IMG/VR virus record: IMGVR_UViG_3300043436_003324
Length of the DNA: 64,000 nucleotides
Strand: one strand, 5' to 3'
Source of the DNA: a virus
Shown here: piece after piece, positions 1-64,000 of the stretch
How the letters are laid out: each line of letters opens with the position of its first letter
Position numbering within the stretch: the first letter of the stretch is position 1
Made by a program: the position numbers and the translations under genes
The notes under the pieces: generated by a model
Told to the model about the DNA's origin: nothing
Databases searched by the model: none
Seen by the model: only the letters and a program-made list of their open reading frames with translations

Positions 1-114
1 AACGATGTGATCGAATCATATAGAAATTATTACCGAGAAGGAAAAAAACTTATCGTTAGTTGGAAAAACAGGGTTATTCCAAGTTGGTTTCAACCCGACG
101 AAGTATTTATATGA
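1..114 (+). CDS. 3' end of a gene running in from the left; resembles the C-terminus of pyrimidine-dimer DNA glycosylase-like phage proteins
   Basis: Frame 1 reads NDVIESYRNYYREGKKLIVSWKNRVIPSWFQPDEVFI*, matching the D-x-V-x-x-YRxYY...W..R..P.W tail of that family. Truncated. Confidence 0.5.
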   Translation, partial: NDVIESYRNYYREGKKLIVSWKNRVIPSWFQPDEVFI

Positions 115-125
115 TAAAATCATAT

Positions 126-1649
126 ATGAAACATTTTTTATCTGAAGAAATAAGAAGAATAAAAACATTAATGTCAATTAATGAATCAATAGATACTACG
201 GCACCTAAATTTTCAACTAAAATATTTGATAAAGTGGATCCTACTTGGGGAGGGGGACCTAATTCACATGCCGCAAGACATCCAGACCCAACAGGAAAGG
301 ATTGGTGGAGTAATAACGCCTACGATATAATGGCACCTGAAGGTACACCTGTTTATTCAATATCCGATGGATATGTTGATAAAATTACAGATAACCCTCC
401 CGGATTAAAATCTAGTGGAGGTAAAAGAATTTATGGTGACAGTATTACCGTTAGGGGTAGTGGTGGTAATCCTGACGTTTTTTATACCCATATTACAAAT
501 ATTGTTATTGAGGATGGGGATCCTATTAAAAAAGGTCAATTACTTGCATATATTGTAAAGGGTGAGTTAGGAATTCCTGATCATGCACACGTTTCAGTTA
601 AAGTTGGTGATGTTAAAGATTTCGTTGACGTAAACGGTAATATTGAGGGTGTGGATAATAGTTTATTAGGTAATTTATCAATCACAACAAGTAAAGGTGA
701 AGAAACCCCTATTGATACTAAAACAATAATGGGTACGGCAGCCGGATTAACCGCAGCCGCTCTAAGTTCTTTAGATATTAAAAGACCTGAATCAGATATA
801 AGTGGTATTGCTTCAAGATTTGGTATTACAGACGTTGATGTTAATACTGATTCCGTATCTGGCGTCTTAAATAAAATAATACTATCTTCAGAAGGTCTCG
901 GTACCGATGAAACTTCAATACATGATGCAATTAAAAAATTAAGTAGTTGTTATGAACTTGATGAACTAAATAAAATGGTTGAAAGAAAGGAAATTGATGG
1001 GAGAAAATATAAAGACGTATTTGATTACATTAATAGTGAAATGAATTATGGAGATGAACTATTTGTTAAAAGTTTAGTTAAAACAATAAATAATATTTGC
1101 CCAAATACTGTAACAGATAAAGGGAACCAAATTTTACGTGTTAATAAAAGTATTTACGTAGGTGGAGGAATTGATAAAGTAGTTCCAATAAAACTTCTTA
1201 ATGATTTAAAATCTTATGGTCTTTCAGATAATGCAGCCAAAGGAGTTGTTGCAAACGCTTTTGGTGAAAGTGTTTTTAACGTTAAGGCTAAAGGGGATTC
1301 AGGAAGTTACGGGGAAAGTTCAAATAGATCAATAAACATTGATGGTAAAAAATACTGTTCTTTTGGTTTATGGCAATATAATATTTGTGGTGGAATGGGA
1401 GTTTCATTCTTGAAGAACTATAACGTAAATGTTGATACTTCTTCAGATGAAGAAAAATTAAGAATTTTATTTGATTATAATAAACAAGTTGAGTTTATGT
1501 CAAAAAGAATAAAAGAAGAACAAATTAACAGTGAGAAGGACGTAAGAACTTGGATAGATTGGATTGTTGATAATGTTGAGAGACCTTCAGATAGGACTTC
1601 CGCAAAAATAAAAAGGCAAGAATTTGCAAAACAACAAGGATGGTCTTAA
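126..1649 (+). CDS. Multi-domain cell-wall hydrolase: M23 peptidase + annexin-like repeat + phage tail lysozyme-like domain
   Basis: M23 motifs YDIMAPEGTPVYS, YTH, HAH; GLGTDE annexin-like motif; AAKGVVANAFGES...FGLWQY...ERP lysozyme-like motifs. Likely start is the ATG at 126 downstream of TATTTATA (104-111), not the track's TTG at 60. Confidence 0.75.
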   Translation: MKHFLSEEIRRIKTLMSINESIDTTAPKFSTKIFDKVDPTWGGGPNSHAARHPDPTGKDWWSNNAYDIMAPEGTPVYSISDGYVDKITDNPPGLKSSGGKRIYGDSITVRGSGGNPDVFYTHITNIVIEDGDPIKKGQLLAYIVKGELGIPDHAHVSVKVGDVKDFVDVNGNIEGVDNSLLGNLSITTSKGEETPIDTKTIMGTAAGLTAAALSSLDIKRPESDISGIASRFGITDVDVNTDSVSGVLNKIILSSEGLGTDETSIHDAIKKLSSCYELDELNKMVERKEIDGRKYKDVFDYINSEMNYGDELFVKSLVKTINNICPNTVTDKGNQILRVNKSIYVGGGIDKVVPIKLLNDLKSYGLSDNAAKGVVANAFGESVFNVKAKGDSGSYGESSNRSINIDGKKYCSFGLWQYNICGGMGVSFLKNYNVNVDTSSDEEKLRILFDYNKQVEFMSKRIKEEQINSEKDVRTWIDWIVDNVERPSDRTSAKIKRQEFAKQQGWS

Positions 1650-1720
1650 TTTTTTTAATGACTTTGTTGACTGTTTAAAATATATGGTTTATAATTGTTG
1701 TATATTTAAAAACAAGAAAA

Positions 1721-1870
1721 ATGACAGAATTAGAAACACAAGTAATCGAGATCGAACTTTTTAGTTACCTTAACGATAAAGGTCAAAGACTTTTTACTCC
1801 AAATTTTGAATTTGCCGATGTTATGGCAAGAAAATACGGTACGTTTAAAGTTTACGTAGAAAAATATTAA
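1721..1870 (+). CDS. Small hypothetical protein (49 aa), not in ORF track
   Basis: ATG at 1721 after an A-rich leader; reads MTELETQVIEIELFSYLNDKGQRLFTPNFEFADVMARKYGTFKVYVEKY*. Confidence 0.6.
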   Translation: MTELETQVIEIELFSYLNDKGQRLFTPNFEFADVMARKYGTFKVYVEKY

Positions 1871-1888
1871 AAAAAGTTCACAAAGTAC

Positions 1889-1919
1889 TTGACAAAACAA
1901 AACAAATGTCGTAACTTTG
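1889..1919 (+). promoter_or_regulatory. Bacteroidetes-type sigma70 promoter P1
   Basis: TTG(1889-91)-N20-TAACTTTG(1912-19) matches the TTG-N19-21-TAnnTTTG consensus. Confidence 0.8.
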
Positions 1920-1973
1920 TAAAACAAATTTGGAAAACGTCCAAATAAGAAATAAAAAAAGTTTAGAAAAAAT

Positions 1974-2004
1974 TTGGAAAATTCAAAAAGTATTCTTATC
2001 TTTG
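1974..2004 (+). promoter_or_regulatory. Bacteroidetes-type sigma70 promoter P2
   Basis: TTG(1974-76)-N20-TATCTTTG(1997-2004); lies 85 bp downstream of P1 and is followed by the same TAAAACAAAT. Confidence 0.8.
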
Positions 2005-2031
2005 TAAAACAAATCGGAAAAGTCCGATAAC

Positions 2032-2043
2032 GTTCTTTGAAAA
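2032..2043 (+). promoter_or_regulatory. boxA-like antitermination element
   Basis: GTTCTTTGAAAA directly after a leader hairpin (ATCGGA-AAAG-TCCGAT); resembles rrn boxA. Confidence 0.55.
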
Positions 2044-2044
2044 G

Positions 2045-2917
2045 TTAGATATTATCCGTTCAGGATTAAGTTAAGAACCTTCGGGTTTAAGAATGAAACT
2101 GATAAAGATATTGGGCCGTGTATAGTCCATAAAATAAACTACGAAAGTAGGATAAAGTGAACCCCCAAGTGTAACGGGTTTGCGTCTTAATGGTCTTCGG
2201 ATCATTGAGGTCGAGTACACAGGCGAGATACCATAAAATCTTTAGTACCGAGGCCAACGGTGTAGGGAAAGTGATTTTATGATGAGGTGATGTGGGTCAT
2301 CTTGTTGAGGAGGGAACTCTAATAGGAATAACTCGTAGGGATGATGCAAGAATCAATATTTCCAATGTTGTTATTGCGGGTCTCAGTACGATAGGGTACT
2401 TAAAACCGAAAGGTATGACAACAAACAGGTGGTGCTGACATTGTCCTTGATGAATCTCTACCAAGGGACTTATCTCGAAGTAATCTTGAAATATTGAAAT
2501 GGGGACATTTCACGAGGCAGTTTGGTATTTTGTTATTCAAAAGATAATGAAGCTTAAGACGGACCACTGCTTTGACCAATCCACGACACAAAAACTTTTA
2601 TGTTAATGAAGTAACATTTATAAACTATAAAGCAAAAGTGTCCGTCACGATATAACGGAAGTTACCCACCTATTCACTGGCAGTCAGTGGAACGTGATAA
2701 CCGCAAGTTTGACCGTATTTTTATGAAAAATCTCTAGGTCGTCGAAGACCGAATCAGGACGCAATCTTGAGGAGACAGGATTAGTAAGAGAGTAGTTATG
2801 TCGTCAAGGAGTGATTGGTCTAACCAATCGGTAATGAGTGTTACAGGACAAAATCCTGTGGATAAGAGTAGAACCAATAATGACTCGAAAGACACTTACA
2901 AAAACTGTAATCTCAGG
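2045..2917 (+). ncRNA. Large structured ncRNA of about 870 nt; GOLLD/ROOL-class candidate, boundaries approximate
   Basis: No credible ORF and GC-richer than its flanks. Dense hairpins with UUCG/GNRA loops: AACC-TTCG-GGTT 2076-87, CTAC-GAAA-GTAG 2139-50, 11-bp stem with TTCG loop 2185-2210, ACC-GAAA-GGT 2405-14; also GATTGGT-CTA-ACCAATC 2813-29 and ACAGGA-CAAAA-TCCTGT 2843-59. Promoters upstream and a terminator downstream. Family assignment not verified. Confidence 0.75.
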
Positions 2918-2957
2918 TTTTTATTTTTAGGTTAAATCTTATAAGAAAAAAATTAAT

Positions 2958-2988
2958 AGGGACGATGTGAATCGATCCCTTTTTTTTT
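2958..2988 (+). terminator. Intrinsic terminator after the large ncRNA
   Basis: AGGGACGAT-GTGA-ATCGATCCCT followed by a T run. Confidence 0.75.
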
Positions 2989-3045
2989 GTTTTTTTTTAT
3001 ATACTGATGTATTTATATTTAAAGATAAATAAATAATTTTACATT

Positions 3046-3543
3046 ATGAAAAGAATAATTAGACTAACAGAATCAGATCTTGCAAGAATAGTAAGAAGAG
3101 TAATTAGTGAAGGATTTGCTGAAAATACTGTTTTAGCGTTTGATTCGGTAACTGGATATAAAAGTGCATTGTTCCCGCAATTACAATATAAAAAAAATGG
3201 AACGGCATGGGACGTAAATTTTGCGGGTAGTAAAACTTTAGGAAATTTAATGAATATGAGAGATGGGAGTTTTCAAGTAGTTAACACAGAGTCCGATCCA
3301 ACAAGTTTAGATCAAAGGACGGCATTTGGTGTTTTCCTTAATACAACCCCTAAAACAAGAGCTGAGGTAGAAACTGCGGTTAAGGCCGTGGTCCAAGGAG
3401 GATATAAAGACCCGTTCACAATCAAGGCCGGTGGTAAAACTAAAAACGCAAAAGGTGTATTAGTTACTTGGGGTCGACCTGGATTTACGGCTGGAAGCGA
3501 AATGACTGATGCAATTTGTAAATTGTATAACGTTACCGCATAA
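3046..3543 (+). CDS. Hypothetical protein with N-terminal LTESDL-RIVxRVIxE leader
   Basis: Leader nearly identical to that of 7081..7578; TATTTATA at 3010. Confidence 0.8.
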   Translation: MKRIIRLTESDLARIVRRVISEGFAENTVLAFDSVTGYKSALFPQLQYKKNGTAWDVNFAGSKTLGNLMNMRDGSFQVVNTESDPTSLDQRTAFGVFLNTTPKTRAEVETAVKAVVQGGYKDPFTIKAGGKTKNAKGVLVTWGRPGFTAGSEMTDAICKLYNVTA

Positions 3544-3564
3544 TAAAGACATTTTTATGGAGAT

Positions 3565-3601
3565 AAAAAAAACGTAAGTCTACAATAGACTTACGTTTTT
3601 T
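3565..3601. terminator. Bidirectional terminator between convergent genes
   Basis: AAAAAAACGTAAGTCTA-CAA-TAGACTTACGTTTTTT inverted repeat. Confidence 0.8.
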
Positions 3602-4026
3602 GATATGTACCCAATCGCGTAATTACCCTCAATATGGTAAGTAACCAATCTAAATGGTTGATTATTTTTATAAACTACAACCATTCGTGATTTACTATTA
3701 GAGTCAGAAATACTTAAAAAAATATTTTTATTATTTAAAATATTTTTAGATGTAATTTGATAATTTTTTAACGTATCTCCTTCATCAACACTTGATATTA
3801 CATTATTTTCTTTAAAGTTGATATTAAAAACCATAAAATAATCTGACTCATAACTTTCCATATATGACCATCTATTCATTGTTGAGTCTGTACTCATAAA
3901 ATACATTAACTCATCTATAGTCATGGTAAAATCATAAAAGTCTGTGGCAAAAATATTTACATTTTTTTGGGAAAATGACAAAAAACTTGACAATGTCATG
4001 ATTAAAGAAAAAAATAATGTTTTCAT
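3580..4026 (-). CDS. Hypothetical exported protein (Sec signal peptide)
   Basis: MKTLFFSLIMTLSSFLSFSQ signal-peptide-like N-terminus, similar to 7626..8048. Confidence 0.7.
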   Translation of the reverse strand: MKTLFFSLIMTLSSFLSFSQKNVNIFATDFYDFTMTIDELMYFMSTDSTMNRWSYMESYESDYFMVFNINFKENNVISSVDEGDTLKNYQITSKNILNNKNIFLSISDSNSKSRMVVVYKNNQPFRLVTYHIEGNYAIGYISKNVSLL

Positions 4027-4107
4027 TTTTATTAAAGGTTTAAATTAATAATTTTTTTATAAAGATAGTTATTTTTTTTATCCCCATCCTAAGATGGGGA
4101 TTTTAAT

Positions 4108-4518
4108 TGGTGGAGGTGCGGAGGCTCGAACTCCGGTCCATAATATCCTGTCAAACAAGGACTACACGTTTAGGTTAACATTTTCTAACGTTCCAAAATA
4201 TTCGATTTTTAACTTGATCAAAAACAAGGTTAGTTTGTTCTTCATTATCGTAAACTAACAACCAATAAACGACTCGATTTCGGGTTCAGTCGTATTCCAC
4301 CTTAAAGGACTTCTGTTGCTAGGTTATGTGTCCACCGACCCCCGTTTCCGTTAACTAATTAAGCTACAGTAACTTCAGAACCTCTTAGTAAACCAAGAGT
4401 TTCCATTTTCGATAAAACGTCGCCGATTGTTTTTGTGAATCAGTTTTTAAAGAGATTAATTCAGTCTCTACGTGCCCTTTATTCTCAGCCAATACCTGTC
4501 AAATCCAAAAACACCCCC
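4108..4518 (-). ncRNA. ssrA: tmRNA; tag peptide (A)GDVLSKMETLGLLRGSEVTVA*
   Basis: 5' GGGGGTGTTTTTGGATTTGAC and 3' GGAGTTCGAGCCTCCGCACCTCCACCA give an alanyl acceptor stem with G3:U and an encoded CCA. Tag frame runs 4424->4359, resuming at GGC after AAAAACAATC, with a hairpin over the tag. Confidence 0.95.
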
Positions 4519-4601
4519 ATATGTCAAATAACTTTTGTTTATATAAATACAAATATAATGGGTAAATTACAATAATCAAAATATTTTGATATTTATTTTA
4601 T

Positions 4602-5681
4602 ATGTCAGAAATTGGGGAAACATACGAATATTTAAAAAAATTATCAAAAAAGGATTTAACGGATGTTAGATTTAGTAAATACCAGTATCCTGATATAATC
4701 GATGATATTAAATACAATTATGATTCCCCGTCATCAAGTGTTATTTATTTTGAATTTGAAAATACTGAAGAATATTTTAAAATTTTGGGTATTGATAATG
4801 AGGAAGATATCTATGTGTGGAATAAATTTATGGATAATTACTATTACGATTATGATTATGATTATTACAGATATGAAGAAGATTGGAAAGAGGGGTACAT
4901 ATTAAAAGAATTTAGTCCAGAAAATCTTAACTTGGTTAAACAAATTCTAAGATTAGTTAACCCATCAATGGTTTTACGAGATGACGATACGGATACCAAT
5001 ATGGGTATTATTGCGACTTATTTAGACAAAAGGTTTGGTGATATTGAATATATTGTTAGTGAATATGGTTCTTTGAACCAAGACTGTACTAGAAGGGCGG
5101 TTAGTAATGTTTTAAAAAATGAAACTAAAAATCCATTTAAAAAACTTGGGATTAGTGAGACTTATGGGAATTACAGATTTAAAACCACTTTAGGTGTATT
5201 AATACATTGGTACGAGACTTTAGAGGCCAAAAATTTTGATATACCAGAATTATTAAAGTTAATGTTAACAAAATACGATAGAGAATCTAGAGGTAACTGG
5301 TATGAATTGGAATATAATGTTTGGTGTGATGATTTTGAATGGGACTCTTTTCACAAAGAAACTACCCGTCAGTTAAATGATATTTTAGAAAAAGTAGAGG
5401 AAGATTTATCTGAAGATGTGAATTTTGAAAGGTACAACGAATTGTTTAATATTGTGGAAAAATTAGGAGGTTTTAGAAGATGGATTAATATCCCCTCAAA
5501 AAAAATTGAAGTGTACTTTTCAGATCTAGATATAAAAACAGGAAAACTTAATTTTACCTCTAGAAAACCAAACCATCCTTCAGAAGATAGATCTGTGGAT
5601 AATGTTGAGGATTTAAATTTATCACTTTACCATCCTGAATTATTTGAACAACTTAAAAAAATAAAAGGTATTATTTTGTAA
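4602..5681 (+). CDS. Hypothetical protein
   Basis: 359-aa ORF, TATTTAT at 4590; no family recognised. Confidence 0.7.
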   Translation: MSEIGETYEYLKKLSKKDLTDVRFSKYQYPDIIDDIKYNYDSPSSSVIYFEFENTEEYFKILGIDNEEDIYVWNKFMDNYYYDYDYDYYRYEEDWKEGYILKEFSPENLNLVKQILRLVNPSMVLRDDDTDTNMGIIATYLDKRFGDIEYIVSEYGSLNQDCTRRAVSNVLKNETKNPFKKLGISETYGNYRFKTTLGVLIHWYETLEAKNFDIPELLKLMLTKYDRESRGNWYELEYNVWCDDFEWDSFHKETTRQLNDILEKVEEDLSEDVNFERYNELFNIVEKLGGFRRWINIPSKKIEVYFSDLDIKTGKLNFTSRKPNHPSEDRSVDNVEDLNLSLYHPELFEQLKKIKGIIL

Positions 5682-5706
5682 ACTCCATTTATTTTTCGTA
5701 AGTTTG
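5676..5706 (+). promoter_or_regulatory. Bacteroidetes sigma70 promoter 4 nt before the peptidase ATG (probable leaderless mRNA)
   Basis: TTG(5676-78)-N20-TAAGTTTG(5699-5706)-TAAA-ATG(5711). Confidence 0.6.
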
Positions 5707-5710
5707 TAAA

Positions 5711-6496
5711 ATGGAAAGAAATTACGAATTACTAAAAGAGGTGTTATCGGTACCCTCAAAAACATATCAAGAAGATTTATTGATACAATTTATCTGTGAT
5801 TGGTTAGATAAAAATAACATCACATATTATGTTGATGACTTATACAACATATATGCAACAAAACAAACTGATCAGGATATTGAATACTTTCCTTGTGTGG
5901 TCGCACATACTGATACTGTACATAATATTGACACAATAAATGTTAAAGAAGAGATGTTACCTGATGCTCAAGGTAATGTTAAACTATCTTTAAAGGCGTA
6001 TAATAATAACGGAGACCCAACAGGAATTGGCGGTGATGATAAATGTGGGGTTTATGGGTGTTTAGAACTACTAAAAGAATTACCTAACTTAAAAGCTGCT
6101 TTCTTTGTTTCTGAGGAAACAGGATGTAAGGGATCATTTAATGCGGATCCTAATTTTTTCACTAATGTTGGTTACGTTATACAATTTGATGCCCCCGAAA
6201 ATAATATGATTTCAGAATTTTTAATGAACAAACCAATGTTTAATAGAGACAGTGAATTCTTTAATGTTGGGGGTAGACTAATAACAGAACATTTTCCTGG
6301 GGATACAGAATACCATAGACACCCATACACGGATATATACCCATTAAATAAGAACTTTGGATTGTCCTGTTTCAATATCTCTATTGGGTACTACAATTAC
6401 CACACAAGAAACGAATACGTGGTTGTTGACGACACATACAATGGTATTAAGGTGGGTAAATTAATGATAGAGGAGTTAGGTAATAATAAACATTAA
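5711..6496 (+). CDS. M28/M20/M42-type zinc peptidase
   Basis: Metal-ligand motifs HTDTVH, GGDDKCG, EETG and a C-terminal YH. Confidence 0.85.
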   Translation: MERNYELLKEVLSVPSKTYQEDLLIQFICDWLDKNNITYYVDDLYNIYATKQTDQDIEYFPCVVAHTDTVHNIDTINVKEEMLPDAQGNVKLSLKAYNNNGDPTGIGGDDKCGVYGCLELLKELPNLKAAFFVSEETGCKGSFNADPNFFTNVGYVIQFDAPENNMISEFLMNKPMFNRDSEFFNVGGRLITEHFPGDTEYHRHPYTDIYPLNKNFGLSCFNISIGYYNYHTRNEYVVVDDTYNGIKVGKLMIEELGNNKH

Positions 6497-6585
6497 TAAA
6501 AAAATTTATTCATATCCTTTAATTTCTTTAAAATTCATATATTTATTTGTAAATAACAAATGACAAAAATTAAAACACAAAGATT

Positions 6586-7065
6586 ATGAAGTTTTTAATC
6601 TCAGACCAAGAAAGATCAAGAATTTTGGAAATGCATCAAAACGCTACATCAAAACAATATTTAACTGAACAAACAATTGCTAATACTCAAGCCGCATCAT
6701 TTGTTAATGAATTTAACAGAGTTATGACGGCATATAAATTACCTGGATATGTTGCAAAATTTGTCAAAGGTGCCGACGATTACCACGGTAATATTGTCAT
6801 TTATAAAGATGGTAAAGAACTTGTCAAATCACCACAAGATTTTGGAATTGCGGTGACTGCGAATTTATCACCAGGAGTTCAACAAACTAAAGATCCATTA
6901 GATAATTATGGAACACAATTAGTCGATGGTAAAGTCACACAATTTGGACAAAGTTTAGAGAAAGTTTTGGGAACTGCTGACGCAGCGGCAAAAAATCAAC
7001 TATCAACAGCTGTAAGGAGTGCGGTTGATGCGGTTAAAAAACAATTATCACCAACTCAAAAATAA
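6586..7065 (+). CDS. Hypothetical protein with ISDQERSRILEMH leader
   Basis: TATTTAT at 6540; shares a 21-bp 3' end with the next gene. Confidence 0.75.
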   Translation: MKFLISDQERSRILEMHQNATSKQYLTEQTIANTQAASFVNEFNRVMTAYKLPGYVAKFVKGADDYHGNIVIYKDGKELVKSPQDFGIAVTANLSPGVQQTKDPLDNYGTQLVDGKVTQFGQSLEKVLGTADAAAKNQLSTAVRSAVDAVKKQLSPTQK

Positions 7066-7080
7066 AAAAAAATAAATATT

Positions 7081-7578
7081 ATGAAAAAAATTATCAAACT
7101 AACTGAAAGTGACTTAACCAGAATAGTTAAAAGAGTTATAAATGAAAGAAATTTGTTGATGGAAAAACATAGTTCCGAGTCTATTAATGTTAATATACCG
7201 TGGACGATAAATAAAGAAGGGAAAGAAATTGTCGCTAAATCACAATTTAATGTTGGGGAATACTATCCATCATTCTCTTATTTAGAAGGAGACCCTGATA
7301 TAGTAAAACAACTTGATAAAGATACAAAAACAAACCCATACACAATTAAAAGTGTTAGTCTTCCTGATGTAACCGCAACACCAATCGGACCACAAAAATT
7401 TGTTAAAGGTAGTGACGGAAATTATTATTTAACGGGTAAATTACAATTACCACAAGACATTAAAGTAACATGGGGTGTTGTTCCTAATACTACGATTGTA
7501 TTTAGTGACGGACAATCAGTCAGTGGAGGTGTTGTTTATAAAAAAGGAAAACAATATACACCACCAACTCAAAAATAA
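7081..7578 (+). CDS. Hypothetical protein with LTESDL-RIVKRVINE leader
   Basis: Leader shared with 3046..3543. Confidence 0.8.
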   Translation: MKKIIKLTESDLTRIVKRVINERNLLMEKHSSESINVNIPWTINKEGKEIVAKSQFNVGEYYPSFSYLEGDPDIVKQLDKDTKTNPYTIKSVSLPDVTATPIGPQKFVKGSDGNYYLTGKLQLPQDIKVTWGVVPNTTIVFSDGQSVSGGVVYKKGKQYTPPTQK

Positions 7579-7594
7579 AAAACAATTAAAAACT

Positions 7595-7627
7595 AAAATC
7601 CCCACCTGAAAAGATGGGGATTTTTTT
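7595..7627. terminator. Bidirectional terminator
   Basis: AAAATCCCCA-CCTGAAAAGA-TGGGGATTTT between convergent genes. Confidence 0.7.
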
Positions 7628-8048
7628 ATGATGGTTTTTCTATATTAAACTTTGTAATATTTTTTACTGTGGTTGAGTTATCTGTAAACCAAAACCAAAT
7701 AACATTTTCACTCCCATAATTGGTATTAACAATCAAACCATAATCAAAACTTTTTTCCAATATATTAATCTTAAGTGACCCATTACCAAGATTTACAAAT
7801 TTAATTGGTAATGAACTAATTTCAACATCATCAATAAAATATGTGGAGGTTTCATTACCAAGGTCTATAATATATTTGGTGTAATTACTATTAACATCAT
7901 ATATTAAATCCGGTTTCATTAACACAGAATCCACCGATGTTCTATGAAATGAAATCATTTCTTGTTTTTCAAATACGTGAATTATTAATTTTTGACTAAA
8001 TGATAAAAAATTAAAGAAAAAAAATAGGGTTAAAAAAATTGTTTTCAT
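7626..8048 (-). CDS. Hypothetical exported protein (Sec signal peptide)
   Basis: MKTIFLTLFFFFNFLSFSQ; TAAATTTG promoter element upstream on the minus strand. Confidence 0.7.
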   Translation of the reverse strand: MKTIFLTLFFFFNFLSFSQKLIIHVFEKQEMISFHRTSVDSVLMKPDLIYDVNSNYTKYIIDLGNETSTYFIDDVEISSLPIKFVNLGNGSLKINILEKSFDYGLIVNTNYGSENVIWFWFTDNSTTVKNITKFNIEKPS

Positions 8049-8095
8049 ATTCTGTTATTAAAACAAATTTATAAAAAAAAACTTATTTAAAAAAA

Positions 8096-10159
8096 TTATT
8101 CTCCCTTTTTCTTTCTACCTTTTTTCTTTGGTTCTGGTTTTGACCTATCCTCAATTTCTATTGTTTGATCATCACCTTCTCCTTTAACAAATAACATATA
8201 TTCGCCCCCTTCTATAACCTCATTGTTTAATATCTTTTCTGAAATTAAATCTTCGATTTTATCTTGGATTGCTCTTTTAATTGGTCTTGCTCCGTATTGA
8301 TCATCAAAACCAACTTTTGATATAAAATCAGTCACAGAACCTTCATAAGAAACGTTATATTTCATAGATGTTAATCTGTCAATTAGTTTATCAATTTCAA
8401 GTTTTACAATTTTATCAATATGTTCTTTTACTAAAGAATTAAATATTACAACATCATCAATTCTATTTAAAAATTCAGGTGCAAAAAATTTGCGTAATTC
8501 TTTTTTCAATACGTCTCTTTTATACTCCTCTTGGACAACTTCACTATTATTATTTGTTTTAAATCCAACACCATTACCAAAGTCCTGTAATTTTCTAACA
8601 CCAATATTTGATGTCATAATAATTAAACAGTTTTTAAAGTTGATCTTTCTACCTAACCCATCAGTTAAATGACCATCATCTAACATCTGTAGTAAAGTTG
8701 CGAATATGTCTTTATTCGCCTTCTCAATCTCATCAAAAAGTATAACAGAATATGGTTTATTTTTAACTTGTTCTGTTAATTGACCCCCTTCTTCATGTCC
8801 CACATATCCTGGAGGGGATCCAATAAGTCTTGAGATGGTATGTTTCTCTTGGTACTCAGACATGTCAACTCTTATTAAACTATCTTCACTACCAAATATT
8901 TCTTTTGCTAATTTTTTTGCTAAAAACGTCTTACCAACACCTGTTGATCCTAAAAATATAAACGAACCGATTGGTCTATTAGGGTCTTTAATCCCAACTC
9001 TATTTCTTCTTATAGATTTTGATATTTTTCCAACCGCCTCTTCTTGACCAATAACGTATTTATTTAAAGTTAATTCAAGATTAACTAATGAATTTTTCTC
9101 ATCTACATTTATTTTACTAACAGGAATTTTAGTCATGTTTGAAACTACCTCATAAATGATTTCATCAGGAATACCTCGTTTACTATTTTTAAGATGATCC
9201 TCAAATTTCTTTTTCTCCTCTTCTAATTTAATTAAAACGTTTCTTTCTCTATCTCTTAATTCGGCCGCTTGTTCGTAGTTTTGTTTTTTAATAACGGTCG
9301 CCTTCTCTTTCTTTATTTCTTGGGCCTCAACTTTTAATAACTCAATTTCTTCAGGTAATTTTATATCTATTTGCATTCTTGACCCAACCTCATCTAAAAT
9401 ATCAAAAGCCTTATCAGGAAACTCTCTATCCGTAATATATCTATCGGCCAACTCAACACATAACCGAAGTGATTCATCGGTATAATTAACCTTATGATGT
9501 TCTTCATATTTACCCTTACTTTGTTGTAGTATTTGAAACGTTTCTTCTTTGGTTGATGGATCCACAATAATCTTTTGGAATCTTCTTTCTAATGCTCCAT
9601 CTTTCTCAAAATGTCTTCTATACTCATCAAGGGTTGTTGCTCCAATACACTGAATTTCACCTCTTGATAACGCAGGTTTAAATATGTTTGATGCGTCTAA
9701 AGAACCTGAACTATTACCCGCACCAACCATAGTATGAATTTCATCTATAAATAAAATAATATTAGGGGTGTTCTGAAGTTCTTCAATAATCACCTTCATT
9801 CTTTCTTCAAATTGACCTCTATACTTTGTGCCGGCAACAATTGAGTTAATGTCTAAAGACACAATTCTTTTATCTACCAAATTTTTTGGGCACTCTCCAC
9901 CATAAATCATCATTGCAAGACCCTCGACGATTGCAGTTTTACCTGCTCCTGGTTCACCAATAATAATAGGGTTATTTTTTTTCCTCCTTGATAAAACTTG
10001 GGCAATTCTAAAGATTTCTTTTTCTCTACCAATTACTGGGTCTAATTTACCTTGTTCGGCAAGTTTTATTAGATCTTTACTAAAATTATCTAATACAGGT
10101 GTTCCGGCCTCACTCTTTTTTTTATTTTTATCATTACTATCGTCTACAAAATCTAACAT
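8096..10159 (-). CDS. clpC: ClpC-type AAA+ unfoldase lacking the N-terminal domain
   Basis: LDPVIGRE; Walker A GEPGAGKT and GSTGVGKT; Walker B LFIDEIH and ILFDEIEK; UVR middle domain YEQAAELRD; GARPIKR. Only about 20 aa precede the first conserved motif. Confidence 0.92.
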   Translation of the reverse strand: MLDFVDDSNDKNKKKSEAGTPVLDNFSKDLIKLAEQGKLDPVIGREKEIFRIAQVLSRRKKNNPIIIGEPGAGKTAIVEGLAMMIYGGECPKNLVDKRIVSLDINSIVAGTKYRGQFEERMKVIIEELQNTPNIILFIDEIHTMVGAGNSSGSLDASNIFKPALSRGEIQCIGATTLDEYRRHFEKDGALERRFQKIIVDPSTKEETFQILQQSKGKYEEHHKVNYTDESLRLCVELADRYITDREFPDKAFDILDEVGSRMQIDIKLPEEIELLKVEAQEIKKEKATVIKKQNYEQAAELRDRERNVLIKLEEEKKKFEDHLKNSKRGIPDEIIYEVVSNMTKIPVSKINVDEKNSLVNLELTLNKYVIGQEEAVGKISKSIRRNRVGIKDPNRPIGSFIFLGSTGVGKTFLAKKLAKEIFGSEDSLIRVDMSEYQEKHTISRLIGSPPGYVGHEEGGQLTEQVKNKPYSVILFDEIEKANKDIFATLLQMLDDGHLTDGLGRKINFKNCLIIMTSNIGVRKLQDFGNGVGFKTNNNSEVVQEEYKRDVLKKELRKFFAPEFLNRIDDVVIFNSLVKEHIDKIVKLEIDKLIDRLTSMKYNVSYEGSVTDFISKVGFDDQYGARPIKRAIQDKIEDLISEKILNNEVIEGGEYMLFVKGEGDDQTIEIEDRSKPEPKKKGRKKKGE

Positions 10160-10240
10160 AATTAAAAGTTTTATCTAAATCTAAATATATTCATATTGTT
10201 AGTCAATACTTGTCTTTTTGTCAGGTGTGGGTATAATTAT

Positions 10241-10255
10241 ATGACAAAATGTCAT
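10241..10255. promoter_or_regulatory. Palindromic operator-like site between the divergent clpC and UVR genes
   Basis: ATGACA-AAA-TGTCAT perfect inverted repeat; TGGCATA at 10267 follows. Confidence 0.45.
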
Positions 10256-10320
10256 GTTTTAATAAATGGCATATTTTTTATAAATTTTTATTACAAAATA
10301 AACCTAAAAAATAAAATAAA

Positions 10321-10695
10321 ATGTTTAATTGGAGTGATTTCGATAAAATTTTTAATGAGATGTTTTCTAACAGAACCGGATTTAATTTTGGTGATAACAA
10401 TTGGGATAAGAGAACTTACAAGTCTCCCGACGGTTCTTTTTCCATGACTTATATTACTAAAAAAAATAATAGTAATCCTAATTTAGACGAGGTTGATATT
10501 TTAAAACATAAATTAGAAATTGCGGTTGAGGAACAAAATTTTGAGTTGGCGGTAGAACTTAGAGATAAAATAAAAAATTTAGAGAAAAATTTGGAGAAAA
10601 TTTCCGAGTTGCAATCTAAATTAGAAGAGTGTATTAAAAATCAAGATTTTGAGAAGGCTATTGATTATAGGGATCAAATAAAATCTTTAAAATAA
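10321..10695 (+). CDS. Small protein with two UVR (UvrB/C) helical motifs; putative Clp adaptor
   Basis: EEQNFELAVELRDKIK and KNQDFEKAIDYRDQIK. Confidence 0.8.
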   Translation: MFNWSDFDKIFNEMFSNRTGFNFGDNNWDKRTYKSPDGSFSMTYITKKNNSNPNLDEVDILKHKLEIAVEEQNFELAVELRDKIKNLEKNLEKISELQSKLEECIKNQDFEKAIDYRDQIKSLK

Positions 10696-10723
10696 AAAAG
10701 TCCACCTAAAGGTGGATTTTTTT
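10694..10723 (+). terminator. Intrinsic terminator
   Basis: AAAAAAGTCCACC-TAAA-GGTGGATTTTTT. Confidence 0.75.
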
Positions 10724-10755
10724 ATTTGTGTTATTTATTTTAATAATAAAAAATT

Positions 10756-11001
10756 ATGGCAATTACAAGAGAAGAATTTAAAGGAACAAAGATTATTAAC
10801 GAAATACAATCGTCAAACATAGTTAAAACAGAATATGACACTGAAACAAAAAAAATGATAACGGAATTTAAAAACGGTATTAGATATGAATATGAGGATG
10901 TACCTCACCAAAAATACACCGAATTTAGAACCGCACAATCCCAAGGAACTTATTTTAACAAAAACATTTCAAAAGTTTATAAATATAAAAAATTAAGTTA
11001 A
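10756..11001 (+). CDS. KTSC domain protein
   Basis: QSSNIVKTEYD...EFKNGIRYEYEDVP...SQGTYFNKNI matches the KTSC pattern. Confidence 0.85.
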   Translation: MAITREEFKGTKIINEIQSSNIVKTEYDTETKKMITEFKNGIRYEYEDVPHQKYTEFRTAQSQGTYFNKNISKVYKYKKLS

Positions 11002-11026
11002 TCAAAAAACTTAATATTTATATTTG

Positions 11027-11758
11027 ATGGACAATGAATTAATAAAAAGTTTTAATCCCCAAGAAACTTTAAACCCTAAAATATGGGAAAAAGATGGGGA
11101 TGAACCAAAATTAAAACCCGAAATAAGAGAAGGGTTACTTAATATTGCCAATGAATTTATAGAATTTCTTGATGTGGATATTATTGTTACAGATATAATT
11201 TTAACAGGATCACTATCAAATTTTAATTGGTCAAAATATTCTGATTTTGATTTACATATTGTTGTAAATTTAGAACAGTACGATGAAAACCAAATAGAAC
11301 TTTATGAAAAAATTTTTAATTTAAAAAAATTAATTTTTAATCAAAACCATGATATAAAAATAAAAGGATATGAGGTTGAACTTTATGTTCAAAATGAAAA
11401 CGAGTCTCATTTTTCAAGTGGAGTGTATTCAATATTATTTAATGAATGGTCAAATGTCCCTAAAAAAGAAAAAGTATCAATAGATAAGGATCTAATTAAG
11501 CAAAAATCCAAACAGTGGATGAATATGATTGATAATCTTTTGGACTCAATAAAAGACAATGATGCGGATACTGCCAAAGAAATGGTTCAAAAATACAAGG
11601 ATAAATTAAAAAAATATAGGACTTGTGGGTTGCAAAAAAAAGGAGAGTATTCTACTGAGAATTTAGTGTTTAAAATTTTAAGACGTAACGGTTATATTGA
11701 AAAACTTCACAATAATACGTCAAAAATAATTGATAATAAATTATCAATGAATCAATAA
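11027..11758 (+). CDS. Pol-beta-superfamily nucleotidyltransferase
   Basis: GSLSNFNWSKYSDFDLH (GS-x-DxD) plus a downstream acidic residue in VELYVQ. Confidence 0.75.
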   Translation: MDNELIKSFNPQETLNPKIWEKDGDEPKLKPEIREGLLNIANEFIEFLDVDIIVTDIILTGSLSNFNWSKYSDFDLHIVVNLEQYDENQIELYEKIFNLKKLIFNQNHDIKIKGYEVELYVQNENESHFSSGVYSILFNEWSNVPKKEKVSIDKDLIKQKSKQWMNMIDNLLDSIKDNDADTAKEMVQKYKDKLKKYRTCGLQKKGEYSTENLVFKILRRNGYIEKLHNNTSKIIDNKLSMNQ

Positions 11759-11833
11759 ATAGATTAAAAATAAAACAATATCGATTATTGATATATTTAT
11801 TTAATAAAAATAATTTAATCAAAAAAATATACT

Positions 11834-13150
11834 ATGGGAGGACTAAAACCTATTGGGAGTGAGAAATTAGTTGGTATGGATAAAATCCGTAGAATTATGG
11901 AAATTGCTAACTATAACCACGAATTATCTAATAAAGATATTGAATTAAAATCTACAGAGTATAGACTTGGTTTATCAGATGGAAATTCATATGACATTGT
12001 AAAGGAAAGACAAGGATATATAATTAAAAGAAATATTACTGAATCTTACTCTGATTATATCGAACCTATGAAAAATAGAAGATATTACAGATCTTACTCT
12101 GAAGCATTAAAAAAATTAAATTTAATGGCTAAAGATTTTAACTCATTATATAATAACGATGGGGGTACAAATCTTTTTACCGAACAAAAAAAGTTTAAAC
12201 TTAAAGTTCCAACACCAAAGTCAGATGTTGCCCCTGAACAGGCACCAACATTACCTGAACCATCTCCGGCTCCCGCACCTGCGGCAGAACCATCTCCGGC
12301 TCCCGCAACAGGAGCAGAAGAAGATCCAATGGCAGGACTTATGGGAGGTACCGAAACAACAGGACCAGAAGAAGATCCAATGGCAGACCTTGGTGGGGAT
12401 GAAGATCCAATGGCAGACCTTGGTGGGGATGACGAATCTACCGACGATGAAGAGGAAAATACAGGCAAAGAAAATGGAGTATCATTTAAGTTGATTCAAA
12501 AATTAACAGGAAAACTATCCCAAAAAATTAGAAAATATCTTAACAGTGAAGAAATGGATTCTGACGATGTTAAGTATATTTTAAATTCTGTGTTATCTTC
12601 ATTAGATTTATCTGTGTTGGATGACGAAGACGTTGAGGAAATTATAGATCGTTTGGAAGGTGATGAAGAAGATAAAGAAGAGGGCGACGAAGAGGGTAAT
12701 GAAGAAGGTGATGAAAATTTAACCTCGGATGAAGACCCTGATGTTGATTCTCCTGAACCACCGTCAGATGAAGGTGAGGTTACAGAATACGGATATAGAA
12801 ACAGAAATAGAATGACAGTAGGTCCTTTAGGGACAAGAACAGATAATATGTTCTCAGAATCTAAAGTTGATAAAATCATTGGAAGATATTTTTCAATTAA
12901 TGAAGATGAAAAAAAGGTTAATAATAGAAAAAAAATTATTAATAAGGGACTTTTAAAAGAAAATATGGTTGTAAACGAAATGGAGATCAAAAGACTTTCA
13001 AAATCAATTCAACAAGAAAGATCGGCATTAAAATTCTTAGAAAAAAATCCAAACGCGGTTTTAATAGGATCGACAAATAAAAGTAATTTACTATTTAAAG
13101 TCGGTATTAATGAACACAAAATATCAACAGACGGAAGAAGAGTACTATGA
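11834..13150 (+). CDS. Acidic low-complexity hypothetical protein, possibly head-associated
   Basis: 438 aa with PAP and D/E tracts; TATTTAT at 11794. Confidence 0.75.
   Translation: MGGLKPIGSEKLVGMDKIRRIMEIANYNHELSNKDIELKSTEYRLGLSDGNSYDIVKERQGYIIKRNITESYSDYIEPMKNRRYYRSYSEALKKLNLMAKDFNSLYNNDGGTNLFTEQKKFKLKVPTPKSDVAPEQAPTLPEPSPAPAPAAEPSPAPATGAEEDPMAGLMGGTETTGPEEDPMADLGGDEDPMADLGGDDESTDDEEENTGKENGVSFKLIQKLTGKLSQKIRKYLNSEEMDSDDVKYILNSVLSSLDLSVLDDEDVEEIIDRLEGDEEDKEEGDEEGNEEGDENLTSDEDPDVDSPEPPSDEGEVTEYGYRNRNRMTVGPLGTRTDNMFSESKVDKIIGRYFSINEDEKKVNNRKKIINKGLLKENMVVNEMEIKRLSKSIQQERSALKFLEKNPNAVLIGSTNKSNLLFKVGINEHKISTDGRRVL
12371..12430 (+). repeat. 30-bp tandem repeat x2 (EDPMADLGGD)
   Basis: GAAGATCCAATGGCAGACCTTGGTGGGGAT occurs twice in tandem, with a degenerate copy upstream. 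Confidence 0.9.
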
Positions 13151-13554
13151 ATTATTTAATTTACATAAATGGTATGGGACCCAATTATAAGGGAGACAAC
13201 ATTTATGAATTTATTTTTTCAGAAACTTTAGATGTTTGGGGTGAGAATTGGGAATCAAAACCATCTAATGGTTACCCATCACCACCTGACTTTGAATATA
13301 TAAAAAAGGTTGGATCATTAATTAATGGGGAAATCTTATTAGAATTGGTTCAAAACTCAGACGTATTTTCAATGATGGATTCAATGGATGGGGTACTGTC
13401 CATAGGTTGGGAAAAAGAAACAAATGAAATTGATTTCTCAATCACAAAAAGATTAGTATTTAAGTTTGGGGAAACTGAACAAGACGTAAAAGATAAACTA
13501 TATGAACGAGATATCGTTCTTGAATTTGATAAAAAAGCAGTATATGAATCCTAA
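13147..13554 (+). CDS. Hypothetical protein
   Basis: 135-aa ORF overlapping its neighbours, as in an operon. Confidence 0.75.
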   Translation: MNYLIYINGMGPNYKGDNIYEFIFSETLDVWGENWESKPSNGYPSPPDFEYIKKVGSLINGEILLELVQNSDVFSMMDSMDGVLSIGWEKETNEIDFSITKRLVFKFGETEQDVKDKLYERDIVLEFDKKAVYES

Positions 13555-14596
13555 AAATCATATTTTAACTTTGTTAGAACACGGATTGTCATTTAACACT
13601 ATTAGTAATTTAAATGACTTACAAATTAAGGTATTATCCGAAAAATTTTCTAAAAAGGAAGAAAATAAAGAGGCTCAAGATATACAAACTAAAATAAGAA
13701 GATTTAGTTCTTCTGAAGTTTCTAACGCCAAAACAAAAGGAGAGTCATTACCAGGAGGAAGGGCGTTCAAATTAAATGCTGATGGTAGTGTTGATGTTAC
13801 GTTAGAAGGTGAAATGAGTGAGGATGATACGGTAGATTTTGTAAATGATCCTGACGCAACTGAAGATGGAATGGGGATGTTTGAATCTGAAATGAAAGAA
13901 AAGTTTGAGTCCAAATCACAACAAGGTTTATTTTGGTCGAAATGTAAAAATAGTACAGGAAAAACAAAAGAAAAATGGTGTAAAATGGCAAAAGAATTTT
14001 CAGACAGTACATCTAAAAAAGATTATAAAAAAATGCCAGATAAAAAACAACCCAAAAAAACGGTTAAAAAAACTAATGAAAATTTAGAAAGATTTTTAGA
14101 AGATAGAATTGTTAACATGTTGGATGAATATGTGAACCCAACGTTTACAAAAGGTCAAATGATTAATACAATATCTGAAAAAACAGAAAAATTTAATTCT
14201 ATGTTTTTGAAAACCCCAAAAAAAATGTCTATGTTTTCAAACGAATCTGGAATTGAAATGAAAAGTATGAAAAGGCCTATTGGTAGAATCTCTTCTTTAG
14301 GGGAAGACACAAAAGAAAAAGAAAGAACTAAGGAAAAAGAAAGAACTAAGGAAAAAGAAAGAAGAAAGGGTAACCCTTTTAAAGACCCTAATCCTGACGT
14401 AGAAGAAAAACCTAAAGCAAATACAAAAGAAAAAGAAAGAACTAAAGAAAAACCTGGTACAAAAACACCAACAAGAAGAAAAGGTAATCCGTTTAAGGAT
14501 CCTAATCCTGATGTTAAGGAAAATCCAAAAGCAAAAATGGAAAAACAACAAAGTGGTTTCATTGATGCAATAATGAACATATTAAATTTTAACTAA
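13544..14596 (+). CDS. Hypothetical protein with KEKERT and RRKGNPFKDPNPDV repeats
   Basis: Likely start at ATG 13544, overlapping the end of the previous gene. Confidence 0.75.
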   Translation: MNPKNHILTLLEHGLSFNTISNLNDLQIKVLSEKFSKKEENKEAQDIQTKIRRFSSSEVSNAKTKGESLPGGRAFKLNADGSVDVTLEGEMSEDDTVDFVNDPDATEDGMGMFESEMKEKFESKSQQGLFWSKCKNSTGKTKEKWCKMAKEFSDSTSKKDYKKMPDKKQPKKTVKKTNENLERFLEDRIVNMLDEYVNPTFTKGQMINTISEKTEKFNSMFLKTPKKMSMFSNESGIEMKSMKRPIGRISSLGEDTKEKERTKEKERTKEKERRKGNPFKDPNPDVEEKPKANTKEKERTKEKPGTKTPTRRKGNPFKDPNPDVKENPKAKMEKQQSGFIDAIMNILNFN

Positions 14597-15960
14597 TGGG
14601 ACATAAATATATTGAGAGTTTAGTGAGGAAAATCATAAACGAGGCTCCTGTTGATTATGGGGATTATCCAGAAAGAATGGACCCTAGAGTACAACAAAAG
14701 ATTGAGGATCCCGAAAGTATCTATGCAAAAAATAGAGGGTTTCAAGGAGGAGTATCTGATGTTGAGAGGTTATCAGGAGACAGATTCAAAGAGATTGTTG
14801 ATTACGTAAAAAGATATTATACCACTGAAAGAAATATAACAGATCCTTCGGTAATGGCCGCGATTCAAATGGAACAAATGTTGGCGGTTAGAGAAGTAAT
14901 GTCCAAAGAGCCAAGACATAGAGAAAAACTTAGGGACCTTGCGGTTGAAATTAAGGCAAAAGAGAGTGGGTGGATGCCTAATAACCTTACAATGGAAAAA
15001 GCATTAAGAGAAGGTCTTGTGAAAAAAAGAAAATCTAAGGATGGGGGAACCATTTATGAATTTGAATTGATGAATCTTTTAACTTTCCTTGGGGAACAAT
15101 CGATAGACCCAAAAATATTTCAAATGAAACCTAAAAAAAATGAAAAACTACCAATACCCGCAAACTTTTCATTTGACATTGATGAATTAACTCCAGAAGA
15201 AGAAAAACAATTGGAGATTGAAAAACGACACGTTATAAATGCATATGTGATGGGTAAGGCAAAAAGAGGTCAATACGCTTATCAGGCATATAAAGATAGA
15301 TTAGATGCTATAGACCCATCTTTATACGAATTGTATAATAAAATTATGGGAGCAAATGATTTAATGTATTTTACCAACCAACAACTAATTGAAATGTTAG
15401 GGGGGAATGCGGCAGGATCAGCAGGTAAAGCCAAACCAGAACAAAGCGATGAAGATGAGGATGATGACCAAAGTGGAGAAGAAATGGATAAAGATACTTG
15501 GTTTGCAAATGGATTAATCTTCCCAATTTTATTACATGAGGTTGATAAGGCTTTTAGTATGGTTACCACAAGACAACAGTGGAAAGGAATGGATCCTGAA
15601 ATGGCACAACAAGTTATTAGTCAAACTGACACAATGGAACATGAACCAATGAACTTCAGAATTGGTGCTGAATTAGCAAGAAAAATTAGAACAATGTTAC
15701 CTGAAGAATTAGTTTTAGATCCTGATGGTCGTATTTATATGCCGTTCTTTGAAAAGAACCTTTATGAGGTACCGGCGGAAAGATTCCTAAAACAAATAAT
15801 TGCAAATGTTGTTTCAAATAGAAAAGAAGATAACGCAAAAGCGGTTAAAGAATTTAAGGACATTTTTGAAAAGGCTAAAAAGGAATATCAGAGATTTAAA
15901 GGTGAAGATGATGAGGATGATGAATATAATTATGATAATGATGATGATTTAGCCTACTAA
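14596..15960 (+). CDS. Hypothetical protein with ESLVRKIINE leader
   Basis: 454-aa ORF whose start overlaps the previous stop. Confidence 0.8.
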   Translation: MGHKYIESLVRKIINEAPVDYGDYPERMDPRVQQKIEDPESIYAKNRGFQGGVSDVERLSGDRFKEIVDYVKRYYTTERNITDPSVMAAIQMEQMLAVREVMSKEPRHREKLRDLAVEIKAKESGWMPNNLTMEKALREGLVKKRKSKDGGTIYEFELMNLLTFLGEQSIDPKIFQMKPKKNEKLPIPANFSFDIDELTPEEEKQLEIEKRHVINAYVMGKAKRGQYAYQAYKDRLDAIDPSLYELYNKIMGANDLMYFTNQQLIEMLGGNAAGSAGKAKPEQSDEDEDDDQSGEEMDKDTWFANGLIFPILLHEVDKAFSMVTTRQQWKGMDPEMAQQVISQTDTMEHEPMNFRIGAELARKIRTMLPEELVLDPDGRIYMPFFEKNLYEVPAERFLKQIIANVVSNRKEDNAKAVKEFKDIFEKAKKEYQRFKGEDDEDDEYNYDNDDDLAY

Positions 15961-15974
15961 AAATTAAAAATAGT

Positions 15975-16000
15975 AAACCCACCCAAAAGGTGGGTTTTTT
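15975..16000 (+). terminator. Intrinsic terminator
   Basis: AAACCCACC-CAAAA-GGTGGGTTT followed by Ts. Confidence 0.75.
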
Positions 16001-16041
16001 ATTAAATAAACTATTTAAAGTATTTATAATAAAAAAACTTT

Positions 16042-17814
16042 ATGAGTTTAACAAAAGAACAAGTGATGTTAGAATATGTTAGGTGTATGAAAGATACGGA
16101 ATACGCCTTAAAAACATATCTACAAACATACGATAATACAGTATCTAAATACGTACCATTACAACTATTTCCTGATCAAGTTTCTTTATTGAAAGATTAC
16201 GAGGACTACGAAGAGAACATTGCATTAAAATATAGACAGGCAGGAGTTTCTACCGTTACTGCGGCTTGGGTATCAAAAAGGTTAGTTTTTGCAAAAAAGA
16301 CCCAACCTGAAAAAATTCTAATAATTGCCAACAAACTTGATACCTCAATGGAAATGGCTAATAAAATAAGAGCGTTTGTTGATCAATGGCCTTCGTGGGT
16401 TGGTGCTGGATTTTCCATAGATAAAAACTCACAAAAACATTATAAATTAAATAATGGTAGTGAAGTAAAGGCGGTAGCAACATCAAAAGATGCGTTACGT
16501 GGATTTACCCCAACCATTCTTGTGTTTGATGAGGCGGCATTTATCGAGGCCGATAGTGATTTTTGGCCGGCTTGTATGGCCTCGTTATCTACTGGAGGTA
16601 AAGTAATTGTAGTATCAACACCAAATGGTTATGACCCAATATATTACGAAATATATGATCAAACATTAAAAGGTTTTAATAACTTTAAAATTTCTGAAAT
16701 GTTTTGGTGGAGAGATCCAAGATACGCCAAAGATTTGTTTTTAGTTCCTACAGATGATCTTGTACATTATCTTTTAAATAAAGATGAACAGGATGAGTCT
16801 AAACATGTCTCCTTTGCACATATTGACCCGTATGTTAGGGATCATACGGAAATATCTAAATACTTTAAAGAGGGATACAAACCGTGTTCAAATTGGTACG
16901 AAAAAATGGTTAAAAAATTAAAGTACGATAAGAGGAAGATCAATCAAGAGTTAAATTGTGAGTTCTTAGGTTCAGGGGATAATGTATTTGATAATAAACA
17001 ATTAGAGGAAATAAAAAATAACACCCTTTTAGAACCTGAAGGTAAATTAATGGGTAACTCATTATGGATGTGGAAAGAACCAATATTGGGCAATAAATAC
17101 ATAATGGGGGTTGACGTATCAAGAGGGGATAGTGAGGATTTTAGTTCAATACAAATTATTGATTTTGATGCGAGAGAACAAGTTTTTGAATACGTTGGTA
17201 AAATTCCACCTGATTCTCTTGCTGAGATCGCATATAAATGGGGGATTATGTATAATGCGTTTATTGTTGTCGATATCACCGGAGGTATGGGAATAACAAC
17301 AGTTAGAAAATTACAAGAATTAGGATACAAAAGTTTATACGTTGAGGGTATTGATACCACAAGTATATGGTCTAATGCAAGTAAGGCGGTGGATAAAATC
17401 CCCGGAATTAACTTTAATAATAAAAGAGTACAAATAATTGCGGCATTTGAGGAGGCAGTTAGACACAAATTTAAAATAAAAAGTGTTAGATTATATAATG
17501 AAATGAACACTTTTATATATGTAAATGGTAGACCAGATCACCAAAGAGGACAACATGATGACCTTATCATGGGGATATCAATGGCAATTTATGTTGGGGA
17601 ATCTTCCTTTACAAAATTAGAAAAGGTCGCCCAACAAGCTAAGGTTATGTTGGAGTCTTGGACCGTAGCGTCAAATGATTCTGTTGCAAAAGAGGCTCAC
17701 TTTAATCCATTGTTACCTAACATGAATGTTAAAAGAGATAATTTTGGTAGGGAAATTAATGCCGCAACAAAAGATGATTACATTAAATACGGGTGGTTAT
17801 TTGGTGGTAGGTAA
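16042..17814 (+). CDS. terL: Terminase large subunit (T4 gp17-like)
   Basis: KYRQAGVST Walker A, LRGFTPTILVFDEAAF, VSTPNG, and nuclease motifs MGVDVSRG and HDDL. Confidence 0.93.
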   Translation: MSLTKEQVMLEYVRCMKDTEYALKTYLQTYDNTVSKYVPLQLFPDQVSLLKDYEDYEENIALKYRQAGVSTVTAAWVSKRLVFAKKTQPEKILIIANKLDTSMEMANKIRAFVDQWPSWVGAGFSIDKNSQKHYKLNNGSEVKAVATSKDALRGFTPTILVFDEAAFIEADSDFWPACMASLSTGGKVIVVSTPNGYDPIYYEIYDQTLKGFNNFKISEMFWWRDPRYAKDLFLVPTDDLVHYLLNKDEQDESKHVSFAHIDPYVRDHTEISKYFKEGYKPCSNWYEKMVKKLKYDKRKINQELNCEFLGSGDNVFDNKQLEEIKNNTLLEPEGKLMGNSLWMWKEPILGNKYIMGVDVSRGDSEDFSSIQIIDFDAREQVFEYVGKIPPDSLAEIAYKWGIMYNAFIVVDITGGMGITTVRKLQELGYKSLYVEGIDTTSIWSNASKAVDKIPGINFNNKRVQIIAAFEEAVRHKFKIKSVRLYNEMNTFIYVNGRPDHQRGQHDDLIMGISMAIYVGESSFTKLEKVAQQAKVMLESWTVASNDSVAKEAHFNPLLPNMNVKRDNFGREINAATKDDYIKYGWLFGGR

Positions 17815-17825
17815 TATTTATAATT

Positions 17826-17993
17826 ATGGGTAGTGTTCAGAGAAAAAAAAGTGGTAAAATATTTGCGGGTTCAGACTTAATTATAACAGGTCAAGGCATC
17901 TATAGTGTTAAAGTTATTAAACCAACTTTTAACAAGAAAAGTCAGTATAATATGATTGAAGAAATAACCACAACAACCACCACAACAAAATAA
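17826..17993 (+). CDS. Small protein (55 aa) ending in poly-Thr, not in ORF track
   Basis: MGSVQRKKSGKIFAGSDLIITGQGIYSVKVIKPTFNKKSQYNMIEEITTTTTTTK*, with TATTTAT at 17815. Confidence 0.6.
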   Translation: MGSVQRKKSGKIFAGSDLIITGQGIYSVKVIKPTFNKKSQYNMIEEITTTTTTTK

Positions 17994-18058
17994 TGGAATA
18001 TATTTATAATATAAGACAATAAACTTTATAAAAAAAAATTATAAGTTAAATTTTAATT

Positions 18059-19873
18059 ATGGAACAAAACGAAAAAAATTTAACGATTTGGCAAAGATTA
18101 TCCAAAACGTTCGGACCTAATTCATTATTAGGGATGGATGATCCTACCTATAGGTTTGATAAAAAAGAAATATTAAAGACTACCGATAAGTCTAAATTTG
18201 AAAAAGAGAAATTAGAAATCCAACAAACTTTATTTTTAAGTGATAATTGGAAAAAGATTGAAAATAACTTATACAGTCAAGCGGTATATTACGAACCAAA
18301 CAGAATGTCCGCATTCTACGATTATGAATCTATGGAATATACACCAGAAATCTCAACGGCCTTGGATATATATGCTGAGGAGTCAACAACATCAAACCAT
18401 GATGGGTTTATATTACAAGTTTATTCTGAATCACAAAGAATTAAAAGTATCTTAGTAGATTTATTTAATAATAATTTAGATATTAATACAAACTTACAAA
18501 TGTGGGTAAGAAACATGTGTAAGTATGGTGATAACTTTGTTTACTTAAAACTTGACCCTGAAAAAGGTATTGTAAGTTGTATGCAATTACCTAATATTGA
18601 AATCGAAAGATTAGAAAGAGGTATGGAATCCAGGACTATAAACACCACCCCATCAACAAAAAACGAGAAAAACTTAAGGTTTACTTGGAAAAATAAGGAT
18701 ATGGAGTTTAACACTTGGGAAATGGCCCATTTTAGATTGCTAGGTGATGATAGAAAATTACCATATGGTACATCGATGTTAGAAAAGGCTCGTAGAATAT
18801 GGAAACAACTTGTATTGGCGGAAGATGCTATGTTAATTTATAGAACATCAAGAGCTCCCGAAAGAAGAGTATTTAAAGTCTTTGTTGGTAATATGGACGA
18901 TAAAGATGTTGAGGCTTACGTACAAAGAGTGGCAAATAAATTTAAACGAGATCAAATTGTTGATTCTAAAACAGGTAATGTTGATTTACGTTTCAACCAA
19001 ATGGCGGTAGATCAAGATTACTTTATTCCTGTTAGGGACGCAACACAGACAATGCCTATTGAGACATTGGCAGGGGCAGCAAATCTTTCTGAGATTGCCG
19101 ATATTGAATACATCCAAAAGAAATTATTAACCGCATTAAGAATACCAAAAGCGTATATAGGTTTTGAAGAAGCGGTGGGTGATGGTAAAAATTTATCTTT
19201 ATTAGATATTAGATTTGCAAGAACTATTCATAAAATACAAAAAAGTATAATTTCGGAATTAAATAAAATTGCGATTATACATTTATTTTTACTTGGGTTT
19301 GAGGATGAATTAAATAACTTTACTTTAGGTTTAACTAACCCATCTAAACAGGCCGATCTATTAATGGTTGAGGTATGGAAAGAAAAGGTTTTATTGTATA
19401 AGGATATGGTTACAGAAATTCCAAATTCACTACAACCTACATCCGCAACTTGGGCTAAAAAACATATTTTTGGTTTTTCTGATGAAGAAATTAAATTAGA
19501 ATTACAACAAATAAGATTAGAAAGGGCGGTGTCAGCCGAATTGGCAAATACACCAACAATAATTACTCACACAGGATTCTTTGATACTGTAGATAAACTT
19601 TATAAAACTCAAACAGGAAGTACCCAAACTGCGGGTGCCGATCCAGCAGCAGGAGGGTCAACACCTCCACCAATGGGAGGAGGACCACCTCCACCACCTG
19701 GAGGAGCAGAGTCGGCAGGAGGACCACCAATCCCTGAAAGTATTAAGAAAAATAATTTAAACTTACTTTTAGAAAGTGATGACATATTTGGGGATGAATA
19801 TATTGATTTATCAAAGGCATCAAATTCTTTAGGGGATATAGAACAAGAACTTGATAAATTACTAAACAGTTAA
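18059..19873 (+). CDS. Portal protein (T4 gp20-like)
   Basis: PEISTALDIYAEE, LAEDAMLIYRTSRAPERRVFKVFVGNM, DYFIPVR and LRIPK motifs. Confidence 0.92.
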   Translation: MEQNEKNLTIWQRLSKTFGPNSLLGMDDPTYRFDKKEILKTTDKSKFEKEKLEIQQTLFLSDNWKKIENNLYSQAVYYEPNRMSAFYDYESMEYTPEISTALDIYAEESTTSNHDGFILQVYSESQRIKSILVDLFNNNLDINTNLQMWVRNMCKYGDNFVYLKLDPEKGIVSCMQLPNIEIERLERGMESRTINTTPSTKNEKNLRFTWKNKDMEFNTWEMAHFRLLGDDRKLPYGTSMLEKARRIWKQLVLAEDAMLIYRTSRAPERRVFKVFVGNMDDKDVEAYVQRVANKFKRDQIVDSKTGNVDLRFNQMAVDQDYFIPVRDATQTMPIETLAGAANLSEIADIEYIQKKLLTALRIPKAYIGFEEAVGDGKNLSLLDIRFARTIHKIQKSIISELNKIAIIHLFLLGFEDELNNFTLGLTNPSKQADLLMVEVWKEKVLLYKDMVTEIPNSLQPTSATWAKKHIFGFSDEEIKLELQQIRLERAVSAELANTPTIITHTGFFDTVDKLYKTQTGSTQTAGADPAAGGSTPPPMGGGPPPPPGGAESAGGPPIPESIKKNNLNLLLESDDIFGDEYIDLSKASNSLGDIEQELDKLLNS

Positions 19874-19893
19874 TATTTATAATAAAAAAAAAT

Positions 19894-20613
19894 ATGAAAT
19901 TTGGTGTTTTAAAATCTAAAATAGAAAAGTGTTTAATTGAGTCATACAATAAAAACACGTTAAAAGATAATATTTTTATCTTTAATGAATTGGTTAAAAA
20001 GAACAAAAATATAAGTAAAATTTATTATTTATATGATGAACTTTCATCTAATAAAGGTTTGTCCGAATCAGTGGCGAATGATTTTATTAATGGGTCAATA
20101 ACAATATATGAGAACGCATTAAACAAAATTAATAAAAAGGACATCCAAGAAATTAGTTTATGGTTAAATAACGTTAACACAAAAAACGAATACGAAAAAA
20201 TAGATAACCTATTTTCAAGTAATGTTGTTATGTTGGAAAGTAAAATCCAAAGTAGAAAACTTGTTGTTGAGGGTCTTAAGTCATCCAAACCATTTTCTAA
20301 TAACGAGGTTGTTTCACTTCCTTTAGAAAGTATGGTTAAAGTTGCTAATGATACAATTACAAATTATTTATCTAATGTTAGTGAGTCAGAAAAAAAAGAA
20401 ATACTTAGTTTATTAAAAGAAGATAACGATAAGTTAGAAATTAAATTTGACTTCATTAAAGAAAACACAATAAAAAGACTTGAGAATATATTATCTTCTG
20501 ACTCAGATCCTGATACTGTTGGGGCAATTAAGGAAACTATTGAAAAGGTTAAAAATGAATCTTTTGATAAAATCTCCTATATAAAATTAAAAAATCTAAA
20601 TGAAAGTCTTTAA
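19894..20613 (+). CDS. Hypothetical protein in the head module
   Basis: 239-aa ORF between portal and bS21; TATTTAT at 19874. Confidence 0.75.
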   Translation: MKFGVLKSKIEKCLIESYNKNTLKDNIFIFNELVKKNKNISKIYYLYDELSSNKGLSESVANDFINGSITIYENALNKINKKDIQEISLWLNNVNTKNEYEKIDNLFSSNVVMLESKIQSRKLVVEGLKSSKPFSNNEVVSLPLESMVKVANDTITNYLSNVSESEKKEILSLLKEDNDKLEIKFDFIKENTIKRLENILSSDSDPDTVGAIKETIEKVKNESFDKISYIKLKNLNESL

Positions 20614-20789
20614 TTAAAATTCTTTTGTTTATATTTTGAATTATTTAAAATCTGTCTATTAATGACAGATTTTTTTTTATATTCTTTTAAATCATTTAAG
20701 ATACTATTCTGTCTTGTTTTGATAACTTTACTTTTTAATTCTTTTAGAGATCGTTCGATATCTCCTTTTTTCACCTTTACTATTAACAT
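20610..20789 (-). CDS. rpsU: Phage-encoded 30S ribosomal protein bS21 (59 aa), not in ORF track
   Basis: MLIVKVKKGDIERSLKELKSKVIKTRQNSILNDLKEYKKKSVINRQILNNSKYKQKNFN* aligns with the Bacteroidetes S21 pattern (MLII.VK.G..I.RALK..K.K...EF.KPSV..R.....A.Y). Confidence 0.85.
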   Translation of the reverse strand: MLIVKVKKGDIERSLKELKSKVIKTRQNSILNDLKEYKKKSVINRQILNNSKYKQKNFN

Positions 20790-20826
20790 AAATTTATATT
20801 GATTTTGTTTACCTTGATATATATAA

Positions 20827-20858
20827 CAAATTTAAGTAAACTTATTCAAAATAAACAA
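20827..20858 (-). promoter_or_regulatory. Host-type sigma70 promoter for rpsU
   Basis: Minus strand TTG-N21-TAAATTTG. Confidence 0.55.
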
Positions 20859-20878
20859 TTTTACTATGAAAAAAAAAT

Positions 20879-21346
20879 ATGAAAAAAGGAAAAACCTCAA
20901 AAATCAACGGGTTCAGAACGTCAAAAATAACTTACGGAACTGTTGATTCGAAAGAATTTAAATCACTCTATTTAAATTTACAAACTTGGGTAGAACCTAA
21001 AAAAGACTCTGAAAATTGGACAAGGGTTGTCTTAAATATGAATAGGGCAATTAAACACTCCTTATACCAAAACATGGATAAAAATATATTTGATGAAAAA
21101 TTTATTGTTGATTTGGATCTTAGAACAAGTGGATTACAATTAAAGAAAAAATCATTTATGAATTTGGAGGTTAACTTATATCTAATTAAAGAAATTGACT
21201 TTAAATCACTAGCATTAAAAAAATCATTAAAATTATTAGTAAAAAACATATACGATGATGTCTTAAATAAGAACGAATATTTTAAATGTTATTTAACTAA
21301 AAATGGAAATTCTAAGGTAATAAAAGTAAAAACCGAAAAAGTTTAA
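20879..21346 (+). CDS. Hypothetical protein flanking bS21
   Basis: 155-aa ORF. Confidence 0.75.
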   Translation: MKKGKTSKINGFRTSKITYGTVDSKEFKSLYLNLQTWVEPKKDSENWTRVVLNMNRAIKHSLYQNMDKNIFDEKFIVDLDLRTSGLQLKKKSFMNLEVNLYLIKEIDFKSLALKKSLKLLVKNIYDDVLNKNEYFKCYLTKNGNSKVIKVKTEKV

Positions 21347-21367
21347 TATTTATTAAAAAACTTTAAA

Positions 21368-22087
21368 ATGAAAATATTAGGACCTAATGAAATTGGAAAG
21401 GGCATTCTTATAGAATATGATGCGGGATACATTAATCCAAGAACTGTAAACAATCAATATATACTTGAGTCTAATAATAATAATTTAGACCATTCAAAAC
21501 CATTTGAATTTTATGCGGTATTACAAAAATACGATACCCCAAATAGAAACGGTAGAATTTACCCTGAAAAAATTCTAAAAAGAGAATCTGAGAATTATAA
21601 AAAAATGATCGATAAAGGAACCTCTCTTTCTGAATTAAATCACCCTGAATCATCATTAATTGATTTAGATAGAGTTTCACACATTATCACAGAAGTTTGG
21701 TGGGATGGTCCGGTTCTTTTAGGTAAATTGAGATTACTTACAAGTCCAGGATTTCATGAAAGTGGTATATGTTCAACAAAAGGTGACTTAGCGGCAAATT
21801 ACCTAAGACAAGGAGTTACTTTAGGTATATCCTCTCGTGGTGTAGGATCATTAAAAAAGGTTGGAGAACAAAACGAAGTACAGGATGATTTTGAACTTAT
21901 ATGTTTTGATTTAGTGTCTTCACCATCAACTCCTGGTGCTTATTTATTCTTAGATAAAAATGACAGATCAAAATTTGATGAGAATTTAGAAGAAAATAAA
22001 AAAATGTCAGTAGAAAGAAATGTTGGTGAATCCGGAAATAAATCTCTTGACTTAATGAAAAGATTAACCGATTATTTGGGTAAATAA
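21368..22087 (+). CDS. Prohead core protease (T4 gp21-like)
   Basis: PNRNGRIYP, ELNHPE, VSHII, LGISSRGVGS, FDLVSSPSTPGAY. Confidence 0.93.
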   Translation: MKILGPNEIGKGILIEYDAGYINPRTVNNQYILESNNNNLDHSKPFEFYAVLQKYDTPNRNGRIYPEKILKRESENYKKMIDKGTSLSELNHPESSLIDLDRVSHIITEVWWDGPVLLGKLRLLTSPGFHESGICSTKGDLAANYLRQGVTLGISSRGVGSLKKVGEQNEVQDDFELICFDLVSSPSTPGAYLFLDKNDRSKFDENLEENKKMSVERNVGESGNKSLDLMKRLTDYLGK

Positions 22088-22095
22088 AAAAAATT

Positions 22096-22311
22096 ATGGA
22101 ACAAGGAGAAAAATATTTTGTAGCAAAAATTGCTTCTGATTTATTAGATAGTGAATCAGGAAAAGTAAAAAAAGTAAAAGAAGAAAAATTAGTTTTAGGG
22201 TATACCCCAACGGATGTTGAGGCAAAAGTAACCAAAGTTTACGAACACTACACAATGGATTGGAGAATTACTTCAATTACAGAAAGTAAGATTGATGAGG
22301 TTATTGAATAA
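22096..22311 (+). CDS. Small hypothetical protein
   Basis: 71-aa ORF followed by a terminator. Confidence 0.7.
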   Translation: MEQGEKYFVAKIASDLLDSESGKVKKVKEEKLVLGYTPTDVEAKVTKVYEHYTMDWRITSITESKIDEVIE

Positions 22312-22331
22312 ATAAAAAACTTAAAATTTTG

Positions 22332-22363
22332 AAAAGGAGGTACTAATAATACCTCCTTTTTTT
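22332..22363 (+). terminator. Intrinsic terminator
   Basis: AAAAGGAGGTA-CTAATAA-TACCTCCTTTT followed by Ts. Confidence 0.8.
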
Positions 22364-22429
22364 ATTTATATTAATAAAAACTGAATTTTTTACAAACTCA
22401 TAATATTTATTTGATAAAACAAACTATAA

Positions 22430-24178
22430 ATGAGTAGAAAAACAGTAGTAGAAGAGGCAGTTATCCAAATGAAAAATTTAGAAGACGCTCTTAAAGAAAA
22501 CGCAAAAGGAATACTTGCTTCGACAATGAGACAAGAAATCAAATCACTAGTAAAAGAATCTCTGAAAGAACAAGATGAGGTTGACACTGATGACGAAGAA
22601 GAGGTTGATATTGTATCGCCTGATGACGAAGAAGACGTTAATGTTGACGATGAGGAAACTTTTGACGTAGAAGACGATGACATGGATCTAGAAGACGATG
22701 ACATTGACGACGAAGACGATGACATTGACGACGAAGATGAAGACATGGGAGTTAATATGGGTCTTGACGTGGATGACGAAGAAGAAACTATCGACATGAG
22801 AGGTGCTAGCGACGAAGATGTTGCGGTTGTATTCTCTAAGATGGGTAAAAATGATAAAGTTTCTATCGAAAAAATTGGTGACTATTATGATCTTAAAGAC
22901 ACTGAAAATGACACTGAATATATTATAAAATTAAATGAATCTGATGAGGATGAGTTTGGTTCTATGAGAGGTCGTTATTTTGGTGACGAAGAAGAGGAAG
23001 ATGAGTTTGGTCCTATAATGGGTTCTACCTTTGATGATGAAGAAGATGATGAAGATCGTTTTGGATCTATGATGGGTTCTACCTTTGATGATGAAGATCG
23101 TTTTGGATCTATGATGGGTTCTACCTTTGATGATGAAGATCGTTTTGGATCTATGAAAGGCGGACGTTTTGATGATGAAGATCGTTTTGGATCTATGAAA
23201 GGCGGACGTTTTGATGATGAAGATCGTTTTGGATCTATGAAAGGCGGACGTTTTGGTAGAGAACCAGAAGAAACTATTTATGAGTTAGAAATCGGTGAGG
23301 AAATGGAAGGAGACGTTGGTTTAGGTGAAGACCTTGATGAAATGTACATGGATGAAGATATGTCTTATGAAGATCTTGGTGAAATGTATGTGGATGAAGA
23401 TATGACCTATGAAGACCTTGACGAAATGTTTGTTGAAGAAGAATCTGAAGTAGATTTTGAAAGTCTACCTAAAATGAATTTAAACAAATATAAAGTACAC
23501 GAATCTAAACAAAAAACAGGAAGTGCATCAAAATTTAAATATAGTAAAAAACCAAACCAAGAAGGTGGGTTTGACACAAAAATGAAAGAAGGTTCTAAAC
23601 GTTATGGAAAATCAGGTAAAGCTAATTTTGATTACGATAACGAAGACCCAAATTCAGAAATTGTGATGAAAATTGTGAACAAAATTACTAAAGGTAAAAA
23701 AATTGAAACTAAAGAGGCTTCAAGAACATTGGCGAACAACAGAAAGGTAAAAAGAAACTTAATGGCGTCACCAAGTCAATTGAAAGAAGAAGTTGAAGTA
23801 CTAAGAGAAAAGAATGACGAATACAGAAAAGCCCTTGATTTGTTTAGAACAAAATTAAATGAGGTGGCGGTATTCAATTCTAACTTGGCATACGCAACAA
23901 GATTGTTCACAGAACATTCAACAACTAAACCAGAAAAAATAAATATTTTGAGAAGATTCGATAATGTTGAATCTTTAAAAGAATCCAAAAATCTTTATCA
24001 AATTCTTAAAGGTGAATTATCTAACAATAATTTATCTGATAATAGTATTAACGAATCATTTAATAGAACCGTAACAAAATCTCCGTCTACGGGATCTTCG
24101 GTTAATTTAATTGAATCAAAAACATACGAAAATCCACAATTCTTAAGAATGAAAGACTTAATGGGTAAAATAAAATAA
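22430..24178 (+). CDS. Prohead scaffolding/core protein (gp22-like position)
   Basis: Very acidic with a coiled-coil C-terminus; lies between the protease and major capsid genes. Confidence 0.75.
   Translation: MSRKTVVEEAVIQMKNLEDALKENAKGILASTMRQEIKSLVKESLKEQDEVDTDDEEEVDIVSPDDEEDVNVDDEETFDVEDDDMDLEDDDIDDEDDDIDDEDEDMGVNMGLDVDDEEETIDMRGASDEDVAVVFSKMGKNDKVSIEKIGDYYDLKDTENDTEYIIKLNESDEDEFGSMRGRYFGDEEEEDEFGPIMGSTFDDEEDDEDRFGSMMGSTFDDEDRFGSMMGSTFDDEDRFGSMKGGRFDDEDRFGSMKGGRFDDEDRFGSMKGGRFGREPEETIYELEIGEEMEGDVGLGEDLDEMYMDEDMSYEDLGEMYVDEDMTYEDLDEMFVEEESEVDFESLPKMNLNKYKVHESKQKTGSASKFKYSKKPNQEGGFDTKMKEGSKRYGKSGKANFDYDNEDPNSEIVMKIVNKITKGKKIETKEASRTLANNRKVKRNLMASPSQLKEEVEVLREKNDEYRKALDLFRTKLNEVAVFNSNLAYATRLFTEHSTTKPEKINILRRFDNVESLKESKNLYQILKGELSNNNLSDNSINESFNRTVTKSPSTGSSVNLIESKTYENPQFLRMKDLMGKIK
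23045..23254 (+). repeat. 42-bp in-frame tandem repeat x5 (DDEDRFGSMMGSTF x2, DDEDRFGSMKGGRF x3)
   Basis: Directly visible, with two degenerate copies upstream. Confidence 0.95.
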
Positions 24179-24251
24179 AATAAACTTTTTAAAACAAACG
24201 TATATTTATAATATACATAAATAAAAAATAAAGCAAAAAAAACAAATAAAA

Positions 24252-26132
24252 ATGGGAGCATTATTAGAATCAGGTCTTGTTGGTAATATTGGGTTAAAAC
24301 ACCTTAAAGTTATCAAAGAAGACACAATTAACAAATGGGATAGATTAGGATTCCTTGAAGGCCTTAAAGGTCACCTAAAAGAAAACGTAGCACAGTTATA
24401 TGAAAACCAAGCTTCTTTCTTGATTAACGAATCAACTTCTGAAACTTCTAACGGAGCGTTCGAAACTGTTGTTTTCCCTATCGTAAGAAGAGTTTTCTCT
24501 AAATTGTTAGCGAATGATATCGTATCAGTACAAGCAATGAACTTACCAATCGGTAAATTGTTCTTCTTTGTACCTCGTATACAAGGATATAACACAGAAG
24601 CTGGAGCTACCAATCCAGGAGGACAACACTACTCTCCAATTGGTTCTCCACAAGCAATTGATGACGGAACTAATAATCCTAACCAAGGATATCCAGGTGG
24701 ACCAGGAACATCATACACTAAAAATCTTTATGATTTATTTTATGAAGGTAATGAGGCAGGATTAGATCCTCCAGGATTGTTTGATTACTCAAAAGGTCAA
24801 TGGACTGCGGTAACTCAACCGGCTATTGCTATGGTATGGTCAGGTTCAAACTTAGTTTCGGCAAGTACCCAATTTGATAATGTAAATACAAGAAAAATGA
24901 TTATTAAACTTTGTGGATTTAATAACGCAGGTGTTGGTAAATTAATCGGACCTGATGGTAACGAAATCGATACTGAAACTTTCCTTTCAGATCTTAAAAT
25001 AACTGCCGATTTAGATGTATTAACAGGAACTACAGGTTGTCCTAATTTAGATCCTGCCGTTGCAGGTTCAACTTTATCCGCACCATTATTATTTAGAGTT
25101 GTTACTCAAATTTATGGTAAAGGTATTGTACAACCTACATCAACTAACGCACCTACAACATTCCCAGGAACTGGTAATGGTGGAAATTACAATGACATCT
25201 GTTCACAAGATGGTTGTATATTTTTAGAAGTTGACCTTTCTTGTCCAGCATGTGTTGAATGTTCAGAGATTACATTAGATGGTTACACAGGAACTACAAT
25301 TGGAGGATTTTCGGCTAATACTGCGGTTTTAGGATCATCTCCATTCGTAGCGGTTTATAAAAGATATAAAAGTTTAGAATTTGAAGATCAAATTGGTGAA
25401 GTTTCTTTTGACCTTGAGTCAGTTACAGTATCTGTTACAGAAAGAAAACTAAGAGCACAATGGTCTCCTGAATTAGCACAAGACGTTGCTGCATTCCATA
25501 ACATCGACGCTGAGGCTGAATTGACGGCATTGTTGTCAGAACAAGTTGCGGCTGAGATCGACCGTGAAATTTTACGTGACTTACGTAAAGGAGCGGCTTG
25601 GAACCTACGTTGGGATTACAACGGATGGAGAAGATTGAGTTTAACAACTTCTTATACTCAAAAAGATTGGAACCAAACTTTGATCACTGCGATCAATCAG
25701 TTGTCAGCACAAATCCACAAATCTACTTTAAGAGGTGGAGCTAACTGGATCGTTGTTTCTTCTGAGGTTTCTGCAATCTTTGATGACTTAGAATACTTCC
25801 ACGTATCTAACGCATCTCCTGAGCAAGATCAGTATAACATGGGTATTGAGAGAGTTGGTACTTTGTCAGGACGTTACCAAGTTTACCGTGATCCTTACTT
25901 CCCACCAAACACAATTTTGATTGGACACAAAGGAACATCATTGTTAGACACAGGTTACATCTACGCACCGTACGTACCTCTACAATTAACACCTACAATG
26001 TACAATCCATTCAACTTTACACCTATCAAAGGTATTATGACAAGATACGCTAAGAAAATGGTTAACAACCGTTTCTACGCAAGAGTCACAGTTGATGGAG
26101 TTAGAACATTTGACTTAAGAGAATTGAGATAA
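24252..26132 (+). CDS. Major capsid protein (T4 gp23-like) with a large Cys-containing insertion
   Basis: DIVSVQAMNLPIGKLF, RKLRAQWSPELAQD, AEIDREI, YAPYVPLQ and GIMTRYA motifs. Confidence 0.95.
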   Translation: MGALLESGLVGNIGLKHLKVIKEDTINKWDRLGFLEGLKGHLKENVAQLYENQASFLINESTSETSNGAFETVVFPIVRRVFSKLLANDIVSVQAMNLPIGKLFFFVPRIQGYNTEAGATNPGGQHYSPIGSPQAIDDGTNNPNQGYPGGPGTSYTKNLYDLFYEGNEAGLDPPGLFDYSKGQWTAVTQPAIAMVWSGSNLVSASTQFDNVNTRKMIIKLCGFNNAGVGKLIGPDGNEIDTETFLSDLKITADLDVLTGTTGCPNLDPAVAGSTLSAPLLFRVVTQIYGKGIVQPTSTNAPTTFPGTGNGGNYNDICSQDGCIFLEVDLSCPACVECSEITLDGYTGTTIGGFSANTAVLGSSPFVAVYKRYKSLEFEDQIGEVSFDLESVTVSVTERKLRAQWSPELAQDVAAFHNIDAEAELTALLSEQVAAEIDREILRDLRKGAAWNLRWDYNGWRRLSLTTSYTQKDWNQTLITAINQLSAQIHKSTLRGGANWIVVSSEVSAIFDDLEYFHVSNASPEQDQYNMGIERVGTLSGRYQVYRDPYFPPNTILIGHKGTSLLDTGYIYAPYVPLQLTPTMYNPFNFTPIKGIMTRYAKKMVNNRFYARVTVDGVRTFDLRELR

Positions 26133-26152
26133 TCAATTAAACTGAATAAGAG

Positions 26153-26182
26153 AAAAGGAGATAAGAAATTATCTCCTTTTTT
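26153..26182 (+). terminator. Intrinsic terminator after the major capsid gene
   Basis: AAAAGGAGATAA-GAAA-TTATCTCCTTTT followed by Ts. Confidence 0.85.
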
Positions 26183-26278
26183 GTTATGGGCTAATTTATA
26201 ACACCATTATGCTCGACCGATCAAATTAATATCTAACACTAAATAATTTCATAAGTATTTATTAGTAAATGATATCTT

Positions 26279-28348
26279 ATGAAAAATTCTCTACTTATTT
26301 TTTTTCTTATACTAACAAGTTTTTTTGTTAGATCACAAGTAAGTTCTTACACATTTGGAACATCAACAGGGACATACACACCAATAGTTGGGGGTAGTAA
26401 TTATGATAATTTTACAAGTTGGTCAAATACAAACTTTTTAGATGATAATAGTTCATCAGTATTAGAATCAATCGGATTTAACTTTGTTTATAATGGAACA
26501 ACGTATACCCAATTTGGGGTTAACACTAATGGATTTATAACATTAGGGTCATTACCAACTAGTAGTTATTCTCCATTATCAACAGGAACTTCAAATAATG
26601 TTATATCTGCAATGGGTAATGACATAATAGGTCGTGGGTCGTTATTGGCGAATAGAACTTCAGGTGGTGCGGTTATTACAATAACTGGTGGCGATATAAG
26701 TCAAATATTGGTTGGGGATAAAGTTAGTGGTACGGGTATTCCTGCAGGTGCCACAGTATTATCTAAAACCGCAACAACTGTCACAATTTCTGCAAATGCA
26801 ACAAGTGCGGGTACTGGGTTTCATTTTAGATTTAGTAGGTCAACATTTGGTATCAGATTTCAAACAATAGGAACATCCCCTAATAGGACGTTAGTTGTAC
26901 AATGGACAGGTTGGCAAAGATACACCACATCGGGTGGTTTTGGGGAGTTATATAACTTTCAGATAAGATTAAATGAGACGACTAACACAATTAATACTGT
27001 CTATAATATACAAGGACCAACAAGTGCCACCGCAAGGACGTTTGAGGTAGGTTTAAGAGGGTCCTCAAACACTGATTTTAATAATAGAACAACCACAACA
27101 AATTGGGCATCAACAACCGCAGGTACTTTAAATAGTTCAAGTGTAACACTTTCAAGTACAGTTAAACCAACTTCAGGATTAATATATACGTGGACACCAC
27201 CCGTTATTCCCGTTTGTTCAGGAACACCAAACCCAGGAAACACACTTTCTTCTTCATTAACAACGTCACCAAACGGAACCGTAAATCTCTCACTACAAAA
27301 CACTACAACAGGTACGGGAGTAACTTATCAGTGGCAGAGTAGTCCAGATAATTCAACATGGACAAACTTTGGAACGTCATCCTCTACCCAAACATCACCA
27401 CCAATCACTTCACCTACTTGGTTTAGATCTACCGTCACTTGTTCAGGAAATAGTGGAATATCAACACCTATTCAAATAACATTATCATATTGTACATATA
27501 ACATAACTAATAATGACCCTACAGGTATTACTTCTGTAACGTTTGGTACAATATCAAATACAAGTATTGGTGGTCCGGCCTACAGTGATTTTACCTCACA
27601 ATCAACTACCGTAGAACAGGGTGGTATTTATCAATTAAATGTTAATGTAAACACAGATGGTAATTGGACAGTAAATACAAAGGTTTGGATAGATTGGAAC
27701 CAAAATTACATATTTGAAGTAGGAGAAGAGTATTCTTTGGGTAGTGCAATAAACACCGCTAATGGAATTACATCATTATCCCCTTTAAATATAACAGTAC
27801 CAAGCGGAGCAACTTTAGGAGAAACTAGAATGAGAATAGTATCAGTTGAAGCAAGTAATCCTGCACCATTATCGTGCGGTACACAACTTTATGGTGAGGC
27901 TGAGGATTATAAACTATTAATAACACCACCAACAAGTCTTCCTGTAGAGTTAATATATTTTGAAGGTTTTGGTTATCAATATTATAACACTTTAAAGTGG
28001 TCAACTGCGTCGGAATATAACTCAGATTACTTTTCACTTGAAAGAAGTGTGAATGGTGAACAATGGGATTATGTTGGAGCCACAAAAGCAACGGGAAATA
28101 GTACACAAGTGGTTAATTACCTATATGTGGATAATTTTAGATTTAATGGGTTTATTTATTACAAATTAAATCAGTTTGATTTTGATGGTAATTTTAAAGT
28201 GTACGGTCCAATATCAATTAATAATACACACACAAATAAAAAGGTAGTTAAGTATATTAATATATTGGGTCAAGAAGTAAGTTCAGAAACAAACGGGTTT
28301 ATTTTTGAGGTCTATGAAGACGGTACAACTAAAAGAATAATTAGATAA
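26279..28348 (+). CDS. Secreted GEVED-domain protein with T9SS-like C-terminal region
   Basis: Signal peptide ...FFVRSQ; VWIDWNQN...GETRMRI...GEAEDY; LPVELIYF; C-terminal KYINILGQEV...YEDGTTKR. Confidence 0.75.
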   Translation: MKNSLLIFFLILTSFFVRSQVSSYTFGTSTGTYTPIVGGSNYDNFTSWSNTNFLDDNSSSVLESIGFNFVYNGTTYTQFGVNTNGFITLGSLPTSSYSPLSTGTSNNVISAMGNDIIGRGSLLANRTSGGAVITITGGDISQILVGDKVSGTGIPAGATVLSKTATTVTISANATSAGTGFHFRFSRSTFGIRFQTIGTSPNRTLVVQWTGWQRYTTSGGFGELYNFQIRLNETTNTINTVYNIQGPTSATARTFEVGLRGSSNTDFNNRTTTTNWASTTAGTLNSSSVTLSSTVKPTSGLIYTWTPPVIPVCSGTPNPGNTLSSSLTTSPNGTVNLSLQNTTTGTGVTYQWQSSPDNSTWTNFGTSSSTQTSPPITSPTWFRSTVTCSGNSGISTPIQITLSYCTYNITNNDPTGITSVTFGTISNTSIGGPAYSDFTSQSTTVEQGGIYQLNVNVNTDGNWTVNTKVWIDWNQNYIFEVGEEYSLGSAINTANGITSLSPLNITVPSGATLGETRMRIVSVEASNPAPLSCGTQLYGEAEDYKLLITPPTSLPVELIYFEGFGYQYYNTLKWSTASEYNSDYFSLERSVNGEQWDYVGATKATGNSTQVVNYLYVDNFRFNGFIYYKLNQFDFDGNFKVYGPISINNTHTNKKVVKYINILGQEVSSETNGFIFEVYEDGTTKRIIR

Positions 28349-28351
28349 AAA

Positions 28352-28579
28352 TTATTCTTCGGGGGAATTGTTTTTAGATAGTATTCTGATAGCTTTAGAT
28401 AATACTTCTGTTTCTCCAATAGAGAAAGATCCTCTATTATAGGATGATTTTACCGACTCAATTAAGTAGTATAATGCGTATTCTTTATCCATTGTAGATA
28501 ACATTACTTCTAAATGTTCTTCAGACAAAAGAGTTATATTATCAAAAAGTACCCCAAAGTTTTTATTTTCTTGTTCCAT
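28352..28579 (-). CDS. Small hypothetical protein
   Basis: 75-aa ORF. Confidence 0.65.
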   Translation of the reverse strand: MEQENKNFGVLFDNITLLSEEHLEVMLSTMDKEYALYYLIESVKSSYNRGSFSIGETEVLSKAIRILSKNNSPEE

Positions 28580-28607
28580 AATTATTAAATGTGATATTTA
28601 TATAATA

Positions 28608-29297
28608 ATGAATATAAAAGACATTGTAAATAAAATTATTAAAGAGGCTTTATCAGAGAGTGATTATAGTAATACTATAAATCAAACTTCAGGTAGAGGT
28701 AAAAAAATTGTTCCAATAAAGGAGTCAGATACCACAATTACTGCGGGTCAGTATAATGGACCAATTGAAATTGGGTTAAGGAAGTGGAAAACTCACCATT
28801 TAGCTCCGTTTACATATGAATTAGATCACGAGGTAAATCACCTTAGCAAACAAAAAACACTTAAAAATAACATTAAACGTGTTGTTGGTATGTGGGACAA
28901 AAATAAAGATAATTCTTATGAATATGAAGTATATGATGCCCACACAATTTCTGAAGATCTTGCCGTTTGGTTTGGTAAAAAGAAAAAACCAAAAGGATCA
29001 AAACAACCAAAAGGACCGTGGGTTGATATTTGTCGTAAGGTTGATGGTAAACACCCACCTTGTGGTAGACCTGACACAAATAAAGGATCTTACCCTAAAT
29101 GTAGAGCGGCTGGAGTTGCTGGTAAAATGAGTGATTCACAAAAAAGATCCGCATGTCAACAAAAAAGAACCGCCGAGAAAAAAGACACACAAACAGGAAA
29201 AGGACAAAAACCTATTATGACATCATACAAAACTAAAAAAGAATCCGTAGATTCTTTGGTTGATAACATTTTAATCGAAATTAGAAACTCGTTCTAA
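28608..29297 (+). CDS. Hypothetical protein with leader motif and basic Cys domain (WVDIC..PCGR..YPKCR)
   Basis: 229 aa; TATTTAT at 28595. Confidence 0.75.
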   Translation: MNIKDIVNKIIKEALSESDYSNTINQTSGRGKKIVPIKESDTTITAGQYNGPIEIGLRKWKTHHLAPFTYELDHEVNHLSKQKTLKNNIKRVVGMWDKNKDNSYEYEVYDAHTISEDLAVWFGKKKKPKGSKQPKGPWVDICRKVDGKHPPCGRPDTNKGSYPKCRAAGVAGKMSDSQKRSACQQKRTAEKKDTQTGKGQKPIMTSYKTKKESVDSLVDNILIEIRNSF

Positions 29298-29699
29298 GAT
29301 ATTATGTAGAGAGTTAGTAATCTGTGAATTAACGTCAATTTCATACTTAAGTCTTCTCTTATCTGCCTCAAGATCAAAAATATATGTTAATCTTTCCCAA
29401 TCCCTTTCATGTAATTTAACATTATAATTATAAACGTGATTAGTGATTTCAACTCTACGATCTGTCATTGTTACAAAAATTTTCATATCGTCATTTTTAA
29501 GATAACGTTTATCAGACATTGGGGCTATCATAAATTCTGTATCGCTATGTTGTATTATTTTAAGACATATTTTAAAACAAGTCTTTTCATATGATAGGGT
29601 TTCATCTTGATAAGTTGGTATAATACTTGAAGATTTTTTTGACCAAATGTAAAATTTAATTTTTAATCTATTGAAGAATCTTTTTATTCTGGTTTTCAT
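29271..29699 (-). CDS. Hypothetical protein
   Basis: Probable start MKTRIK at 29699; TATATTTG upstream on the minus strand. Confidence 0.65.
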   Translation of the reverse strand: MKTRIKRFFNRLKIKFYIWSKKSSSIIPTYQDETLSYEKTCFKICLKIIQHSDTEFMIAPMSDKRYLKNDDMKIFVTMTDRRVEITNHVYNYNVKLHERDWERLTYIFDLEADKRRLKYEIDVNSQITNSLHNILERVSNFD

Positions 29700-29767
29700 A
29701 TCTATATAATGTTTGTATCTACAAATATACATAAATTATTTGAATAAAAAATATTTTTAAAAAATTT

Positions 29768-30229
29768 TTAACAGTAAGCTCCTGAACAATGTCTTTTACC
29801 ATCAAGACCTTTAATCTTACCTTTACATACTTGAACAGCGTGTCCGTTCGAATATGCGGAGGGATACACGTCATATTTTGCCTTTGCTGATGCCTTACCT
29901 CTTGCACAAAGAGGCGTTCCTGTTTTTTTTCTACCTTCCGCCATAACCATATCTTTATCATTCATAGACATTCCCATACCGTCTCTTTCCGTCTCATTCA
30001 TTAAAAAATCAAAAACTTGATCCATATTGTTTTTTGCTTCAGAAATATGATCTTGAGCCCAATCGTGACCGTTTTCTAAAATAGATTCAACCATTTCTTC
30101 GTCTAAATCAAGTAACAAATCACATTGTCTTCTCATTTGTTCTAAGTTAGAAAAAAACATATATCTTCCAGACCTATGTTCCTCTTCTTCTCTTAAAACT
30201 TTTTTTATAATTCTGTCTAAATTTCTCAT
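29768..30229 (-). CDS. Hypothetical protein with YPSAY motif
   Basis: Leader LDRIIKKVLRE; C-terminal AKAKYDVYPSAYSNG. Confidence 0.7.
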   Translation of the reverse strand: MRNLDRIIKKVLREEEEHRSGRYMFFSNLEQMRRQCDLLLDLDEEMVESILENGHDWAQDHISEAKNNMDQVFDFLMNETERDGMGMSMNDKDMVMAEGRKKTGTPLCARGKASAKAKYDVYPSAYSNGHAVQVCKGKIKGLDGKRHCSGAYC

Positions 30230-30233
30230 AAAT

Positions 30234-30617
30234 TTAATTATTTAATCCGTTTTGACCACCTAAAGTGATTGCATTTAATTGTGTGACTTCTGTACCGTAA
30301 TTGTCAGTCCAAACTGGATGAGGGGATGGAACGCTTGTCACGGTGTTTCCTGATGGACCACAAATCTCAATACAAATATTCTCTTCTGTGTTTGCACTTC
30401 TTGGTATATCAATAATACATTCATGACAATTATCATATAGGGTCATTGCCGAATATGTTGTTGGTGAAGCGGTACCAGATATTACGGTACCACAAATAGT
30501 TTCTCCTGTTAGTCCATCACTAAATGAATATGTTTCTCCTGTTGTGGGTATAACCGCACCAAAATCGACTATAAAAGTATTTAATGATGAACATTGTTCT
30601 AATGTATAATTTGCCAT
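30234..30617 (-). CDS. Hypothetical Cys/Thr-rich protein, probably structural
   Basis: 127 aa; TATTTAT upstream on the minus strand (30629-35). Confidence 0.7.
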   Translation of the reverse strand: MANYTLEQCSSLNTFIVDFGAVIPTTGETYSFSDGLTGETICGTVISGTASPTTYSAMTLYDNCHECIIDIPRSANTEENICIEICGPSGNTVTSVPSPHPVWTDNYGTEVTQLNAITLGGQNGLNN

Positions 30618-30638
30618 ATCTTTATTTAATAAATATCT

Positions 30639-32111
30639 TTATTTTTTATTTACGATCTGAAATTTAATTTGTTTCTTATAAGTATTTATCTCACCAGAAG
30701 AAATTACTTTTAAATCAATAAAATATTCATTTGGTATCTTATCTCTTGTGTCAAAAATAAAGTAGTATTCATTTGGGGTCTTATTTATTTTTGTCCAATC
30801 TTGAACTTGTACCTCAGTTGTTCCTTCTTTTACATAAACTCTATAAAACACATCAACATTTGGTAATTGTTTATTAGTGGTATATGCTTGTTTAACAATA
30901 ACACCAACTTTTCTAATGTCGGTATTTAAGATCATTTCATCTTGTTTAATTCCATAATAATCAAATCCATATAAAGAAGGATTGTTTGTTGACGTTCCTA
31001 TCTGTATTGATTTTTGTAATGGATATATTGTAAAGTCATTATATATGTCAGGTAAAGAAAAACCATTTAATTTAACATTTGACCATGTGTCGTTAAAGGT
31101 ACAAGGGGTTTTATAACCAATTAAAGGTGGTATAATAACTTCATAAACACCTTTTGTTTTTTGACAAGAACTAATATTGATTAACCCCGGAATTGGGGAT
31201 CCGCTTGAGTCACTTATTGTAACTGACGGTGGTTGGTCTAAGTTTTGAAAATCCCCATCCTCAAACACGTAAAGATAAAGTTTATTTATTTTACCAAGAG
31301 TAAAATTATTTCTATCATCATCTATAAGATCGTCATAGTTTGTTTCTAAAAACGGTTCGTAAAAAGTTTGAGTGTGTCTTGAAAAGAATCCAACAGAATA
31401 TGATCCTGTTGTCCCTGTTAAATTTTCAACCTGTGGTAAAAACGCAATACCCCAACCAACAGGATTTAACGTATCTCCTTTAAGAATACCTTCAATTTCT
31501 TCTGTCATATCAAACTCAATATTCTCATCACCAAATTCAAAGTGTTGGATGTCAACAATTGTTATTGCTGAATAGTTAACTCCTGTACCTGTAGATGTAT
31601 TTAAATTATTGTAAATTCCGGAATTTCCCCAAAAATCTATAGTTGTTGTTTGATACCAATTTGATGGTCTATCTGAAAAGTTTTTATCGTTAGGTACTGT
31701 AGATATAATATTAGCGTAGTCGTAACCAACCCCTTCGTCCCAAATTTGAGGTTTATCAGGATCCAAATCAAAATATGGTATCCTAAAAAGAATTAAATCG
31801 AATGATGTTGCTCTTAATCTACCTTCAGAATTCTTTTCATTTAAAAATTCTTTATTAAAGAATGATGTATTTACCATTCTTAACGTATGTTTAATGTTAT
31901 TATTATCACACAAAGGATTTATAATCCCATCGTTATATTTTTCTTTAAGTAGAGTTAAATCCAAATCAAATATAAATCTACTAAACCCCCTTGGGTTTAA
32001 AAGATCATCATTCCCATAAAACAATTCGATTACAGGGTTTCTACCCGTATTTGTTAAACTGTTGGAAATTATGGTATTATTCCTACTGAAATATGAATTA
32101 TTAATCGACAT
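30639..32111 (-). CDS. Probable baseplate/structural protein
   Basis: 490 aa beta-rich protein next to the gp5-like gene; late motif at 32125-31. Confidence 0.55.
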   Translation of the reverse strand: MSINNSYFSRNNTIISNSLTNTGRNPVIELFYGNDDLLNPRGFSRFIFDLDLTLLKEKYNDGIINPLCDNNNIKHTLRMVNTSFFNKEFLNEKNSEGRLRATSFDLILFRIPYFDLDPDKPQIWDEGVGYDYANIISTVPNDKNFSDRPSNWYQTTTIDFWGNSGIYNNLNTSTGTGVNYSAITIVDIQHFEFGDENIEFDMTEEIEGILKGDTLNPVGWGIAFLPQVENLTGTTGSYSVGFFSRHTQTFYEPFLETNYDDLIDDDRNNFTLGKINKLYLYVFEDGDFQNLDQPPSVTISDSSGSPIPGLINISSCQKTKGVYEVIIPPLIGYKTPCTFNDTWSNVKLNGFSLPDIYNDFTIYPLQKSIQIGTSTNNPSLYGFDYYGIKQDEMILNTDIRKVGVIVKQAYTTNKQLPNVDVFYRVYVKEGTTEVQVQDWTKINKTPNEYYFIFDTRDKIPNEYFIDLKVISSGEINTYKKQIKFQIVNKK

Positions 32112-32131
32112 TTACTTTTTTATAATAAATA

Positions 32132-33661
32132 TCAATTAATTCTAATATTTTGATTTAATATTGTATTTGGTGCGTTTAATAGTTGTTCTAAAATTTCTGA
32201 AGTTCTAGTTCCGTCCCTTCCGACAGGTACCGGAGATAATCCATGGAATGGATGTACGTGTGAAATTAAAAATTTAACGATCAAATTAATAAGTTTCATT
32301 AATTCATCTCCCCTAACCATAGGGTCTGTTTTTGGAATTATTTCTTTGGTGTATTTATCTTCTTTTATTCCGTATAATGTTGAACTTAAATCTATTTTTC
32401 CTTTTGACGGTATCTCTGTTCCGTGAGACAAAATAAATACTTTTTCGGCGCCCATTGTTGAATATGTTATTGGTGCGGTTGAGTATAGTATTGGAATATA
32501 TGTTGATTTATTAATTCTAATTGGTCTTGAGGTTTTATTATAGTCCCAAACTAAATTATAACCTGTTTTTGTGTCGTTTGAATTTAATTTAACTTTGTTA
32601 CTTATTTTACTAACATTGTCAATCTCTGTTGGTGTTGCTCCTGTAAGATTTATTAGTTTATCGTAAGTGTTTAGTGTAGGCCTAAAGTAAAATGGAAATT
32701 GATCATAAACGTTATGTATTGTATATCCGCTAATATTAATTGACCCCTCATTAACCCCTTTAATAAAATCATTAATTAATGTGTAAGTTTCCTTTAATGA
32801 TTTACCAACAAATTGGATATAGTATTCAGGGGCCCCTACTATTTGAGACACGTTACTGACAACACTAAAATCTTTTGACTCTAATGATACGTTTAGGGTT
32901 CCTGTTAAATTATACGGAACGTTGTATAAATAAATTGTACCTGTAAATGCGTCCATCGTATTATCAGGATTTATGATGTCCCAATCAACAACTTTTCTTA
33001 TTGGTTTACTATCAACAAATATTGTTTGTTCTTCTTTTTCTTCACCATTTTCGGATTTTGTAGTGTAATTACTTAAATGTAAAAATGCTCTTTTTTCATT
33101 TTCTATTGGGAATTTATTAACATCAAAAATACTATTTGTTTTGCCGGCTCTTAATAGTAATTCATTTTTCTTAACAATAACATCCGCAGTTCCCCTACCC
33201 AATAAAGAATTATCACCAGGTTCAGGAAAGATTCCAAAACTTTTTATATTTCTATATTCACCTTTTTGGTTTTTAAGTGAAAGCGATTGTTTTATTTTAG
33301 AACCTGCGGCGGTAAATTTCTTTGCCGACTCAAAGTACTCAAAATTTGTTGTTTGTGGTGATGAGAATGGACCTTGTATGTAATACTGATTTAAATTATC
33401 AAAAGACTTATCTTGATAAATTATGTTAACTAACTCGTCTTTTTCTGGTATTTGATTAATATAAAACGGTAATAAAGGTATGAATAAAAACGGGTCTCTT
33501 TGAGTCCACGGATCTGTTTCATCACTCCAATTAGGAATAGAGTTAATTACCGCCTGATAATCTTTAACTTCAGGTCTAACTCTTAACCTTCCCAATACCA
33601 TGGGATCTTTATTATCTAAAACAACCCCAGGAAATATTATTTGATTTTCATTACCCGCCAT
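32132..33661 (-). CDS. Baseplate hub/spike protein (gp5/VgrG-like OB-fold N-terminus)
   Basis: GVVLDNKDPMVLGRLRVR N-terminus and a C-terminal HVHPFHG. Confidence 0.7.
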   Translation of the reverse strand: MAGNENQIIFPGVVLDNKDPMVLGRLRVRPEVKDYQAVINSIPNWSDETDPWTQRDPFLFIPLLPFYINQIPEKDELVNIIYQDKSFDNLNQYYIQGPFSSPQTTNFEYFESAKKFTAAGSKIKQSLSLKNQKGEYRNIKSFGIFPEPGDNSLLGRGTADVIVKKNELLLRAGKTNSIFDVNKFPIENEKRAFLHLSNYTTKSENGEEKEEQTIFVDSKPIRKVVDWDIINPDNTMDAFTGTIYLYNVPYNLTGTLNVSLESKDFSVVSNVSQIVGAPEYYIQFVGKSLKETYTLINDFIKGVNEGSINISGYTIHNVYDQFPFYFRPTLNTYDKLINLTGATPTEIDNVSKISNKVKLNSNDTKTGYNLVWDYNKTSRPIRINKSTYIPILYSTAPITYSTMGAEKVFILSHGTEIPSKGKIDLSSTLYGIKEDKYTKEIIPKTDPMVRGDELMKLINLIVKFLISHVHPFHGLSPVPVGRDGTRTSEILEQLLNAPNTILNQNIRIN

Positions 33662-33878
33662 TTCTACTATTTTGTTCTTTTAAAATTGTGTTATATGTTG
33701 TTTCTATTTTGTCTAAATAATTAGACAACATTAATAATTTACTTTTAGTCTGATCAAATTCACCATTTAAAAATTCTAAAACTTTGGTTAAATCTTTATT
33801 AGATTTATTTTTATAATCTTTTACTATTTCCGCTATTTTTTCTGCGTCTTTAATATCCATGTTATATTTTTTTACCAC
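33651..33878 (-). CDS. Small coiled-coil hypothetical protein
   Basis: 75 aa, overlapping its neighbours. Confidence 0.6.
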   Translation of the reverse strand: MVKKYNMDIKDAEKIAEIVKDYKNKSNKDLTKVLEFLNGEFDQTKSKLLMLSNYLDKIETTYNTILKEQNSRNGG

Positions 33879-35763
33879 TTAAATTCATTGGCATTACGAT
33901 CCCGCCAGGAACCCAAGTACCATATCCTGTTATACCTTCTACTTTACTGTTTTCATCTTCTTCTTTTTTATTCGCCTTTAACTGTGAGAAAAGAGACGCC
34001 AATCCTAAATTGGGACTTCCGTCTGGCATAGGACCTGTTGGCAAACCTACTTTTTGATATTCCTCAATAGAATTTACAAAGGCTCTTGATGCCGAATATC
34101 CACTTAATAGTTTTGTTGCGACTAACAAAGGTTTTGGTACCGTATCACCAAATCCACTTATTGCGATTTTTAATAACTGTAAGATTTCATCAACCACTCC
34201 CTTACATTCTCTCCAATCCTTTATTAATCTTGCGACCGTTAAGATTATTTCAATTAGTCTTAATATAATTCTTAATCTTGTTTGAGAGGTCTCTTTTGTT
34301 ACATCTAAAATTATTGCTTGTAATAAGTTTTGAATATCTTTTTTAATGATGTTAAAAAGTTCCTGTATGAATATTGCACCTATTTGGGACATTATTTGGC
34401 TTACCATCCTAAAAAATTTCTTAACAAAATCCATTAAAGATTTTACCAAGTCCCCAATTGTGGACCCAAGAGATTTTAACATTACCATTATCGGTAATAA
34501 AACTTTAGGAGATAGTAATGCAAATAAAATTGATTTAGGTAAATTTTTTAATAGACTTAGATCAAAATTTATTTTAATTCCAAAACCACTATCATTAGAT
34601 GCGTTTACAACCGCAGAACTTGCGTTGTCAACCGTAGCATCAACAGTTTGTCCCGATATAAAAATTAACTCACTAATTGCGTCATTTATTAAAACAGGAT
34701 CTATAGGGACGTTTACATTATCACAATCCTCAAAAACAATAACCCCTTGATAGATATTATTTATTCTTTCCTCTATTTCAAATAGATCAACACTTGTAAA
34801 TTCAAAAAATGATTCGTCAACCTCATCTAATTCTGAAGTTTTTGATGTTCCAGCAACATCTATCTCTTTGTTTGAATCAAAACATAAACCTAAAATTCTT
34901 TGTAAGATTATTTGGAACTTTGAGAAGTCTCCAATTTTTAAATTACCTGAACCAGACTGTATTGATAAAAATCCTGTTAACATCTCAAACAACATAGCAA
35001 TTACATTGTTAAAATCTAAAATATCTAAAGACGCATAATAATCCTTTAATGTTTCTGAAATTTTATTTATACCTGAAGATCTTGACTGTAATGTTACTTT
35101 ATAAAATTGACCTGGGTTACCGATACCGTCCTGTAAAACAAACTCAATATCAAAAAGATTTTGACCCGAAGCCCCTCTATAGTATTGACCATATTGATTA
35201 AAAAATGAGGTACCCAATGATTGTATTCTATTATACAACTCTTTGTTCATTGCAAAAGGAATAGACCCAACGTTTATAGATTGTTTTTCGTATAAAATTT
35301 TATTCTTGTCATCTGATGGATCTTTTTTTAGTAATGATAATAAATCAATTGACCTAACAGGAATATATAATGGTTGGTTTGGATTAAACTCCTGATCTTG
35401 ACTACAACCAATTGTATTAATTGATTCTTTTAAAAGGATCTCGACTAACTTTGGTTTACAATTTGCTAAGGCTCTTACAAATGTTTTTTTTAAATATTCT
35501 ATAGTATTAGCCCCTTTTCTATTTGTTAAACTTGCAATATCAACTAATTCGTCTAATTGTGTTTTTTGTTTTTTTTGAGATCTTTTTTTTTCTTTCTCCG
35601 CCTCTGATTTAGACCTTCTATTTTTTTTAGAATTAACTTCTTCGTTATCTCCTTTTTTCTTAGATAATTGGGCAATATCTTGTCTTACCTGATTATAGGT
35701 TTTCGCGGCGTTTATTTTACTTTTAACATCGCCATAACTAAAGTTTAAATCTTGTGATGGCAT
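33862..35763 (-). CDS. Hypothetical protein, probably structural
   Basis: 633-aa ORF in the baseplate block. Confidence 0.7.
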   Translation of the reverse strand: MPSQDLNFSYGDVKSKINAAKTYNQVRQDIAQLSKKKGDNEEVNSKKNRRSKSEAEKEKKRSQKKQKTQLDELVDIASLTNRKGANTIEYLKKTFVRALANCKPKLVEILLKESINTIGCSQDQEFNPNQPLYIPVRSIDLLSLLKKDPSDDKNKILYEKQSINVGSIPFAMNKELYNRIQSLGTSFFNQYGQYYRGASGQNLFDIEFVLQDGIGNPGQFYKVTLQSRSSGINKISETLKDYYASLDILDFNNVIAMLFEMLTGFLSIQSGSGNLKIGDFSKFQIILQRILGLCFDSNKEIDVAGTSKTSELDEVDESFFEFTSVDLFEIEERINNIYQGVIVFEDCDNVNVPIDPVLINDAISELIFISGQTVDATVDNASSAVVNASNDSGFGIKINFDLSLLKNLPKSILFALLSPKVLLPIMVMLKSLGSTIGDLVKSLMDFVKKFFRMVSQIMSQIGAIFIQELFNIIKKDIQNLLQAIILDVTKETSQTRLRIILRLIEIILTVARLIKDWRECKGVVDEILQLLKIAISGFGDTVPKPLLVATKLLSGYSASRAFVNSIEEYQKVGLPTGPMPDGSPNLGLASLFSQLKANKKEEDENSKVEGITGYGTWVPGGIVMPMNLSGKKI

Positions 35764-36131
35764 TACTTATTAAGTTTGTAGTTTTTATCGTCAGTGTCTT
35801 TATTAATTAAAGATTTTAAAATATCGTCGTCCATTTCTAAATCAGATAAAGTAAAGTTATCTTGTTTTTCTTGAGACTTTTGCCAAATTTGAGCTTGGAG
35901 TTTTGATAGAGAAAGTTTTTTTTCAACACAGTCATTTATAATTTTTTGTTGTTTTTCAATCACAGGACCTATAAGAGTCATATCTTCAGGTTCTTTCATC
36001 ATTGTTAACATTTTATTTTGAATCCTAATTGCGGTATTTCTTTGCTCAACAATTTCATTGTAGATTTCTTGCATTAAAGATAACAATGAGTCTTTAGTTA
36101 AATTAATTTCTTTTTTTGGCGGTCTTGGCAT
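35763..36131 (-). CDS. Helical hypothetical protein; small terminase possible but unsupported
   Basis: 122 aa coiled-coil; late motif at 36136-42. Confidence 0.5.
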   Translation of the reverse strand: MPRPPKKEINLTKDSLLSLMQEIYNEIVEQRNTAIRIQNKMLTMMKEPEDMTLIGPVIEKQQKIINDCVEKKLSLSKLQAQIWQKSQEKQDNFTLSDLEMDDDILKSLINKDTDDKNYKLNK

Positions 36132-36151
36132 ATCAATAAATATTTTTGTTT

Positions 36152-36904
36152 TTATTTTAGGATTTCATTAATTATTTCTTGATATATTTTTTTATATCTC
36201 TTTAAAGAATTCCTTATTTCTTTTGTGGATAAATTTGTCATTTCTCGTATTTCAAATAAAACAACATTTTTATTGAACTTATTATTATTTGTATTTTCAA
36301 CAAAAATATTATTATAGTTTTTAAAGATTTCCATTAAAGCCTCACCTAACTTAATTTCTTGATCGCTAATGTTTTTTTCGTTCATAGAGTCAGATAATTT
36401 AATAATAAATTTATTTATTATTTCCTCAGTTGATACATCATCATTATCTATGTGGTAAATCATATCAGGAGCATTATGTAGGTCCGCAGAGATATCTTCA
36501 TAAGATACTTTACGATTCATTTCTTTTTGGTCTTTGAGTATTTGACCCATAAGATAGTTTTTACATATTGTGCCAAAATACGAGTAAGCCTTTTTTTCTT
36601 TTGATGGTTTAAATTTATCTACTTTAGTCATCAAAAATGAATGAGTGTCTGTATGGATCTCATTAAAATCCATATCTTTTCTGTATAATTTATATCGTCT
36701 TATAATTGACGATATCATTTTATCTAAGGGAAATTTTAAATAATCATTATATATTTTGTTCTTTTCGTCCATTGTAGTTGCGGTTAGATACATTCTAACC
36801 GCAGTCTCTTGTGGTTCGTCAAAATAATTATTTAACTTAGGTTTTCTTCCCTTCTTTTTCTTTTCATCCGTGTCTTCATTTAGTTCAACATTTAATTCCA
36901 TCAA
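36152..36904 (-). CDS. Late-transcription sigma factor (T4 gp55-like)
   Basis: KVDKFKPSKEKKAYSYFGTICKNYL resembles the gp55 region-2 motif (FD...NPFAYFT.I..NAF); C-terminal helix-turn-helix-like segment. Confidence 0.65.
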   Translation of the reverse strand: MMELNVELNEDTDEKKKKGRKPKLNNYFDEPQETAVRMYLTATTMDEKNKIYNDYLKFPLDKMISSIIRRYKLYRKDMDFNEIHTDTHSFLMTKVDKFKPSKEKKAYSYFGTICKNYLMGQILKDQKEMNRKVSYEDISADLHNAPDMIYHIDNDDVSTEEIINKFIIKLSDSMNEKNISDQEIKLGEALMEIFKNYNNIFVENTNNNKFNKNVVLFEIREMTNLSTKEIRNSLKRYKKIYQEIINEILK

Positions 36905-37707
36905 ACCTCTTGTGGTTCATACTTTATCTCTCTTTGTTTGATATAGAAATATTCTTTTTTTGCTGAGTCAATCCAAAATTTAGCTTCATCTTCACTTATT
37001 CTGTTATCACCATTTTTGTAATTCCAAAAAATAGACCCTTCTCTTAAATTTATATGTTTGTAACCAATTTTAGGTATTGACATGACCTTAACGGAATTTT
37101 GTGTCAACCTTAAAAAGAATTCATAACCAAAAGTTAATTTAATATTATTTTTTAACCCTCCATTATTAATAAACTCTTCTTTTTTAATAACCAATCCCGA
37201 AATTTGAAAATTTTGATAGTTGAGTAGTGTTTCATTAGTTAGAACCCCCATGTCTTGTGAGATGTTTGCGGCAAAAGTGGCCTCATTAGTAAACCCAACA
37301 AAAACTCCTTGATCGTTAACGTCAACAACAATAGGTAAAAATGCCCCAACATTTTTATAAATTTCCATATATTTTGATGCGTTTTTAAACCAAACGTTAG
37401 AGTACTCATCATCAAACTCTAATAGAGATACCCAAGTTGAGTTTGCTGAAGACACACCATAGTTAACTTGGTCTGCAAAATTAGGTTCCTTTTCCCAAAC
37501 TAATTTTACAACATTAAGACCTTCAAAATCATATGAGTTAATGTGATCAGTTAAATCTGTTTCATCACAATAAACAATTACTAATTCATTCACAAAATCT
37601 TTTTGATTTTTAACTGAAGTGATACATTTATTAAAATAATCCTCGAAGTTTCTGGCTTTACCTGATTTAATAGGTAGTACTACCGATATTGTATTTTTAT
37701 TTTCCAT
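36901..37707 (-). CDS. Glycosyltransferase family 2
   Basis: ISVVLPIK N-terminus and SLLEFDDEY (DxD-like). Confidence 0.75.
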   Translation of the reverse strand: MENKNTISVVLPIKSGKARNFEDYFNKCITSVKNQKDFVNELVIVYCDETDLTDHINSYDFEGLNVVKLVWEKEPNFADQVNYGVSSANSTWVSLLEFDDEYSNVWFKNASKYMEIYKNVGAFLPIVVDVNDQGVFVGFTNEATFAANISQDMGVLTNETLLNYQNFQISGLVIKKEEFINNGGLKNNIKLTFGYEFFLRLTQNSVKVMSIPKIGYKHINLREGSIFWNYKNGDNRISEDEAKFWIDSAKKEYFYIKQREIKYEPQEV

Positions 37708-37709
37708 AT

Positions 37710-38768
37710 TTATATTGTTTCTAATTTATTTAATTGGGATTCAAAACTTTCCAATCTTGTGTTTATTGCTCCATTAAAGAATTCAAGAACATCTGATTTA
37801 AATTTTTCTTCATTGGATAAATTTTCTGATGTTTTTTCCATGTTTAAATAAAGTTCAGGGTTAATATTGTCTTCTAACCAATTTTGGATAAAGTCGGCAA
37901 TTACGTCAGGTAACATATTTTTATTGTTAATCCAAACACCATTATCTTCTCCCATCCAATTTGGAACTAAGTTAGGTACTAAACCAATAACAGGGATCCC
38001 CATTTTAATTGATTCCAATGGGAAAGTTCCCCAACCACTAACCTCGTCAATCCAGACAGAAACAAAACTATCTTTCATTGCTTCGGCAAATTCTACTTCA
38101 GATAGACCTCTTAAATCTCTAAATGTTAACCATCTATATTGTGGGAATTTGACGTAAAAAGTTTTAATTAAATTTGTTGTGTCTCTATGGTCTCTTGTGT
38201 GAATTGAGATAATTGTCTTAGGTGGAAGTTCCTGTTTTTTAAATGTCTCAGAAATTTTAGGCTCAATTACATCCACAGAAACATTTCTAACAACATTCTT
38301 AATATATTCTTTTTGATTTTCAGATGTTGTTAAACATTTTAAAAACCCTAAAAGAGGCCATGTTTGTCCAGGTTGTAAAGTTTCAAAAATATAGTCATAA
38401 GATTGACAAAGAACAATTTTACCACAAGGTAAGTTTGTAATTTGATCCATAACGAAACCATAAATTTCAGGAATTACAATAAGATCTTCAGGAGAGACAT
38501 CTAAGTTAGTACCTTCAATTGCCTTATGAGGTAACTCAGTCATATACTCTTCACTAAGCCAACTTGATACTCCGAAGTAATCTGGTTTTTCGTGAAGGAT
38601 AATAGGGTTAAATCCTTCTTTTTTTAATTCCATCGCAATTTCGTAGATATATCTAACCGATGCCTTGGCATTTCCTTTAGTGTCTTGTACTAGAAAATAA
38701 ATTCTAGATTTTTTGTCTTTCATGTTTTGAATAGACCTTTCTAACTTTGTTATTTGTTCAGCATTCAT
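37710..38768 (-). CDS. GT-B fold glycosyltransferase (GT4-like)
   Basis: VIPEIYG and SGWGTFPLESIKMGIPVIG motifs. Confidence 0.7.
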   Translation of the reverse strand: MNAEQITKLERSIQNMKDKKSRIYFLVQDTKGNAKASVRYIYEIAMELKKEGFNPIILHEKPDYFGVSSWLSEEYMTELPHKAIEGTNLDVSPEDLIVIPEIYGFVMDQITNLPCGKIVLCQSYDYIFETLQPGQTWPLLGFLKCLTTSENQKEYIKNVVRNVSVDVIEPKISETFKKQELPPKTIISIHTRDHRDTTNLIKTFYVKFPQYRWLTFRDLRGLSEVEFAEAMKDSFVSVWIDEVSGWGTFPLESIKMGIPVIGLVPNLVPNWMGEDNGVWINNKNMLPDVIADFIQNWLEDNINPELYLNMEKTSENLSNEEKFKSDVLEFFNGAINTRLESFESQLNKLETI

Positions 38769-38771
38769 ATT

Positions 38772-39026
38772 TTATAATTTAGTTATTATTTTTTTCATTA
38801 ATAGGGTGTTAAACGCGATTTTAAAAGGTATTGATACCTCATTACTTTTTAATCCTAAATCTTCGTCAACTTCGTTACTTTCCGTGAGAACAGTTTCTAG
38901 CATCGATTTAATAACCTCATATTTTACTAAATGTATTTGAGGTTCTCCGCTAACAATCGCCAAATTGACATAGTCCTCCATTACGTCAAGATCAACATAA
39001 TAGTTTTCATTCAATATTTTAAACAT
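38772..39026 (-). CDS. Small hypothetical protein
   Basis: 84 aa. Confidence 0.65.
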   Translation of the reverse strand: MFKILNENYYVDLDVMEDYVNLAIVSGEPQIHLVKYEVIKSMLETVLTESNEVDEDLGLKSNEVSIPFKIAFNTLLMKKIITKL

Positions 39027-39678
39027 CGTAATTTATTTTTTTTAATTCCTCCTCAAATTCAGATAATGATTTAATCGTAAATTCTGAAGGTATGTGTTTA
39101 TTGTATTGGGTTTCATATTTTATTAAAATTTTATCCTCATACTTATTCAATAATAAGTCAGGGTTTGATGTAAGTAAAATATCAATTTCATTAAACATTT
39201 TATTTTTTGTTATTTCACTATAAAATAATACTTTTTCTATTAAACAACCAAACTTGGACAAAAAGAACAAAGATGATGGTTTTGACCTACCGATTTCATC
39301 TGAAACAATCATTAAGTCGTAAGTATCTCTTAAGTTATAGTAAATATCATTTAATATATTAAATGATAACATTTCACTAGATGGGGCATGACCAAACAAT
39401 TCCATCGTATACTCCTCATACATAAAAGAATATAAATCATCTTTTGATGGAAATGAAAAATGAGAACTTAAATCTAAAGATGTGACATCATTTAATATTT
39501 CATATTTAAATTGACTTTCCGCTAATTCTAATTCAGTGTTGCCGGAAAGATCCATCAAATACGTCTGATTAGTTTGGTCAACCTCACTTTTATCAATCAT
39601 ATGTTTTTCATAAAGTTGTGTAAATTTACCGATGGTGTCTCTAAGAACACCATTAATTTCAATCCCTATTCTCTTCAT
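39019..39678 (-). CDS. HAD/5'(3')-nucleotidase-like protein with altered motif I
   Basis: RIGIEINGVLRD where DxDGV is expected. Confidence 0.6.
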   Translation of the reverse strand: MKRIGIEINGVLRDTIGKFTQLYEKHMIDKSEVDQTNQTYLMDLSGNTELELAESQFKYEILNDVTSLDLSSHFSFPSKDDLYSFMYEEYTMELFGHAPSSEMLSFNILNDIYYNLRDTYDLMIVSDEIGRSKPSSLFFLSKFGCLIEKVLFYSEITKNKMFNEIDILLTSNPDLLLNKYEDKILIKYETQYNKHIPSEFTIKSLSEFEEELKKINYDV

Positions 39679-40396
39679 ACTTATCTAAAATTTGAGTAAT
39701 TAATGGGTTTCTAACATTTTTGGCGTCTTTAAAATCATAAAGACCAATTTTATTAACATTTTTAAATCTTTTCAATGCGTCATATAATCCTGATTGAGTC
39801 TTGTCTTTATATCGGTCAGTTTGTTCAAGATCCCCTGATATGAAGAATTTACTATTATAACCAATTCTTGTTACCAATAGTTTCATCTGATTAGGGGTTG
39901 AGTTCTGAGCTTCTTCAAAAATAAGAATTGAGTTATCGATATTCATACCTCTCATATATGCCAAAGCAAATACCTCAATGATATCGGCTTTTTTTAATTC
40001 TTCCCTTGCCTCTTTACCAATGATTTTATTTAAAAGGTAATACGAGGGAAAAATGTAAGGGTCTAATTTTTCTTCTAAGTTTCCAGGTAAAGATCCTAAT
40101 TTTTCTTCGGCTTCAACCGCAGGTCTAACAATAATTATTTTCTCGTAAGAGTTGTTCGGATCAATTAACAAATCAACCGCCGCCTTCATTGAAATGAAAC
40201 TTTTACCGACTCCTGCAGGTCCTGAACAAATTGTGATTTCTTTTTCTTTCAGAAGGTTATAATATTCTTCTTGATGGTCAGATAAAAATTTATTTTTTTG
40301 TTTCTTTTTTATTATTGTATTAATAAAATCTTTTTTGGAAATTGGTTGTGATGTTGGGGTTTCTTCTTTTTGTGGTACTATTTTTTTTCTTGTCAT
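39659..40396 (-). CDS. phoH: PhoH-like ATPase
   Basis: GPAGVGKS, RPAVEA, LGSLPG, YMRG, EEAQN, GDLEQTD, VRNPL. Confidence 0.92.
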   Translation of the reverse strand: MTRKKIVPQKEETPTSQPISKKDFINTIIKKKQKNKFLSDHQEEYYNLLKEKEITICSGPAGVGKSFISMKAAVDLLIDPNNSYEKIIIVRPAVEAEEKLGSLPGNLEEKLDPYIFPSYYLLNKIIGKEAREELKKADIIEVFALAYMRGMNIDNSILIFEEAQNSTPNQMKLLVTRIGYNSKFFISGDLEQTDRYKDKTQSGLYDALKRFKNVNKIGLYDFKDAKNVRNPLITQILDKYEENRD

Positions 40397-40446
40397 TTTA
40401 AATTATTATTTGTTTATTATGTTAACTGATTATTCTACATAGAGTT

Positions 40447-41157
40447 TTATTTACCTCTCAGTTCATAACCTTCTTCATCGTGTCGACAAGTTAAGTCATT
40501 AATATATTTACTTTTTAATTTATTATTAACAATAAATTTAGAGACCCTACTCCAGTATTCCGCATCTCCAGGAGACCCAACTGTACCTGTTTCTTTAAAC
40601 AAATCAATATATCTTAATGGAATAGTTTTAATATTCATACAAACTGAAGAATGTATTACCCCGCAAGGAACGGGTAAAAAATCAATATACTTATCGTTAG
40701 ATGTTATTCTTGGTAAATATCCATTCTTATGGGTTGATTTGGTGATAATAAAATCTGTTTTATCATTATTAACTAATTTGGCTATCTCTTCTAAGTGGTT
40801 TGGATACCAAAAATCGTCGTGATTTAAAAAACAAACGTAATCTATATTTTCTTTTACACAAAGATCCATAGCGTAATTTGTGGCAAAAGTTCCGGCATAT
40901 GACCATAGAGCTTGTTTGTTATCGCCATATACATCCCTTTCGTGTGCGAATTCTAAATTCTCACAATAATTGTCGGTTAAACCTATTAATTTTTTATATT
41001 GGTTAAACTCAATTTCGTCTTCATATCTATCCCCTATTAAAAATATTTTATAATTTTTATATGTTTGGTTTAATACGGAATTTAGAGTATTTGTTAAATA
41101 CTCAATAGTCTTACCGTCTTTTCTTTTATATGTACAAATTATTACCCCTATTTTCAT
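40447..41157 (-). CDS. Glycosyltransferase family 2
   Basis: IGVIICTY, FLNHDDFWYPNHL. Confidence 0.8.
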   Translation of the reverse strand: MKIGVIICTYKRKDGKTIEYLTNTLNSVLNQTYKNYKIFLIGDRYEDEIEFNQYKKLIGLTDNYCENLEFAHERDVYGDNKQALWSYAGTFATNYAMDLCVKENIDYVCFLNHDDFWYPNHLEEIAKLVNNDKTDFIITKSTHKNGYLPRITSNDKYIDFLPVPCGVIHSSVCMNIKTIPLRYIDLFKETGTVGSPGDAEYWSRVSKFIVNNKLKSKYINDLTCRHDEEGYELRGK

Positions 41158-42323
41158 TTTTTTCCTTTTTTACAAACAAACATTATACTAGAACATAGAT
41201 CAGGATATTGTTGGCCTAATTTAAAACAACCATCCAAATATTCTTTAGAAATAATGTCAGTACTTAATAATCTGTCCCATTGAAAGTTGGCTAAAGCCTT
41301 AAAAAAAATTCCACTCCTATGTAAGATTTCTAAACCTGATTCTGTTATATCTCGTTCTAAAGTATCTAACGTATAGGTTATATTGTGTCCGTGTTTTTTT
41401 TCTGATTCGGTAATCGCATTATTGTTTGATATAAGACCCATTTTAACCGCAATTTGTCTGGACGGAGCATTTGCATTTGGACAAACAACAAATAAGACAC
41501 CGTCATCTGTTAACCAGTTATCGTTTATTTTTTTTAATAACCTTACAGGGTTATCTATATGTTCTAAAACATGAGTTAAAATAACGTTATCAAACTTTTC
41601 TGACATATTTAAATCCTCAAAAGTCGATAAGATAATGTTTACATCATTATTAAATTTTTTATTTGCAATCTTAACCGCATCTTCAGATCCCTCAATACAA
41701 GTTATTTTTTTAAAAAAAGGAATAATTTTTTCTGTAAAATCTCCTTTATAACTACCTAATTCTAAAACATTATCTCCTTTAAAAAAAGGGATAAAAGATT
41801 TAACCATGTAGTTGTGCATCACATCAAAATCAAAGTTGTAAGAGTATTTGTGATCTTTAGTGTCTAAAGATTCTTCATTATAATTTCTTGTTGTATCTAA
41901 TTTCATAATTAACTTATTTTCAGTTTGATCATTTATTTTAAATTTATTTCTTTTATAAAATTTAATAGCATTTAGGTTATTTTTAAATACTTCTAAGGTT
42001 ATTTCACAATAATTTTGAGATATTACATATTCTTTACAATTATATAATAGTTCTTTGGCAATACCATTTTTTTGATAATTGTACTCAACGCTTACATTAG
42101 TAATAAAGGATGTTTTATTTTTTGGGTTGGTGTATAGAACTAACAACCCAATTAAGTTGGAGTTATGGTAACATTCAAATCTTACTCCCTTATTATGTAA
42201 TTTTTTAGAATACATTTCTATGTCAACATAATCACCTAAACTTGGGGTAAATAGATTTGAGCATTTTTTTAAATGGTCTGTAATGTTCTCTAAACTAGAA
42301 TTATTTACTTTATACTCAAACAT
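41154..42323 (-). CDS. GNAT acetyltransferase fused to a class I SAM methyltransferase
   Basis: N-terminal NVSVEYNYQKNGIAKELL (GNAT motif A); C-terminal VLELGSYKG, HVLEHID, VVCPNA. Confidence 0.8.
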   Translation of the reverse strand: MFEYKVNNSSLENITDHLKKCSNLFTPSLGDYVDIEMYSKKLHNKGVRFECYHNSNLIGLLVLYTNPKNKTSFITNVSVEYNYQKNGIAKELLYNCKEYVISQNYCEITLEVFKNNLNAIKFYKRNKFKINDQTENKLIMKLDTTRNYNEESLDTKDHKYSYNFDFDVMHNYMVKSFIPFFKGDNVLELGSYKGDFTEKIIPFFKKITCIEGSEDAVKIANKKFNNDVNIILSTFEDLNMSEKFDNVILTHVLEHIDNPVRLLKKINDNWLTDDGVLFVVCPNANAPSRQIAVKMGLISNNNAITESEKKHGHNITYTLDTLERDITESGLEILHRSGIFFKALANFQWDRLLSTDIISKEYLDGCFKLGQQYPDLCSSIMFVCKKGKK

Positions 42324-43284
42324 TTTTTTCTAAGATTGCTAAACCAAAACCATATTTACCAAAATCATTGCCGTTATAAGTCATATATGTTTCATTATTT
42401 ATTTTAAAAACGTGAGGGTAGTGTTGCATTGTACTGTCCCACCCGCCTTCTGAATAGGATATTCCTGACTCACTGTCTTTACGATTCCAATTGAATAAAT
42501 CTTTTGACGTTGCGTAACCTATTTTATATCCTCTCCCTAAAGTCTCTCTAAAATCTGTCCCCTCTCTGTACACAAAATACATATGATATTCTCCGTTATA
42601 TTCAAAAACATCGGGACCTGCTTGGCATTCATTTTCACCTAAAACATCGTTTATAATATTTTTATTATATCTTTCCCATTTTATTCCATCTTTAGATGTT
42701 GCCATTCTATTTTTATAAATTATTTCTGGTCTACCGTTTACGTTTATCCATTTTGTTCCTGATAAATAAAACATAAACCATTCATTATTAAATTTTCTAA
42801 TTTTTGGTCCACTAATAACAAAAGGTTCGTCTAAATCTGCAGAAATGATTGGTCCTTTACCTAATCTTTTAAATGTTTCTCCATTATCATAACTAATCGC
42901 AACCCCAATTGAGGTGTTAAATGGTACTGATTGTCCTCTTGTCCATCCCGCATAATAGAAAAGAATTTTGTCTCCATCAACAATATTAGAAGATGGATAA
43001 ACCGCAAATTCATCAAATGTTCCTAATTCCCCTAGATCCATTATTGGTTTATCTGAAACTCTTATTATTTTAGTTAGATCTTCTTTATCAACGTCTAAAA
43101 ATGTGGTGTATGATTTTGCAAATCCATTTATATCGTTTTCAGGTCTACAAGAAAAATATATCCTTACAACCTCATCCAATACTAAAGTATGAGTACATTG
43201 GGAGTGGGTCTTCATCCAAGACCGATCAATCCCATCATTCCATTTTGTTGGATCAAATATATGTCCTAGTTTTTTCCATTTCAT
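42316..43284 (-). CDS. Five-bladed beta-propeller glycoside hydrolase-like protein
   Basis: WKKLGHIF, FDEFAVYP, IFYYAGW, GPKI, YKIGYATS, YPHV. Confidence 0.65.
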   Translation of the reverse strand: MKWKKLGHIFDPTKWNDGIDRSWMKTHSQCTHTLVLDEVVRIYFSCRPENDINGFAKSYTTFLDVDKEDLTKIIRVSDKPIMDLGELGTFDEFAVYPSSNIVDGDKILFYYAGWTRGQSVPFNTSIGVAISYDNGETFKRLGKGPIISADLDEPFVISGPKIRKFNNEWFMFYLSGTKWINVNGRPEIIYKNRMATSKDGIKWERYNKNIINDVLGENECQAGPDVFEYNGEYHMYFVYREGTDFRETLGRGYKIGYATSKDLFNWNRKDSESGISYSEGGWDSTMQHYPHVFKINNETYMTYNGNDFGKYGFGLAILEKNV

Positions 43285-43982
43285 ATTAAAGTATAATTAT
43301 TTAAATATTCTTTTATTTGGTCTCTTGAATTAAACATCATTACATCAATTATTGACAACCAAGGAACAAATTCATTATTAAATTGTGTATATTGGATTGG
43401 GTTTGATTTGATGAAATTGAGTTCAATATTATTTTGTTTAAAGGTTTCTTTGTTATATAATTCTACCCCACCTATAGAGTTTATATAAATATCCGCATTT
43501 TGTTCTTTACATAAGGATAAGACTTTATCTTGAGATTTCAAAGTATGGTCTGTATCTATTGTAGAAGAGATTATAATAGGTGTTTTAATTTCTAAATGAT
43601 CATTCATTAAAACGATACTATCGTATATAAATTTAAATAAATTAACCTCAGAATTATTTAAACATTTTGAAATTAACTCAAATGTTTCTTGAAAATAAGG
43701 GGATTTACCATATGAAGACTTAATAATATTTAACATCTTACTTTTATCTTTCTCCCATGACTTAGATAATTCTCGTTTTACTACATCTAAATAATCTGAG
43801 TCTTTTTTAATGGGTAAGGTAATAAGATGGTCTTTTCCATTTGATAAGATGCGGTTTCTATTTATCCACCCCTTTTTTGTGTATTGAATGTTATCATAAA
43901 TTATAAACTCATCAACAGAATTTATTAATTGGAAGTACCCGATGTAAGGTAAAAAGTATGGTTGCATTATTGCAAGTTTCAT
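43281..43982 (-). CDS. wbqC: WbqC-like protein
   Basis: IMQPYFLPYIGYFQLI, YTKKGWINRNRI, YINSIGG, LSIIDVMMFN. Confidence 0.88.
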   Translation of the reverse strand: MKLAIMQPYFLPYIGYFQLINSVDEFIIYDNIQYTKKGWINRNRILSNGKDHLITLPIKKDSDYLDVVKRELSKSWEKDKSKMLNIIKSSYGKSPYFQETFELISKCLNNSEVNLFKFIYDSIVLMNDHLEIKTPIIISSTIDTDHTLKSQDKVLSLCKEQNADIYINSIGGVELYNKETFKQNNIELNFIKSNPIQYTQFNNEFVPWLSIIDVMMFNSRDQIKEYLNNYTLI

Positions 43983-43984
43983 TT

Positions 43985-44824
43985 CTATAAATTATGTTTT
44001 ATAATTATTTTTTTTATATCTTCAGGGATTTCAATTAAATTAGGCATAAACCATTCATATAATCTGTTTTTTACTGAGATCTCATCTTCTAATATAAGAT
44101 ATTCCTTACAATACGAATATAATTCAATAGTCTTTTTGTAGTTTTCTAACATTGTAGTTATATCCATTTCTCTTAAGTGAACGGTATACAATTCAAATGG
44201 ATAATTTTTATCCTTTAAACCCTCAGTATATTCTGTGTATTCTTTAGCGTGTCTTCCTATAGTTCTTGGTAAGTAATTATTTTTATATATTGTCAATTTA
44301 CAATACCATGACGTTTCTTTTGTTTGGACGATGTCACACCAAACACCAAAATTTCTTTGTTCTAAAAATAATTTATTATTTGTAAACTCAGATTCAGGAA
44401 TCTCTAAATTTTGAACTATTTCAAATCCCTGAGAAAAACAATAGTCCTCTTTTTTATCTAAAAACCAATCTAAATTATCGCAAAGTAATAATTCATCAGG
44501 ATCGGTATAAATTATATTTTTATATCCTAAATTATAAAATTTTCTAAATATATCAGAAAAAAACATAACATTATTAATTTCATTTATATTTCCATAGTTA
44601 GAGACATCAACCACATTAATATTTGATTCTGGATAATTCAACTTAAACTCATCAATATAGCTTATCAAGTTAAGATTTTTATCAAATTTGTCAATTAAAA
44701 TAATTACGTCAATATTATAATTAATTGCATTTTTTAACCATAAAGGAAAAAAAATATTAAATCTATCAAATCTTGACGATATACAAGAGTTTGATTTTTT
44801 TATAAAATTAAAATCATAAATCAT
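43985..44824 (-). CDS. Glycosyltransferase-like protein (GT-A)
   Basis: IIYTDPDELL (DxD) and position in the cluster. Confidence 0.55.
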   Translation of the reverse strand: MIYDFNFIKKSNSCISSRFDRFNIFFPLWLKNAINYNIDVIILIDKFDKNLNLISYIDEFKLNYPESNINVVDVSNYGNINEINNVMFFSDIFRKFYNLGYKNIIYTDPDELLLCDNLDWFLDKKEDYCFSQGFEIVQNLEIPESEFTNNKLFLEQRNFGVWCDIVQTKETSWYCKLTIYKNNYLPRTIGRHAKEYTEYTEGLKDKNYPFELYTVHLREMDITTMLENYKKTIELYSYCKEYLILEDEISVKNRLYEWFMPNLIEIPEDIKKIIIKHNL

Positions 44825-45462
44825 TTTTTATATATTTCAAATTTAGATAAATCAGGGTATGGCATTTCTAAATCTTCATTATGTTTAGGAGTTTCCCCAT
44901 GATAAAATTGATTCATAAGTAACAAACCTCTTGCTGCCAATTCTGGCATCATATAAAAATTCCACCCCAACATATCAAAATGGTCATTATGATATGAACA
45001 TTCTCTTCTTCCAGAATATCTTGCTCTTTTAAACCAAAGATATGCATCATGATCATCGGTTAAAATGGCCCCTCCTTTTGATAATTTAAAATGTTTATAA
45101 GGTCCAGTAAAAGAAATGCACATATGCGTATTATGTTTATACATATTATGAGTAAAACTTAATGCCGAATCCCAAACATTACTACCAACTAAATTATAGG
45201 ACCCTTTTATTGTCTTACCCTCAACAGGTAAAAAATTTACTTTTAAACCTGCATGTATAATTTCACATGGTACGGATGGGTATGTCCTTGAAGGTATTGA
45301 TATTGTTTCTTCTGTTATACTTTTTTTTACATTTTTTTCATAAAAAAGAGATAAGAATAACGCATTACTTTGGTTATCAACAGTGACCACATACGGGGCT
45401 CCCGTATAGTCAGATAAAGATTTTTCAAAATCTTCGGTTATTTTATAAACACCATTTGCCAT
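44821..45462 (-). CDS. DegT/DnrJ/EryC1/StrS aminotransferase, short form
   Basis: FEKSLSDYTG, WDSA, SFTGPYKH (PLP Lys), GGAILTDD, GWNFYM. Only 213 aa. Confidence 0.8.
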   Translation of the reverse strand: MANGVYKITEDFEKSLSDYTGAPYVVTVDNQSNALFLSLFYEKNVKKSITEETISIPSRTYPSVPCEIIHAGLKVNFLPVEGKTIKGSYNLVGSNVWDSALSFTHNMYKHNTHMCISFTGPYKHFKLSKGGAILTDDHDAYLWFKRARYSGRRECSYHNDHFDMLGWNFYMMPELAARGLLLMNQFYHGETPKHNEDLEMPYPDLSKFEIYKK

Positions 45463-45464
45463 TT

Positions 45465-46982
45465 TTAAACTATTATAATTTTGTCTTTTATTTTTTCAAT
45501 TACATTTTCATTAATCATAGGAATAAAATTATGATTGTAATCATAAATAAAGTCTTCATCTTTTTTTGGGTCTTCGTTTCTTGTTTTAGATTCATAGTGG
45601 TAAGCAACACAATCCCCACAAATATAATTTTTATGATTACCACATAATAATTTAATATTTAATTCCACATCTTCTAAACAAGAAATGTAATTTTCATTAA
45701 ACATACCTTGTTTAATAAATGTGGTTTTTCTTACCAATAACAAACCTCCAGTACTTCCAATCACCTCTTTTAAATTATTATGATAGTTATAATAGTTTTT
45801 AAAATTAATATGTCCTAATCCAAAATTTGGGTTATTCTTTCTATTTAATGTAATAAAAATTCCGTCATGTTGTATGGTATTATCCTCAAAATGTAATCTA
45901 CAACCAACGCTACCCGTATTTTTGTGTTCATTAAAAACGTTTAACATTCCGGATATTACATCATTTAAAATTTTAATATCGTTATTACAGAATAGTAAAA
46001 ATTCATAATCATCACTAATTTGGTTTTTAACTACATCATTATTTATTTTTGCAAAATTATAATAATCGTAAGTGATTAATTTTACATTACCAATCGGTAG
46101 TATTTTATTTTTTATAATTTCTAGTTCATCATTATTTGACCCTGTGTCCGCAATAAAGACATCAAAAATATTTGAGTCGCAATTATCATAAAATGATTTT
46201 ACACATTCGTGTAACATACTAACATTTCCTTTTGTTGGTATTATAACTGCAATTTTTTTAAACTTTTTAAATTGTTTACGTTTTATTTGTGGAGCATAGA
46301 CTGACTCAGGTTTTAAATCTAAAGGTAATTTATCTCCCCACTTAGCAACAAATTTATTTTTACTCTCCCAAAATTCTTGGTTTGGTTGACCTACAGATTG
46401 GTGGGTAATTTCAAATGAGGTAGTAACCCCAATTTTAACATCATCAAGATAATTTGGAATACAAAATCCGTGATCGTAAAAATGGAACTTACCAATTGTT
46501 TCATCAAAGGTATGTTTAATTTTTGTTTTGTCAAAAGAAATAAATAAACCATCAATTGTTACAACAGGGATTATAAAAGGTAATTTAGGTGAATATCTAC
46601 TTAACCATTTTTTTTGTCCGTCAGGGTGGTGATAAACTTGACCCACCATAGTCTGACTTAATTTTTCCCAATATACTCCCGACTCAGGAAAGTAACAAGA
46701 TCCTGCCTTTCCTATAATTCCAAATTCAGGATTAGATACGAAATCATTAATTAATTTTTTACCCCAATTTTTTTCTAATTTAATGTCGTTGTGACAACAA
46801 ACTATAATATTGTGTTTAGATTCTTTAATACCTTTATTATAAAGTTCGGATAATGAATACTGGTTGTGGTTTATGTACTCCAATATTTGGATGTTATCAA
46901 TACCTGATGTTTGTAATAAATGTTGTTTAAATTTAGAATTATATTCTAAGTCTTTATGTGTTGAGTATAATATTGTTATCAT
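45465..46982 (-). CDS. Two-domain glycosyltransferase (GT2-like x2)
   Basis: CCHNDI...TIDGLF...FHFYD in the first domain; VIIPTK, FCNNDI, LEDVELN in the second. Confidence 0.8.
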   Translation of the reverse strand: MITILYSTHKDLEYNSKFKQHLLQTSGIDNIQILEYINHNQYSLSELYNKGIKESKHNIIVCCHNDIKLEKNWGKKLINDFVSNPEFGIIGKAGSCYFPESGVYWEKLSQTMVGQVYHHPDGQKKWLSRYSPKLPFIIPVVTIDGLFISFDKTKIKHTFDETIGKFHFYDHGFCIPNYLDDVKIGVTTSFEITHQSVGQPNQEFWESKNKFVAKWGDKLPLDLKPESVYAPQIKRKQFKKFKKIAVIIPTKGNVSMLHECVKSFYDNCDSNIFDVFIADTGSNNDELEIIKNKILPIGNVKLITYDYYNFAKINNDVVKNQISDDYEFLLFCNNDIKILNDVISGMLNVFNEHKNTGSVGCRLHFEDNTIQHDGIFITLNRKNNPNFGLGHINFKNYYNYHNNLKEVIGSTGGLLLVRKTTFIKQGMFNENYISCLEDVELNIKLLCGNHKNYICGDCVAYHYESKTRNEDPKKDEDFIYDYNHNFIPMINENVIEKIKDKIIIV

Positions 46983-47000
46983 AGTTTTCTAAATTCATTT

Positions 47001-47603
47001 TTATATACCAGTACTCCCAAACCCGTTGTCGGATCTATCTTTATTTTCAACCTCAGAAACTTTAACAATGTCAATCCATTTACCACAAACAACAGGACAT
47101 AAAACCGCTTGAGCTATTTTCATTCCTTTTGTTACTATAAAGTCTTCTTTATTTGTGTTAAATAATATTACTTTTATTTCTCCTGTATATCCTTGATCAA
47201 CAGTTCCTGGCGAATTTAAAACAAATAACCCTTGGTTTAATGCCAATCCACTTTTAGATCTAATTTGTATTTCATGATTTTCGGGAACATCAATTACAAT
47301 TCCTGTTGGGATTAGTTGTCTACCCATAGATGGTATTACAAATTCATCTACAGAATATAAATCCACACCAGAATCTGTGTCATATGCAAATTTAGGTAAA
47401 ACTGCGTCCTCATGAGTTAATTTAATTTTCATTTGAACTTTAGGGACATCTTCGGTAAAAACCCTTTCCAACTCATTAAGATCAATGCCATACTCATTCA
47501 TTAGAGCTTCTAACTCTAAGTCATCATTTACTTCATTCTCACTAAATAAACTTTCAAGATCTTTAGTTTGTGATAATATTTTATTTAATTGATTTTTATC
47601 CAT
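47001..47603 (-). CDS. dut: dUTPase with acidic N-terminal extension
   Basis: DSGVDL, RSKSGLA, PGTVDQGYTGEI, IAQAV, RSDNGFGSTG. Confidence 0.93.
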   Translation of the reverse strand: MDKNQLNKILSQTKDLESLFSENEVNDDLELEALMNEYGIDLNELERVFTEDVPKVQMKIKLTHEDAVLPKFAYDTDSGVDLYSVDEFVIPSMGRQLIPTGIVIDVPENHEIQIRSKSGLALNQGLFVLNSPGTVDQGYTGEIKVILFNTNKEDFIVTKGMKIAQAVLCPVVCGKWIDIVKVSEVENKDRSDNGFGSTGI

Positions 47604-48304
47604 TATTTTAAATCTTTTAATTGTTTTATGAATTCAACTAACACATCAACATCTTTTTCACAATACTCAGCAATTTGGGGTAATTTTTGTTCTACCCAAT
47701 AAGCGTGATGTACTTTATCTCCTGTTATTTCTCCGTCTTTAGGTGTTGGTATTCCCATTGTGGAACAAACCAAATCTAAGGAACCTATTGACGTGTAAGA
47801 ACCATATTGCCAAATTTCTTTTGTGTCAATTGCTTTAACCTCCCAAGGCTTCGTATCGTAAGATGGTAATAACTTAGACGGTAAAATTCCATTTATTATC
47901 ATTCTTTTTGCTAACATAGGAATATCAAAATTCTTTAAGTTATGTCCACATAGATAGAAATCTAATTTATGGCATCTATCTAGAAGACTTCTCACTTGTG
48001 TTAATAAAACTTTTTCATCATCACCTGAGAATGTTTGTTTTTTTACTTCTCCGTTATCCATAACGAACGCCATAGAAACACAAACAATTTTTGCAAACTC
48101 AGGAACTAATGATGAACGTTTTTTAAAAACTTCTTCTTTTGATAACCCAATATCTTCTGGAAATCTTTTTTGAAACCAATCAAAATATTTCTCAAACTGT
48201 TCTGCAATTTCAGGACTAAATCTTTCGCAAGATTCTAAATCAGGACAACCCCCAACAGTTTCAATGTCAAGGAATAAAATTTTTGTAATGGGTATGTTTA
48301 TCAT
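47603..48304 (-). CDS. DEDD 3'-5' exonuclease (PolB-exo-like)
   Basis: LFLDIETV, GHNLKNFDIP, YCEKDV. Confidence 0.85.
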   Translation of the reverse strand: MINIPITKILFLDIETVGGCPDLESCERFSPEIAEQFEKYFDWFQKRFPEDIGLSKEEVFKKRSSLVPEFAKIVCVSMAFVMDNGEVKKQTFSGDDEKVLLTQVRSLLDRCHKLDFYLCGHNLKNFDIPMLAKRMIINGILPSKLLPSYDTKPWEVKAIDTKEIWQYGSYTSIGSLDLVCSTMGIPTPKDGEITGDKVHHAYWVEQKLPQIAEYCEKDVDVLVEFIKQLKDLK

Positions 48305-48307
48305 AAT

Positions 48308-49525
48308 TTATTTAATTAAAGATTTGTAAAATTGATATCTTTCGCGAGTAACGTTATTAAGGTCATATTTGTCTTTCACGGTTTCATAAAGTCTTTCTCC
48401 AAGATCAACAATCATACTTGGATTGTCGACCAACTTTTTAATATTTTTTGCCCAATCACTATGATTATTATTTTCGTTAACCAATAAAGCGTTACCATCG
48501 GTAAATTTACCTTGATGTAAAGCGTGTTTTAAATCAATCGTGTATGGACCAACATTTGATGCAATTAAAGCTTTCTTATAAAATCCTGCCTCAATAACTT
48601 TCAATTGAGACTTCATTCTATTAAAGATATGATTTTGAATTGGTGATAACGATATGTCAAATTTAGAATAATTTTTAGCATATGACGTTACAGGTTTTGT
48701 CCATACTCTTACATAGTTCTCGTTATTTAAAGACCCAAAATAGGTTTCATCCGTAAATTTATTTAAAAACTCTTTGTATTTTGGTGAAACTATTTTGTAG
48801 TTATTAGTAAAAATTTCTTCGTACTTAACCCATACAGTTTCTTCAGGGTTGATTGGTCTTTGTTTCTTTTCTCCTGTTTGTTTATTTATTTCAGTAACCA
48901 TACCTCTTGTGTCAAAACCACAAACATAAAATTGTAATTTATCTTGTATTTGGGATAATTTGCTAACCGTCCCATCTAATAATTTTAAATCATGTAAGTG
49001 AGAGGATCCCCCTAACCAACCTACTCTTATTTTATCTGAAGGTAGTGTTTCCTCATTGTATTGAGGATCCTGTGGATCTATTGCGTTTGGTAACACAATA
49101 ACATTTTTATTAAATTTTCTAATCTCATTAGCAAAAATTTCAGTGGTTGTTGTTACGTATGAGGCGGCTTTAAGATTTTGAACTATTTTTTCATGTATCT
49201 TATTTGCCAAGATAAGTTGTTGTATTGGATGTTCCTTTGTTGGTAACCAATAATCGTCAATATCCCCAACAACAATAATTCCTTCTAATTTTAATTTATT
49301 TATTAAAGATAAAGATTTCTCATAATCTTGCCCAATACTTCTATGAAAATGAACAATTTGGTATTTTTTAAAATAGTTTATGTCATCAACGTTTGGTTGA
49401 TAATCAATATCAATATGAAATTCTTCAGGGTACATGTTTTGTAATTTAACATGTGGATCTATAGATCTATATTTACCAACACCTGATTGATCTGAAGGTA
49501 ATACTAATACGTTAATTTTTTCCAT
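48308..49525 (-). CDS. GT-B glycosyltransferase (GT4-like)
   Basis: GVGKYRSIDP, DIDDYW, LPNAID, VGWLGGSSHLHDL, KSQLKVIEAG. Confidence 0.8.
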   Translation of the reverse strand: MEKINVLVLPSDQSGVGKYRSIDPHVKLQNMYPEEFHIDIDYQPNVDDINYFKKYQIVHFHRSIGQDYEKSLSLINKLKLEGIIVVGDIDDYWLPTKEHPIQQLILANKIHEKIVQNLKAASYVTTTTEIFANEIRKFNKNVIVLPNAIDPQDPQYNEETLPSDKIRVGWLGGSSHLHDLKLLDGTVSKLSQIQDKLQFYVCGFDTRGMVTEINKQTGEKKQRPINPEETVWVKYEEIFTNNYKIVSPKYKEFLNKFTDETYFGSLNNENYVRVWTKPVTSYAKNYSKFDISLSPIQNHIFNRMKSQLKVIEAGFYKKALIASNVGPYTIDLKHALHQGKFTDGNALLVNENNNHSDWAKNIKKLVDNPSMIVDLGERLYETVKDKYDLNNVTRERYQFYKSLIK

Positions 49526-49573
49526 AACAAAAATATATCTAAATATTATGGAAATATCAACCTAAAAGACAAT

Positions 49574-49604
49574 AAAAAATCCCCGTCTTAAAAGACGAGG
49601 ATTT
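49574..49604 (-). terminator. Intrinsic terminator
   Basis: Stem ATCCCCGTCTT-AA-AAGACGAGGAT with a T run on the minus strand. Confidence 0.7.
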
Positions 49605-49627
49605 AAAAATTTTTAGTATAGTTAAAC

Positions 49628-50233
49628 TTATCTTGCAATCTTTTTAACTTTTAAAAGTTTACCTTCAAAAATATGTTGACCAACTCTAAATTTAAAAATA
49701 TCATTAGTACTTGATTCTGACTCGGTTAATAATCCATTACTTCTTAAAACATCCTCAACTGTCTCTTTCACTATGTTTTTAATATCATTTGCGGTAAGAC
49801 CTATCTGAGGTACTTTATTTTGAATTGTTGGACTTTGTTTTTTTGATTCCCCTATGTTATCTCCTTTGGCATTAATATTCATAAGTCTTGATGCCTTTTC
49901 AACTAAGTCATCAGATAATACGGAATTGTTTAAAGGTCCTGATGGTTGTTGTATTGGGTGTTCAATCATCAATCTTTTAATTTCATCGGGTAATCTAGAA
50001 TTTAAAATTTTATCTTCTGTGTTATCAAATTGGTTTTGTTTTTTTTGTTTTACTGCGTCTTCAGATAAATATTCTTGAGGTATGTTGTAAGTTCCTTTTA
50101 CAGGTTCGTACGTATCAACATTTATATTATTATCTAAAGATTCTGTTACTGTGTTTCTACCCATATTATTATGTTTTTGCATAATTTGTTTTGATATCTG
50201 TAGTTTTTGTAATAACGCTTCTTCTGAATTCAT
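49628..50233 (-). CDS. Hypothetical protein
   Basis: Probable start MNSEEAL at 50233. Confidence 0.7.
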   Translation of the reverse strand: MNSEEALLQKLQISKQIMQKHNNMGRNTVTESLDNNINVDTYEPVKGTYNIPQEYLSEDAVKQKKQNQFDNTEDKILNSRLPDEIKRLMIEHPIQQPSGPLNNSVLSDDLVEKASRLMNINAKGDNIGESKKQSPTIQNKVPQIGLTANDIKNIVKETVEDVLRSNGLLTESESSTNDIFKFRVGQHIFEGKLLKVKKIAR

Positions 50234-50252
50234 ATTATTTAAATTTTTTTTA

Positions 50253-50636
50253 TTAATCAAAAATTGCGTTAATAACAACTCTTGACATACTTTTATCTCC
50301 GTTAGGGTTATAGTTTGGTCTAGGTTCGTTAAATTTCTCCATAGTTGGTTTTAATGCTATTATTTTATCTACTCTAAATAATCTCCAGCTTGGTAATGGT
50401 TTTTTACCTTTATACCCCCTATGTGAAGCTCCTTCCATATCCCATGCTCTTAAGACAGGGTTTCCGGATTTACTATACCCAAAACAAACAGGTTCAATAA
50501 TTCTTAAACCTTTTCCTCCCGGTTCATCACCATCATAATAAACAATCACCCTACGCTTTTTTTTAATTGCGTCGACTATTGAGGATATTGATGCTACCTC
50601 AACAATAATGTCTTTAAATGAATTGTAAAGTTTCAT
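50253..50636 (-). CDS. Stand-alone WYL-domain protein
   Basis: LRIIEPVCFG...LRAWD...WRLFRVDKI. Confidence 0.75.
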   Translation of the reverse strand: MKLYNSFKDIIVEVASISSIVDAIKKKRRVIVYYDGDEPGGKGLRIIEPVCFGYSKSGNPVLRAWDMEGASHRGYKGKKPLPSWRLFRVDKIIALKPTMEKFNEPRPNYNPNGDKSMSRVVINAIFD

Positions 50637-50926
50637 TAGGTTAACGAAGCGTAAGGATATGGGTTGTCTGCTTTATATTTGTTAATAACAATTTCTGATT
50701 TTCTTTCTAATTGGTCGGTTTTTGTTCCGCCATTTACAGTATCTAAGAAAACACCGGTACCTCTACCTTTATCATCACCATCACTCATTGCATCTTTATT
50801 AGTTGATGAATACTCGTTTGTGGTCTTATAATCATTTTTAGGTATTAGTTTTTTTCTTTCTTGATCTGCATATTTAGACAACAAATTATTTGGTTGACTA
50901 AAATCTAAAGGTTCTAAAGTTGGCAT
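50636..50926 (-). CDS. Hypothetical protein
   Basis: 96 aa, start overlaps the neighbouring gene. Confidence 0.65.
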   Translation of the reverse strand: MPTLEPLDFSQPNNLLSKYADQERKKLIPKNDYKTTNEYSSTNKDAMSDGDDKGRGTGVFLDTVNGGTKTDQLERKSEIVINKYKADNPYPYASLT

Positions 50927-50927
50927 A

Positions 50928-51389
50928 TTAAATTATTTTTTTTATTAAATCGTTTATCCTAATTAGGGTTTCTTTTATTTTTAAATTGTCTGTCATATCA
51001 GACGCATCAAATTCACTCGCTAAAGGGCCCAAGTCTTTAAGAAAATTCTTATCTATTGGATCCTCTGGCATGTAATCATTTTTAATGGTCTTTGTAAAAT
51101 TATCGGTATCTCTTAAACCTTTTATTGTGTTTGTTACCCAATTTCTCATTAAATCACCACCATTTAGTATGTACGGAGCATCTTCCTTGTTTCCATTATA
51201 ATATCTAAACCAATTATCAATTCTTTCTAACTGTTGGAAAGTTGCGTTTTTAGAACTCCTTAATTCCTCATTTCTTTTATGTCCCTCAACAGAAGAATCA
51301 GAATTAGGGACTTGTTGAAAACAAATTGTTAAATGATCCAACAGTTCTTTTGGTACATCAATAATTTTATTATATAAATCTTTATTCAC
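50928..51389 (-). CDS. Hypothetical protein
   Basis: 153 aa; C-terminal KETLIRINDLIKKII. Confidence 0.7.
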   Translation of the reverse strand: MNKDLYNKIIDVPKELLDHLTICFQQVPNSDSSVEGHKRNEELRSSKNATFQQLERIDNWFRYYNGNKEDAPYILNGGDLMRNWVTNTIKGLRDTDNFTKTIKNDYMPEDPIDKNFLKDLGPLASEFDASDMTDNLKIKETLIRINDLIKKII

Positions 51390-52365
51390 CTTTTTTTAAG
51401 ATTTGTATTAATTTATTTAAGTTAATGTCTTCTTTATCTGCAATTGATTTAATTGATTGTAGATTTTTTTTTATAATCCTATAAATAGGCGTCTCATCGT
51501 CAGATTTAAGTTTTTCTTTTTTTACAATATCTTCACTATCTGATTTTTTACTTAAAACTATTTCATCAATTAAAGTGTCTAACTTATCTTTTTCTAATTC
51601 AAACAATCTTCTTTTTGTATAACAATTTTTACACCTACCTTGTTTTTTTTCTTGTTTTAGTTCTAAATCTAATTTTTTATCAAAACCAAAAACTTTACAT
51701 CTCTCATCTCTTTCTAAAAAATCTTCAACTCCAAGTTCTTCCATAGATTTCATACATTCAGAATATGTTTTATCATATTCTGTTTCTTCACTACCAAACG
51801 TACCTGTTATGTCTTCTTCATCTATCACAGGTTTGTTTTCTTCGGATTCACCATAATAAATTCTTGCAAATGGGAATTGACTTACTTTAGACATTCTTGC
51901 CGTTTGATCCGTTGTTTTTCTTGGGTGATGACTTAATTTTAAAATAGGAACATTAGATCCAATTGGAGATCCGTCGGACGAAACCAATTCGTCAATTTCA
52001 CCATCGGTTTTTACTTCTTTATATTTTTCAGGAACTTTACTTGTTAGTTTAATCCCTAACTTTTGACCAAGTTTAACAATGAATGGTGTTGCAATTGATG
52101 ATCCAGGGACCAACTGAAAAACAATTAGAGGTATTAATTTTAATATATCTGAAGATTGATCTTTAATAAATTTTTTCTCTTCTTCATTTAAATCAAAATC
52201 TTTATTTTTTAAATAATCTTTGGTTGTTGAAATAAGTATTTTTACAAGTAACCTTGTTTCTTTTACTTCGCTAATTGCCAAATCTTTATATTTTTTTAAT
52301 GCACCCAAAACCGAACCAGTATTTTTTGGTTTGTCTTCACTTAACAAATTATTTGAATGTGACAT
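51382..52365 (-). CDS. Hypothetical protein with a LETM1-like hydrophobic segment
   Basis: DILKLIPLIVFQLVPGSSIATP; late motif at 52380-86. Confidence 0.65.
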   Translation of the reverse strand: MSHSNNLLSEDKPKNTGSVLGALKKYKDLAISEVKETRLLVKILISTTKDYLKNKDFDLNEEEKKFIKDQSSDILKLIPLIVFQLVPGSSIATPFIVKLGQKLGIKLTSKVPEKYKEVKTDGEIDELVSSDGSPIGSNVPILKLSHHPRKTTDQTARMSKVSQFPFARIYYGESEENKPVIDEEDITGTFGSEETEYDKTYSECMKSMEELGVEDFLERDERCKVFGFDKKLDLELKQEKKQGRCKNCYTKRRLFELEKDKLDTLIDEIVLSKKSDSEDIVKKEKLKSDDETPIYRIIKKNLQSIKSIADKEDINLNKLIQILKKGE

Positions 52366-52418
52366 ATACAGTTTTTAATATAAATACTTTGATCTGTTGT
52401 ATTTATTAAATAAAAAGA

Positions 52419-55274
52419 ATGGCGGGACAAAATATTAATCAATATGTGTTTCAAAAATATAAAATAAACACCGTTAATGAGTCAATGGATATGTCATTGT
52501 CGTCAGATGAAAGAGATTATAACGAGGAAGTTATTTTTTCTCCATACCTTATTGCGGAAACCTACGGTAATAAATTACCAATTAATATTGATATTAATAA
52601 TCCATTAACATCTCAAGGATTAATATTAAATTATAAAAATTTTAATTCTAATAATGTTTTTGTTTCTCAAAATTACTATAACCCAAACAATGAAGATCTA
52701 ACTTGTTTTTCATCATCAACATTATGTGATGTAGGTTTAACAGGTATAGATAATGGTTTGGTTGATAAAATGACGGGGGAGACCTTAAATTATACAAAAG
52801 GATTATATAATGATTTTTTAAAATTTGACAGATTACATTTTGATAGAAGAATTAAATTATTCCAAGTAACGGGACACACCCAAAGTAATAATAAATTTTC
52901 AGGAATTACAAAAGACACTCTTTATGAGGTTGTAAGTAAAAACGATCCTCAGTTTGGTAAGTACCATGAATTGTACGGTGGTTTCTACCAAGGATTTTAC
53001 AAACTATTTGGATTTGATTATGAGGTTTTACCTGAAAGATCTTCTAAAGGTTGGTCGGTAGAAATGTTATTAAGACCTAGATTTGTTAATGAATACAATC
53101 CATTACCTACTGAAACAACTCTTAATGAGATGTACCCAAAAAATAAAAATACGTTTTTTTATTTTGGTACAAGAGCCGAAAATAAATTTTACCATCATGC
53201 TGATGGACACCCAAATTGTTTAACTGGTTATACAAGAGTTACTAATTCATTAAGTGGTTGTCCGTCAACATGTGCTTGTTGTGATAGAACAGTTACGGAT
53301 AGTAGATGTGTTTATGTTTACCCACCAAGATCTTATAATAACCAACATGATCCACATTTAAATTATGGATGTCCACTTTGTGGTGGGGACAAAAAAATCT
53401 CACTAACATGTGGTTGTGGTTGTAATGAAAGTTCATGTGAAACTTGTGGGTGGGAATGTCAAATACATAATTGTGAAACAGTAATTTTACCAACACCTAC
53501 CCCGTCACCAACACCAACACCTACCCCGTCATGTGAAACACAAACACCGGTATGTACACCAACCTGTACTAAATGTGAAACGTGCGATGAGTGTACAACT
53601 TGTGGACCAACGGGTTTTACTTCTATTGAGTACACATGTGAGACTGATCCATTGTTTGATGTTATGTCAAATAATATATCGTTTAAACTTTGTGGTGATG
53701 TGAAAAACCCACAGATTGGTGTAAAGGTATTAAGGTTTACTGGTGGTTGTGAAACAACGGGAACTTGCGTAACGGGTAAAACATATGTTACAGGATATAC
53801 TATTGATGAATATTGTTCACCACCAATTTATCCTTATTGTGAAATTGTTAACCCTGATTTCTTAAATGAGGAGCATTGGTTTTTAGTTAACGTAACTTGG
53901 GAAAGATATTCATGGTTTGATTTCTGCGATTTAAAATTTTATGGAGGTTTGTTTGACATTACTAAATTTGAATACTTGGAATCTTTGGCAAACAACAGTG
54001 TTGAATTAATAAGACCTCCTTTAACCCATAACAATAAAAGCGGAGAATTAATAGAATTAGTTAACTTAAATGAAACTTGGTTAGATGAAAAAAAACATAG
54101 ATTAGGAAGATTAAAGATTTATGTTAACGGTAAAAAAATATATACAATAGAGGACTTTGAAGAAGTAATACCAAGAGGTTTGTTTACCGATAAAGAAAAA
54201 CAAATAGGGGTTCCTTTTAATATCTCTTGGGGTGGTGGAACACAAGGATTACATGAAAATTTAACTTTTTCATCTTGTTCTGCGTTAACATCAAATTACA
54301 TACAAGATCCAGAATGTTTACCTAATAATATATTAAGTGGTACTACTTTATCGGGGTTAAGTACTAACATACTACTTGAACAAAATTTCGGGGGAACCTT
54401 TGATGGGGGGATATCTCAGTTCAGATTTTATATTGAACCTTTAGAATCCGACGAGATCAAACATAATTTTAAATTGTTGAAAGATAAATTTATTTTATTT
54501 GATCCTGATTGTCCTGATTGTGATACTAAATTTTGTAAGACAAATGATTTAACATATCAGATAAATGATGTTGTTACAAGTACAACAACAATAAATTCTT
54601 TACCACATAGTTTAGGTAGGGTTTATATTGAGGACAAAAGAGATTTAAATTATCTTATAAAAAACAACCAACGAACACTCCAACAAATATCAACACCACC
54701 AAAAGTTTTAACTCAAAGGTATTGGGACGCCAATGGATGGTGGGGAGATCAAGGAAACACACCTCAATGTGTTGGGTATTCGTGGTCACATTGGTTAGAA
54801 GATGGTCCTGTACAACAATCAGGAATTCCACCAATAATTAAACCTTTTGATATTTACAAGAACGCACAAAAATTAGACCAGTGGATTGGCGAAAATTATG
54901 AAGGAACATCGGTTCGTGGTGGTGTAAAATATTTAAAAAATATTGGTAAAGTAAAATCATATTATTGGGCATTTGATGTACAAACATTGTCTGAAACAAT
55001 TTTAAAATTAGGTCCTGTGGTTGTTGGGACTAATTGGTATAATGGAATGTTTTATCCTAATAAAACTGGGTTAATTAAAATTAGTGGACAGATGGTTGGT
55101 GGTCATGCCTACTTAATAAATGGTGTTGACACAAAAACAAAACAATTTAGAATAAAGAACAGTTGGGGTAAATCTTGGGGTAATGGTGGACATGCGTTTA
55201 TTTCGTTTAATGATATGTCAAGGTTAATAAAAGAAAATGGAGAAATCTGTTTGGCAATTGAATTAGGAAGTTAA
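52419..55274 (+). CDS. Large Cys-rich, PT-repeat protein with C-terminal papain-like (C1) peptidase
   Basis: Catalytic motifs DQGNTPQCVGYS, GGHAY, KNSWGKSWG; PTPTPSPTPTPTP linker; LamG-like LKIYVNG and GGISQFRFY segments. Confidence 0.8.
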   Translation: MAGQNINQYVFQKYKINTVNESMDMSLSSDERDYNEEVIFSPYLIAETYGNKLPINIDINNPLTSQGLILNYKNFNSNNVFVSQNYYNPNNEDLTCFSSSTLCDVGLTGIDNGLVDKMTGETLNYTKGLYNDFLKFDRLHFDRRIKLFQVTGHTQSNNKFSGITKDTLYEVVSKNDPQFGKYHELYGGFYQGFYKLFGFDYEVLPERSSKGWSVEMLLRPRFVNEYNPLPTETTLNEMYPKNKNTFFYFGTRAENKFYHHADGHPNCLTGYTRVTNSLSGCPSTCACCDRTVTDSRCVYVYPPRSYNNQHDPHLNYGCPLCGGDKKISLTCGCGCNESSCETCGWECQIHNCETVILPTPTPSPTPTPTPSCETQTPVCTPTCTKCETCDECTTCGPTGFTSIEYTCETDPLFDVMSNNISFKLCGDVKNPQIGVKVLRFTGGCETTGTCVTGKTYVTGYTIDEYCSPPIYPYCEIVNPDFLNEEHWFLVNVTWERYSWFDFCDLKFYGGLFDITKFEYLESLANNSVELIRPPLTHNNKSGELIELVNLNETWLDEKKHRLGRLKIYVNGKKIYTIEDFEEVIPRGLFTDKEKQIGVPFNISWGGGTQGLHENLTFSSCSALTSNYIQDPECLPNNILSGTTLSGLSTNILLEQNFGGTFDGGISQFRFYIEPLESDEIKHNFKLLKDKFILFDPDCPDCDTKFCKTNDLTYQINDVVTSTTTINSLPHSLGRVYIEDKRDLNYLIKNNQRTLQQISTPPKVLTQRYWDANGWWGDQGNTPQCVGYSWSHWLEDGPVQQSGIPPIIKPFDIYKNAQKLDQWIGENYEGTSVRGGVKYLKNIGKVKSYYWAFDVQTLSETILKLGPVVVGTNWYNGMFYPNKTGLIKISGQMVGGHAYLINGVDTKTKQFRIKNSWGKSWGNGGHAFISFNDMSRLIKENGEICLAIELGS

Positions 55275-55873
55275 TGAGTACAAGTATTACAATAGAAAGT
55301 ATTAATTTTATTGGGGAAAGTGTTACAGTACTTTTCAAACCCGATAACGATTTGGTTACAATTAATTTGGGTCCAATAACTCTACCGTTTATATTTTTTC
55401 CGGCTTCTTTAAACCCACCAAGAGAAGTATATGGAACATACACAATATTAGTGGATGAAAATAAATGTGTTAACATACTTAATGTTCCAAGAGTTACGCC
55501 AACACCAACACCGACGATTACTCCAACAAGAACTCAAACACCAACACCAACACCTACTAACACTCCAACAACGACTTTGGATCCTTGTAAAGTACCAACA
55601 CCAACACCTACGGTAACGCCAACAATAAGTTTAACTCCAACAATAACACCTACACCAAGTGCGACTTGTACTAATCCTTGTGGGTGTGGTGACCCAACAC
55701 CAACACCAACAGTTAAACCACCTAAACCAACACAAACTTGTACAAACCCTTGTGGATGTACCCCAACACCTACACCAACAGGAACTAATACTCCTATTTT
55801 TATATTTTATATTACCGGTGAAAACGGGAATAGGATATTGTCGGAAATAAGTGAGTACATAATTGCAGAATAA
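55274..55873 (+). CDS. Pro-Thr repeat (mucin-like) protein
   Basis: Multiple (PT)n tracts and a duplicated CTNPCGC. Confidence 0.8.
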   Translation: MSTSITIESINFIGESVTVLFKPDNDLVTINLGPITLPFIFFPASLNPPREVYGTYTILVDENKCVNILNVPRVTPTPTPTITPTRTQTPTPTPTNTPTTTLDPCKVPTPTPTVTPTISLTPTITPTPSATCTNPCGCGDPTPTPTVKPPKPTQTCTNPCGCTPTPTPTGTNTPIFIFYITGENGNRILSEISEYIIAE

Positions 55874-55899
55874 ACTATTTATAAATTAAAAAATAAAAA

Positions 55900-57201
55900 A
55901 TGTCAGACGTTAAAATATCTCAATTTCCATATGTGGGTAATACAGGTTATACACCAAATGATTTGTTTGTGTTTGTTAACTACTTAAATCCTACCGGAAC
56001 AACAAGTAACACAAAAATAGACGACTTTAAAAATTTCATAATAATTGATTCTTATGATTATTTTCTACCATTAAGTGGGGGGAGTGTAACAGGATCAACA
56101 ACATTTACAAATGGATTAACCGCAAACACAATATCCGCAACAACATATCAAAATTTACCTAAAGATATATTTGTTACAGGAGGTACATATTCAAACGGGA
56201 GTACCACGTTTATAAACAATACAGGTGGTACATTTACAATTACAGGGTTTAGTACAACAACACCATTTACAGGTGGTACCGTATCAGGGGCGACTAATTT
56301 CACAAATGGTTTAACTGCGAACACAATATCTGCAACAACATATCAAAACTTACCTGTTGATCCTGATACTTTTGTGACAGGATTTACATACGGTAATAAT
56401 GTTTTTACAATAAAACAAAATAACGGACAACCTGATTTAACCGCAACAATTAATTCGGTAACAGGATTAACGGTTAATGGTAATCTAAATGTTACAGGTA
56501 ATACTTCTTTACAAGGATTAACCGCAACAACAATATCGGCAACAACAATATACGTTAGTCCTGGAGGTGCGAATGGAATAGTTCAAACTATTACTGGGTT
56601 AAACACAAACAATACTAATCCTGAAAATCCCGTTATTAATATTTCAGTTGATGGTGTTAGTATTACAGGTGATGGAACACCTGCAAATCCTTTAGTTTCT
56701 TCTAACCCAAATATAAATTTGCCGTCTTGTAAAATAAATATAAATGGTACCACAGGTTTATCAAACACAAACAATGGGGTTTTATTTTTATCTTTATTTA
56801 ATAATACCGTTTATAATACAAGTCCTTCTAATTTTGTAATTACAAATAGTAAAATTCAAATTGTAAATAATGGCAAATATCTAATATTAGGTAGATATTC
56901 AAGTTATGATATGTCAGATGGTACCGACTTTTTAAGTATTGGGGTTTTAAGTGCAACAACATCAGGTAATTTGGATTTAGGGACAACAATAGAGTATTTA
57001 GATAAAGGTTATATTGGGACAACAACAAATGGTGAAGCCAGTAAGAGTGGTAGTATGGTATATGTTGCCTCAGGAGGTGAATGGATTGGTCTTAATGCTT
57101 TACATGGTGGTGCTTCTGGTGGTAGTGGCACACAAGGGTACCCTGTTTTTGACAATTCACTTTTTAATCAACCATATCTTGAAATAATAAAAATATCATA
57201 A
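55900..57201 (+). CDS. Tail fibre-like Thr/Gly-rich repeat protein
   Basis: Repeated FTNGLTANTISATTYQNLP and VTGGTYSN-type motifs. Confidence 0.65.
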   Translation: MSDVKISQFPYVGNTGYTPNDLFVFVNYLNPTGTTSNTKIDDFKNFIIIDSYDYFLPLSGGSVTGSTTFTNGLTANTISATTYQNLPKDIFVTGGTYSNGSTTFINNTGGTFTITGFSTTTPFTGGTVSGATNFTNGLTANTISATTYQNLPVDPDTFVTGFTYGNNVFTIKQNNGQPDLTATINSVTGLTVNGNLNVTGNTSLQGLTATTISATTIYVSPGGANGIVQTITGLNTNNTNPENPVINISVDGVSITGDGTPANPLVSSNPNINLPSCKININGTTGLSNTNNGVLFLSLFNNTVYNTSPSNFVITNSKIQIVNNGKYLILGRYSSYDMSDGTDFLSIGVLSATTSGNLDLGTTIEYLDKGYIGTTTNGEASKSGSMVYVASGGEWIGLNALHGGASGGSGTQGYPVFDNSLFNQPYLEIIKIS

Positions 57202-57216
57202 ATAAAAATTAAAAAT

Positions 57217-57363
57217 ATGAATAATACTTGGGATAGTGTTACTTATTATATCTTAAATGGTGATATTAAATCTGAAGAAATTTATAAAACCAAAACAGAA
57301 ATAAACCAATGCCCGTCATATGGTGAAGGAATTTTTATTATTTATAATGAAATAAACCAATAA
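57217..57363 (+). CDS. Small hypothetical protein (48 aa), not in ORF track
   Basis: MNNTWDSVTYYILNGDIKSEEIYKTKTEINQCPSYGEGIFIIYNEINQ*. Confidence 0.45.
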   Translation: MNNTWDSVTYYILNGDIKSEEIYKTKTEINQCPSYGEGIFIIYNEINQ

Positions 57364-57364
57364 G

Positions 57365-57832
57365 ATGCCAAACGATATTACAATAACAAATATAACAGGA
57401 ACATCGCCATATGATTTATATGTTTGTGATGTTACAAATACTTTGTGTGTTTTTATATCAGGATTAACATCTGTTCCACCAAGTTATACTTTTATTGTTC
57501 CTCCACCATTAAATACTTCAGGGTCTTTATTAATTAAAATTATAGACGGAGATGGGTGTGAGAGGTTTGAGTATTACTCATGTGTAAGTCCCACACCAAC
57601 ACCAACCCCCACACCAACACCAAGTCCTTTACCAATATGTTATTGTACTGAGGCCATTGCATTAACCGATTCGGATGGTACTTTAGATTTTGTGGATTGT
57701 CTTGGCGTTACAAATACATCAGTCCCAATAATCTACACATCACCAACTTATTTTTGTGCGTCTGTTGTAACAAATTTATCTAATGTTAATATTGTTACCG
57801 GACCACCTTGTGTTTCTAATCTTTGTGTTTAA
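57365..57832 (+). CDS. Cys-rich PT-repeat protein
   Basis: SPTPTPTPTPTPSP tract; late motif at 57339. Confidence 0.8.
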   Translation: MPNDITITNITGTSPYDLYVCDVTNTLCVFISGLTSVPPSYTFIVPPPLNTSGSLLIKIIDGDGCERFEYYSCVSPTPTPTPTPTPSPLPICYCTEAIALTDSDGTLDFVDCLGVTNTSVPIIYTSPTYFCASVVTNLSNVNIVTGPPCVSNLCV

Positions 57833-57879
57833 ATTATTTATTTTAGTTCATTTGTTTATTATTTTTTAAAAAAAAAGTA

Positions 57880-59127
57880 ATGAAAATTTTTATACAAATT
57901 GCGTCTTATAGGGACCCACAATTAATACCAACAATCAAAAATTGTGTAGACAACTCAAAAAATCCACAGAATTTAGTTTTTTCAATTGCAAGACAATTTA
58001 ATCCTGAAGATAAGTTTGATGATCTCTCAGAATTTGAGTCCGATAAAAGATTTAAAATTTTAAACATTCCTTATCAAGAATCAAAAGGAGTTTGTTGGGC
58101 AAGAAATCTAACTCAACAACAATATGATGGTGAAGAATATACTTTACAGATAGATTCCCATATGCGTTTTGAAAAGGATTGGGATCAAACTTTAATTGAC
58201 ATGATTAAAGATTTACAAACCAAAGGTCATAAAAAACCATTATTAACTGGTTATGTGTCGTCTTTTGATCCTGACAATGATCCCCAAGGTAGAGTTTTAG
58301 AACCGTGGAGAATGACGTTTGACAGATTTACACCTGAAGGTTGTGTCTTCTTTCTTCCTGAAGTTATACCTAATTGGAAAAACCTAACGGAACCAATACC
58401 ATCAAGATTTTACTCGGCTCACTTTTGTTTCACATTAGGAGAATTTTCAAAAGAAGTTCAACACGATCCCGAATATTATTTTCACGGAGAAGAAATCTCA
58501 ATTGCCGTAAGGGCCTATACTCATGGATATGATTTATTTCATCCACATAAAATTGTTATTTGGCATGAGTACACAAGAAAAGGTAGAACAAAACAATGGG
58601 ACGACGATAAAGAATGGTATAAGAAAAATGAATCATCACATTCTAAAAATAGAAAACTTTTAGGTGTTGATGGTGAAATATTAAACGAGGAGATTGGAAT
58701 CTATGGGATGGGAACAGAACGTACCGTTACAGAGTACGAAAAATACTCAGGCATACTATTTTCAAAAAGAGCGGTACAACAATATACAATAGATAAGAAA
58801 TATCCACCAAACCCATACGATTATAAGAACGAGGAAGAATGGATTAATAGTTTCTCAATGATCTTTAAACATTGTATTGATGTTTCATTTAACGATGTTC
58901 CAGAAAATGATTATGAGTTTTGGGTTGTTGCATTTCACAATGAAAAAGATGAAACGCTCTTTAGAAAAGATGCGGACACAGGAGAAATTCTTAGGATGAA
59001 ACAAGATCCTGACGGATATTGTAAAGTATGGAGAGAGTTTAACACAACAGAGAAACCAAAGTACTGGGTTGTTTGGCCGTACTCAAAATCAAAAGGATGG
59101 TGTAATAGATTAACGGGAAATTTATAA
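57880..59127 (+). CDS. GT60-like polypeptide GlcNAc-transferase (Skp1 Gnt1/TcOGNT-like)
   Basis: IFIQIASYRDPQL, GVCWARN, LQIDSHMRF, FHGEEISI, IWHEY. Confidence 0.8.
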   Translation: MKIFIQIASYRDPQLIPTIKNCVDNSKNPQNLVFSIARQFNPEDKFDDLSEFESDKRFKILNIPYQESKGVCWARNLTQQQYDGEEYTLQIDSHMRFEKDWDQTLIDMIKDLQTKGHKKPLLTGYVSSFDPDNDPQGRVLEPWRMTFDRFTPEGCVFFLPEVIPNWKNLTEPIPSRFYSAHFCFTLGEFSKEVQHDPEYYFHGEEISIAVRAYTHGYDLFHPHKIVIWHEYTRKGRTKQWDDDKEWYKKNESSHSKNRKLLGVDGEILNEEIGIYGMGTERTVTEYEKYSGILFSKRAVQQYTIDKKYPPNPYDYKNEEEWINSFSMIFKHCIDVSFNDVPENDYEFWVVAFHNEKDETLFRKDADTGEILRMKQDPDGYCKVWREFNTTEKPKYWVVWPYSKSKGWCNRLTGNL

Positions 59128-59130
59128 ATT

Positions 59131-60135
59131 GTGAATTTAGAAATTAGACACGAATTTAGGGACATTAGATTTGGTAATGATGAATTTTATGTGACAAGTT
59201 TTTTTAAAAAATTTTACGAAAAACTTAAAACAAAATATCCTAATCACAATTTTACGGTTAACAATAAAAAAGAATACGAAAAATATGGTCAAGGAGGAAT
59301 TCATAGTTGTATGAATTTTTCAATTATAAATCCGTTAAACAAAAATTATATACTAATTTCTTTTTTTGATAATTGGAAATATCATTTCATGTCTCACTTA
59401 GGGTGGGAGGCGAACAAAATGAAACAATTTTTTTACCCTGGAGGGTTTAATTTTTTAGACTATTTTAATTTTAAAGAAATCTCTAAAACTAACAGAGATT
59501 TAATATTCCCAAAAAACATAGATTCAATTTATAATTCATTTTATTACGGACCTTATTTTGATTCTTGTTATGATGAAATGAAAGTTTTATATAATAACAA
59601 ATCAAATATAGAAAAAAGTGATAAATTATATTTTAGAGGATGGTTATGGGATTTTAGAAAAGAAATGGTTAAAAACATTAATAGAGAAGATGTTTTAATA
59701 ATTGATAAAAATGAGAACAATCAAAATTTAAATTATAATACTTATTTAAACGAAACTTCACAATACGCCGCAGCACTAAGTTTACCTGGTGGTAATGAAA
59801 TGTGTAATAGGGATATTGAATGTTTTGGTATTGGTGTTCCTGTTATAAGACCTACATTGAATATTGAATATAATGATCCATTGATACCTAACTATCATTA
59901 CATTAGTTGTTATCATTTTTGTGACTATAGTGATGGGGGGCACCCAAAATACTTATCTTATGAAGATTTTAAAAAAAATTTATTAATAACATGGGATAAA
60001 GTAAAAAATAATAAAGAATATTTAAATTTTGTTTCTACTAATGCAAGGTCTTGGTTTGAAAGAAATTGTACTGTGGAAAACAACATTAATCATATTTTAG
60101 ATAAACTTAATTTAGAAAAATTATTAGAGGAATGA
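59131..60135 (+). CDS. Putative GT-B glycosyltransferase
   Basis: LYFRG and LSLPGGNEMCNRDIECFGIGVPVI. Confidence 0.55.
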   Translation: MNLEIRHEFRDIRFGNDEFYVTSFFKKFYEKLKTKYPNHNFTVNNKKEYEKYGQGGIHSCMNFSIINPLNKNYILISFFDNWKYHFMSHLGWEANKMKQFFYPGGFNFLDYFNFKEISKTNRDLIFPKNIDSIYNSFYYGPYFDSCYDEMKVLYNNKSNIEKSDKLYFRGWLWDFRKEMVKNINREDVLIIDKNENNQNLNYNTYLNETSQYAAALSLPGGNEMCNRDIECFGIGVPVIRPTLNIEYNDPLIPNYHYISCYHFCDYSDGGHPKYLSYEDFKKNLLITWDKVKNNKEYLNFVSTNARSWFERNCTVENNINHILDKLNLEKLLEE

Positions 60136-61805
60136 TAACATTAGTAACAGGTTTATGGGATATCGGTAGAGGTAATATGGCAGAGGGTTGGTCAAGAAAC
60201 TTTGATTTTTATTTAGAAAAATTTAAAGAACTGTTAAAGATTGATTGTAACATGATAATTTTTGGTGATATAGAATTACAAAAATTTGTTACTGATCAAA
60301 ACAGAGACTTAAATAAAACTAGGTTTATATTAAGAGATTTAAGTTGGTTTAGAAATAACGATTACTATGAAAAAATACAAACCATAAGAACAAATCCTAA
60401 TTGGTATAACCAAGTTGGTTGGTTAAAAGACTCGACACAAGGTAAGTTAGAAATGTATAACCCATTAGTTATGTCTAAAATGTTTTTATTACATGACGCA
60501 ATGTTACTTGATCCTTTTAATTCTGAAAAACTTTATTGGATAGATGCCGGATTAACAAACACAGTTAGTGTTGGTTATTTTACTCATGATAATGTTTTAG
60601 AAAAAATAAATAAAACATTTAATAACTTTACGTTTATATGTTTTCCGTATGAAACAAATACTGAAGTACACGGATTTGAGATAAATAAAATGACAGATCA
60701 TATTGGTAAAAAACCAAATATGGTATCAAGAGGAGGATTTTTTGGGGGAACCAAAGAAACAATTTCCCAAATGAATTCATTATATTATCAATTATTGTTT
60801 CAAACCTTGAACTACGGTTTAATGGGCACAGAAGAAAGTTTATTCACAATTTTAACCTACACTCAACCTAATATAATTGATTACGTAAAAATAGAATCAA
60901 ATGGGTTATTATATAAATTTTTTGAGGATGTTAAAACCAACAATGTGGTCATAGAAAATAAAAAACCAAAAATAATAACTAACAATGAAAATAATGGGGG
61001 GGTTGGTTTATACGTGATAACATTTAATTCTCCTAAACAGTTTGAAGTTTTGGTTGAGTCTATGATGGAATATGATCCTTCATTTATATCCAAAACCAAA
61101 AAATTTTTATTAGATAATTCAACTGATTTAACAACAACAAATGAATACTTGAGAATTTGTGAGATGTATGGTTTTGTTCACATAAAAAAGGATAATATTG
61201 GAATAACAGGTGGTAGGCAGTTTATTGCTGAACACTTTAACGAACAAAATGATCTATCAACATATTATTTTTTTGAAGACGATATGGCTTTCTACCCAAA
61301 GGAAAGTGATACATGTAAAAATGGTTTTAATCGATTTGTTAAAAATTTATTTAACATAACTCAAGAAATAATAAAAAAAGAAAATTTTGATTTTTTAAAA
61401 TTAAATTTTACTGAATTTTTTGGTAGTCACGATAAACAATGGGCTTGGTATAATGTTCCCCAAAGTTTTAGGGAGTCTCATTGGGAAAATAATAAATTAT
61501 TACCAAAACAAGGTCTTGACCCTAATTCACCAAACTTAGAATATAAACATATAAAATCACATAAAGGGGTTCCATATGCTAGCGGTGAAGTTTATTTATC
61601 TAATTGGCCGATATTAATGACAAAGGAAGGAAATTATAAATGTTATATTAAAACAAAATTTCAAAACCCATACGAACAAACATTAATGAGTCATTGTTAT
61701 CAAGAAACAATTAAAGGAAACATTAATCCATCTGTTTTATTACTTACACCAACGGAACATAATAGATTTGATTTTTATAGTTCCGATTTAAGAAAAGAAT
61801 GTTAG
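60132..61805 (+). CDS. HtrL/YibB-like glycosyltransferase fused to a GT-A domain
   Basis: TLVTGLWDIGR, YWIDAG, GGFFGG, GTEE; second domain has FFEDDM. Confidence 0.7.
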   Translation: MITLVTGLWDIGRGNMAEGWSRNFDFYLEKFKELLKIDCNMIIFGDIELQKFVTDQNRDLNKTRFILRDLSWFRNNDYYEKIQTIRTNPNWYNQVGWLKDSTQGKLEMYNPLVMSKMFLLHDAMLLDPFNSEKLYWIDAGLTNTVSVGYFTHDNVLEKINKTFNNFTFICFPYETNTEVHGFEINKMTDHIGKKPNMVSRGGFFGGTKETISQMNSLYYQLLFQTLNYGLMGTEESLFTILTYTQPNIIDYVKIESNGLLYKFFEDVKTNNVVIENKKPKIITNNENNGGVGLYVITFNSPKQFEVLVESMMEYDPSFISKTKKFLLDNSTDLTTTNEYLRICEMYGFVHIKKDNIGITGGRQFIAEHFNEQNDLSTYYFFEDDMAFYPKESDTCKNGFNRFVKNLFNITQEIIKKENFDFLKLNFTEFFGSHDKQWAWYNVPQSFRESHWENNKLLPKQGLDPNSPNLEYKHIKSHKGVPYASGEVYLSNWPILMTKEGNYKCYIKTKFQNPYEQTLMSHCYQETIKGNINPSVLLLTPTEHNRFDFYSSDLRKEC

Positions 61806-61833
61806 TTGTTATATTTATAATTAAAAACAATTA

Positions 61834-62778
61834 ATGGAATTCTTTATTAAGAAAAACGCTACATTACCAATTTTAAAAATGCAAGTTGTTAAAGATGGTC
61901 GTAGTGATTTCAATAAAATGATGGGACTAATCGAAAATTCTGCCATATTCTTTTCTATGGTGGATATAGAAACAGGTATTCCTAAAATTACAACTAGACC
62001 TGCGGGGTTTGTATCTAAAAAAATGTTAGACCCAAATGCCGATCCTGAATATTATGTTTACTATCAATTTACAAATAAAGACACAAGAAAAGTTGGTAGG
62101 TATGAAGGCCAATTTCTATTAAGAAATGAAGATGGTGTTTTAATATTACCAATAAGAGATAAGTTATTTATTAACATACAAGAAAGTTTTATTGCGGAAG
62201 ACCTTCCATATGACAGTTGTTATGTTAGTGAATTTCCTTGTTGTATTTTACCAACCCCCACACCATCACCAAACCCCACACCAATAGTAACAACTACAAC
62301 AACATTTCAACCAACACCAACACCTTCACCATTACCTTTAGAGGTTGTTTTGGAAGCAATAATCACATCAGGATCAACAATAATAGATTATAATCTTACG
62401 TCAAATATTCAATTTGATGAACCAATATTAATTTATTTTAATCATACTCTTAATGTTTACACGGGTTCTCCAATAAATATTACAACAGGAGTTACAATAT
62501 CTGTTGGGGAAATTTCTGGAAATACACGAGTTATTTTAGATGAAAATTTTAATAATTTAACAAGAATAGATAGTTTTGGTAATATAATTACCTACCCAAA
62601 CCCTCTTAATTTTACTATAACAGAAAATTACCCAATTACACCAACACCAACACCTACTATAACGCCAACACCAACTCCAACACCAGTTGACGTATTAATT
62701 AATCCTATAATAACTGAGAACGATTATTATATAATAATTGGGGATAACGAATATTTTAAATTCGTAGATCCAATATAA
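61834..62778 (+). CDS. PT-repeat structural protein (BppU-like N-terminus possible)
   Basis: Three PT/T tracts; late motif at 61812. Confidence 0.7.
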   Translation: MEFFIKKNATLPILKMQVVKDGRSDFNKMMGLIENSAIFFSMVDIETGIPKITTRPAGFVSKKMLDPNADPEYYVYYQFTNKDTRKVGRYEGQFLLRNEDGVLILPIRDKLFINIQESFIAEDLPYDSCYVSEFPCCILPTPTPSPNPTPIVTTTTTFQPTPTPSPLPLEVVLEAIITSGSTIIDYNLTSNIQFDEPILIYFNHTLNVYTGSPINITTGVTISVGEISGNTRVILDENFNNLTRIDSFGNIITYPNPLNFTITENYPITPTPTPTITPTPTPTPVDVLINPIITENDYYIIIGDNEYFKFVDPI

Positions 62779-62810
62779 AATTTAAAAGATATTTATAAAA
62801 TAAAAAGATT

Positions 62811-64000
62811 ATGGCATTAACAGGTAAAACAATTGGAGAATTAGAATTTCTACAATTCCCAAATAACGAAACATTACTCCCTGTAGAATACAGTGGGGAT
62901 ACTTATCATATTGCATTTTCGTCAATTACATACAACGAGGGAACATATTCACAGTTTGTTGCGGAAGCCAATTCGGGTGTATTAACACCAGGTAGATTTT
63001 ACTTGATGACCGATTATCAAACTTGTTATGACCAACCAAACTATGATACTAATGGCATCCCAATAACGATTGGTAATTATAAGACAGGAACAACAGAACC
63101 TATATTATTGTTGGCAATTTCAACAACAGGATTCTCCCCTACAGTTTATTCAACACTATATCCACAAGATAAAATCTCTTATGATATTACTTGGAATGCA
63201 ACTGAAGTTACAGATAATCCTGCTAAAGGTAGAATTACTGAAAGAATTGACGAGTTTAATAACAGAACAGATTATGACCATAGACAAGTGGTATTTAAAC
63301 GATACGAAACATCACCTTCAAGTGGTATTTATACAGTAATTAAAGATAATGGGAATCCTTACATTGATGATATTCCAACTTTTGGAACAGGTTGTTATTC
63401 TAATAAAATAGGGAACTTTTATACCACCTTAGATTTAAACAATACAGGTTTTATTTTATCAAATAATATATTTGATGATGATTGTTGGGACAATACAACA
63501 GGGGCAGATTTTTATAATAATACAATCGGTTCAATAGTTTATGAAAATAAATTTGGGGATTCATGTCATGATAATGTGATAGAAGGAGATGCTTATAACA
63601 ATGTGGTAAATAACAACTTTAGTTTAAACACAATAGGTGGTCAATTTTATAATAATACCATATTCAATGGATTTAGATTAAATGTGATAGGGTCACAATT
63701 TGGAGGAAATGAAATTTTAAGTGGATTTAGAGAAAATCAAACATCTGCAGGATTTGCTAAAAATAGAATTGGTTATGATTTTAGAAATGTAGGTATAACT
63801 ATTGGAACAAACTTTTTAGATAATCAAATAGGGAACAATTTTACTGATAATATTGCTATTGGAGATGACTTCCAAAATAATGTGATAGGTAACAATTTTC
63901 AAGAAAATAACATTGGAAATGGATTTTTTTCAAATCAAATAGGAATCCTATTTAATAATAACACTTGTTATGGTTCATTTGCATATAACACCATAGGAGC
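62811..64000 (+). CDS. Tail fibre/beta-solenoid repeat protein, truncated at window end; not in ORF track
   Basis: MALTGKTIGEL... appears open to the end of the window; about 9-residue N-x-IG-x-x-F repeats; late motif at 62790. Confidence 0.8.
   Translation, partial: MALTGKTIGELEFLQFPNNETLLPVEYSGDTYHIAFSSITYNEGTYSQFVAEANSGVLTPGRFYLMTDYQTCYDQPNYDTNGIPITIGNYKTGTTEPILLLAISTTGFSPTVYSTLYPQDKISYDITWNATEVTDNPAKGRITERIDEFNNRTDYDHRQVVFKRYETSPSSGIYTVIKDNGNPYIDDIPTFGTGCYSNKIGNFYTTLDLNNTGFILSNNIFDDDCWDNTTGADFYNNTIGSIVYENKFGDSCHDNVIEGDAYNNVVNNNFSLNTIGGQFYNNTIFNGFRLNVIGSQFGGNEILSGFRENQTSAGFAKNRIGYDFRNVGITIGTNFLDNQIGNNFTDNIAIGDDFQNNVIGNNFQENNIGNGFFSNQIGILFNNNTCYGSFAYNTIG

Follow-up and report, generated by a model that had tools for sequence, protein, structure and literature searches.

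The window, the whole 64,000-nucleotide stretch of viral DNA analyzed here, which comes from a large lake phage of Bacteroidota, carries near its beginning a full GOLLD RNA gene, headed by tandem promoters, two small hairpins and a boxA-like word and closed by an intrinsic terminator (Table 1). The score of its 3′ domain lies well above the Rfam gathering threshold of 150 bits, which identifies the RNA as a member of the same family (RF02032) as env-38, the GOLLD known to form a cage (PMC12286853). The 5′ domain begins with variable hairpins (2045 to 2100), followed by the conserved GOLLD core, which starts near GATAAAGATATTGGGCC (∼2102). Five relatives in IMG/VR were recovered through the upstream lysozyme gene (66 to 99% protein identity), and all of them keep the order lysozyme, GOLLD, tmRNA; most relatives also carry a GC stem and T-run equivalent to the terminator. 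A BLAST search of cultured-phage records returned two weak GOLLD pieces and nothing more. The phage tmRNA gene of the window, missed by ARAGORN, has its own Bacteroidota-type promoter (4579 to 4550, minus strand), with no boxA there. In the relative L006, a group I intron scoring 96 bits lies against the tmRNA gene or overlaps it (5745 to 5966 and 5942 to 6339, both minus strand), and the tmRNA, which scores just 56 bits, may be an intron-interrupted phage tmRNA.

Table 1. Features of the GOLLD locus, in window coordinates.
Feature	Position	Strand	Details
85-bp tandem duplication of two promoter-hairpin units	1868–2021 (1868–1936 vs 1953–2021)	+	71% identical, spacing 85
A-tract element AAAAAGT	1871–1877 (P1); 1956–1962 (P2)	+	18 nt before the −33 TTG
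Promoter P1, Bacteroidota type	1889–1919	+	−33 TTG(ACA) 1889–1894; −7 TAACTTTG 1912–1919
Hairpin 1, ATTTGGA-AAACG-TCCAAAT	1928–1946	+	7 bp, loop AAACG; MFE −5.8 kcal/mol, z −3.49
Promoter P2	1973–2004	+	−33 TTTG 1973–1976; −7 TATCTTTG 1997–2004
Hairpin 2, ATCGGA-AAAG-TCCGAT	2013–2028	+	6 bp, loop AAAG; MFE −6.8 kcal/mol
boxA GTTCTTTGAAAA	2032–2043 (core GTTCTTTGA 2032–2040)	+	Identical to the Bacteroidota rrn boxA consensus
GOLLD 5′ domain	2045–2512	+	Alignments A1 and A3, many compensatory pairs
GOLLD 3′ domain	2513–2919	+	Rfam RF02032, 287 bits, E 5.7e-81, model positions 1–416 of 416
Intrinsic terminator	2958–2998	+	GGGACGAU-GUGA-AUCG(A)UCCC, then U-tract; MFE −11.9 kcal/mol, z −2.3
Phage tmRNA	4108–4518	−	Rfam, 105 bits

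Related loci were collected by scanning with a conserved 29-nt pattern from the GOLLD 5′ core, which yielded 120 loci with 103 distinct leaders. A scan anchored on the 3′ domain provided an independent sample of 43 further loci lacking the 5′ anchor. For the host side, scanning bacterial genomes for a 5′ pattern of Bacteroidota 16S returned 120 rrn loci, 101 of them with leaders of at least 300 nt.

The initial annotation placed two host-type promoters 85 bp apart at the head of this unit, and both are present, within the tandem duplication; the hairpins and the boxA-like word likewise sit at the positions annotated. Each has 20 nt between the TTG of its −33 element and the TA of its −7 element, giving TTG-20 nt-TAnnTTTG, and the Bacteroidota promoter consensus, as defined in promoter studies of Bacteroides and Flavobacterium, reads TTG ... 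TAnnTTTG. Most relatives retain a promoter of the form ACAAAGTACTTGACA...TAACTTTG, and the P2 form is conserved in six loci (L002, L166, L219, L223, L235, L239). Across both strands of the window the full promoter pattern has 12 matches, against 7.5 expected; five lie on the plus strand, P1 and P2 among them, and the tmRNA promoter is another of the 12. The A-tract element AAAAAGT, located at most 40 nt upstream of the −33 element, accompanies 42% of GOLLD promoters and 23% of rrn promoters, compared with 1.7% expected, and both sets prefer the offset of −18 found at P1 and P2. Tandem arrangement is likewise common to both: 41/102 GOLLD leaders and 38/70 rrn leaders have two or more full promoter patterns no farther than 300 nt from boxA. 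Directly after each promoter comes TAAAACAAAT (1920 to 1929 for P1, 2005 to 2014 for P2), and then a hairpin, in both copies as originally annotated. This start region is where the two sets part: after the −7 element, GOLLD promoters have TAAAACAAAT, with 13% GC, whereas Bacteroidota rrn promoters have CAnCCC, with 55% GC.

Hairpin 1, which no boxA follows, lies close to the start of the P1 transcript. In L166, L223 and L239 the orthologous hairpin is ATTCGGA-AACG-TCCGAAT, which amounts to a double change, C-G to T-A. Compared with hairpin 1, hairpin 2 carries the compensatory T-A to C-G change noted in the initial annotation and has in addition lost one T-A pair from both sides. The gap between the end of hairpin 2 (2028) and the start of boxA (2032) is 3 to 4 nt, and 49/95 GOLLD leaders have a gap of 3 nt between hairpin and boxA. 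The stems themselves are not conserved in sequence: at least 12 unrelated stems occur (e.g. GGGT/ACCC, GTTACTC/GAGTAAC, AATCAC/GTGGTT), with loops that are mostly AANG. These hairpin types were tabulated, and the MAFFT alignment A2 has the two sides of an inserted A-U pair out of register. Among three lineages of relatives the stems likewise differ (TCGGA/TCCGA, TCAGG/CCTGA, TTCGGA/TCCGAA), and the proximal promoter, the hairpin and CGTTCTTTGAAAA are kept. Compared with shuffled sequences, the 35 nt before boxA fold with a median z of −2.56 in GOLLD leaders and −1.76 in rrn leaders, against ∼0 in control segments. In rrn leaders, too, hairpins 1 to 6 nt ahead of boxA are frequent, with AACG loops in Fibrella and Spirosoma.

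These inverted repeats overlap the likely start sites, and could accordingly be read as DNA operators of a dimeric repressor; alternatively, the hairpin and the T-rich stretch after it could form an attenuator limiting GOLLD expression, a reading in line with a consensus scan that lists 2013 to 2028 plus AACGTTCTTT as terminator-like. Both versions are highly improbable. Stems that change to unrelated sequences while pairing and AANG loop are kept argue for an RNA hairpin rather than for operator half-sites in DNA, the U-run is interrupted and stands 3 nt off the stem, and rrn leaders show this arrangement ahead of boxA as well. The name boxB suits hairpin 2 by position only, and E. coli rrn operons can do without boxB (PMC2724277).

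Two other arrangements occur between promoter and GOLLD. In about a fifth of GOLLD leaders the small hairpin is replaced by a conserved element, GATTTGAAAC...AGGTGATGAAAGATACTCGG...TTCAAATC, between promoter and boxA (L130, 3945 to 3990; L140, L164, L175, L180, L191, L199, L221 and L231; also after P1 of L006), for which an Rfam search gave no match. In L128 (LR745206.1, a 634-kb uncultured phage; 2330 to 2450) and in L155, a tRNA-Met, the hairpin GTTACTC-AACG-GAGTAAC and GTTCTTTGAAATATTG directly precede GOLLD; this is the context reported for the cryo-EM env-38 GOLLD, which lies downstream of a Met-tRNA.

The boxA word ends 1 nt before the GOLLD RNA, and 27 nt separate it from the −7 element of P2 upstream. 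It stands just past a promoter and ahead of a long untranslated RNA, and its placement on the nascent RNA follows from a start site deduced from the promoter consensus. Taken by itself, the 12-mer does not stand out significantly in the window (3 matches with at most one mismatch, against 2.2 expected); a second exact copy at 15744 falls inside an ORF of at least 60 aa (14596 to 15960), and the other strict matches to the motif (5068, 15744, 60231) occur at or under the chance rate. The significance of boxA therefore comes from its conserved placement in homologous loci. GTTCTTT[GA]A is found at the GOLLD 5′ edge, 38 to 149 nt upstream of the anchor, in 102 of the 103 distinct leaders and is one base off in the 103rd, although these loci share ancestry and the counts are not independent events; at the background rate in the same loci (0.058 per kb), 0.83 leaders would be expected to carry it. 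In the 3′-anchored sample, the word occurs at the expected distance in 32/43 loci. Among the 35 distinct 3′-anchored loci with enough upstream sequence, boxA and a Bacteroidota promoter are perfectly associated: 26 of the loci with such a promoter have the word and none lacks it, versus 0 and 9 for loci without one (Fisher p 1.4e-8). Conservation upstream of homologous RNAs, the check proposed for the original boxA call, is thus borne out in both samples. A chance resemblance in AT-rich DNA, compatible with the frequency of the 12-mer alone, is refuted by these counts and by the association with host-type promoters, and retains next to no probability.

The boxA-negative loci of the 3′-anchored sample are embedded in tRNA arrays. 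Upstream of one boxA-negative GOLLD (L276, IMG/VR), ARAGORN predicts a tRNA with the anticodon TTA, which reads the stop codon UAA and may be a suppressor tRNA of that phage. A search next to the GOLLD RNAs of Vibrio, Caulobacter, Ruegeria, Mycobacterium and Streptococcus phages gave no clear case of a host-type boxA, which limits the claim to the GOLLD lineages of Bacteroidota phages. In the Mycobacterium phage Bongo (L251), TGTTGGTTGAGAACTCA lies at ∼92 to 108, between tRNA-Trp and tmRNA at the head of a tmRNA/tRNA/GOLLD array, and may resemble the mycobacterial rrn boxA-boxC region. Seven loci (L132, L134, L159, L174, L181, L187, L189) have a second boxA word 250 to 440 nt upstream of the GOLLD anchor, which suggests multi-boxA RNA cassettes. 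In the supplementary ROOL alignment of PMC12286853 (file 5), four almost identical rows of human gut metagenomic origin start with UGUUCUUUGAU, so that ROOL RNAs of Bacteroidota phages may share the same boxA.

The likeness of GTTCTTTGAAAA to an rrn boxA, first proposed from the window alone, is upheld by the leaders of the host phylum. Its core, GTTCTTTGA, is the commonest 9-mer of Bacteroidota 16S leaders (39/101), and the motif family appears 84 to 260 nt before the anchor in 77 of the 101, with the lineage variants GTTCATTGA, GATCTTTGA and GTTCTTTAA; five rrn leaders (L043, L090, L107, L115, L119) contain the exact 12-mer of the GOLLD leader. The word recurs in the 16S-23S spacer of 40/46 operons and is found inside 16S in 0/46. 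Two rrn sites, in the 16S leader and before 23S, are the classical placement of boxA (PMC10250234, PMC13753749), and top rank in the 16S leader together with recurrence before 23S identifies the GTTCTTTGA word as the rrn boxA of the phylum. GOLLD and rrn sets also agree in fine detail: the G:A ratio at position 8 is 87:13 in the former and 88:12 in the latter, and an A-rich 5′ flank and a T at +14 are common to both. Within the Bacteroidota rrn loci (L007 to L126), Chitinophagaceae have GATCTTTGAAAG and many Flavobacteriaceae have GTTCATTGA; in the spacer, the copy almost invariably reads GTTC(A/T)TTGACATATTG.

The rRNA-operon-like architecture claimed for this leader is only partly retained. 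Tandem promoters, hairpin and boxA stand, whereas the leader-trailer helix, boxC and the GC-rich start region are missing. For the leader-trailer helix and boxC, the consensus fold of 21 full-length GOLLD units contains no supported pairing, and GOLLD trailers are variable and A-rich, without a conserved complement. What is conserved among the relatives is a unit of one or more host-type promoters, a 5′ hairpin, the host rrn boxA, GOLLD and an intrinsic terminator.

Since the word is invariant and always sits at the GOLLD 5′ edge, GTTCTTTGAA could instead serve the structure or assembly of this GOLLD clade, perhaps as a single-stranded 5′ tail that makes tertiary or inter-subunit contacts, and resemble boxA by coincidence. 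The loci that carry the word all come from related GOLLD lineages, so that shared descent could account for the co-occurrence. The fold, however, offers the word no partner. boxA is unpaired in the single-sequence MFE fold, and it is both single-stranded and conserved in primary sequence, being invariant in alignment A2. The consensus fold of the 21 diverse full-length units, in which 131/208 pairs show compensatory changes, gives the boxA columns just three pairs, to the terminator, none of them covarying. This fold replaced a search for boxA complements (7-nt runs, G-U allowed), which returned 40 matches in the RNA and 40 in shuffled controls. The spacing also runs against a structural role: from boxA to the core there is no insert in some relatives and more than 100 nt in others, and the distance to the anchor ranges from 38 to 149 nt, yet boxA stays 3 nt from the upstream hairpin, a fixed distance as in rrn leaders. 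The word is moreover the host rrn boxA, found at both canonical rrn sites, and it is missing from GOLLDs without Bacteroidota promoters despite their matching 3′ domains. Finally, the cryo-EM env-38 GOLLD is an 833-nt RNA with a 420-nt 5′ region that assembles into a 14-mer cage (PMC12286853), and by length arithmetic its residue 1 would fall near window position 2093, downstream of boxA. A structural element is on these grounds unlikely.

The preferred reading is an rrn-type boxA leader, and its closest counterpart is the rrn operon leader, which shares tandem promoters, a hairpin and then boxA after the proximal promoter, the boxA core UCUUU and a long untranslated structured RNA as cargo. 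The GOLLD leader differs from it in its phage cargo, its single boxA, the lack of boxC and leader-trailer helix, its AT-rich start and the intrinsic terminator at its end. In B. subtilis, rrn transcripts begin with a small 5′-terminal hairpin followed at once by the boxA AUGAUCUUUGAAA, which is bound by NusB (PMC13753749). The GOLLD leader likewise has a 5′-terminal hairpin, then a few bases, then a boxA of the ...UCUUUGAAA type; the B. subtilis leader belongs to another phylum and carries rRNA, and NusB binding has been shown there, while the GOLLD site is predicted. Outside rrn operons, boxA is found in the suhB 5′ UTR and in CRISPR arrays of gamma-proteobacteria (PMC5725501; cited in PMC13753749). 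In those cases, as proposed for GOLLD, it modifies polymerase on non-rRNA transcripts, long untranslated RNAs included; there it belongs to proteobacterial cellular genes and follows the consensus GYTCTTTAANA, whereas the GOLLD boxA heads a phage gene in Bacteroidota and has mostly G at position 8.

A phage precedent is lambda nut, which combines the order boxA-spacer-boxB with the phage protein N. Both lambda and, as proposed, the GOLLD phage would use host Nus factors through a boxA on their own transcript. The order is reversed in the GOLLD leader: the hairpin precedes boxA, as in rrn and unlike the lambda-type nut, and an RNA gene takes the place of downstream operons as cargo. We know of no N-like protein for the GOLLD leader.

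Taken together, positions 1868 to 2998 likely form a single non-coding transcription unit read by host RNA polymerase and, jointly with this, the GOLLD leader is likely an rrn-type boxA leader, a putative NusB-S10 loading site that by analogy would establish an antitermination complex on that polymerase. Two tandem host-type promoters, each with an A-tract element, would start transcripts headed by a small 5′ hairpin, and single-stranded GUUCUUUGAAAA, the Bacteroidota rrn boxA, would emerge just after the promoter-proximal one. As in rrn operons, boxA would load host NusB-S10 onto the nascent RNA, and NusB-S10, NusA and NusG would turn polymerase into an rrn-type antitermination complex. The E. 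coli rrn complex also takes SuhB and S4. So modified, polymerase would resist Rho-dependent termination along the ∼870-nt untranslated RNA and elongate faster, and it may aid co-transcriptional folding of GOLLD. Transcription would stop at the intrinsic terminator.

Parts of this scheme have direct parallels. In E. coli, boxA, which lies just after P2, is necessary and sufficient for the rrn antitermination complex (PMC10250234), and rrn antitermination acts on Rho-dependent terminators only (PMC2724277); since it spares intrinsic terminators, the one at the end of the unit fits. NusB and Rho genes are present in 5/5 complete Bacteroidota genomes sampled. The initial proposal that the phage recruits host Nus antitermination and folding machinery is thus supported by comparison, through the shared boxA word, its placement, the hairpin and the tandem promoters. 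Several points count against the model. Rho loading sites are typically C-rich and G-poor, and the GOLLD body, with 23% G and 16% C, is unlike typical Rho loading-site RNA. The leader-trailer helix and GC-rich start are missing, and GOLLDs in phages of other phyla show no adjacent boxA; those of Vibrio, Caulobacter, Ruegeria and Streptococcus phages indicate that GOLLD can be made with no boxA next to it. We know of no functional study of boxA in Bacteroidota. On the sequence comparisons as a whole, GOLLD is probably made by the termination-resistant rRNA transcription machinery of the host.

Identity with the host rrn signal and strong tandem promoters would also suit a different use, in which boxA acts mainly as a decoy and abundant GOLLD transcripts titrate NusB-S10 from host rrn operons, shutting them off; ribosome association of GOLLD in pull-downs has been mentioned (PMC12286853). 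This use is compatible with the antitermination model. As the main role it is decidedly unlikely: it presumes an abundant RNA that retains boxA when mature, and it has no need for the exact 5′-edge, post-hairpin position seen in rrn leaders. If boxA were kept on the mature RNA, each 14-mer cage would display up to 14 putative NusB-S10 sites and could act as a sponge or tether for the host rRNA-transcription and S10 machinery, a conjecture to which we give little weight. Were it true, host rRNA synthesis would be shut down or ribosomal components docked, and the leader would belong to the function of GOLLD beyond serving as an expression signal.

We found no paper joining GOLLD or ROOL with boxA, NusB or antitermination. 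The GOLLD structure paper mentions neither boxA nor antitermination, in its bioRxiv preprint or in the Nature version, and its supplementary GOLLD alignment covers the 3′ region only (PMC12286853); the boxA survey in PMC5725501 excluded non-coding RNAs. Nor did we find an earlier description of the Bacteroidota rrn boxA defined here. What the locus represents is probably a known mechanism, the rrn-type boxA leader, with a new cargo, GOLLD.

GOLLD is a giant phage RNA whose structure has been solved. The conserved promoter-hairpin-boxA leader implies that it is transcribed by host polymerase as an independent expression unit and, by analogy, that it would be treated like rRNA, with protection from Rho and possibly chaperoned folding. 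The discriminator of E. coli mediates growth-rate and stringent control; if the GC-rich start region does so in Bacteroidota, the AT-rich phage unit would escape it. The leader extends the use of boxA beyond rRNA, suhB and CRISPR arrays to phage non-coding RNAs.

What the first reader, a model, noticed from the sequence alone, without database searches (positions are those of the whole stretch)
2045..2917. About 870-nt ornate non-coding RNA in a jumbo phage late region
A stand-alone transcription unit (two promoters, one terminator) contains no credible ORF. It is GC-enriched and packed with more than 15 hairpins, several closed by UUCG or GNRA loops, with long-range pairings (ATAAAATC 2233 / GATTTTAT 2273; GAGTGT / ACACTT near the 3' end). 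Size and phage context fit the GOLLD/ROOL class of giant RNAs, which form RNA-only nanocages and have no known function. I cannot confirm family membership by eye, so it may be a divergent GOLLD or a new class. It sits about 1.2 kb from a tmRNA and in a genome carrying bS21, which hints at a translation-linked role (inference).
Basis: partly seen in the sequence, partly recalled or inferred. Interest (0 to 1): 0.9.

Follow-up and report, generated by a model that had tools for sequence, protein, structure and literature searches.

The report
Ordinary GOLLD RNA in a phage
The gene-free stretch encodes a complete copy of GOLLD, a known giant phage RNA that self-assembles into protein-free cages and has no known function, so the element is ordinary; the less expected part is that it is transcribed through a leader copying the host's ribosomal-RNA anti-termination signal.

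Summary
Window 2045-2917 has no credible ORF, is GC-enriched and is densely structured.

The family question is settled. Rfam GOLLD (RF02032) matches 2513-2919 end to end at 287 bits (cut-off 150). That model covers only the conserved 3' half of GOLLD.

The unmodelled 5' half (about 2098-2583) recurs in 48 IMG/VR phage contigs at 67-96% identity. Total RNA length there is 841-893 nt. Covariation is strong: 91 of 132 predicted 5' pairs show double compensatory changes. No signal of protein coding was found. This is therefore a canonical GOLLD, not a new class.

- Two Bacteroidota-type promoters are each followed by a small hairpin. After the second hairpin comes GTTCTTTGAAAA (2032-2043).
- That word is the boxA found before 16S rRNA in Bacteroidota genomes. 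It precedes GOLLD in 55 of 89 loci, against 0.02 expected.
- A tmRNA lies convergent to GOLLD here and in 7 of 12 close relatives.

Expression could not be tested. This scan has already reported GOLLD with a boxA leader on other phage DNA several times. I found no paper linking the two.

Novelty: new member of a known kind. Interest is low to moderate.

The parts
1889..1919 (+). Promoter P1, Bacteroidota type: TTGACA at 1889-1894, 20-nt spacer after the TTG, then the -7 box TAACTTTG at 1912-1919.
   Evidence: Read directly from the sequence. The match to the Bacteroidota TTTG-N19-21-TAnnTTTG consensus rests on my own knowledge. TAnnTTTG lies within 70 nt upstream of the boxA word in 49 of 55 GOLLD loci. 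Not shown experimentally.
1928..1946 (+). Leader hairpin after P1 (7-bp stem, AUUUGGA / UCCAAAU).
   Evidence: RNA fold of 1915-2010.
1973..2004 (+). Promoter P2: TTTG at 1973-1976, 20-nt spacer, then the -7 box TATCTTTG at 1997-2004.
   Evidence: Sequence. The same promoter, TAAAACAAAT and hairpin layout is seen in most related loci.
2013..2028 (+). boxB-like leader hairpin (AUCGGA AAAG UCCGAU) just upstream of boxA.
   Evidence: A hairpin of at least 4 bp precedes the boxA word in 45 of 52 unique contexts. There are 20 distinct stem sequences, so the structure is kept while the sequence changes.
2032..2043 (+). boxA-like word GTTCTTTGAAAA, the presumed NusB/NusE binding site of an rrn-type anti-termination leader.
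   Evidence: Exact TTCTTTGA occurs in the leader of 55 of 89 unique GOLLD loci, against 0.02 expected per 320 nt. GTTCTTTGA lies 77-136 nt before 16S in 5 of 7 Bacteroidota-class genomes and again in four 16S-23S spacers; two of those leaders carry the identical 12-mer. Binding is inferred, not tested.
2045..2097 (+). Variable leader. It holds the recurrent element TTAGATATTATCCGTTCAGG (2045-2064) and a UUCG hairpin (2076-2087).
   Evidence: The first 96 columns of alignment A1 are poorly conserved. TATCC[GAT]TT follows boxA within 52 nt in 29 of 55 loci. Its role is unexplained.
2098..2583 (+). GOLLD 5' domain, closed by helix 2112-2115 / 2580-2583. Its last hairpin (2513-2574) is already the start of the Rfam model.
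   Evidence: BLAST finds it in 66 of 122 upstream fragments, 48 of them near full length at 67-96% identity. It has 132 predicted pairs: 97.4% canonical against 36-43% in shifted controls, and 91 with double compensatory changes against 20-31 in controls.
2584..2640 (+). A/U-rich unpaired variable linker between the two domains.
   Evidence: Unpaired in the Rfam consensus (model positions 64-136) and in the alifold structure. It is length-variable in A1. The linker is reported as disordered and facing the cage interior in env-38 GOLLD.
2513..2919 (+). Rfam RF02032 GOLLD match, the conserved 3' region.
   Evidence: 287 bits, gathering score 150, E about 1e-82, model positions 1-416 of 416, not truncated. 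67 predicted pairs, 98% canonical, 47 with compensatory changes.
2958..2989 (+). Intrinsic terminator: GGGACGAU / AUCGAUCCC hairpin (2958-2980) followed by U9 (2981-2989).
   Evidence: RNA fold. An equivalent GGGAC...GTCCC + T-run or GATGGATA...TATCCA + T-run terminator lies 30-70 nt after the GOLLD 3' end in many relatives.
4108..4518 (-). Phage tmRNA, convergent with GOLLD. A neighbour, not part of the RNA.
   Evidence: RF00023 at 105.4 bits, full length. The same tail-to-tail pairing with GOLLD occurs at 113-1,150 nt in 7 of 12 close relatives.

Best explanation
Window 2098-2919 (+) is a complete, canonical GOLLD RNA gene of a large phage that probably infects Bacteroidota.

Shown here:
- The 3' half is a full-length, high-scoring match to the GOLLD family model.
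- The 5' half is a conserved, covariation-supported domain of about 485 nt, shared with many other GOLLD loci.
- A variable A/U-rich linker joins the two halves.
- Nothing in the region behaves like coding sequence.

Inferred from sequence: the gene is its own transcription unit. It has two host-type promoters (P1 ending at 1919, P2 ending at 2004), each followed by a hairpin. The host's rrn boxA word (2032-2043) follows the second hairpin. The unit ends at an intrinsic terminator at 2958-2989.

Most likely mechanism, in steps:
1. Host RNA polymerase starts at P1/P2.
2. NusB/NusE bind boxA and convert the polymerase into an rRNA-type, Rho-resistant elongation complex. This lets a roughly 0.9-kb untranslated, highly structured RNA be made in bulk and may help it fold. 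This step is inferred.
3. The RNA self-assembles into a dihedral homo-oligomeric cage, as solved for env-38 GOLLD (14-mer) and S. agalactiae GOLLD (10-mer). This is by homology and is not tested here.
4. What the cage does is unknown. The neighbourhood (convergent tmRNA, tRNA arrays in relatives) favours a role tied to the translation apparatus during infection. This step is a weak inference.
For: - Family match: RF02032 at 287 bits against a cut-off of 150, model 1-416 of 416. All 12 close relatives tested also score 288-328 bits.
- 5' half: hit in 66 of 122 GOLLD upstream fragments, 48 near full length at 67-96% identity. RNA length is conserved at 841-893 nt.
- Structure: 199 consensus pairs, 138 with double compensatory changes. 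97.6% of cells are canonical, against 36-44% when partners are slid by 1-3 columns.
- Not coding: column variability is flat over the three codon phases (0.174 / 0.175 / 0.180). 327 of 358 indel runs are not multiples of 3. The longest ORF is 63 aa.
- Leader: exact TTCTTTGA in 55 of 89 unique loci, against 0.02 expected. A hairpin precedes it in 45 of 52 contexts, with 20 different stems. The same word sits before 16S and in the 16S-23S spacer of Bacteroidota-class genomes.
- Terminator fold and equivalent terminators in relatives.
- Phage context: large terminase subunit, portal and major head protein.
- Published cage structures, and the published statement that GOLLD lies in phages and prophages near tRNA islands with function unknown.
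Against: - The transcript, its ends and its abundance are therefore unverified.
- Homology of the 5' domain to the published P1-P13 of env-38 could not be tested directly, because no RNA sequence or structure was on hand.
- The boxA reading rests on sequence identity and position only. The word could also take part in a leader helix: the single-sequence fold pairs 2031-2037 with 2089-2095.
- 34 of 89 loci lack the word.
- No tRNA lies in this 64-kb window, unlike the typical GOLLD setting.
- The related loci are not independent of each other, so the counts overstate the number of independent events.
Confidence: 0.9

Rival explanations
1. A new class of giant RNA, or a chimera. In this reading only the 3' part resembles GOLLD and the 5' 470 nt is an unrelated, novel domain with its own function.
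For: The Rfam model covers only 2513-2919, so the 5' half has no curated model. GOLLD 5' regions are reported as less conserved. About half of the IMG/VR GOLLD loci found did not match this 5' half by BLAST.
Against: The published GOLLD architecture is exactly a roughly 420-nt 5' region, a linker and a roughly 413-nt 3' region. The 5' half here is about 485 nt. It is found joined to the RF02032 3' domain in at least 48 loci with conserved total length. A 5' helix (2112-2115 / 2580-2583) encloses the first hairpin of the Rfam model, so the two parts are one fold.
Confidence: 0.04
2. The region is, or contains, a small protein-coding gene or genes, and the apparent structure is incidental.
For: Several 30-63-aa ORFs can be drawn on both strands. 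Stop-free stretches of up to 119 aa occur in some homologues.
Against: There is no codon-phase periodicity in substitutions. 91% of indel runs are out of frame. 138 base pairs show compensatory double changes. The region is a full-length match to an RNA family.
Confidence: 0.01
3. The GTTCTTTGAAAA word is not a Nus-factor site. It is instead part of the RNA's own leader structure or a processing signal, kept for folding or RNase cleavage, and GOLLD is transcribed by unmodified RNA polymerase.
For: The single-sequence fold pairs 2031-2037 with 2089-2095. The word is invariant, so covariation cannot tell the two readings apart. 34 of 89 loci manage without it.
Against: The 12-mer is identical to that in the rrn leaders of Bacteroidota-class genomes. 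A GTTCTTTGACAT variant in one GOLLD locus matches their spacer form, including the following ATATTG. The hairpin-then-boxA order is the rrn order boxB-boxA. The word is kept whether a promoter or a tRNA lies upstream, while its flanks carry 0.1-1.3 bits.
Confidence: 0.25

Closest known systems
GOLLD RNA family (Rfam RF02032), including env-38 GOLLD (833 nt, D7 14-mer cage; Kretsch et al., doi 10.1101/2024.12.08.627333)
   Same: Full-length match to the 3'-region model. The total size is about 820 nt of core, with the same 5' domain / variable linker / 3' domain layout. The context is a phage. The conserved loops of the model are present (UCAAAAGA, AAAGCAAAAGU, GUGGAUAAGAG, GUAAUCUCAG).
   Different: No tRNA is adjacent in this window; a tmRNA is the nearest stable-RNA gene. 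One inner stem of the model (positions about 163-177) is shortened. Oligomer number is unknown. Correspondence of the 5' helices to P1-P13 was not tested.
Streptococcus agalactiae GOLLD (decamer; reviewed in PMC12990946)
   Same: Same family and same conserved 3' domain (P14-P27) that drives assembly.
   Different: The S. agalactiae RNA lacks several 5' and P21b elements and forms 8-, 10- and 12-mers. Which helices the window RNA has at those positions could not be mapped.
ROOL RNA (phage and prophage octameric nanocage)
   Same: A large, ornate, phage-borne RNA near tRNA islands that forms a cage and has no known function.
   Different: Its sequence and secondary structure are unrelated. No ROOL hit at E<=1 in 1850-3050.
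Bacterial rrn operon leader (tandem P1/P2 promoters, boxB-boxA-boxC, Nus/SuhB/S4 anti-termination complex; PMC10250234, PMC5725501)
   Same: Tandem promoters, then a hairpin, then the boxA word of the host phylum, placed in front of a long, untranslated, highly structured RNA.
   Different: The cargo is a phage GOLLD RNA, not rRNA. No boxC or leader-trailer helix was identified. Nus-factor binding was not tested.

Membership tests
GOLLD (RF02032) | Covariance-model match to the conserved 3' region above the curated gathering score. | tested here: met
   287 bits against 150, E about 1e-82.
GOLLD (RF02032) | Match is full length, with all helices and conserved loops of the model. | tested here: met
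   Model positions 1-416 of 416, not truncated. Only one inner stem is shortened.
GOLLD (RF02032) | Overall architecture: more than 800 nt, a 5' region of about 420 nt, an unstructured variable linker, and a 3' region of about 413 nt. | tested here: met
   5' domain 2098-2583, linker 2584-2640, model match 2513-2919. Homologues are 841-893 nt including the leader. Published layout.
GOLLD (RF02032) | Secondary structure supported by covariation in both halves. | tested here: met
   91 of 132 pairs (5') and 47 of 67 pairs (3') show double compensatory changes, against 20-31 and 11-24 in slid controls.
GOLLD (RF02032) | 5' domain corresponds to the published P1-P13 consensus. | not testable with these tools
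   No 5' model exists in Rfam, and no RNA structure or sequence of env-38 was on hand. Indirect support only: this 5' half is attached to RF02032 3' domains in at least 48 loci.
GOLLD (RF02032) | Phage or prophage location, usually in or near tRNA islands. | tested here: inconclusive
   Phage context is met. There is no tRNA in the 64-kb window, but a tmRNA lies at 1.2 kb. 67 of 120 related loci hold tRNA or tmRNA genes, and several relatives hold long tRNA arrays.
GOLLD (RF02032) | Self-assembly into a dihedral homo-oligomeric cage. | not testable with these tools
   Needs native gel or cryo-EM of the transcript. Known only for env-38 and S. agalactiae GOLLD.
GOLLD (RF02032) | Expressed as a discrete RNA that rises during lytic growth. 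| not tested
ROOL, OLE, HEARO, group I / group II introns | Covariance-model match. | tested here: not met
   An E<=1 scan of 1850-3050 against all 4,227 Rfam families returned only GOLLD and a noise-level GEBRO hit (17.7 bits against a cut-off of 284.7).
rrn-type boxA anti-termination leader | Sequence equals the boxA used before rRNA genes in the host lineage. | tested here: met
   GTTCTTTGA lies 77-136 nt upstream of 16S in 5 of 7 Bacteroidota-class genomes and in 4 spacers. The 12-mer GTTCTTTGAAAA is identical in two of them. The host lineage itself is inferred from promoter type.
rrn-type boxA anti-termination leader | Lies just downstream of the promoter(s), after a hairpin (boxB-boxA order), and is conserved across homologous loci. 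| tested here: met
   55 of 89 loci; 49 of 55 with TAnnTTTG within 70 nt upstream; 45 of 52 with a preceding hairpin.
rrn-type boxA anti-termination leader | Binds NusB/NusE and confers Rho-resistant elongation. | not testable with these tools
   Needs a binding assay and boxA mutants.

The most novel reading that the evidence does not exclude
GOLLD RNAs of Bacteroidota phages are produced by hijacking the host's rRNA anti-termination machinery, through tandem host promoters, a boxB-like hairpin and the phylum's boxA. In this clade they also form a conserved tail-to-tail pair with a phage tmRNA. Together this would mark GOLLD as a bulk-made 'stable RNA' that acts on the translation or ribosome-rescue apparatus during infection. 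I found no paper that mentions GOLLD together with boxA, NusB or anti-termination. The same leader has been noted repeatedly by this scan on other phage DNA.
Probability: 0.45. Interest if true: 0.55.

Novelty: new member of a known kind. Interest (0 to 1): 0.3.

Why it matters
On its own, this is one more GOLLD gene among at least 120 in IMG/VR, so it changes little.

Two things give it some value. First, it is a clean, complete example with defined promoters, leader, core and terminator, from a large phage that also encodes a tmRNA, a ClpC-like unfoldase and a bS21-like protein. Second, the boxA leader offers a testable handle on how a 0.9-kb untranslated RNA escapes Rho and is made in bulk. 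It also links GOLLD biogenesis to the rRNA transcription machinery.

The function of GOLLD cages is still an open question. A culturable Bacteroidota phage with this cassette would make deletion and boxA-mutant experiments possible.

Tried and rejected
- The window's own assembly is not held. The nearest record, G001, starts at window 2821, so it shows no GOLLD hit. That absence is an artefact of truncation.
- ARAGORN finds neither tRNA nor the tmRNA in the window, although Rfam scores the tmRNA at 105 bits. ARAGORN-based tmRNA counts in related loci (11 of 120) are therefore underestimates.
- The generic sigma-70 scan missed the Bacteroidota-type promoters and the bulged terminator. It called the leader hairpin at 2013-2028 terminator-like, which I reject because boxA and the conserved RNA follow it.
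- The genome-contig scan with a 5'-domain pattern returned only 7 MAG contigs of mixed and probably mis-binned taxonomy. It does not identify the host.
- A full-text search for the boxA word as a string returned mostly unrelated primer hits.
- The GEBRO hit (17.7 bits against 284.7) is noise.
- A BLAST search of GenBank phages gave only two partial hits. One led to the 634-kb uncultured phage LR745206.1, which has a full GOLLD behind a tRNA, a hairpin and boxA.
- I could not map the window RNA onto the published P1-P27 numbering or judge which oligomer it would form.

Full report
**Observation.** The stretch 2045-2917 contains no ORF longer than 63 aa on either strand. Its GC content is 0.38-0.43, against 0.22-0.30 in the adjacent spacers. 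A scan of the whole window against Rfam gave two hits above gathering score: GOLLD (RF02032) at 2513-2919 on the + strand, and a tmRNA at 4108-4518 on the - strand. A permissive scan of 1850-3050 against all 4,227 families returned the same GOLLD hit: 287 bits, cut-off 150, model positions 1-416 of 416, not truncated. The only other hit was a noise-level GEBRO match. No ROOL, OLE, HEARO or intron model matched. The printed alignment shows every helix of the model and its conserved loops, with one inner stem shortened.

**The 5' half.** The Rfam model covers only the conserved 3' region. The published architecture is a 5' region of about 420 nt, a disordered variable linker and a 3' region of about 413 nt.
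- I collected GOLLD loci from IMG/VR with a 3'-end pattern.
- I then compared the window's 2040-2512 with the sequence upstream of each. 66 of 122 fragments matched, 48 of them nearly full length at 67-96% identity.
- The whole RNA has a tightly conserved length of 841-893 nt.
- All 12 closest relatives carry a full RF02032 match at 288-328 bits.

**Structure.** A 40-sequence alignment (A1) has 75% mean column identity. RNAalifold predicts 199 pairs, of which 138 show double compensatory changes. In my own count, the 5' domain has 132 pairs that are 97.4% canonical, and 91 of them carry compensatory changes. When the 3' partner is slid by 1-3 columns, the figures fall to 36-43% canonical and 20-31 pairs. 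The 3' domain behaves the same way. A helix at 2112-2115 / 2580-2583 closes the 5' domain around the first hairpin of the Rfam model, so the two halves are one fold.

**Not coding.** Column variability is flat across the three codon phases (0.174, 0.175, 0.180). 327 of 358 indel runs are not multiples of three.

**Boundaries and transcription signals.** Conservation starts at about 2098. Positions 2040-2097 are a variable leader. Upstream lie two promoters of the Bacteroidota type: TTG-N20-TAACTTTG ending at 1919, and TTTG-N20-TATCTTTG ending at 2004. The consensus they match is from my own knowledge. Each is followed by TAAAACAAAT and a small hairpin, at 1928-1946 and 2013-2028. After the second hairpin comes GTTCTTTGAAAA (2032-2043). 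An earlier first-reader note on this window (e1-5832196) suggested this is a boxA, and I tested that.
- Exact TTCTTTGA lies in the 320-nt leader window of 55 of 89 unique GOLLD loci. The background rate in the same loci is 0.02 per 320 nt.
- 49 of those 55 have TAnnTTTG within 70 nt upstream.
- 45 of 52 unique contexts have a hairpin just before the word, with 20 different stem sequences. The flanks carry only 0.1-1.3 bits.
- In a few loci, and in the 634-kb uncultured phage LR745206.1, a tRNA rather than a promoter lies upstream, yet the hairpin and the word are kept.
- I then fetched 16S loci from seven genomes of the class of a Bacteroidetes MAG. GTTCTTTGA lies 77-136 nt before 16S in five of them, and GTTCTTTGACAT lies in the 16S-23S spacer of four. 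Two leaders carry the identical 12-mer seen in the window.
- The order hairpin-then-boxA is the rrn order boxB-boxA.

The leader is therefore an rrn-type anti-termination leader by sequence and position. Nus-factor binding is inferred. Downstream, a hairpin at 2958-2980 followed by U9 is a plausible intrinsic terminator. Equivalent terminators follow GOLLD in many relatives.

**Context.** The window is phage DNA. It encodes a large terminase subunit (16042-17814), a portal (18059-19873) and a major head protein (24252-26132). It also encodes an M23-peptidase plus tail-lysozyme protein just upstream of GOLLD. A near-identical IMG/VR fragment of 59 kb is rated 20% complete, which suggests a genome near 300 kb.

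'Late region' is not shown. The promoters are host-type. No tRNA lies in the 64 kb. The tmRNA is convergent with GOLLD, 1,189 nt away, with two small ORFs between them. In 7 of 12 close relatives a tmRNA sits tail to tail with GOLLD at 113-1,150 nt, so the pairing is conserved in this clade. The bS21 claim rests on a 59-aa ORF (20610-20789, -) that scores 20.1 bits, below Pfam's cut-off.

**What it is and how it likely works.** This is a canonical GOLLD gene. By homology the RNA should assemble into a dihedral homo-oligomeric cage. The solved examples are a 14-mer for env-38 and a 10-mer for the S. agalactiae RNA. Function is unknown in the literature. Proposals include encapsulation or sequestration of tRNAs or ribosomes.

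My best account has three parts. Host RNA polymerase starts at tandem strong promoters. boxA recruits NusB/NusE, so the long untranslated RNA escapes Rho and is made in bulk. The product forms cages whose role is tied to the translation apparatus. The last step is a weak inference from neighbourhood only.

**Novelty.** Family membership is not new. I found no paper in the held library that mentions GOLLD together with boxA, NusB or anti-termination. The scan's own notes show the same GOLLD-with-boxA leader reported on several other phage genomes. My tests agree with those notes but are not made stronger by them.

**Limits.** I could not map the published helix numbering or predict the oligomer state.

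Noticed in passing
window 4108-4518 (-): The phage tmRNA scores 105 bits in Rfam but is missed by ARAGORN. Its tag frame, read from the alignment, has 21 codons (GDVLSKMETLGLLRGSEVTVA) and does not end in the usual ALAA. A TAnnTTTG box (TATATTTG) lies about 30 nt upstream, and there is no boxA word.
   Followed up: partly
L014, L015, L065, L071, L073, L086, L026 (IMG/VR relatives): A tmRNA lies tail to tail with GOLLD at 113-1,150 nt in 7 of 12 close relatives. This is a conserved convergent GOLLD-tmRNA pair.
   Followed up: partly
L026:7035-7637 (-): A group I intron hit (90 bits, 7035-7258) abuts and overlaps a weakened tmRNA hit (52 bits, 7231-7637). It may be an intron inserted in or beside a phage tmRNA gene.
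   Followed up: no
window 8096-10159 (-) and 10321-10695 (+): A ClpC/ClpB-like double AAA+ protein with a UVR motif (AAA_2, AAA_lid_9, ClpB_D2-small) is divergent from a 124-aa protein with two UVR motifs. It lies 3.6 kb from the tmRNA.
   Followed up: partly
window 20610-20789 (-): A 59-aa bS21-like ORF sits between the portal and head genes. It scores 20.1 bits against PF01165, below the cut-off of 27.
   Followed up: partly
window 2045-2064 and many related loci: The element (T)AGAT(T)ATCC(G/A)TTCAGG follows boxA within about 50 nt in 29 of 55 loci. Its role is unknown; it could be a boxC analogue or a processing site.
   Followed up: partly
L004, L012, L017, L038, L042, L048 (downstream of the GOLLD 3' end): A short conserved element, AATGGAGCCACCGGTAAAA, lies between the GOLLD 3' end and the terminator in several relatives but not in the window.
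   Followed up: no
L001 (LR745206.1, 634,780-bp uncultured phage) 2835-3852: This huge phage carries a tRNA, then a hairpin, then GTTCTTTGAAAT, then a full GOLLD (287 bits). A second boxA-like word lies at 2379, before a weak tmRNA-like or tRNA-like hit.
   Followed up: partly
window 60-1649 (+): A 529-aa protein with an M23 peptidase domain and a phage tail lysozyme domain lies directly upstream of the GOLLD unit. It is a likely virion-associated lysin.
   Followed up: no
L077, L087, L024 (IMG/VR relatives): Long tRNA arrays (10-20 genes) lie within a few kb of GOLLD in relatives, whereas this 64-kb window has none.
   Followed up: no

Follow-up and report, generated by a model that had tools for sequence, protein, structure and literature searches.

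The window analyzed here is a 64-kb stretch of DNA (70% AT) from an abundant uncultured freshwater jumbo phage; a search with the region for near-identical DNA returned no match among cultured phages. The window includes capsid and portal genes and, set among fibre-like genes, a block of three consecutive genes on the + strand. The block opens with a GT60 (PF11397) glycosyltransferase gene (57880..59127), followed by genes for a 334-aa GT-B-fold glycosyltransferase (59131..60135) and a 557-aa two-domain HtrL/YibB-like protein (60132..61805). The first-pass annotation, made from the sequence alone, had described a three-gene block led by a GT60-like enzyme, and this block is real. Upstream, on the same strand, are genes encoding a 951-aa modular protein (52419..55274), a 199-aa Pro/Thr/Ser-rich protein (55274..55873), a fibre-like 433-aa Thr/Gly-rich protein with internal repeats (55900..57201), and, directly 5' of the GT60 gene, a 155-aa protein (57365..57832). 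Downstream, also on the + strand, are genes for a 314-aa protein (61834..62778) and for an Asn/Gly-rich, beta-helix-like repeat protein of fibre type, truncated by the window end (62811..63998). Neither repeat protein matched a family, and the 433-aa protein has no Pro-Thr (PT) tract.

A six-frame scan of the whole window revealed that runs of three or more PT units are confined to four ORFs, which lie in the 52.4-62.8 kb interval; no such run is present in the capsid gene. At the DNA level, the PTPTPT pattern matched 11 times, always on the + strand between 53.5 and 62.7 kb, and not once in 100 shuffles. These are the four ORFs that had been named as bearing PT or poly-Thr tracts, and the tracts are present in each translation. 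The 951-aa protein carries a PT tract (aa 354-377) with Cys-rich CxxC stretches on either side, a Thr run near aa 715 (VVTSTTT is also present), and a papain-like (C1) peptidase domain at its C-terminus (PF00112, phrog_16701). About 100 residues of the 199-aa protein (aa 71-175) are Pro/Thr/Ser-rich and mucin-like, broken by PCGC motifs, and the 155-aa protein contains (PT)5 at aa 71-92. In the 314-aa protein, PT tracts at aa 137-170 (with TTTTT) and aa 265-287 keep three modules apart. Its N-terminal module is retained after the HtrL-like gene in relatives, with matches in 70 of 80 loci. Searches of Pfam, PHROG and NCBIfam assigned none of the four PT proteins to a recognized structural family (for the 199-aa protein, Pfam and PHROG returned no family at all); their gene context suggests that they may be located on the virion. 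An N-terminal module common to the 199-aa and 155-aa proteins was also considered; BLAST gives no support for it, and we therefore make no claim of an anchor module.

By profile comparison, the product of 57880..59127 is a bona fide member of PF11397/GT60. It scored 245.2 bits (E 1.8e-72) against a curated cut-off of 21, covering profile positions 2-45 and 97-349 of 352, which bears out the proposed family identity, and it also matched phrog_24687. In an alignment of 40 sequences reaching down to 35% identity, D92 and H94 (D-x-H) and H229 were invariant, a pattern presumably in keeping with the metal site (DxH plus His) of GT27 enzymes. The predicted model (pLDDT 96) consists of a GT-A fold and a beta-rich C-terminal domain (aa 325-415), for which Pfam yielded no lectin family. 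The best PDB matches of the model, the top 20-odd included, were mostly polypeptide GalNAc-transferases, the initiators of mucin glycosylation; a sequence search of solved structures with the same enzyme gave nothing useful. The enzyme is soluble, with no transmembrane (TM) segment. Close homologues are numerous, with more than 7,000 distinct sequences in metagenomes and 439 contigs in IMG/VR, and only one of 150 representatives is itself fused to a PT tract. Characterized GT60 members are polypeptide alpha-GlcNAc-transferases, and here the literature agrees with what the first-pass annotation had stated.

The two genes that follow were expected to encode glycosyltransferase-like proteins, and both do so at least in part. 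The 334-aa protein adopts a two-Rossmann GT-B fold in its predicted model (pLDDT 78). All 16 Foldseek matches with E <=0.001 were GT-B transferases (probability 0.98-1.0, with low TM-scores of 0.3-0.45), among them TarM, GtfA, SdgB, PglA, POGLUT1 and PBCV-1 A075L; Pfam and NCBIfam gave no sequence family match. In the 557-aa protein, aa 2-251 match PF09612 (HtrL_YibB; E 4.6e-17, 62.9 bits against 24.1). A match to TIGR02192 falls under the NCBIfam equivalog cut-off, so we regard the protein as a relative of Escherichia coli YibB that is a different protein. Its C-terminal half, with an invariant E382-D383-D384 (EDD) motif, is probably GT2-like, an assignment to be taken as a lead; a search of solved structures with the HtrL-like profile gave nothing useful.

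On the - strand, a cluster at 36901..49525 encodes soluble sugar-tailoring enzymes and transferases recognized by Pfam and PHROG: three GT2 proteins (one with a second GT2-like domain), a GT1-like protein, a DegT aminotransferase, WbqC and a GNAT-methyltransferase fusion, interspersed with PhoH, dUTPase and exonuclease genes. It may supply unusual sugars, and its proximity suggests a tie to the GT60 block. None of the sugar or transferase genes between 36 and 64 kb encodes TM-like segments, indicating that flippase, polymerase and lipid-linked initiator are all missing from this region.

The four PT-tract genes had further been described as linked by a putative late motif or an operon. TATTTAT does stand 20-45 nt 5' of the genes starting at 52419, 55900, 57365, 57880, 61834 and 62811 (for example at 52400, 55876, 57835 and 62790), and likewise before the capsid and portal genes, but its overall count in the window is about that expected by chance at 70% AT, which makes it weak evidence. 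Its position before gene starts is its sole telling feature and is suggestive; we dropped the motif as stand-alone evidence.

Comparison with 80 related phage loci revealed a conserved bracket around a variable cassette. GT60 and the HtrL-like gene occurred together in all 80, flanking 0-6 kb of content that comprised 51 protein families in 33 arrangements. The GT-B gene is the cassette member of the window phage and was found in 13 of these loci. Elsewhere the cassette holds transferases of the GT25, GT34, GT10, GT7C/GT2, GT31 and PLOD types, together with methyltransferases, a carbamoyltransferase, DegT, GNAT and nucleotidyltransferase proteins. Of the genes right before GT60, 46 of 73 were PT-rich, as were 38 of 75 right behind the HtrL-like gene, compared with 86 of 1032 remaining ORFs of the same loci, so that flanking genes were PT-rich roughly seven times more often. 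Most of these loci come from one abundant clade, and the counts are thus non-independent.

The association between GT60 and PT tracts extends to other phages. Seven GT60 phage genomes contained 11-31 PTPTPT matches each (0-1 for a reversed-pattern control), whereas five large phages without GT60, the nearest by capsid protein, had no PT tract in 1.6 Mb. Among 44 viral contigs picked solely by a (PT)5 tract, nine encoded PF11397, five of these with at most 42% identity to the window enzyme. One lineage has a GT60 with just 35% identity, and there too the gene directly upstream encodes a protein that contains a PT region of 80 aa. Core genes and PT proteins of this kind are shared by the cultured phages XacN1, Xoo-sp13, CM1 and RAS14; in XacN1 and RAS14, both distant, the GT60/HtrL-like pair is combined with many PT tracts. 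XacN1, with 31 PT matches, encodes a GT60 47% identical and an HtrL-like protein 40% identical to those of the window. Its ORF334-ORF330 block adjoins baseplate genes and a 3313-aa PT-bearing protein, borders replication genes (DNA polymerase, RNase H) as well, and has a carbamoyltransferase and two unknown ORFs where the window phage has the GT-B enzyme. XacN1 virions contain at least two bands positive for periodic acid-Schiff, a glycoprotein stain; the proteins were not named, and the authors drew no connection with GT60 or PT tracts (PMC5852040). Exceptions run both ways. Complete small phages with (PT)5 tracts and no GT60 exist, four of nine contigs picked by a divergent GT60 (one a complete 178-kb genome) had no PT tract, and three contexts of divergent GT60 genes had none within 9-27 kb. 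In complete relatives, PT tracts also lie 20-70 kb away from GT60.

The same association is seen in bacteria. A PT tract lay within 6 kb of GT60 in 16 of 51 bacterial loci with full flanks, against a genome-wide rate of roughly one PT locus per 300-500 kb, and two bacterial genomes have their densest PT locus right next to GT60. Gemmatimonadaceae show the gene order PT protein, GT60, HtrL-like gene; overall, 29 of 80 bacterial GT60 loci include an HtrL-like gene. In one bacterial homologue, GT60 domains are joined to domains of the 2OG-Fe(II) oxygenase (prolyl-hydroxylase) type, an arrangement pointing to proteins as the targets. The proposed co-occurrence of GT60 and PT-repeat genes thus appeared in the phage group of the window, in distant cultured and uncultured phages, and in bacteria.

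These comparative observations lead us to consider it likely, though by no means certain, that the block is a phage-encoded cytoplasmic system for mucin-type protein O-glycosylation, with which the phage probably decorates its own appendages with sugars. At a late stage of infection, GT60, a soluble enzyme, would add a first sugar, by analogy with characterized members alpha-GlcNAc from UDP-GlcNAc, to Thr (or Ser) in the PT tracts of the phage's own modular fibre-like proteins. Acceptor and sugar are inferred here, as are timing and virion location. The two-domain HtrL/GT2-like enzyme, which is conserved, and lineage-specific enzymes, in the window phage one GT-B transferase and possibly the neighbouring amino-sugar cluster, would then lengthen and decorate the chain, giving stiff, protease-resistant, strain-specific glycan sleeves on linkers. 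Placing such a coat on baseplate or tail proteins, and assigning it to stiffened linkers, receptor mimicry or anti-adsorption, as the first-pass annotation did, is speculation.

The system would share several features with protist GT60 enzymes, namely Dictyostelium/Toxoplasma Gnt1, which acts on hydroxyproline of Skp1, and the mucin-type initiators of Trypanosoma cruzi and Dictyostelium. All belong to one Pfam family and have a GT-A fold with D-x-H and a distal His; like Gnt1, the phage enzyme is cytoplasmic and soluble and is followed by chain-extending transferases, and like the protist acceptors, the candidate acceptors are Thr/Pro-rich. Unlike the protist enzymes, the enzyme (phage-encoded here, bacterial in relatives) is predicted to carry an additional C-terminal domain, beta-rich and about 90 aa long. 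Also, the partner prolyl 4-hydroxylase of the Skp1-type pathway was not found among the relatives searched: PF13640 was absent from two near-complete relatives and also from XacN1 and RAS14. This makes Thr the likelier acceptor and argues against hydroxyproline. The nearest solved structures are those of animal GT27 ppGalNAc-transferases, which act on dense Ser/Thr/Pro tracts comparable to the candidate acceptors. GT27 is, however, a different CAZy family with 10-16% identity, whose members are type-II membrane proteins of the Golgi and carry a ricin-type lectin domain; it is the lack of this domain that sets GT60 apart. The phage enzyme is soluble, and Pfam matched no such domain in it.

Could the cassette instead glycosylate phage proteins at other sites, such as the capsid, sheath or fibre domains, with the PT tracts serving as plain flexible linkers frequent in the fibre module? 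The PT linkers of small phages that have no GT60, the complete GT60 genome devoid of PT tracts, and the tracts that relatives carry far from GT60 would all fit, as would the mycobacteriophage case, in which, according to PMC12619734, capsid and tail-tube subunits carry the glycans at their C-termini. We nonetheless judge this unlikely. Linkers common to the fibre module would not account for the enrichment of PT-rich genes at the flanks over other genes of that module, for related phages that lack both GT60 and any PT tract, or for the recurrence of the pairing in bacteria, where a phage fibre module does not exist.

Alternatively, the enzymes might act on something other than protein, such as phage DNA that is hypermodified, a polymer of the host envelope, or a small molecule. 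All characterized GT60 enzymes and their nearest structural relatives use polypeptides, a preference that the bacterial oxygenase fusion also suggests; the membrane proteins of lipid-linked synthesis are missing between 36 and 64 kb, and PT co-occurrence would be left unexplained. DNA is a frequent target of phage glycosyltransferases (reviewed in PMC12619734), the neighbouring sugar cluster includes a dUTPase/dCTP-deaminase-like gene and an exonuclease, and the XacN1 block adjoins DNA polymerase and RNase H genes. Relatives also encode a thymidylate-synthase-family protein, but its gene lies more than 100 kb from the block, and on balance we find a non-protein acceptor improbable. Being soluble, cytoplasmic and from a family that modifies proteins, GT60 could also target proteins of the host to hijack or disable the cell, like bacterial glycosylating effectors. 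This we regard as very improbable: the GT60 gene sits inside the fibre-gene module and has upstream of it the TATTTAT motif that also stands before the capsid and portal genes, and a single regulatory modification would need neither chain-extending enzymes nor a hypervariable cassette.

Virion protein glycosylation is known in very few tailed phages, and, to our knowledge, protists are the only organisms in which GT60 is known to initiate mucin-type glycosylation. We found no earlier description in the literature on GT60 in phage, PF11397, or O-glycosylated Thr-rich phage fibres. Mycobacteriophage transferases glycosylate the phage's own structural proteins in the host cytoplasm (Freeman et al. 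2023, as cited in PMC12619734, the 'moraphage' paper, which covers a different, Lak-related lineage). There, as in the window phage, the transferases are encoded beside structural genes; here, in contrast, the candidate acceptors are internal PT tracts rather than C-termini, and the initiator is a GT60. The conserved flanks around a highly variable set of transferase and sugar-tailoring genes recall O-antigen and capsule clusters, and chloroviruses and mimiviruses likewise bring their own glycan machinery. Unlike these systems, the region encodes no lipid carrier, flippase or polymerase, and the proposed acceptor is a protein tract in a tailed phage.

If the phage does glycosylate its PT proteins, freshwater jumbo phages of a very abundant group make their own mucin-like glycan sleeves, and these would differ between strains through a cassette with O-antigen-like variability. 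This would bear on phage adsorption, stability, host and grazer recognition, and phage serotyping, and would provide a soluble, portable enzyme set for producing mucin-like glycoproteins in bacteria. Strain-specific glycans set by the hypervariable cassette would imply an arms race over glycan recognition. More speculatively, the glycans might act as bait for polysaccharide-uptake receptors of Bacteroidota hosts or, alternatively, help evade recognition by hosts or grazers. Tentatively, and with more doubt than confidence, GT60 and its HtrL/GT2-like partner could be the central components of a prokaryotic system for mucin-type O-glycosylation in the cytoplasm, widespread, so far undescribed and common to freshwater jumbo phages and bacteria of many phyla, with the phage cassette setting a strain-specific glycan 'serotype' on fibres. 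The bacterial PT proteins encoded near GT60 carry Tat-type signals or PqqD-like domains.

Amid four open reading frames (ORFs) with Pro-Thr (PT) repeat tracts, the first-pass annotation had placed a block of three glycosyltransferase genes led by a GT60 enzyme. The GT60-led block is real: the protein encoded at 57880-59127 (+) matches PF11397 with 245 bits and phrog_24687 with 561 bits, and its residues D92, H94 and H229 do not vary across 40 aligned homologues with identities as low as 35%. Its structural model (pLDDT 96) comprises a GT-A domain and, C-terminal to it, a beta-rich domain (approximately residues 325-415). [quoted passage not shown] According to reviews, the GT60 family consists of polypeptide alpha-GlcNAc-transferases that are related to the polypeptide GalNAc-transferases and initiate mucin-type glycans in protists, and its member Gnt1 modifies a hydroxyproline of Skp1 in the cytoplasm. 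For the phage enzyme, threonine is the more likely acceptor, since no member of the prolyl hydroxylase family was found in two near-complete relatives or in the cultured phages XacN1 and RAS14.

The glycosyltransferase character attributed to the two genes downstream of GT60 held to different degrees. No sequence family was found for the 334-aa protein encoded at 59131-60135 (+), and its model (pLDDT 78) matches GT-B glycosyltransferases exclusively (TarM, GtfA, SdgB, PglA, POGLUT1 and chlorovirus A075L). The 557-aa protein encoded at 60132-61805 (+) is HtrL/YibB-like in its first half; its second half contains an invariant EDD motif and provides a feature-based lead to GT2 only. Of the 29 proteins encoded in the 36-64 kb interval, none showed a convincing transmembrane segment, except for a single weak one in a gene unrelated to sugars. 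The pathway is predicted to be soluble, and this interval appears to encode no flippase, polymerase or lipid-linked initiator.

The translations of the four ORFs, located at 52419-55274 (951 aa), 55274-55873 (199 aa), 57365-57832 (155 aa) and 61834-62778 (314 aa), all on the + strand, bear out their PT tracts, and three or more consecutive PT units are absent from every other ORF of the window. Approximately half of the 199-aa protein is rich in Pro, Thr and Ser. At the DNA level, the PTPTPT pattern was matched 11 times, always on the + strand and between 53.5 and 62.7 kb, compared with zero matches in 100 shuffles. Because none of the four proteins matched a structural family in Pfam, PHROG or further profile searches, we infer their placement in the virion from the neighboring genes. 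The motif TATTTAT occurs in the window at about the frequency expected by chance; its placement before gene starts, including those of GT60, capsid and portal, suggests late co-expression.

Two further features of these proteins were observed. Dense cysteine motifs (CETC, CDEC and two copies of TCTNPCGC) flank the PT tracts in both the 951-aa and the 199-aa protein at 53400-53650 and 55650-55800, and could be metal- or disulfide-stabilized knots at the linker ends. In addition, a papain-like (C1) peptidase domain (PF00112, phrog_16701) occupies the C-terminal end of the 951-aa protein (54606-55274), and the XacN1 paper reports a C1 peptidase in that phage as well, ORF382 (PMC5852040).

The window has a low GC content (~30%); besides a T4-type portal and major head protein, it encodes functions in replication and nucleotide metabolism and numerous sugar enzymes. 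In a comparison of sampled 31-letter words, the nearest available record had 68% of those of the window. Given these head and portal genes, and close IMG/VR relatives whose contigs reach 304 kb and are rated 93-100% complete, we conclude that it is part of an uncultured jumbo myovirus. At most a hint to the host comes from bacterial bins, where the nearest GT60 copies lie on contigs (several of them short) assigned to Saprospiraceae, Chitinophagia, Cytophagaceae and other Bacteroidota. In IMG/VR, 439 contigs encode a close relative of the enzyme, and its metagenomic relatives, grouped at 90% identity, form more than 7,000 clusters.

We compared the 80 best GT60-bearing loci among the IMG/VR contigs. 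All 80 encode both GT60 and the 557-aa protein, and the distance between the two genes ranges from zero to approximately 6 kb, with 51 protein families in 33 arrangements. Transferases identified in this intervening cassette include GT25, GT34, GT10, GT7C/GT2, GT31 and PLOD-type enzymes, accompanied by CmcI- and FkbM-type methyltransferases, a carbamoyltransferase, a DegT aminotransferase, GNAT, a nucleotidyltransferase and a HAD phosphatase; the GT-B gene of the window is present in only 13 loci. With two invariant genes around variable content, the locus therefore resembles an O-antigen cluster, in which a diversifying set of glycan-building enzymes is framed by two fixed genes.

PT tracts accompany this arrangement. 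At least one PT ORF was found in 73 of the 80 loci, the gene immediately before GT60 was PT-rich in 46 of 73 and the gene immediately after the 557-aa gene in 38 of 75, compared with 86 of the 1032 remaining ORFs of the same loci, although these counts overstate the independent support because many of the loci come from one abundant clade. The flanking PT proteins range from ~100 to ~1600 aa, and the four of the window have relatives in only part of the loci; the conserved feature is the PT tract adjoining the enzymes. Near-complete genomes each have three to five groups of PT tracts, and GT60 invariably adjoins one of them.

Among cultured phages, only XacN1, Xoo-sp13, CM1 and RAS14 encode GT60 (42-47% identity), and full-length relatives of the 557-aa protein are likewise confined to these four. 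XacN1 carries a carbamoyltransferase and two unknown ORFs between the two genes, the block being situated a few genes from baseplate wedge genes and a 3313-aa PT-tract protein. PTPTPT was matched 31 times in XacN1 and 11 times in RAS14, the reversed pattern not once; most XacN1 matches fall in large hypothetical proteins, several beside sheath, baseplate or other structural genes. Purified XacN1 virions show at least two glycoprotein-staining bands, and the XacN1 paper named ORF334, its GT60, as a candidate enzyme (PMC5852040). PTPTPT was absent from the 1.6 Mb of five large phages without PF11397 that are the closest in terms of their capsid protein.

The co-occurrence of GT60 and PT tracts that the first-pass annotation proposed to check was found in the window's group, in other phages and in bacteria, but with exceptions in both directions. 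Nine of 44 viral contigs chosen solely by a (PT)5 tract also encode PF11397, their GT60s being 79% down to 27% identical to the window enzyme, and a complete 108-kb phage carries a 28%-identical GT60 ~3 kb from a PT protein. In a lineage picked via a 35%-identical GT60, five of nine contigs were very PT-rich (9-73 matches), again with a protein containing an 80-aa PT region directly upstream; the other four, including a complete 178-kb phage, had no PT tracts. Conversely, complete small phages with PT tracts and without GT60 also exist. A different context for the enzyme was seen in the metagenome contigs L224/L225: here a 37%-identical GT60 on a phage-like contig has HSP70, HSP20, ClpS, Fe-SOD and eIF-1a-like genes as neighbors, and the 12 kb around it contain no PT tract.

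In bacteria, at least 563 species genomes encode GT60 relatives. Within 6 kb of GT60, a PT-tract ORF (≥150 aa) was present in 16 of the 51 loci whose flanks were complete, and a relative of the 557-aa protein, often directly adjoining, in 29 of 80. Whole-genome counts give a background of approximately one PT locus per 300-500 kb, and in two genomes the densest PT locus is the gene adjoining GT60. The Gemmatimonadaceae gene order (PT protein, GT60, HtrL-like gene) is that of the window phage. Among the bacterial PT proteins are some with a Tat-type signal or PqqD-like domain. In those at L252:5230-5955 and L248:5215-5940 (both Gemmatimonadaceae) and in L223, an N-terminal PqqD-like domain is accompanied by a hydrophobic stretch and a Thr/Pro/Ser tail of 100 aa, and their genes immediately precede GT60 and the HtrL-like gene; L223 also has a separate PqqD gene between two GT60 genes. 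Directly after GT60, the small proteins at L284:7563-8243 and L288:7548-8129 combine a Tat-type signal (RRQF) with PT repeats over ~150 aa, which fits modification in the cytoplasm followed by export. Many other representatives contain two to four GT60 domains, and a 2461-aa protein (L226:10001-17386, P0122, on a bacterial metagenome contig) contains several, together with 2OG-Fe(II) oxygenase domains (PF13640). In this fusion, a prolyl-hydroxylase-type enzyme would share one polypeptide with a Gnt1-type transferase, a combination reminiscent of the hydroxylase-plus-Gnt1 pathway and indicative of protein acceptors.

At the comparative level, these findings support the proposed mucin-type O-glycosylation of the phage's own proteins: GT60 probably initiates O-glycans on the PT tracts of its fibre-like proteins, which the conserved 557-aa partner and the enzymes of the variable cassette would then extend. 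That the glycosyltransferases instead act on DNA or another non-protein target seems unlikely, although relatives encode a thymidylate-synthase-family gene and nucleotide-metabolism genes are interspersed in the neighboring sugar cluster. This soluble cluster (36901-49525, 12.6 kb, - strand), which may feed the GT60 pathway, encodes three GT2 enzymes (one with a second GT2-like domain), a GT1-like enzyme, DegT, WbqC, a GNAT-methyltransferase fusion and a beta-propeller, with PhoH, a dUTPase/dCTP-deaminase-like gene and a 3'-5' exonuclease among them. Phage virion glycosylation and GT60 mucin-type initiation are both known kinds, and the phage system would be a variant of both; our literature search found no published description of GT60-initiated O-glycosylation on phage PT tracts. 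Between the sugar cluster and the fibre genes lies a small ORF (50253-50636, -) with a weak WYL-domain match (E 4e-4, just under the cut-off).
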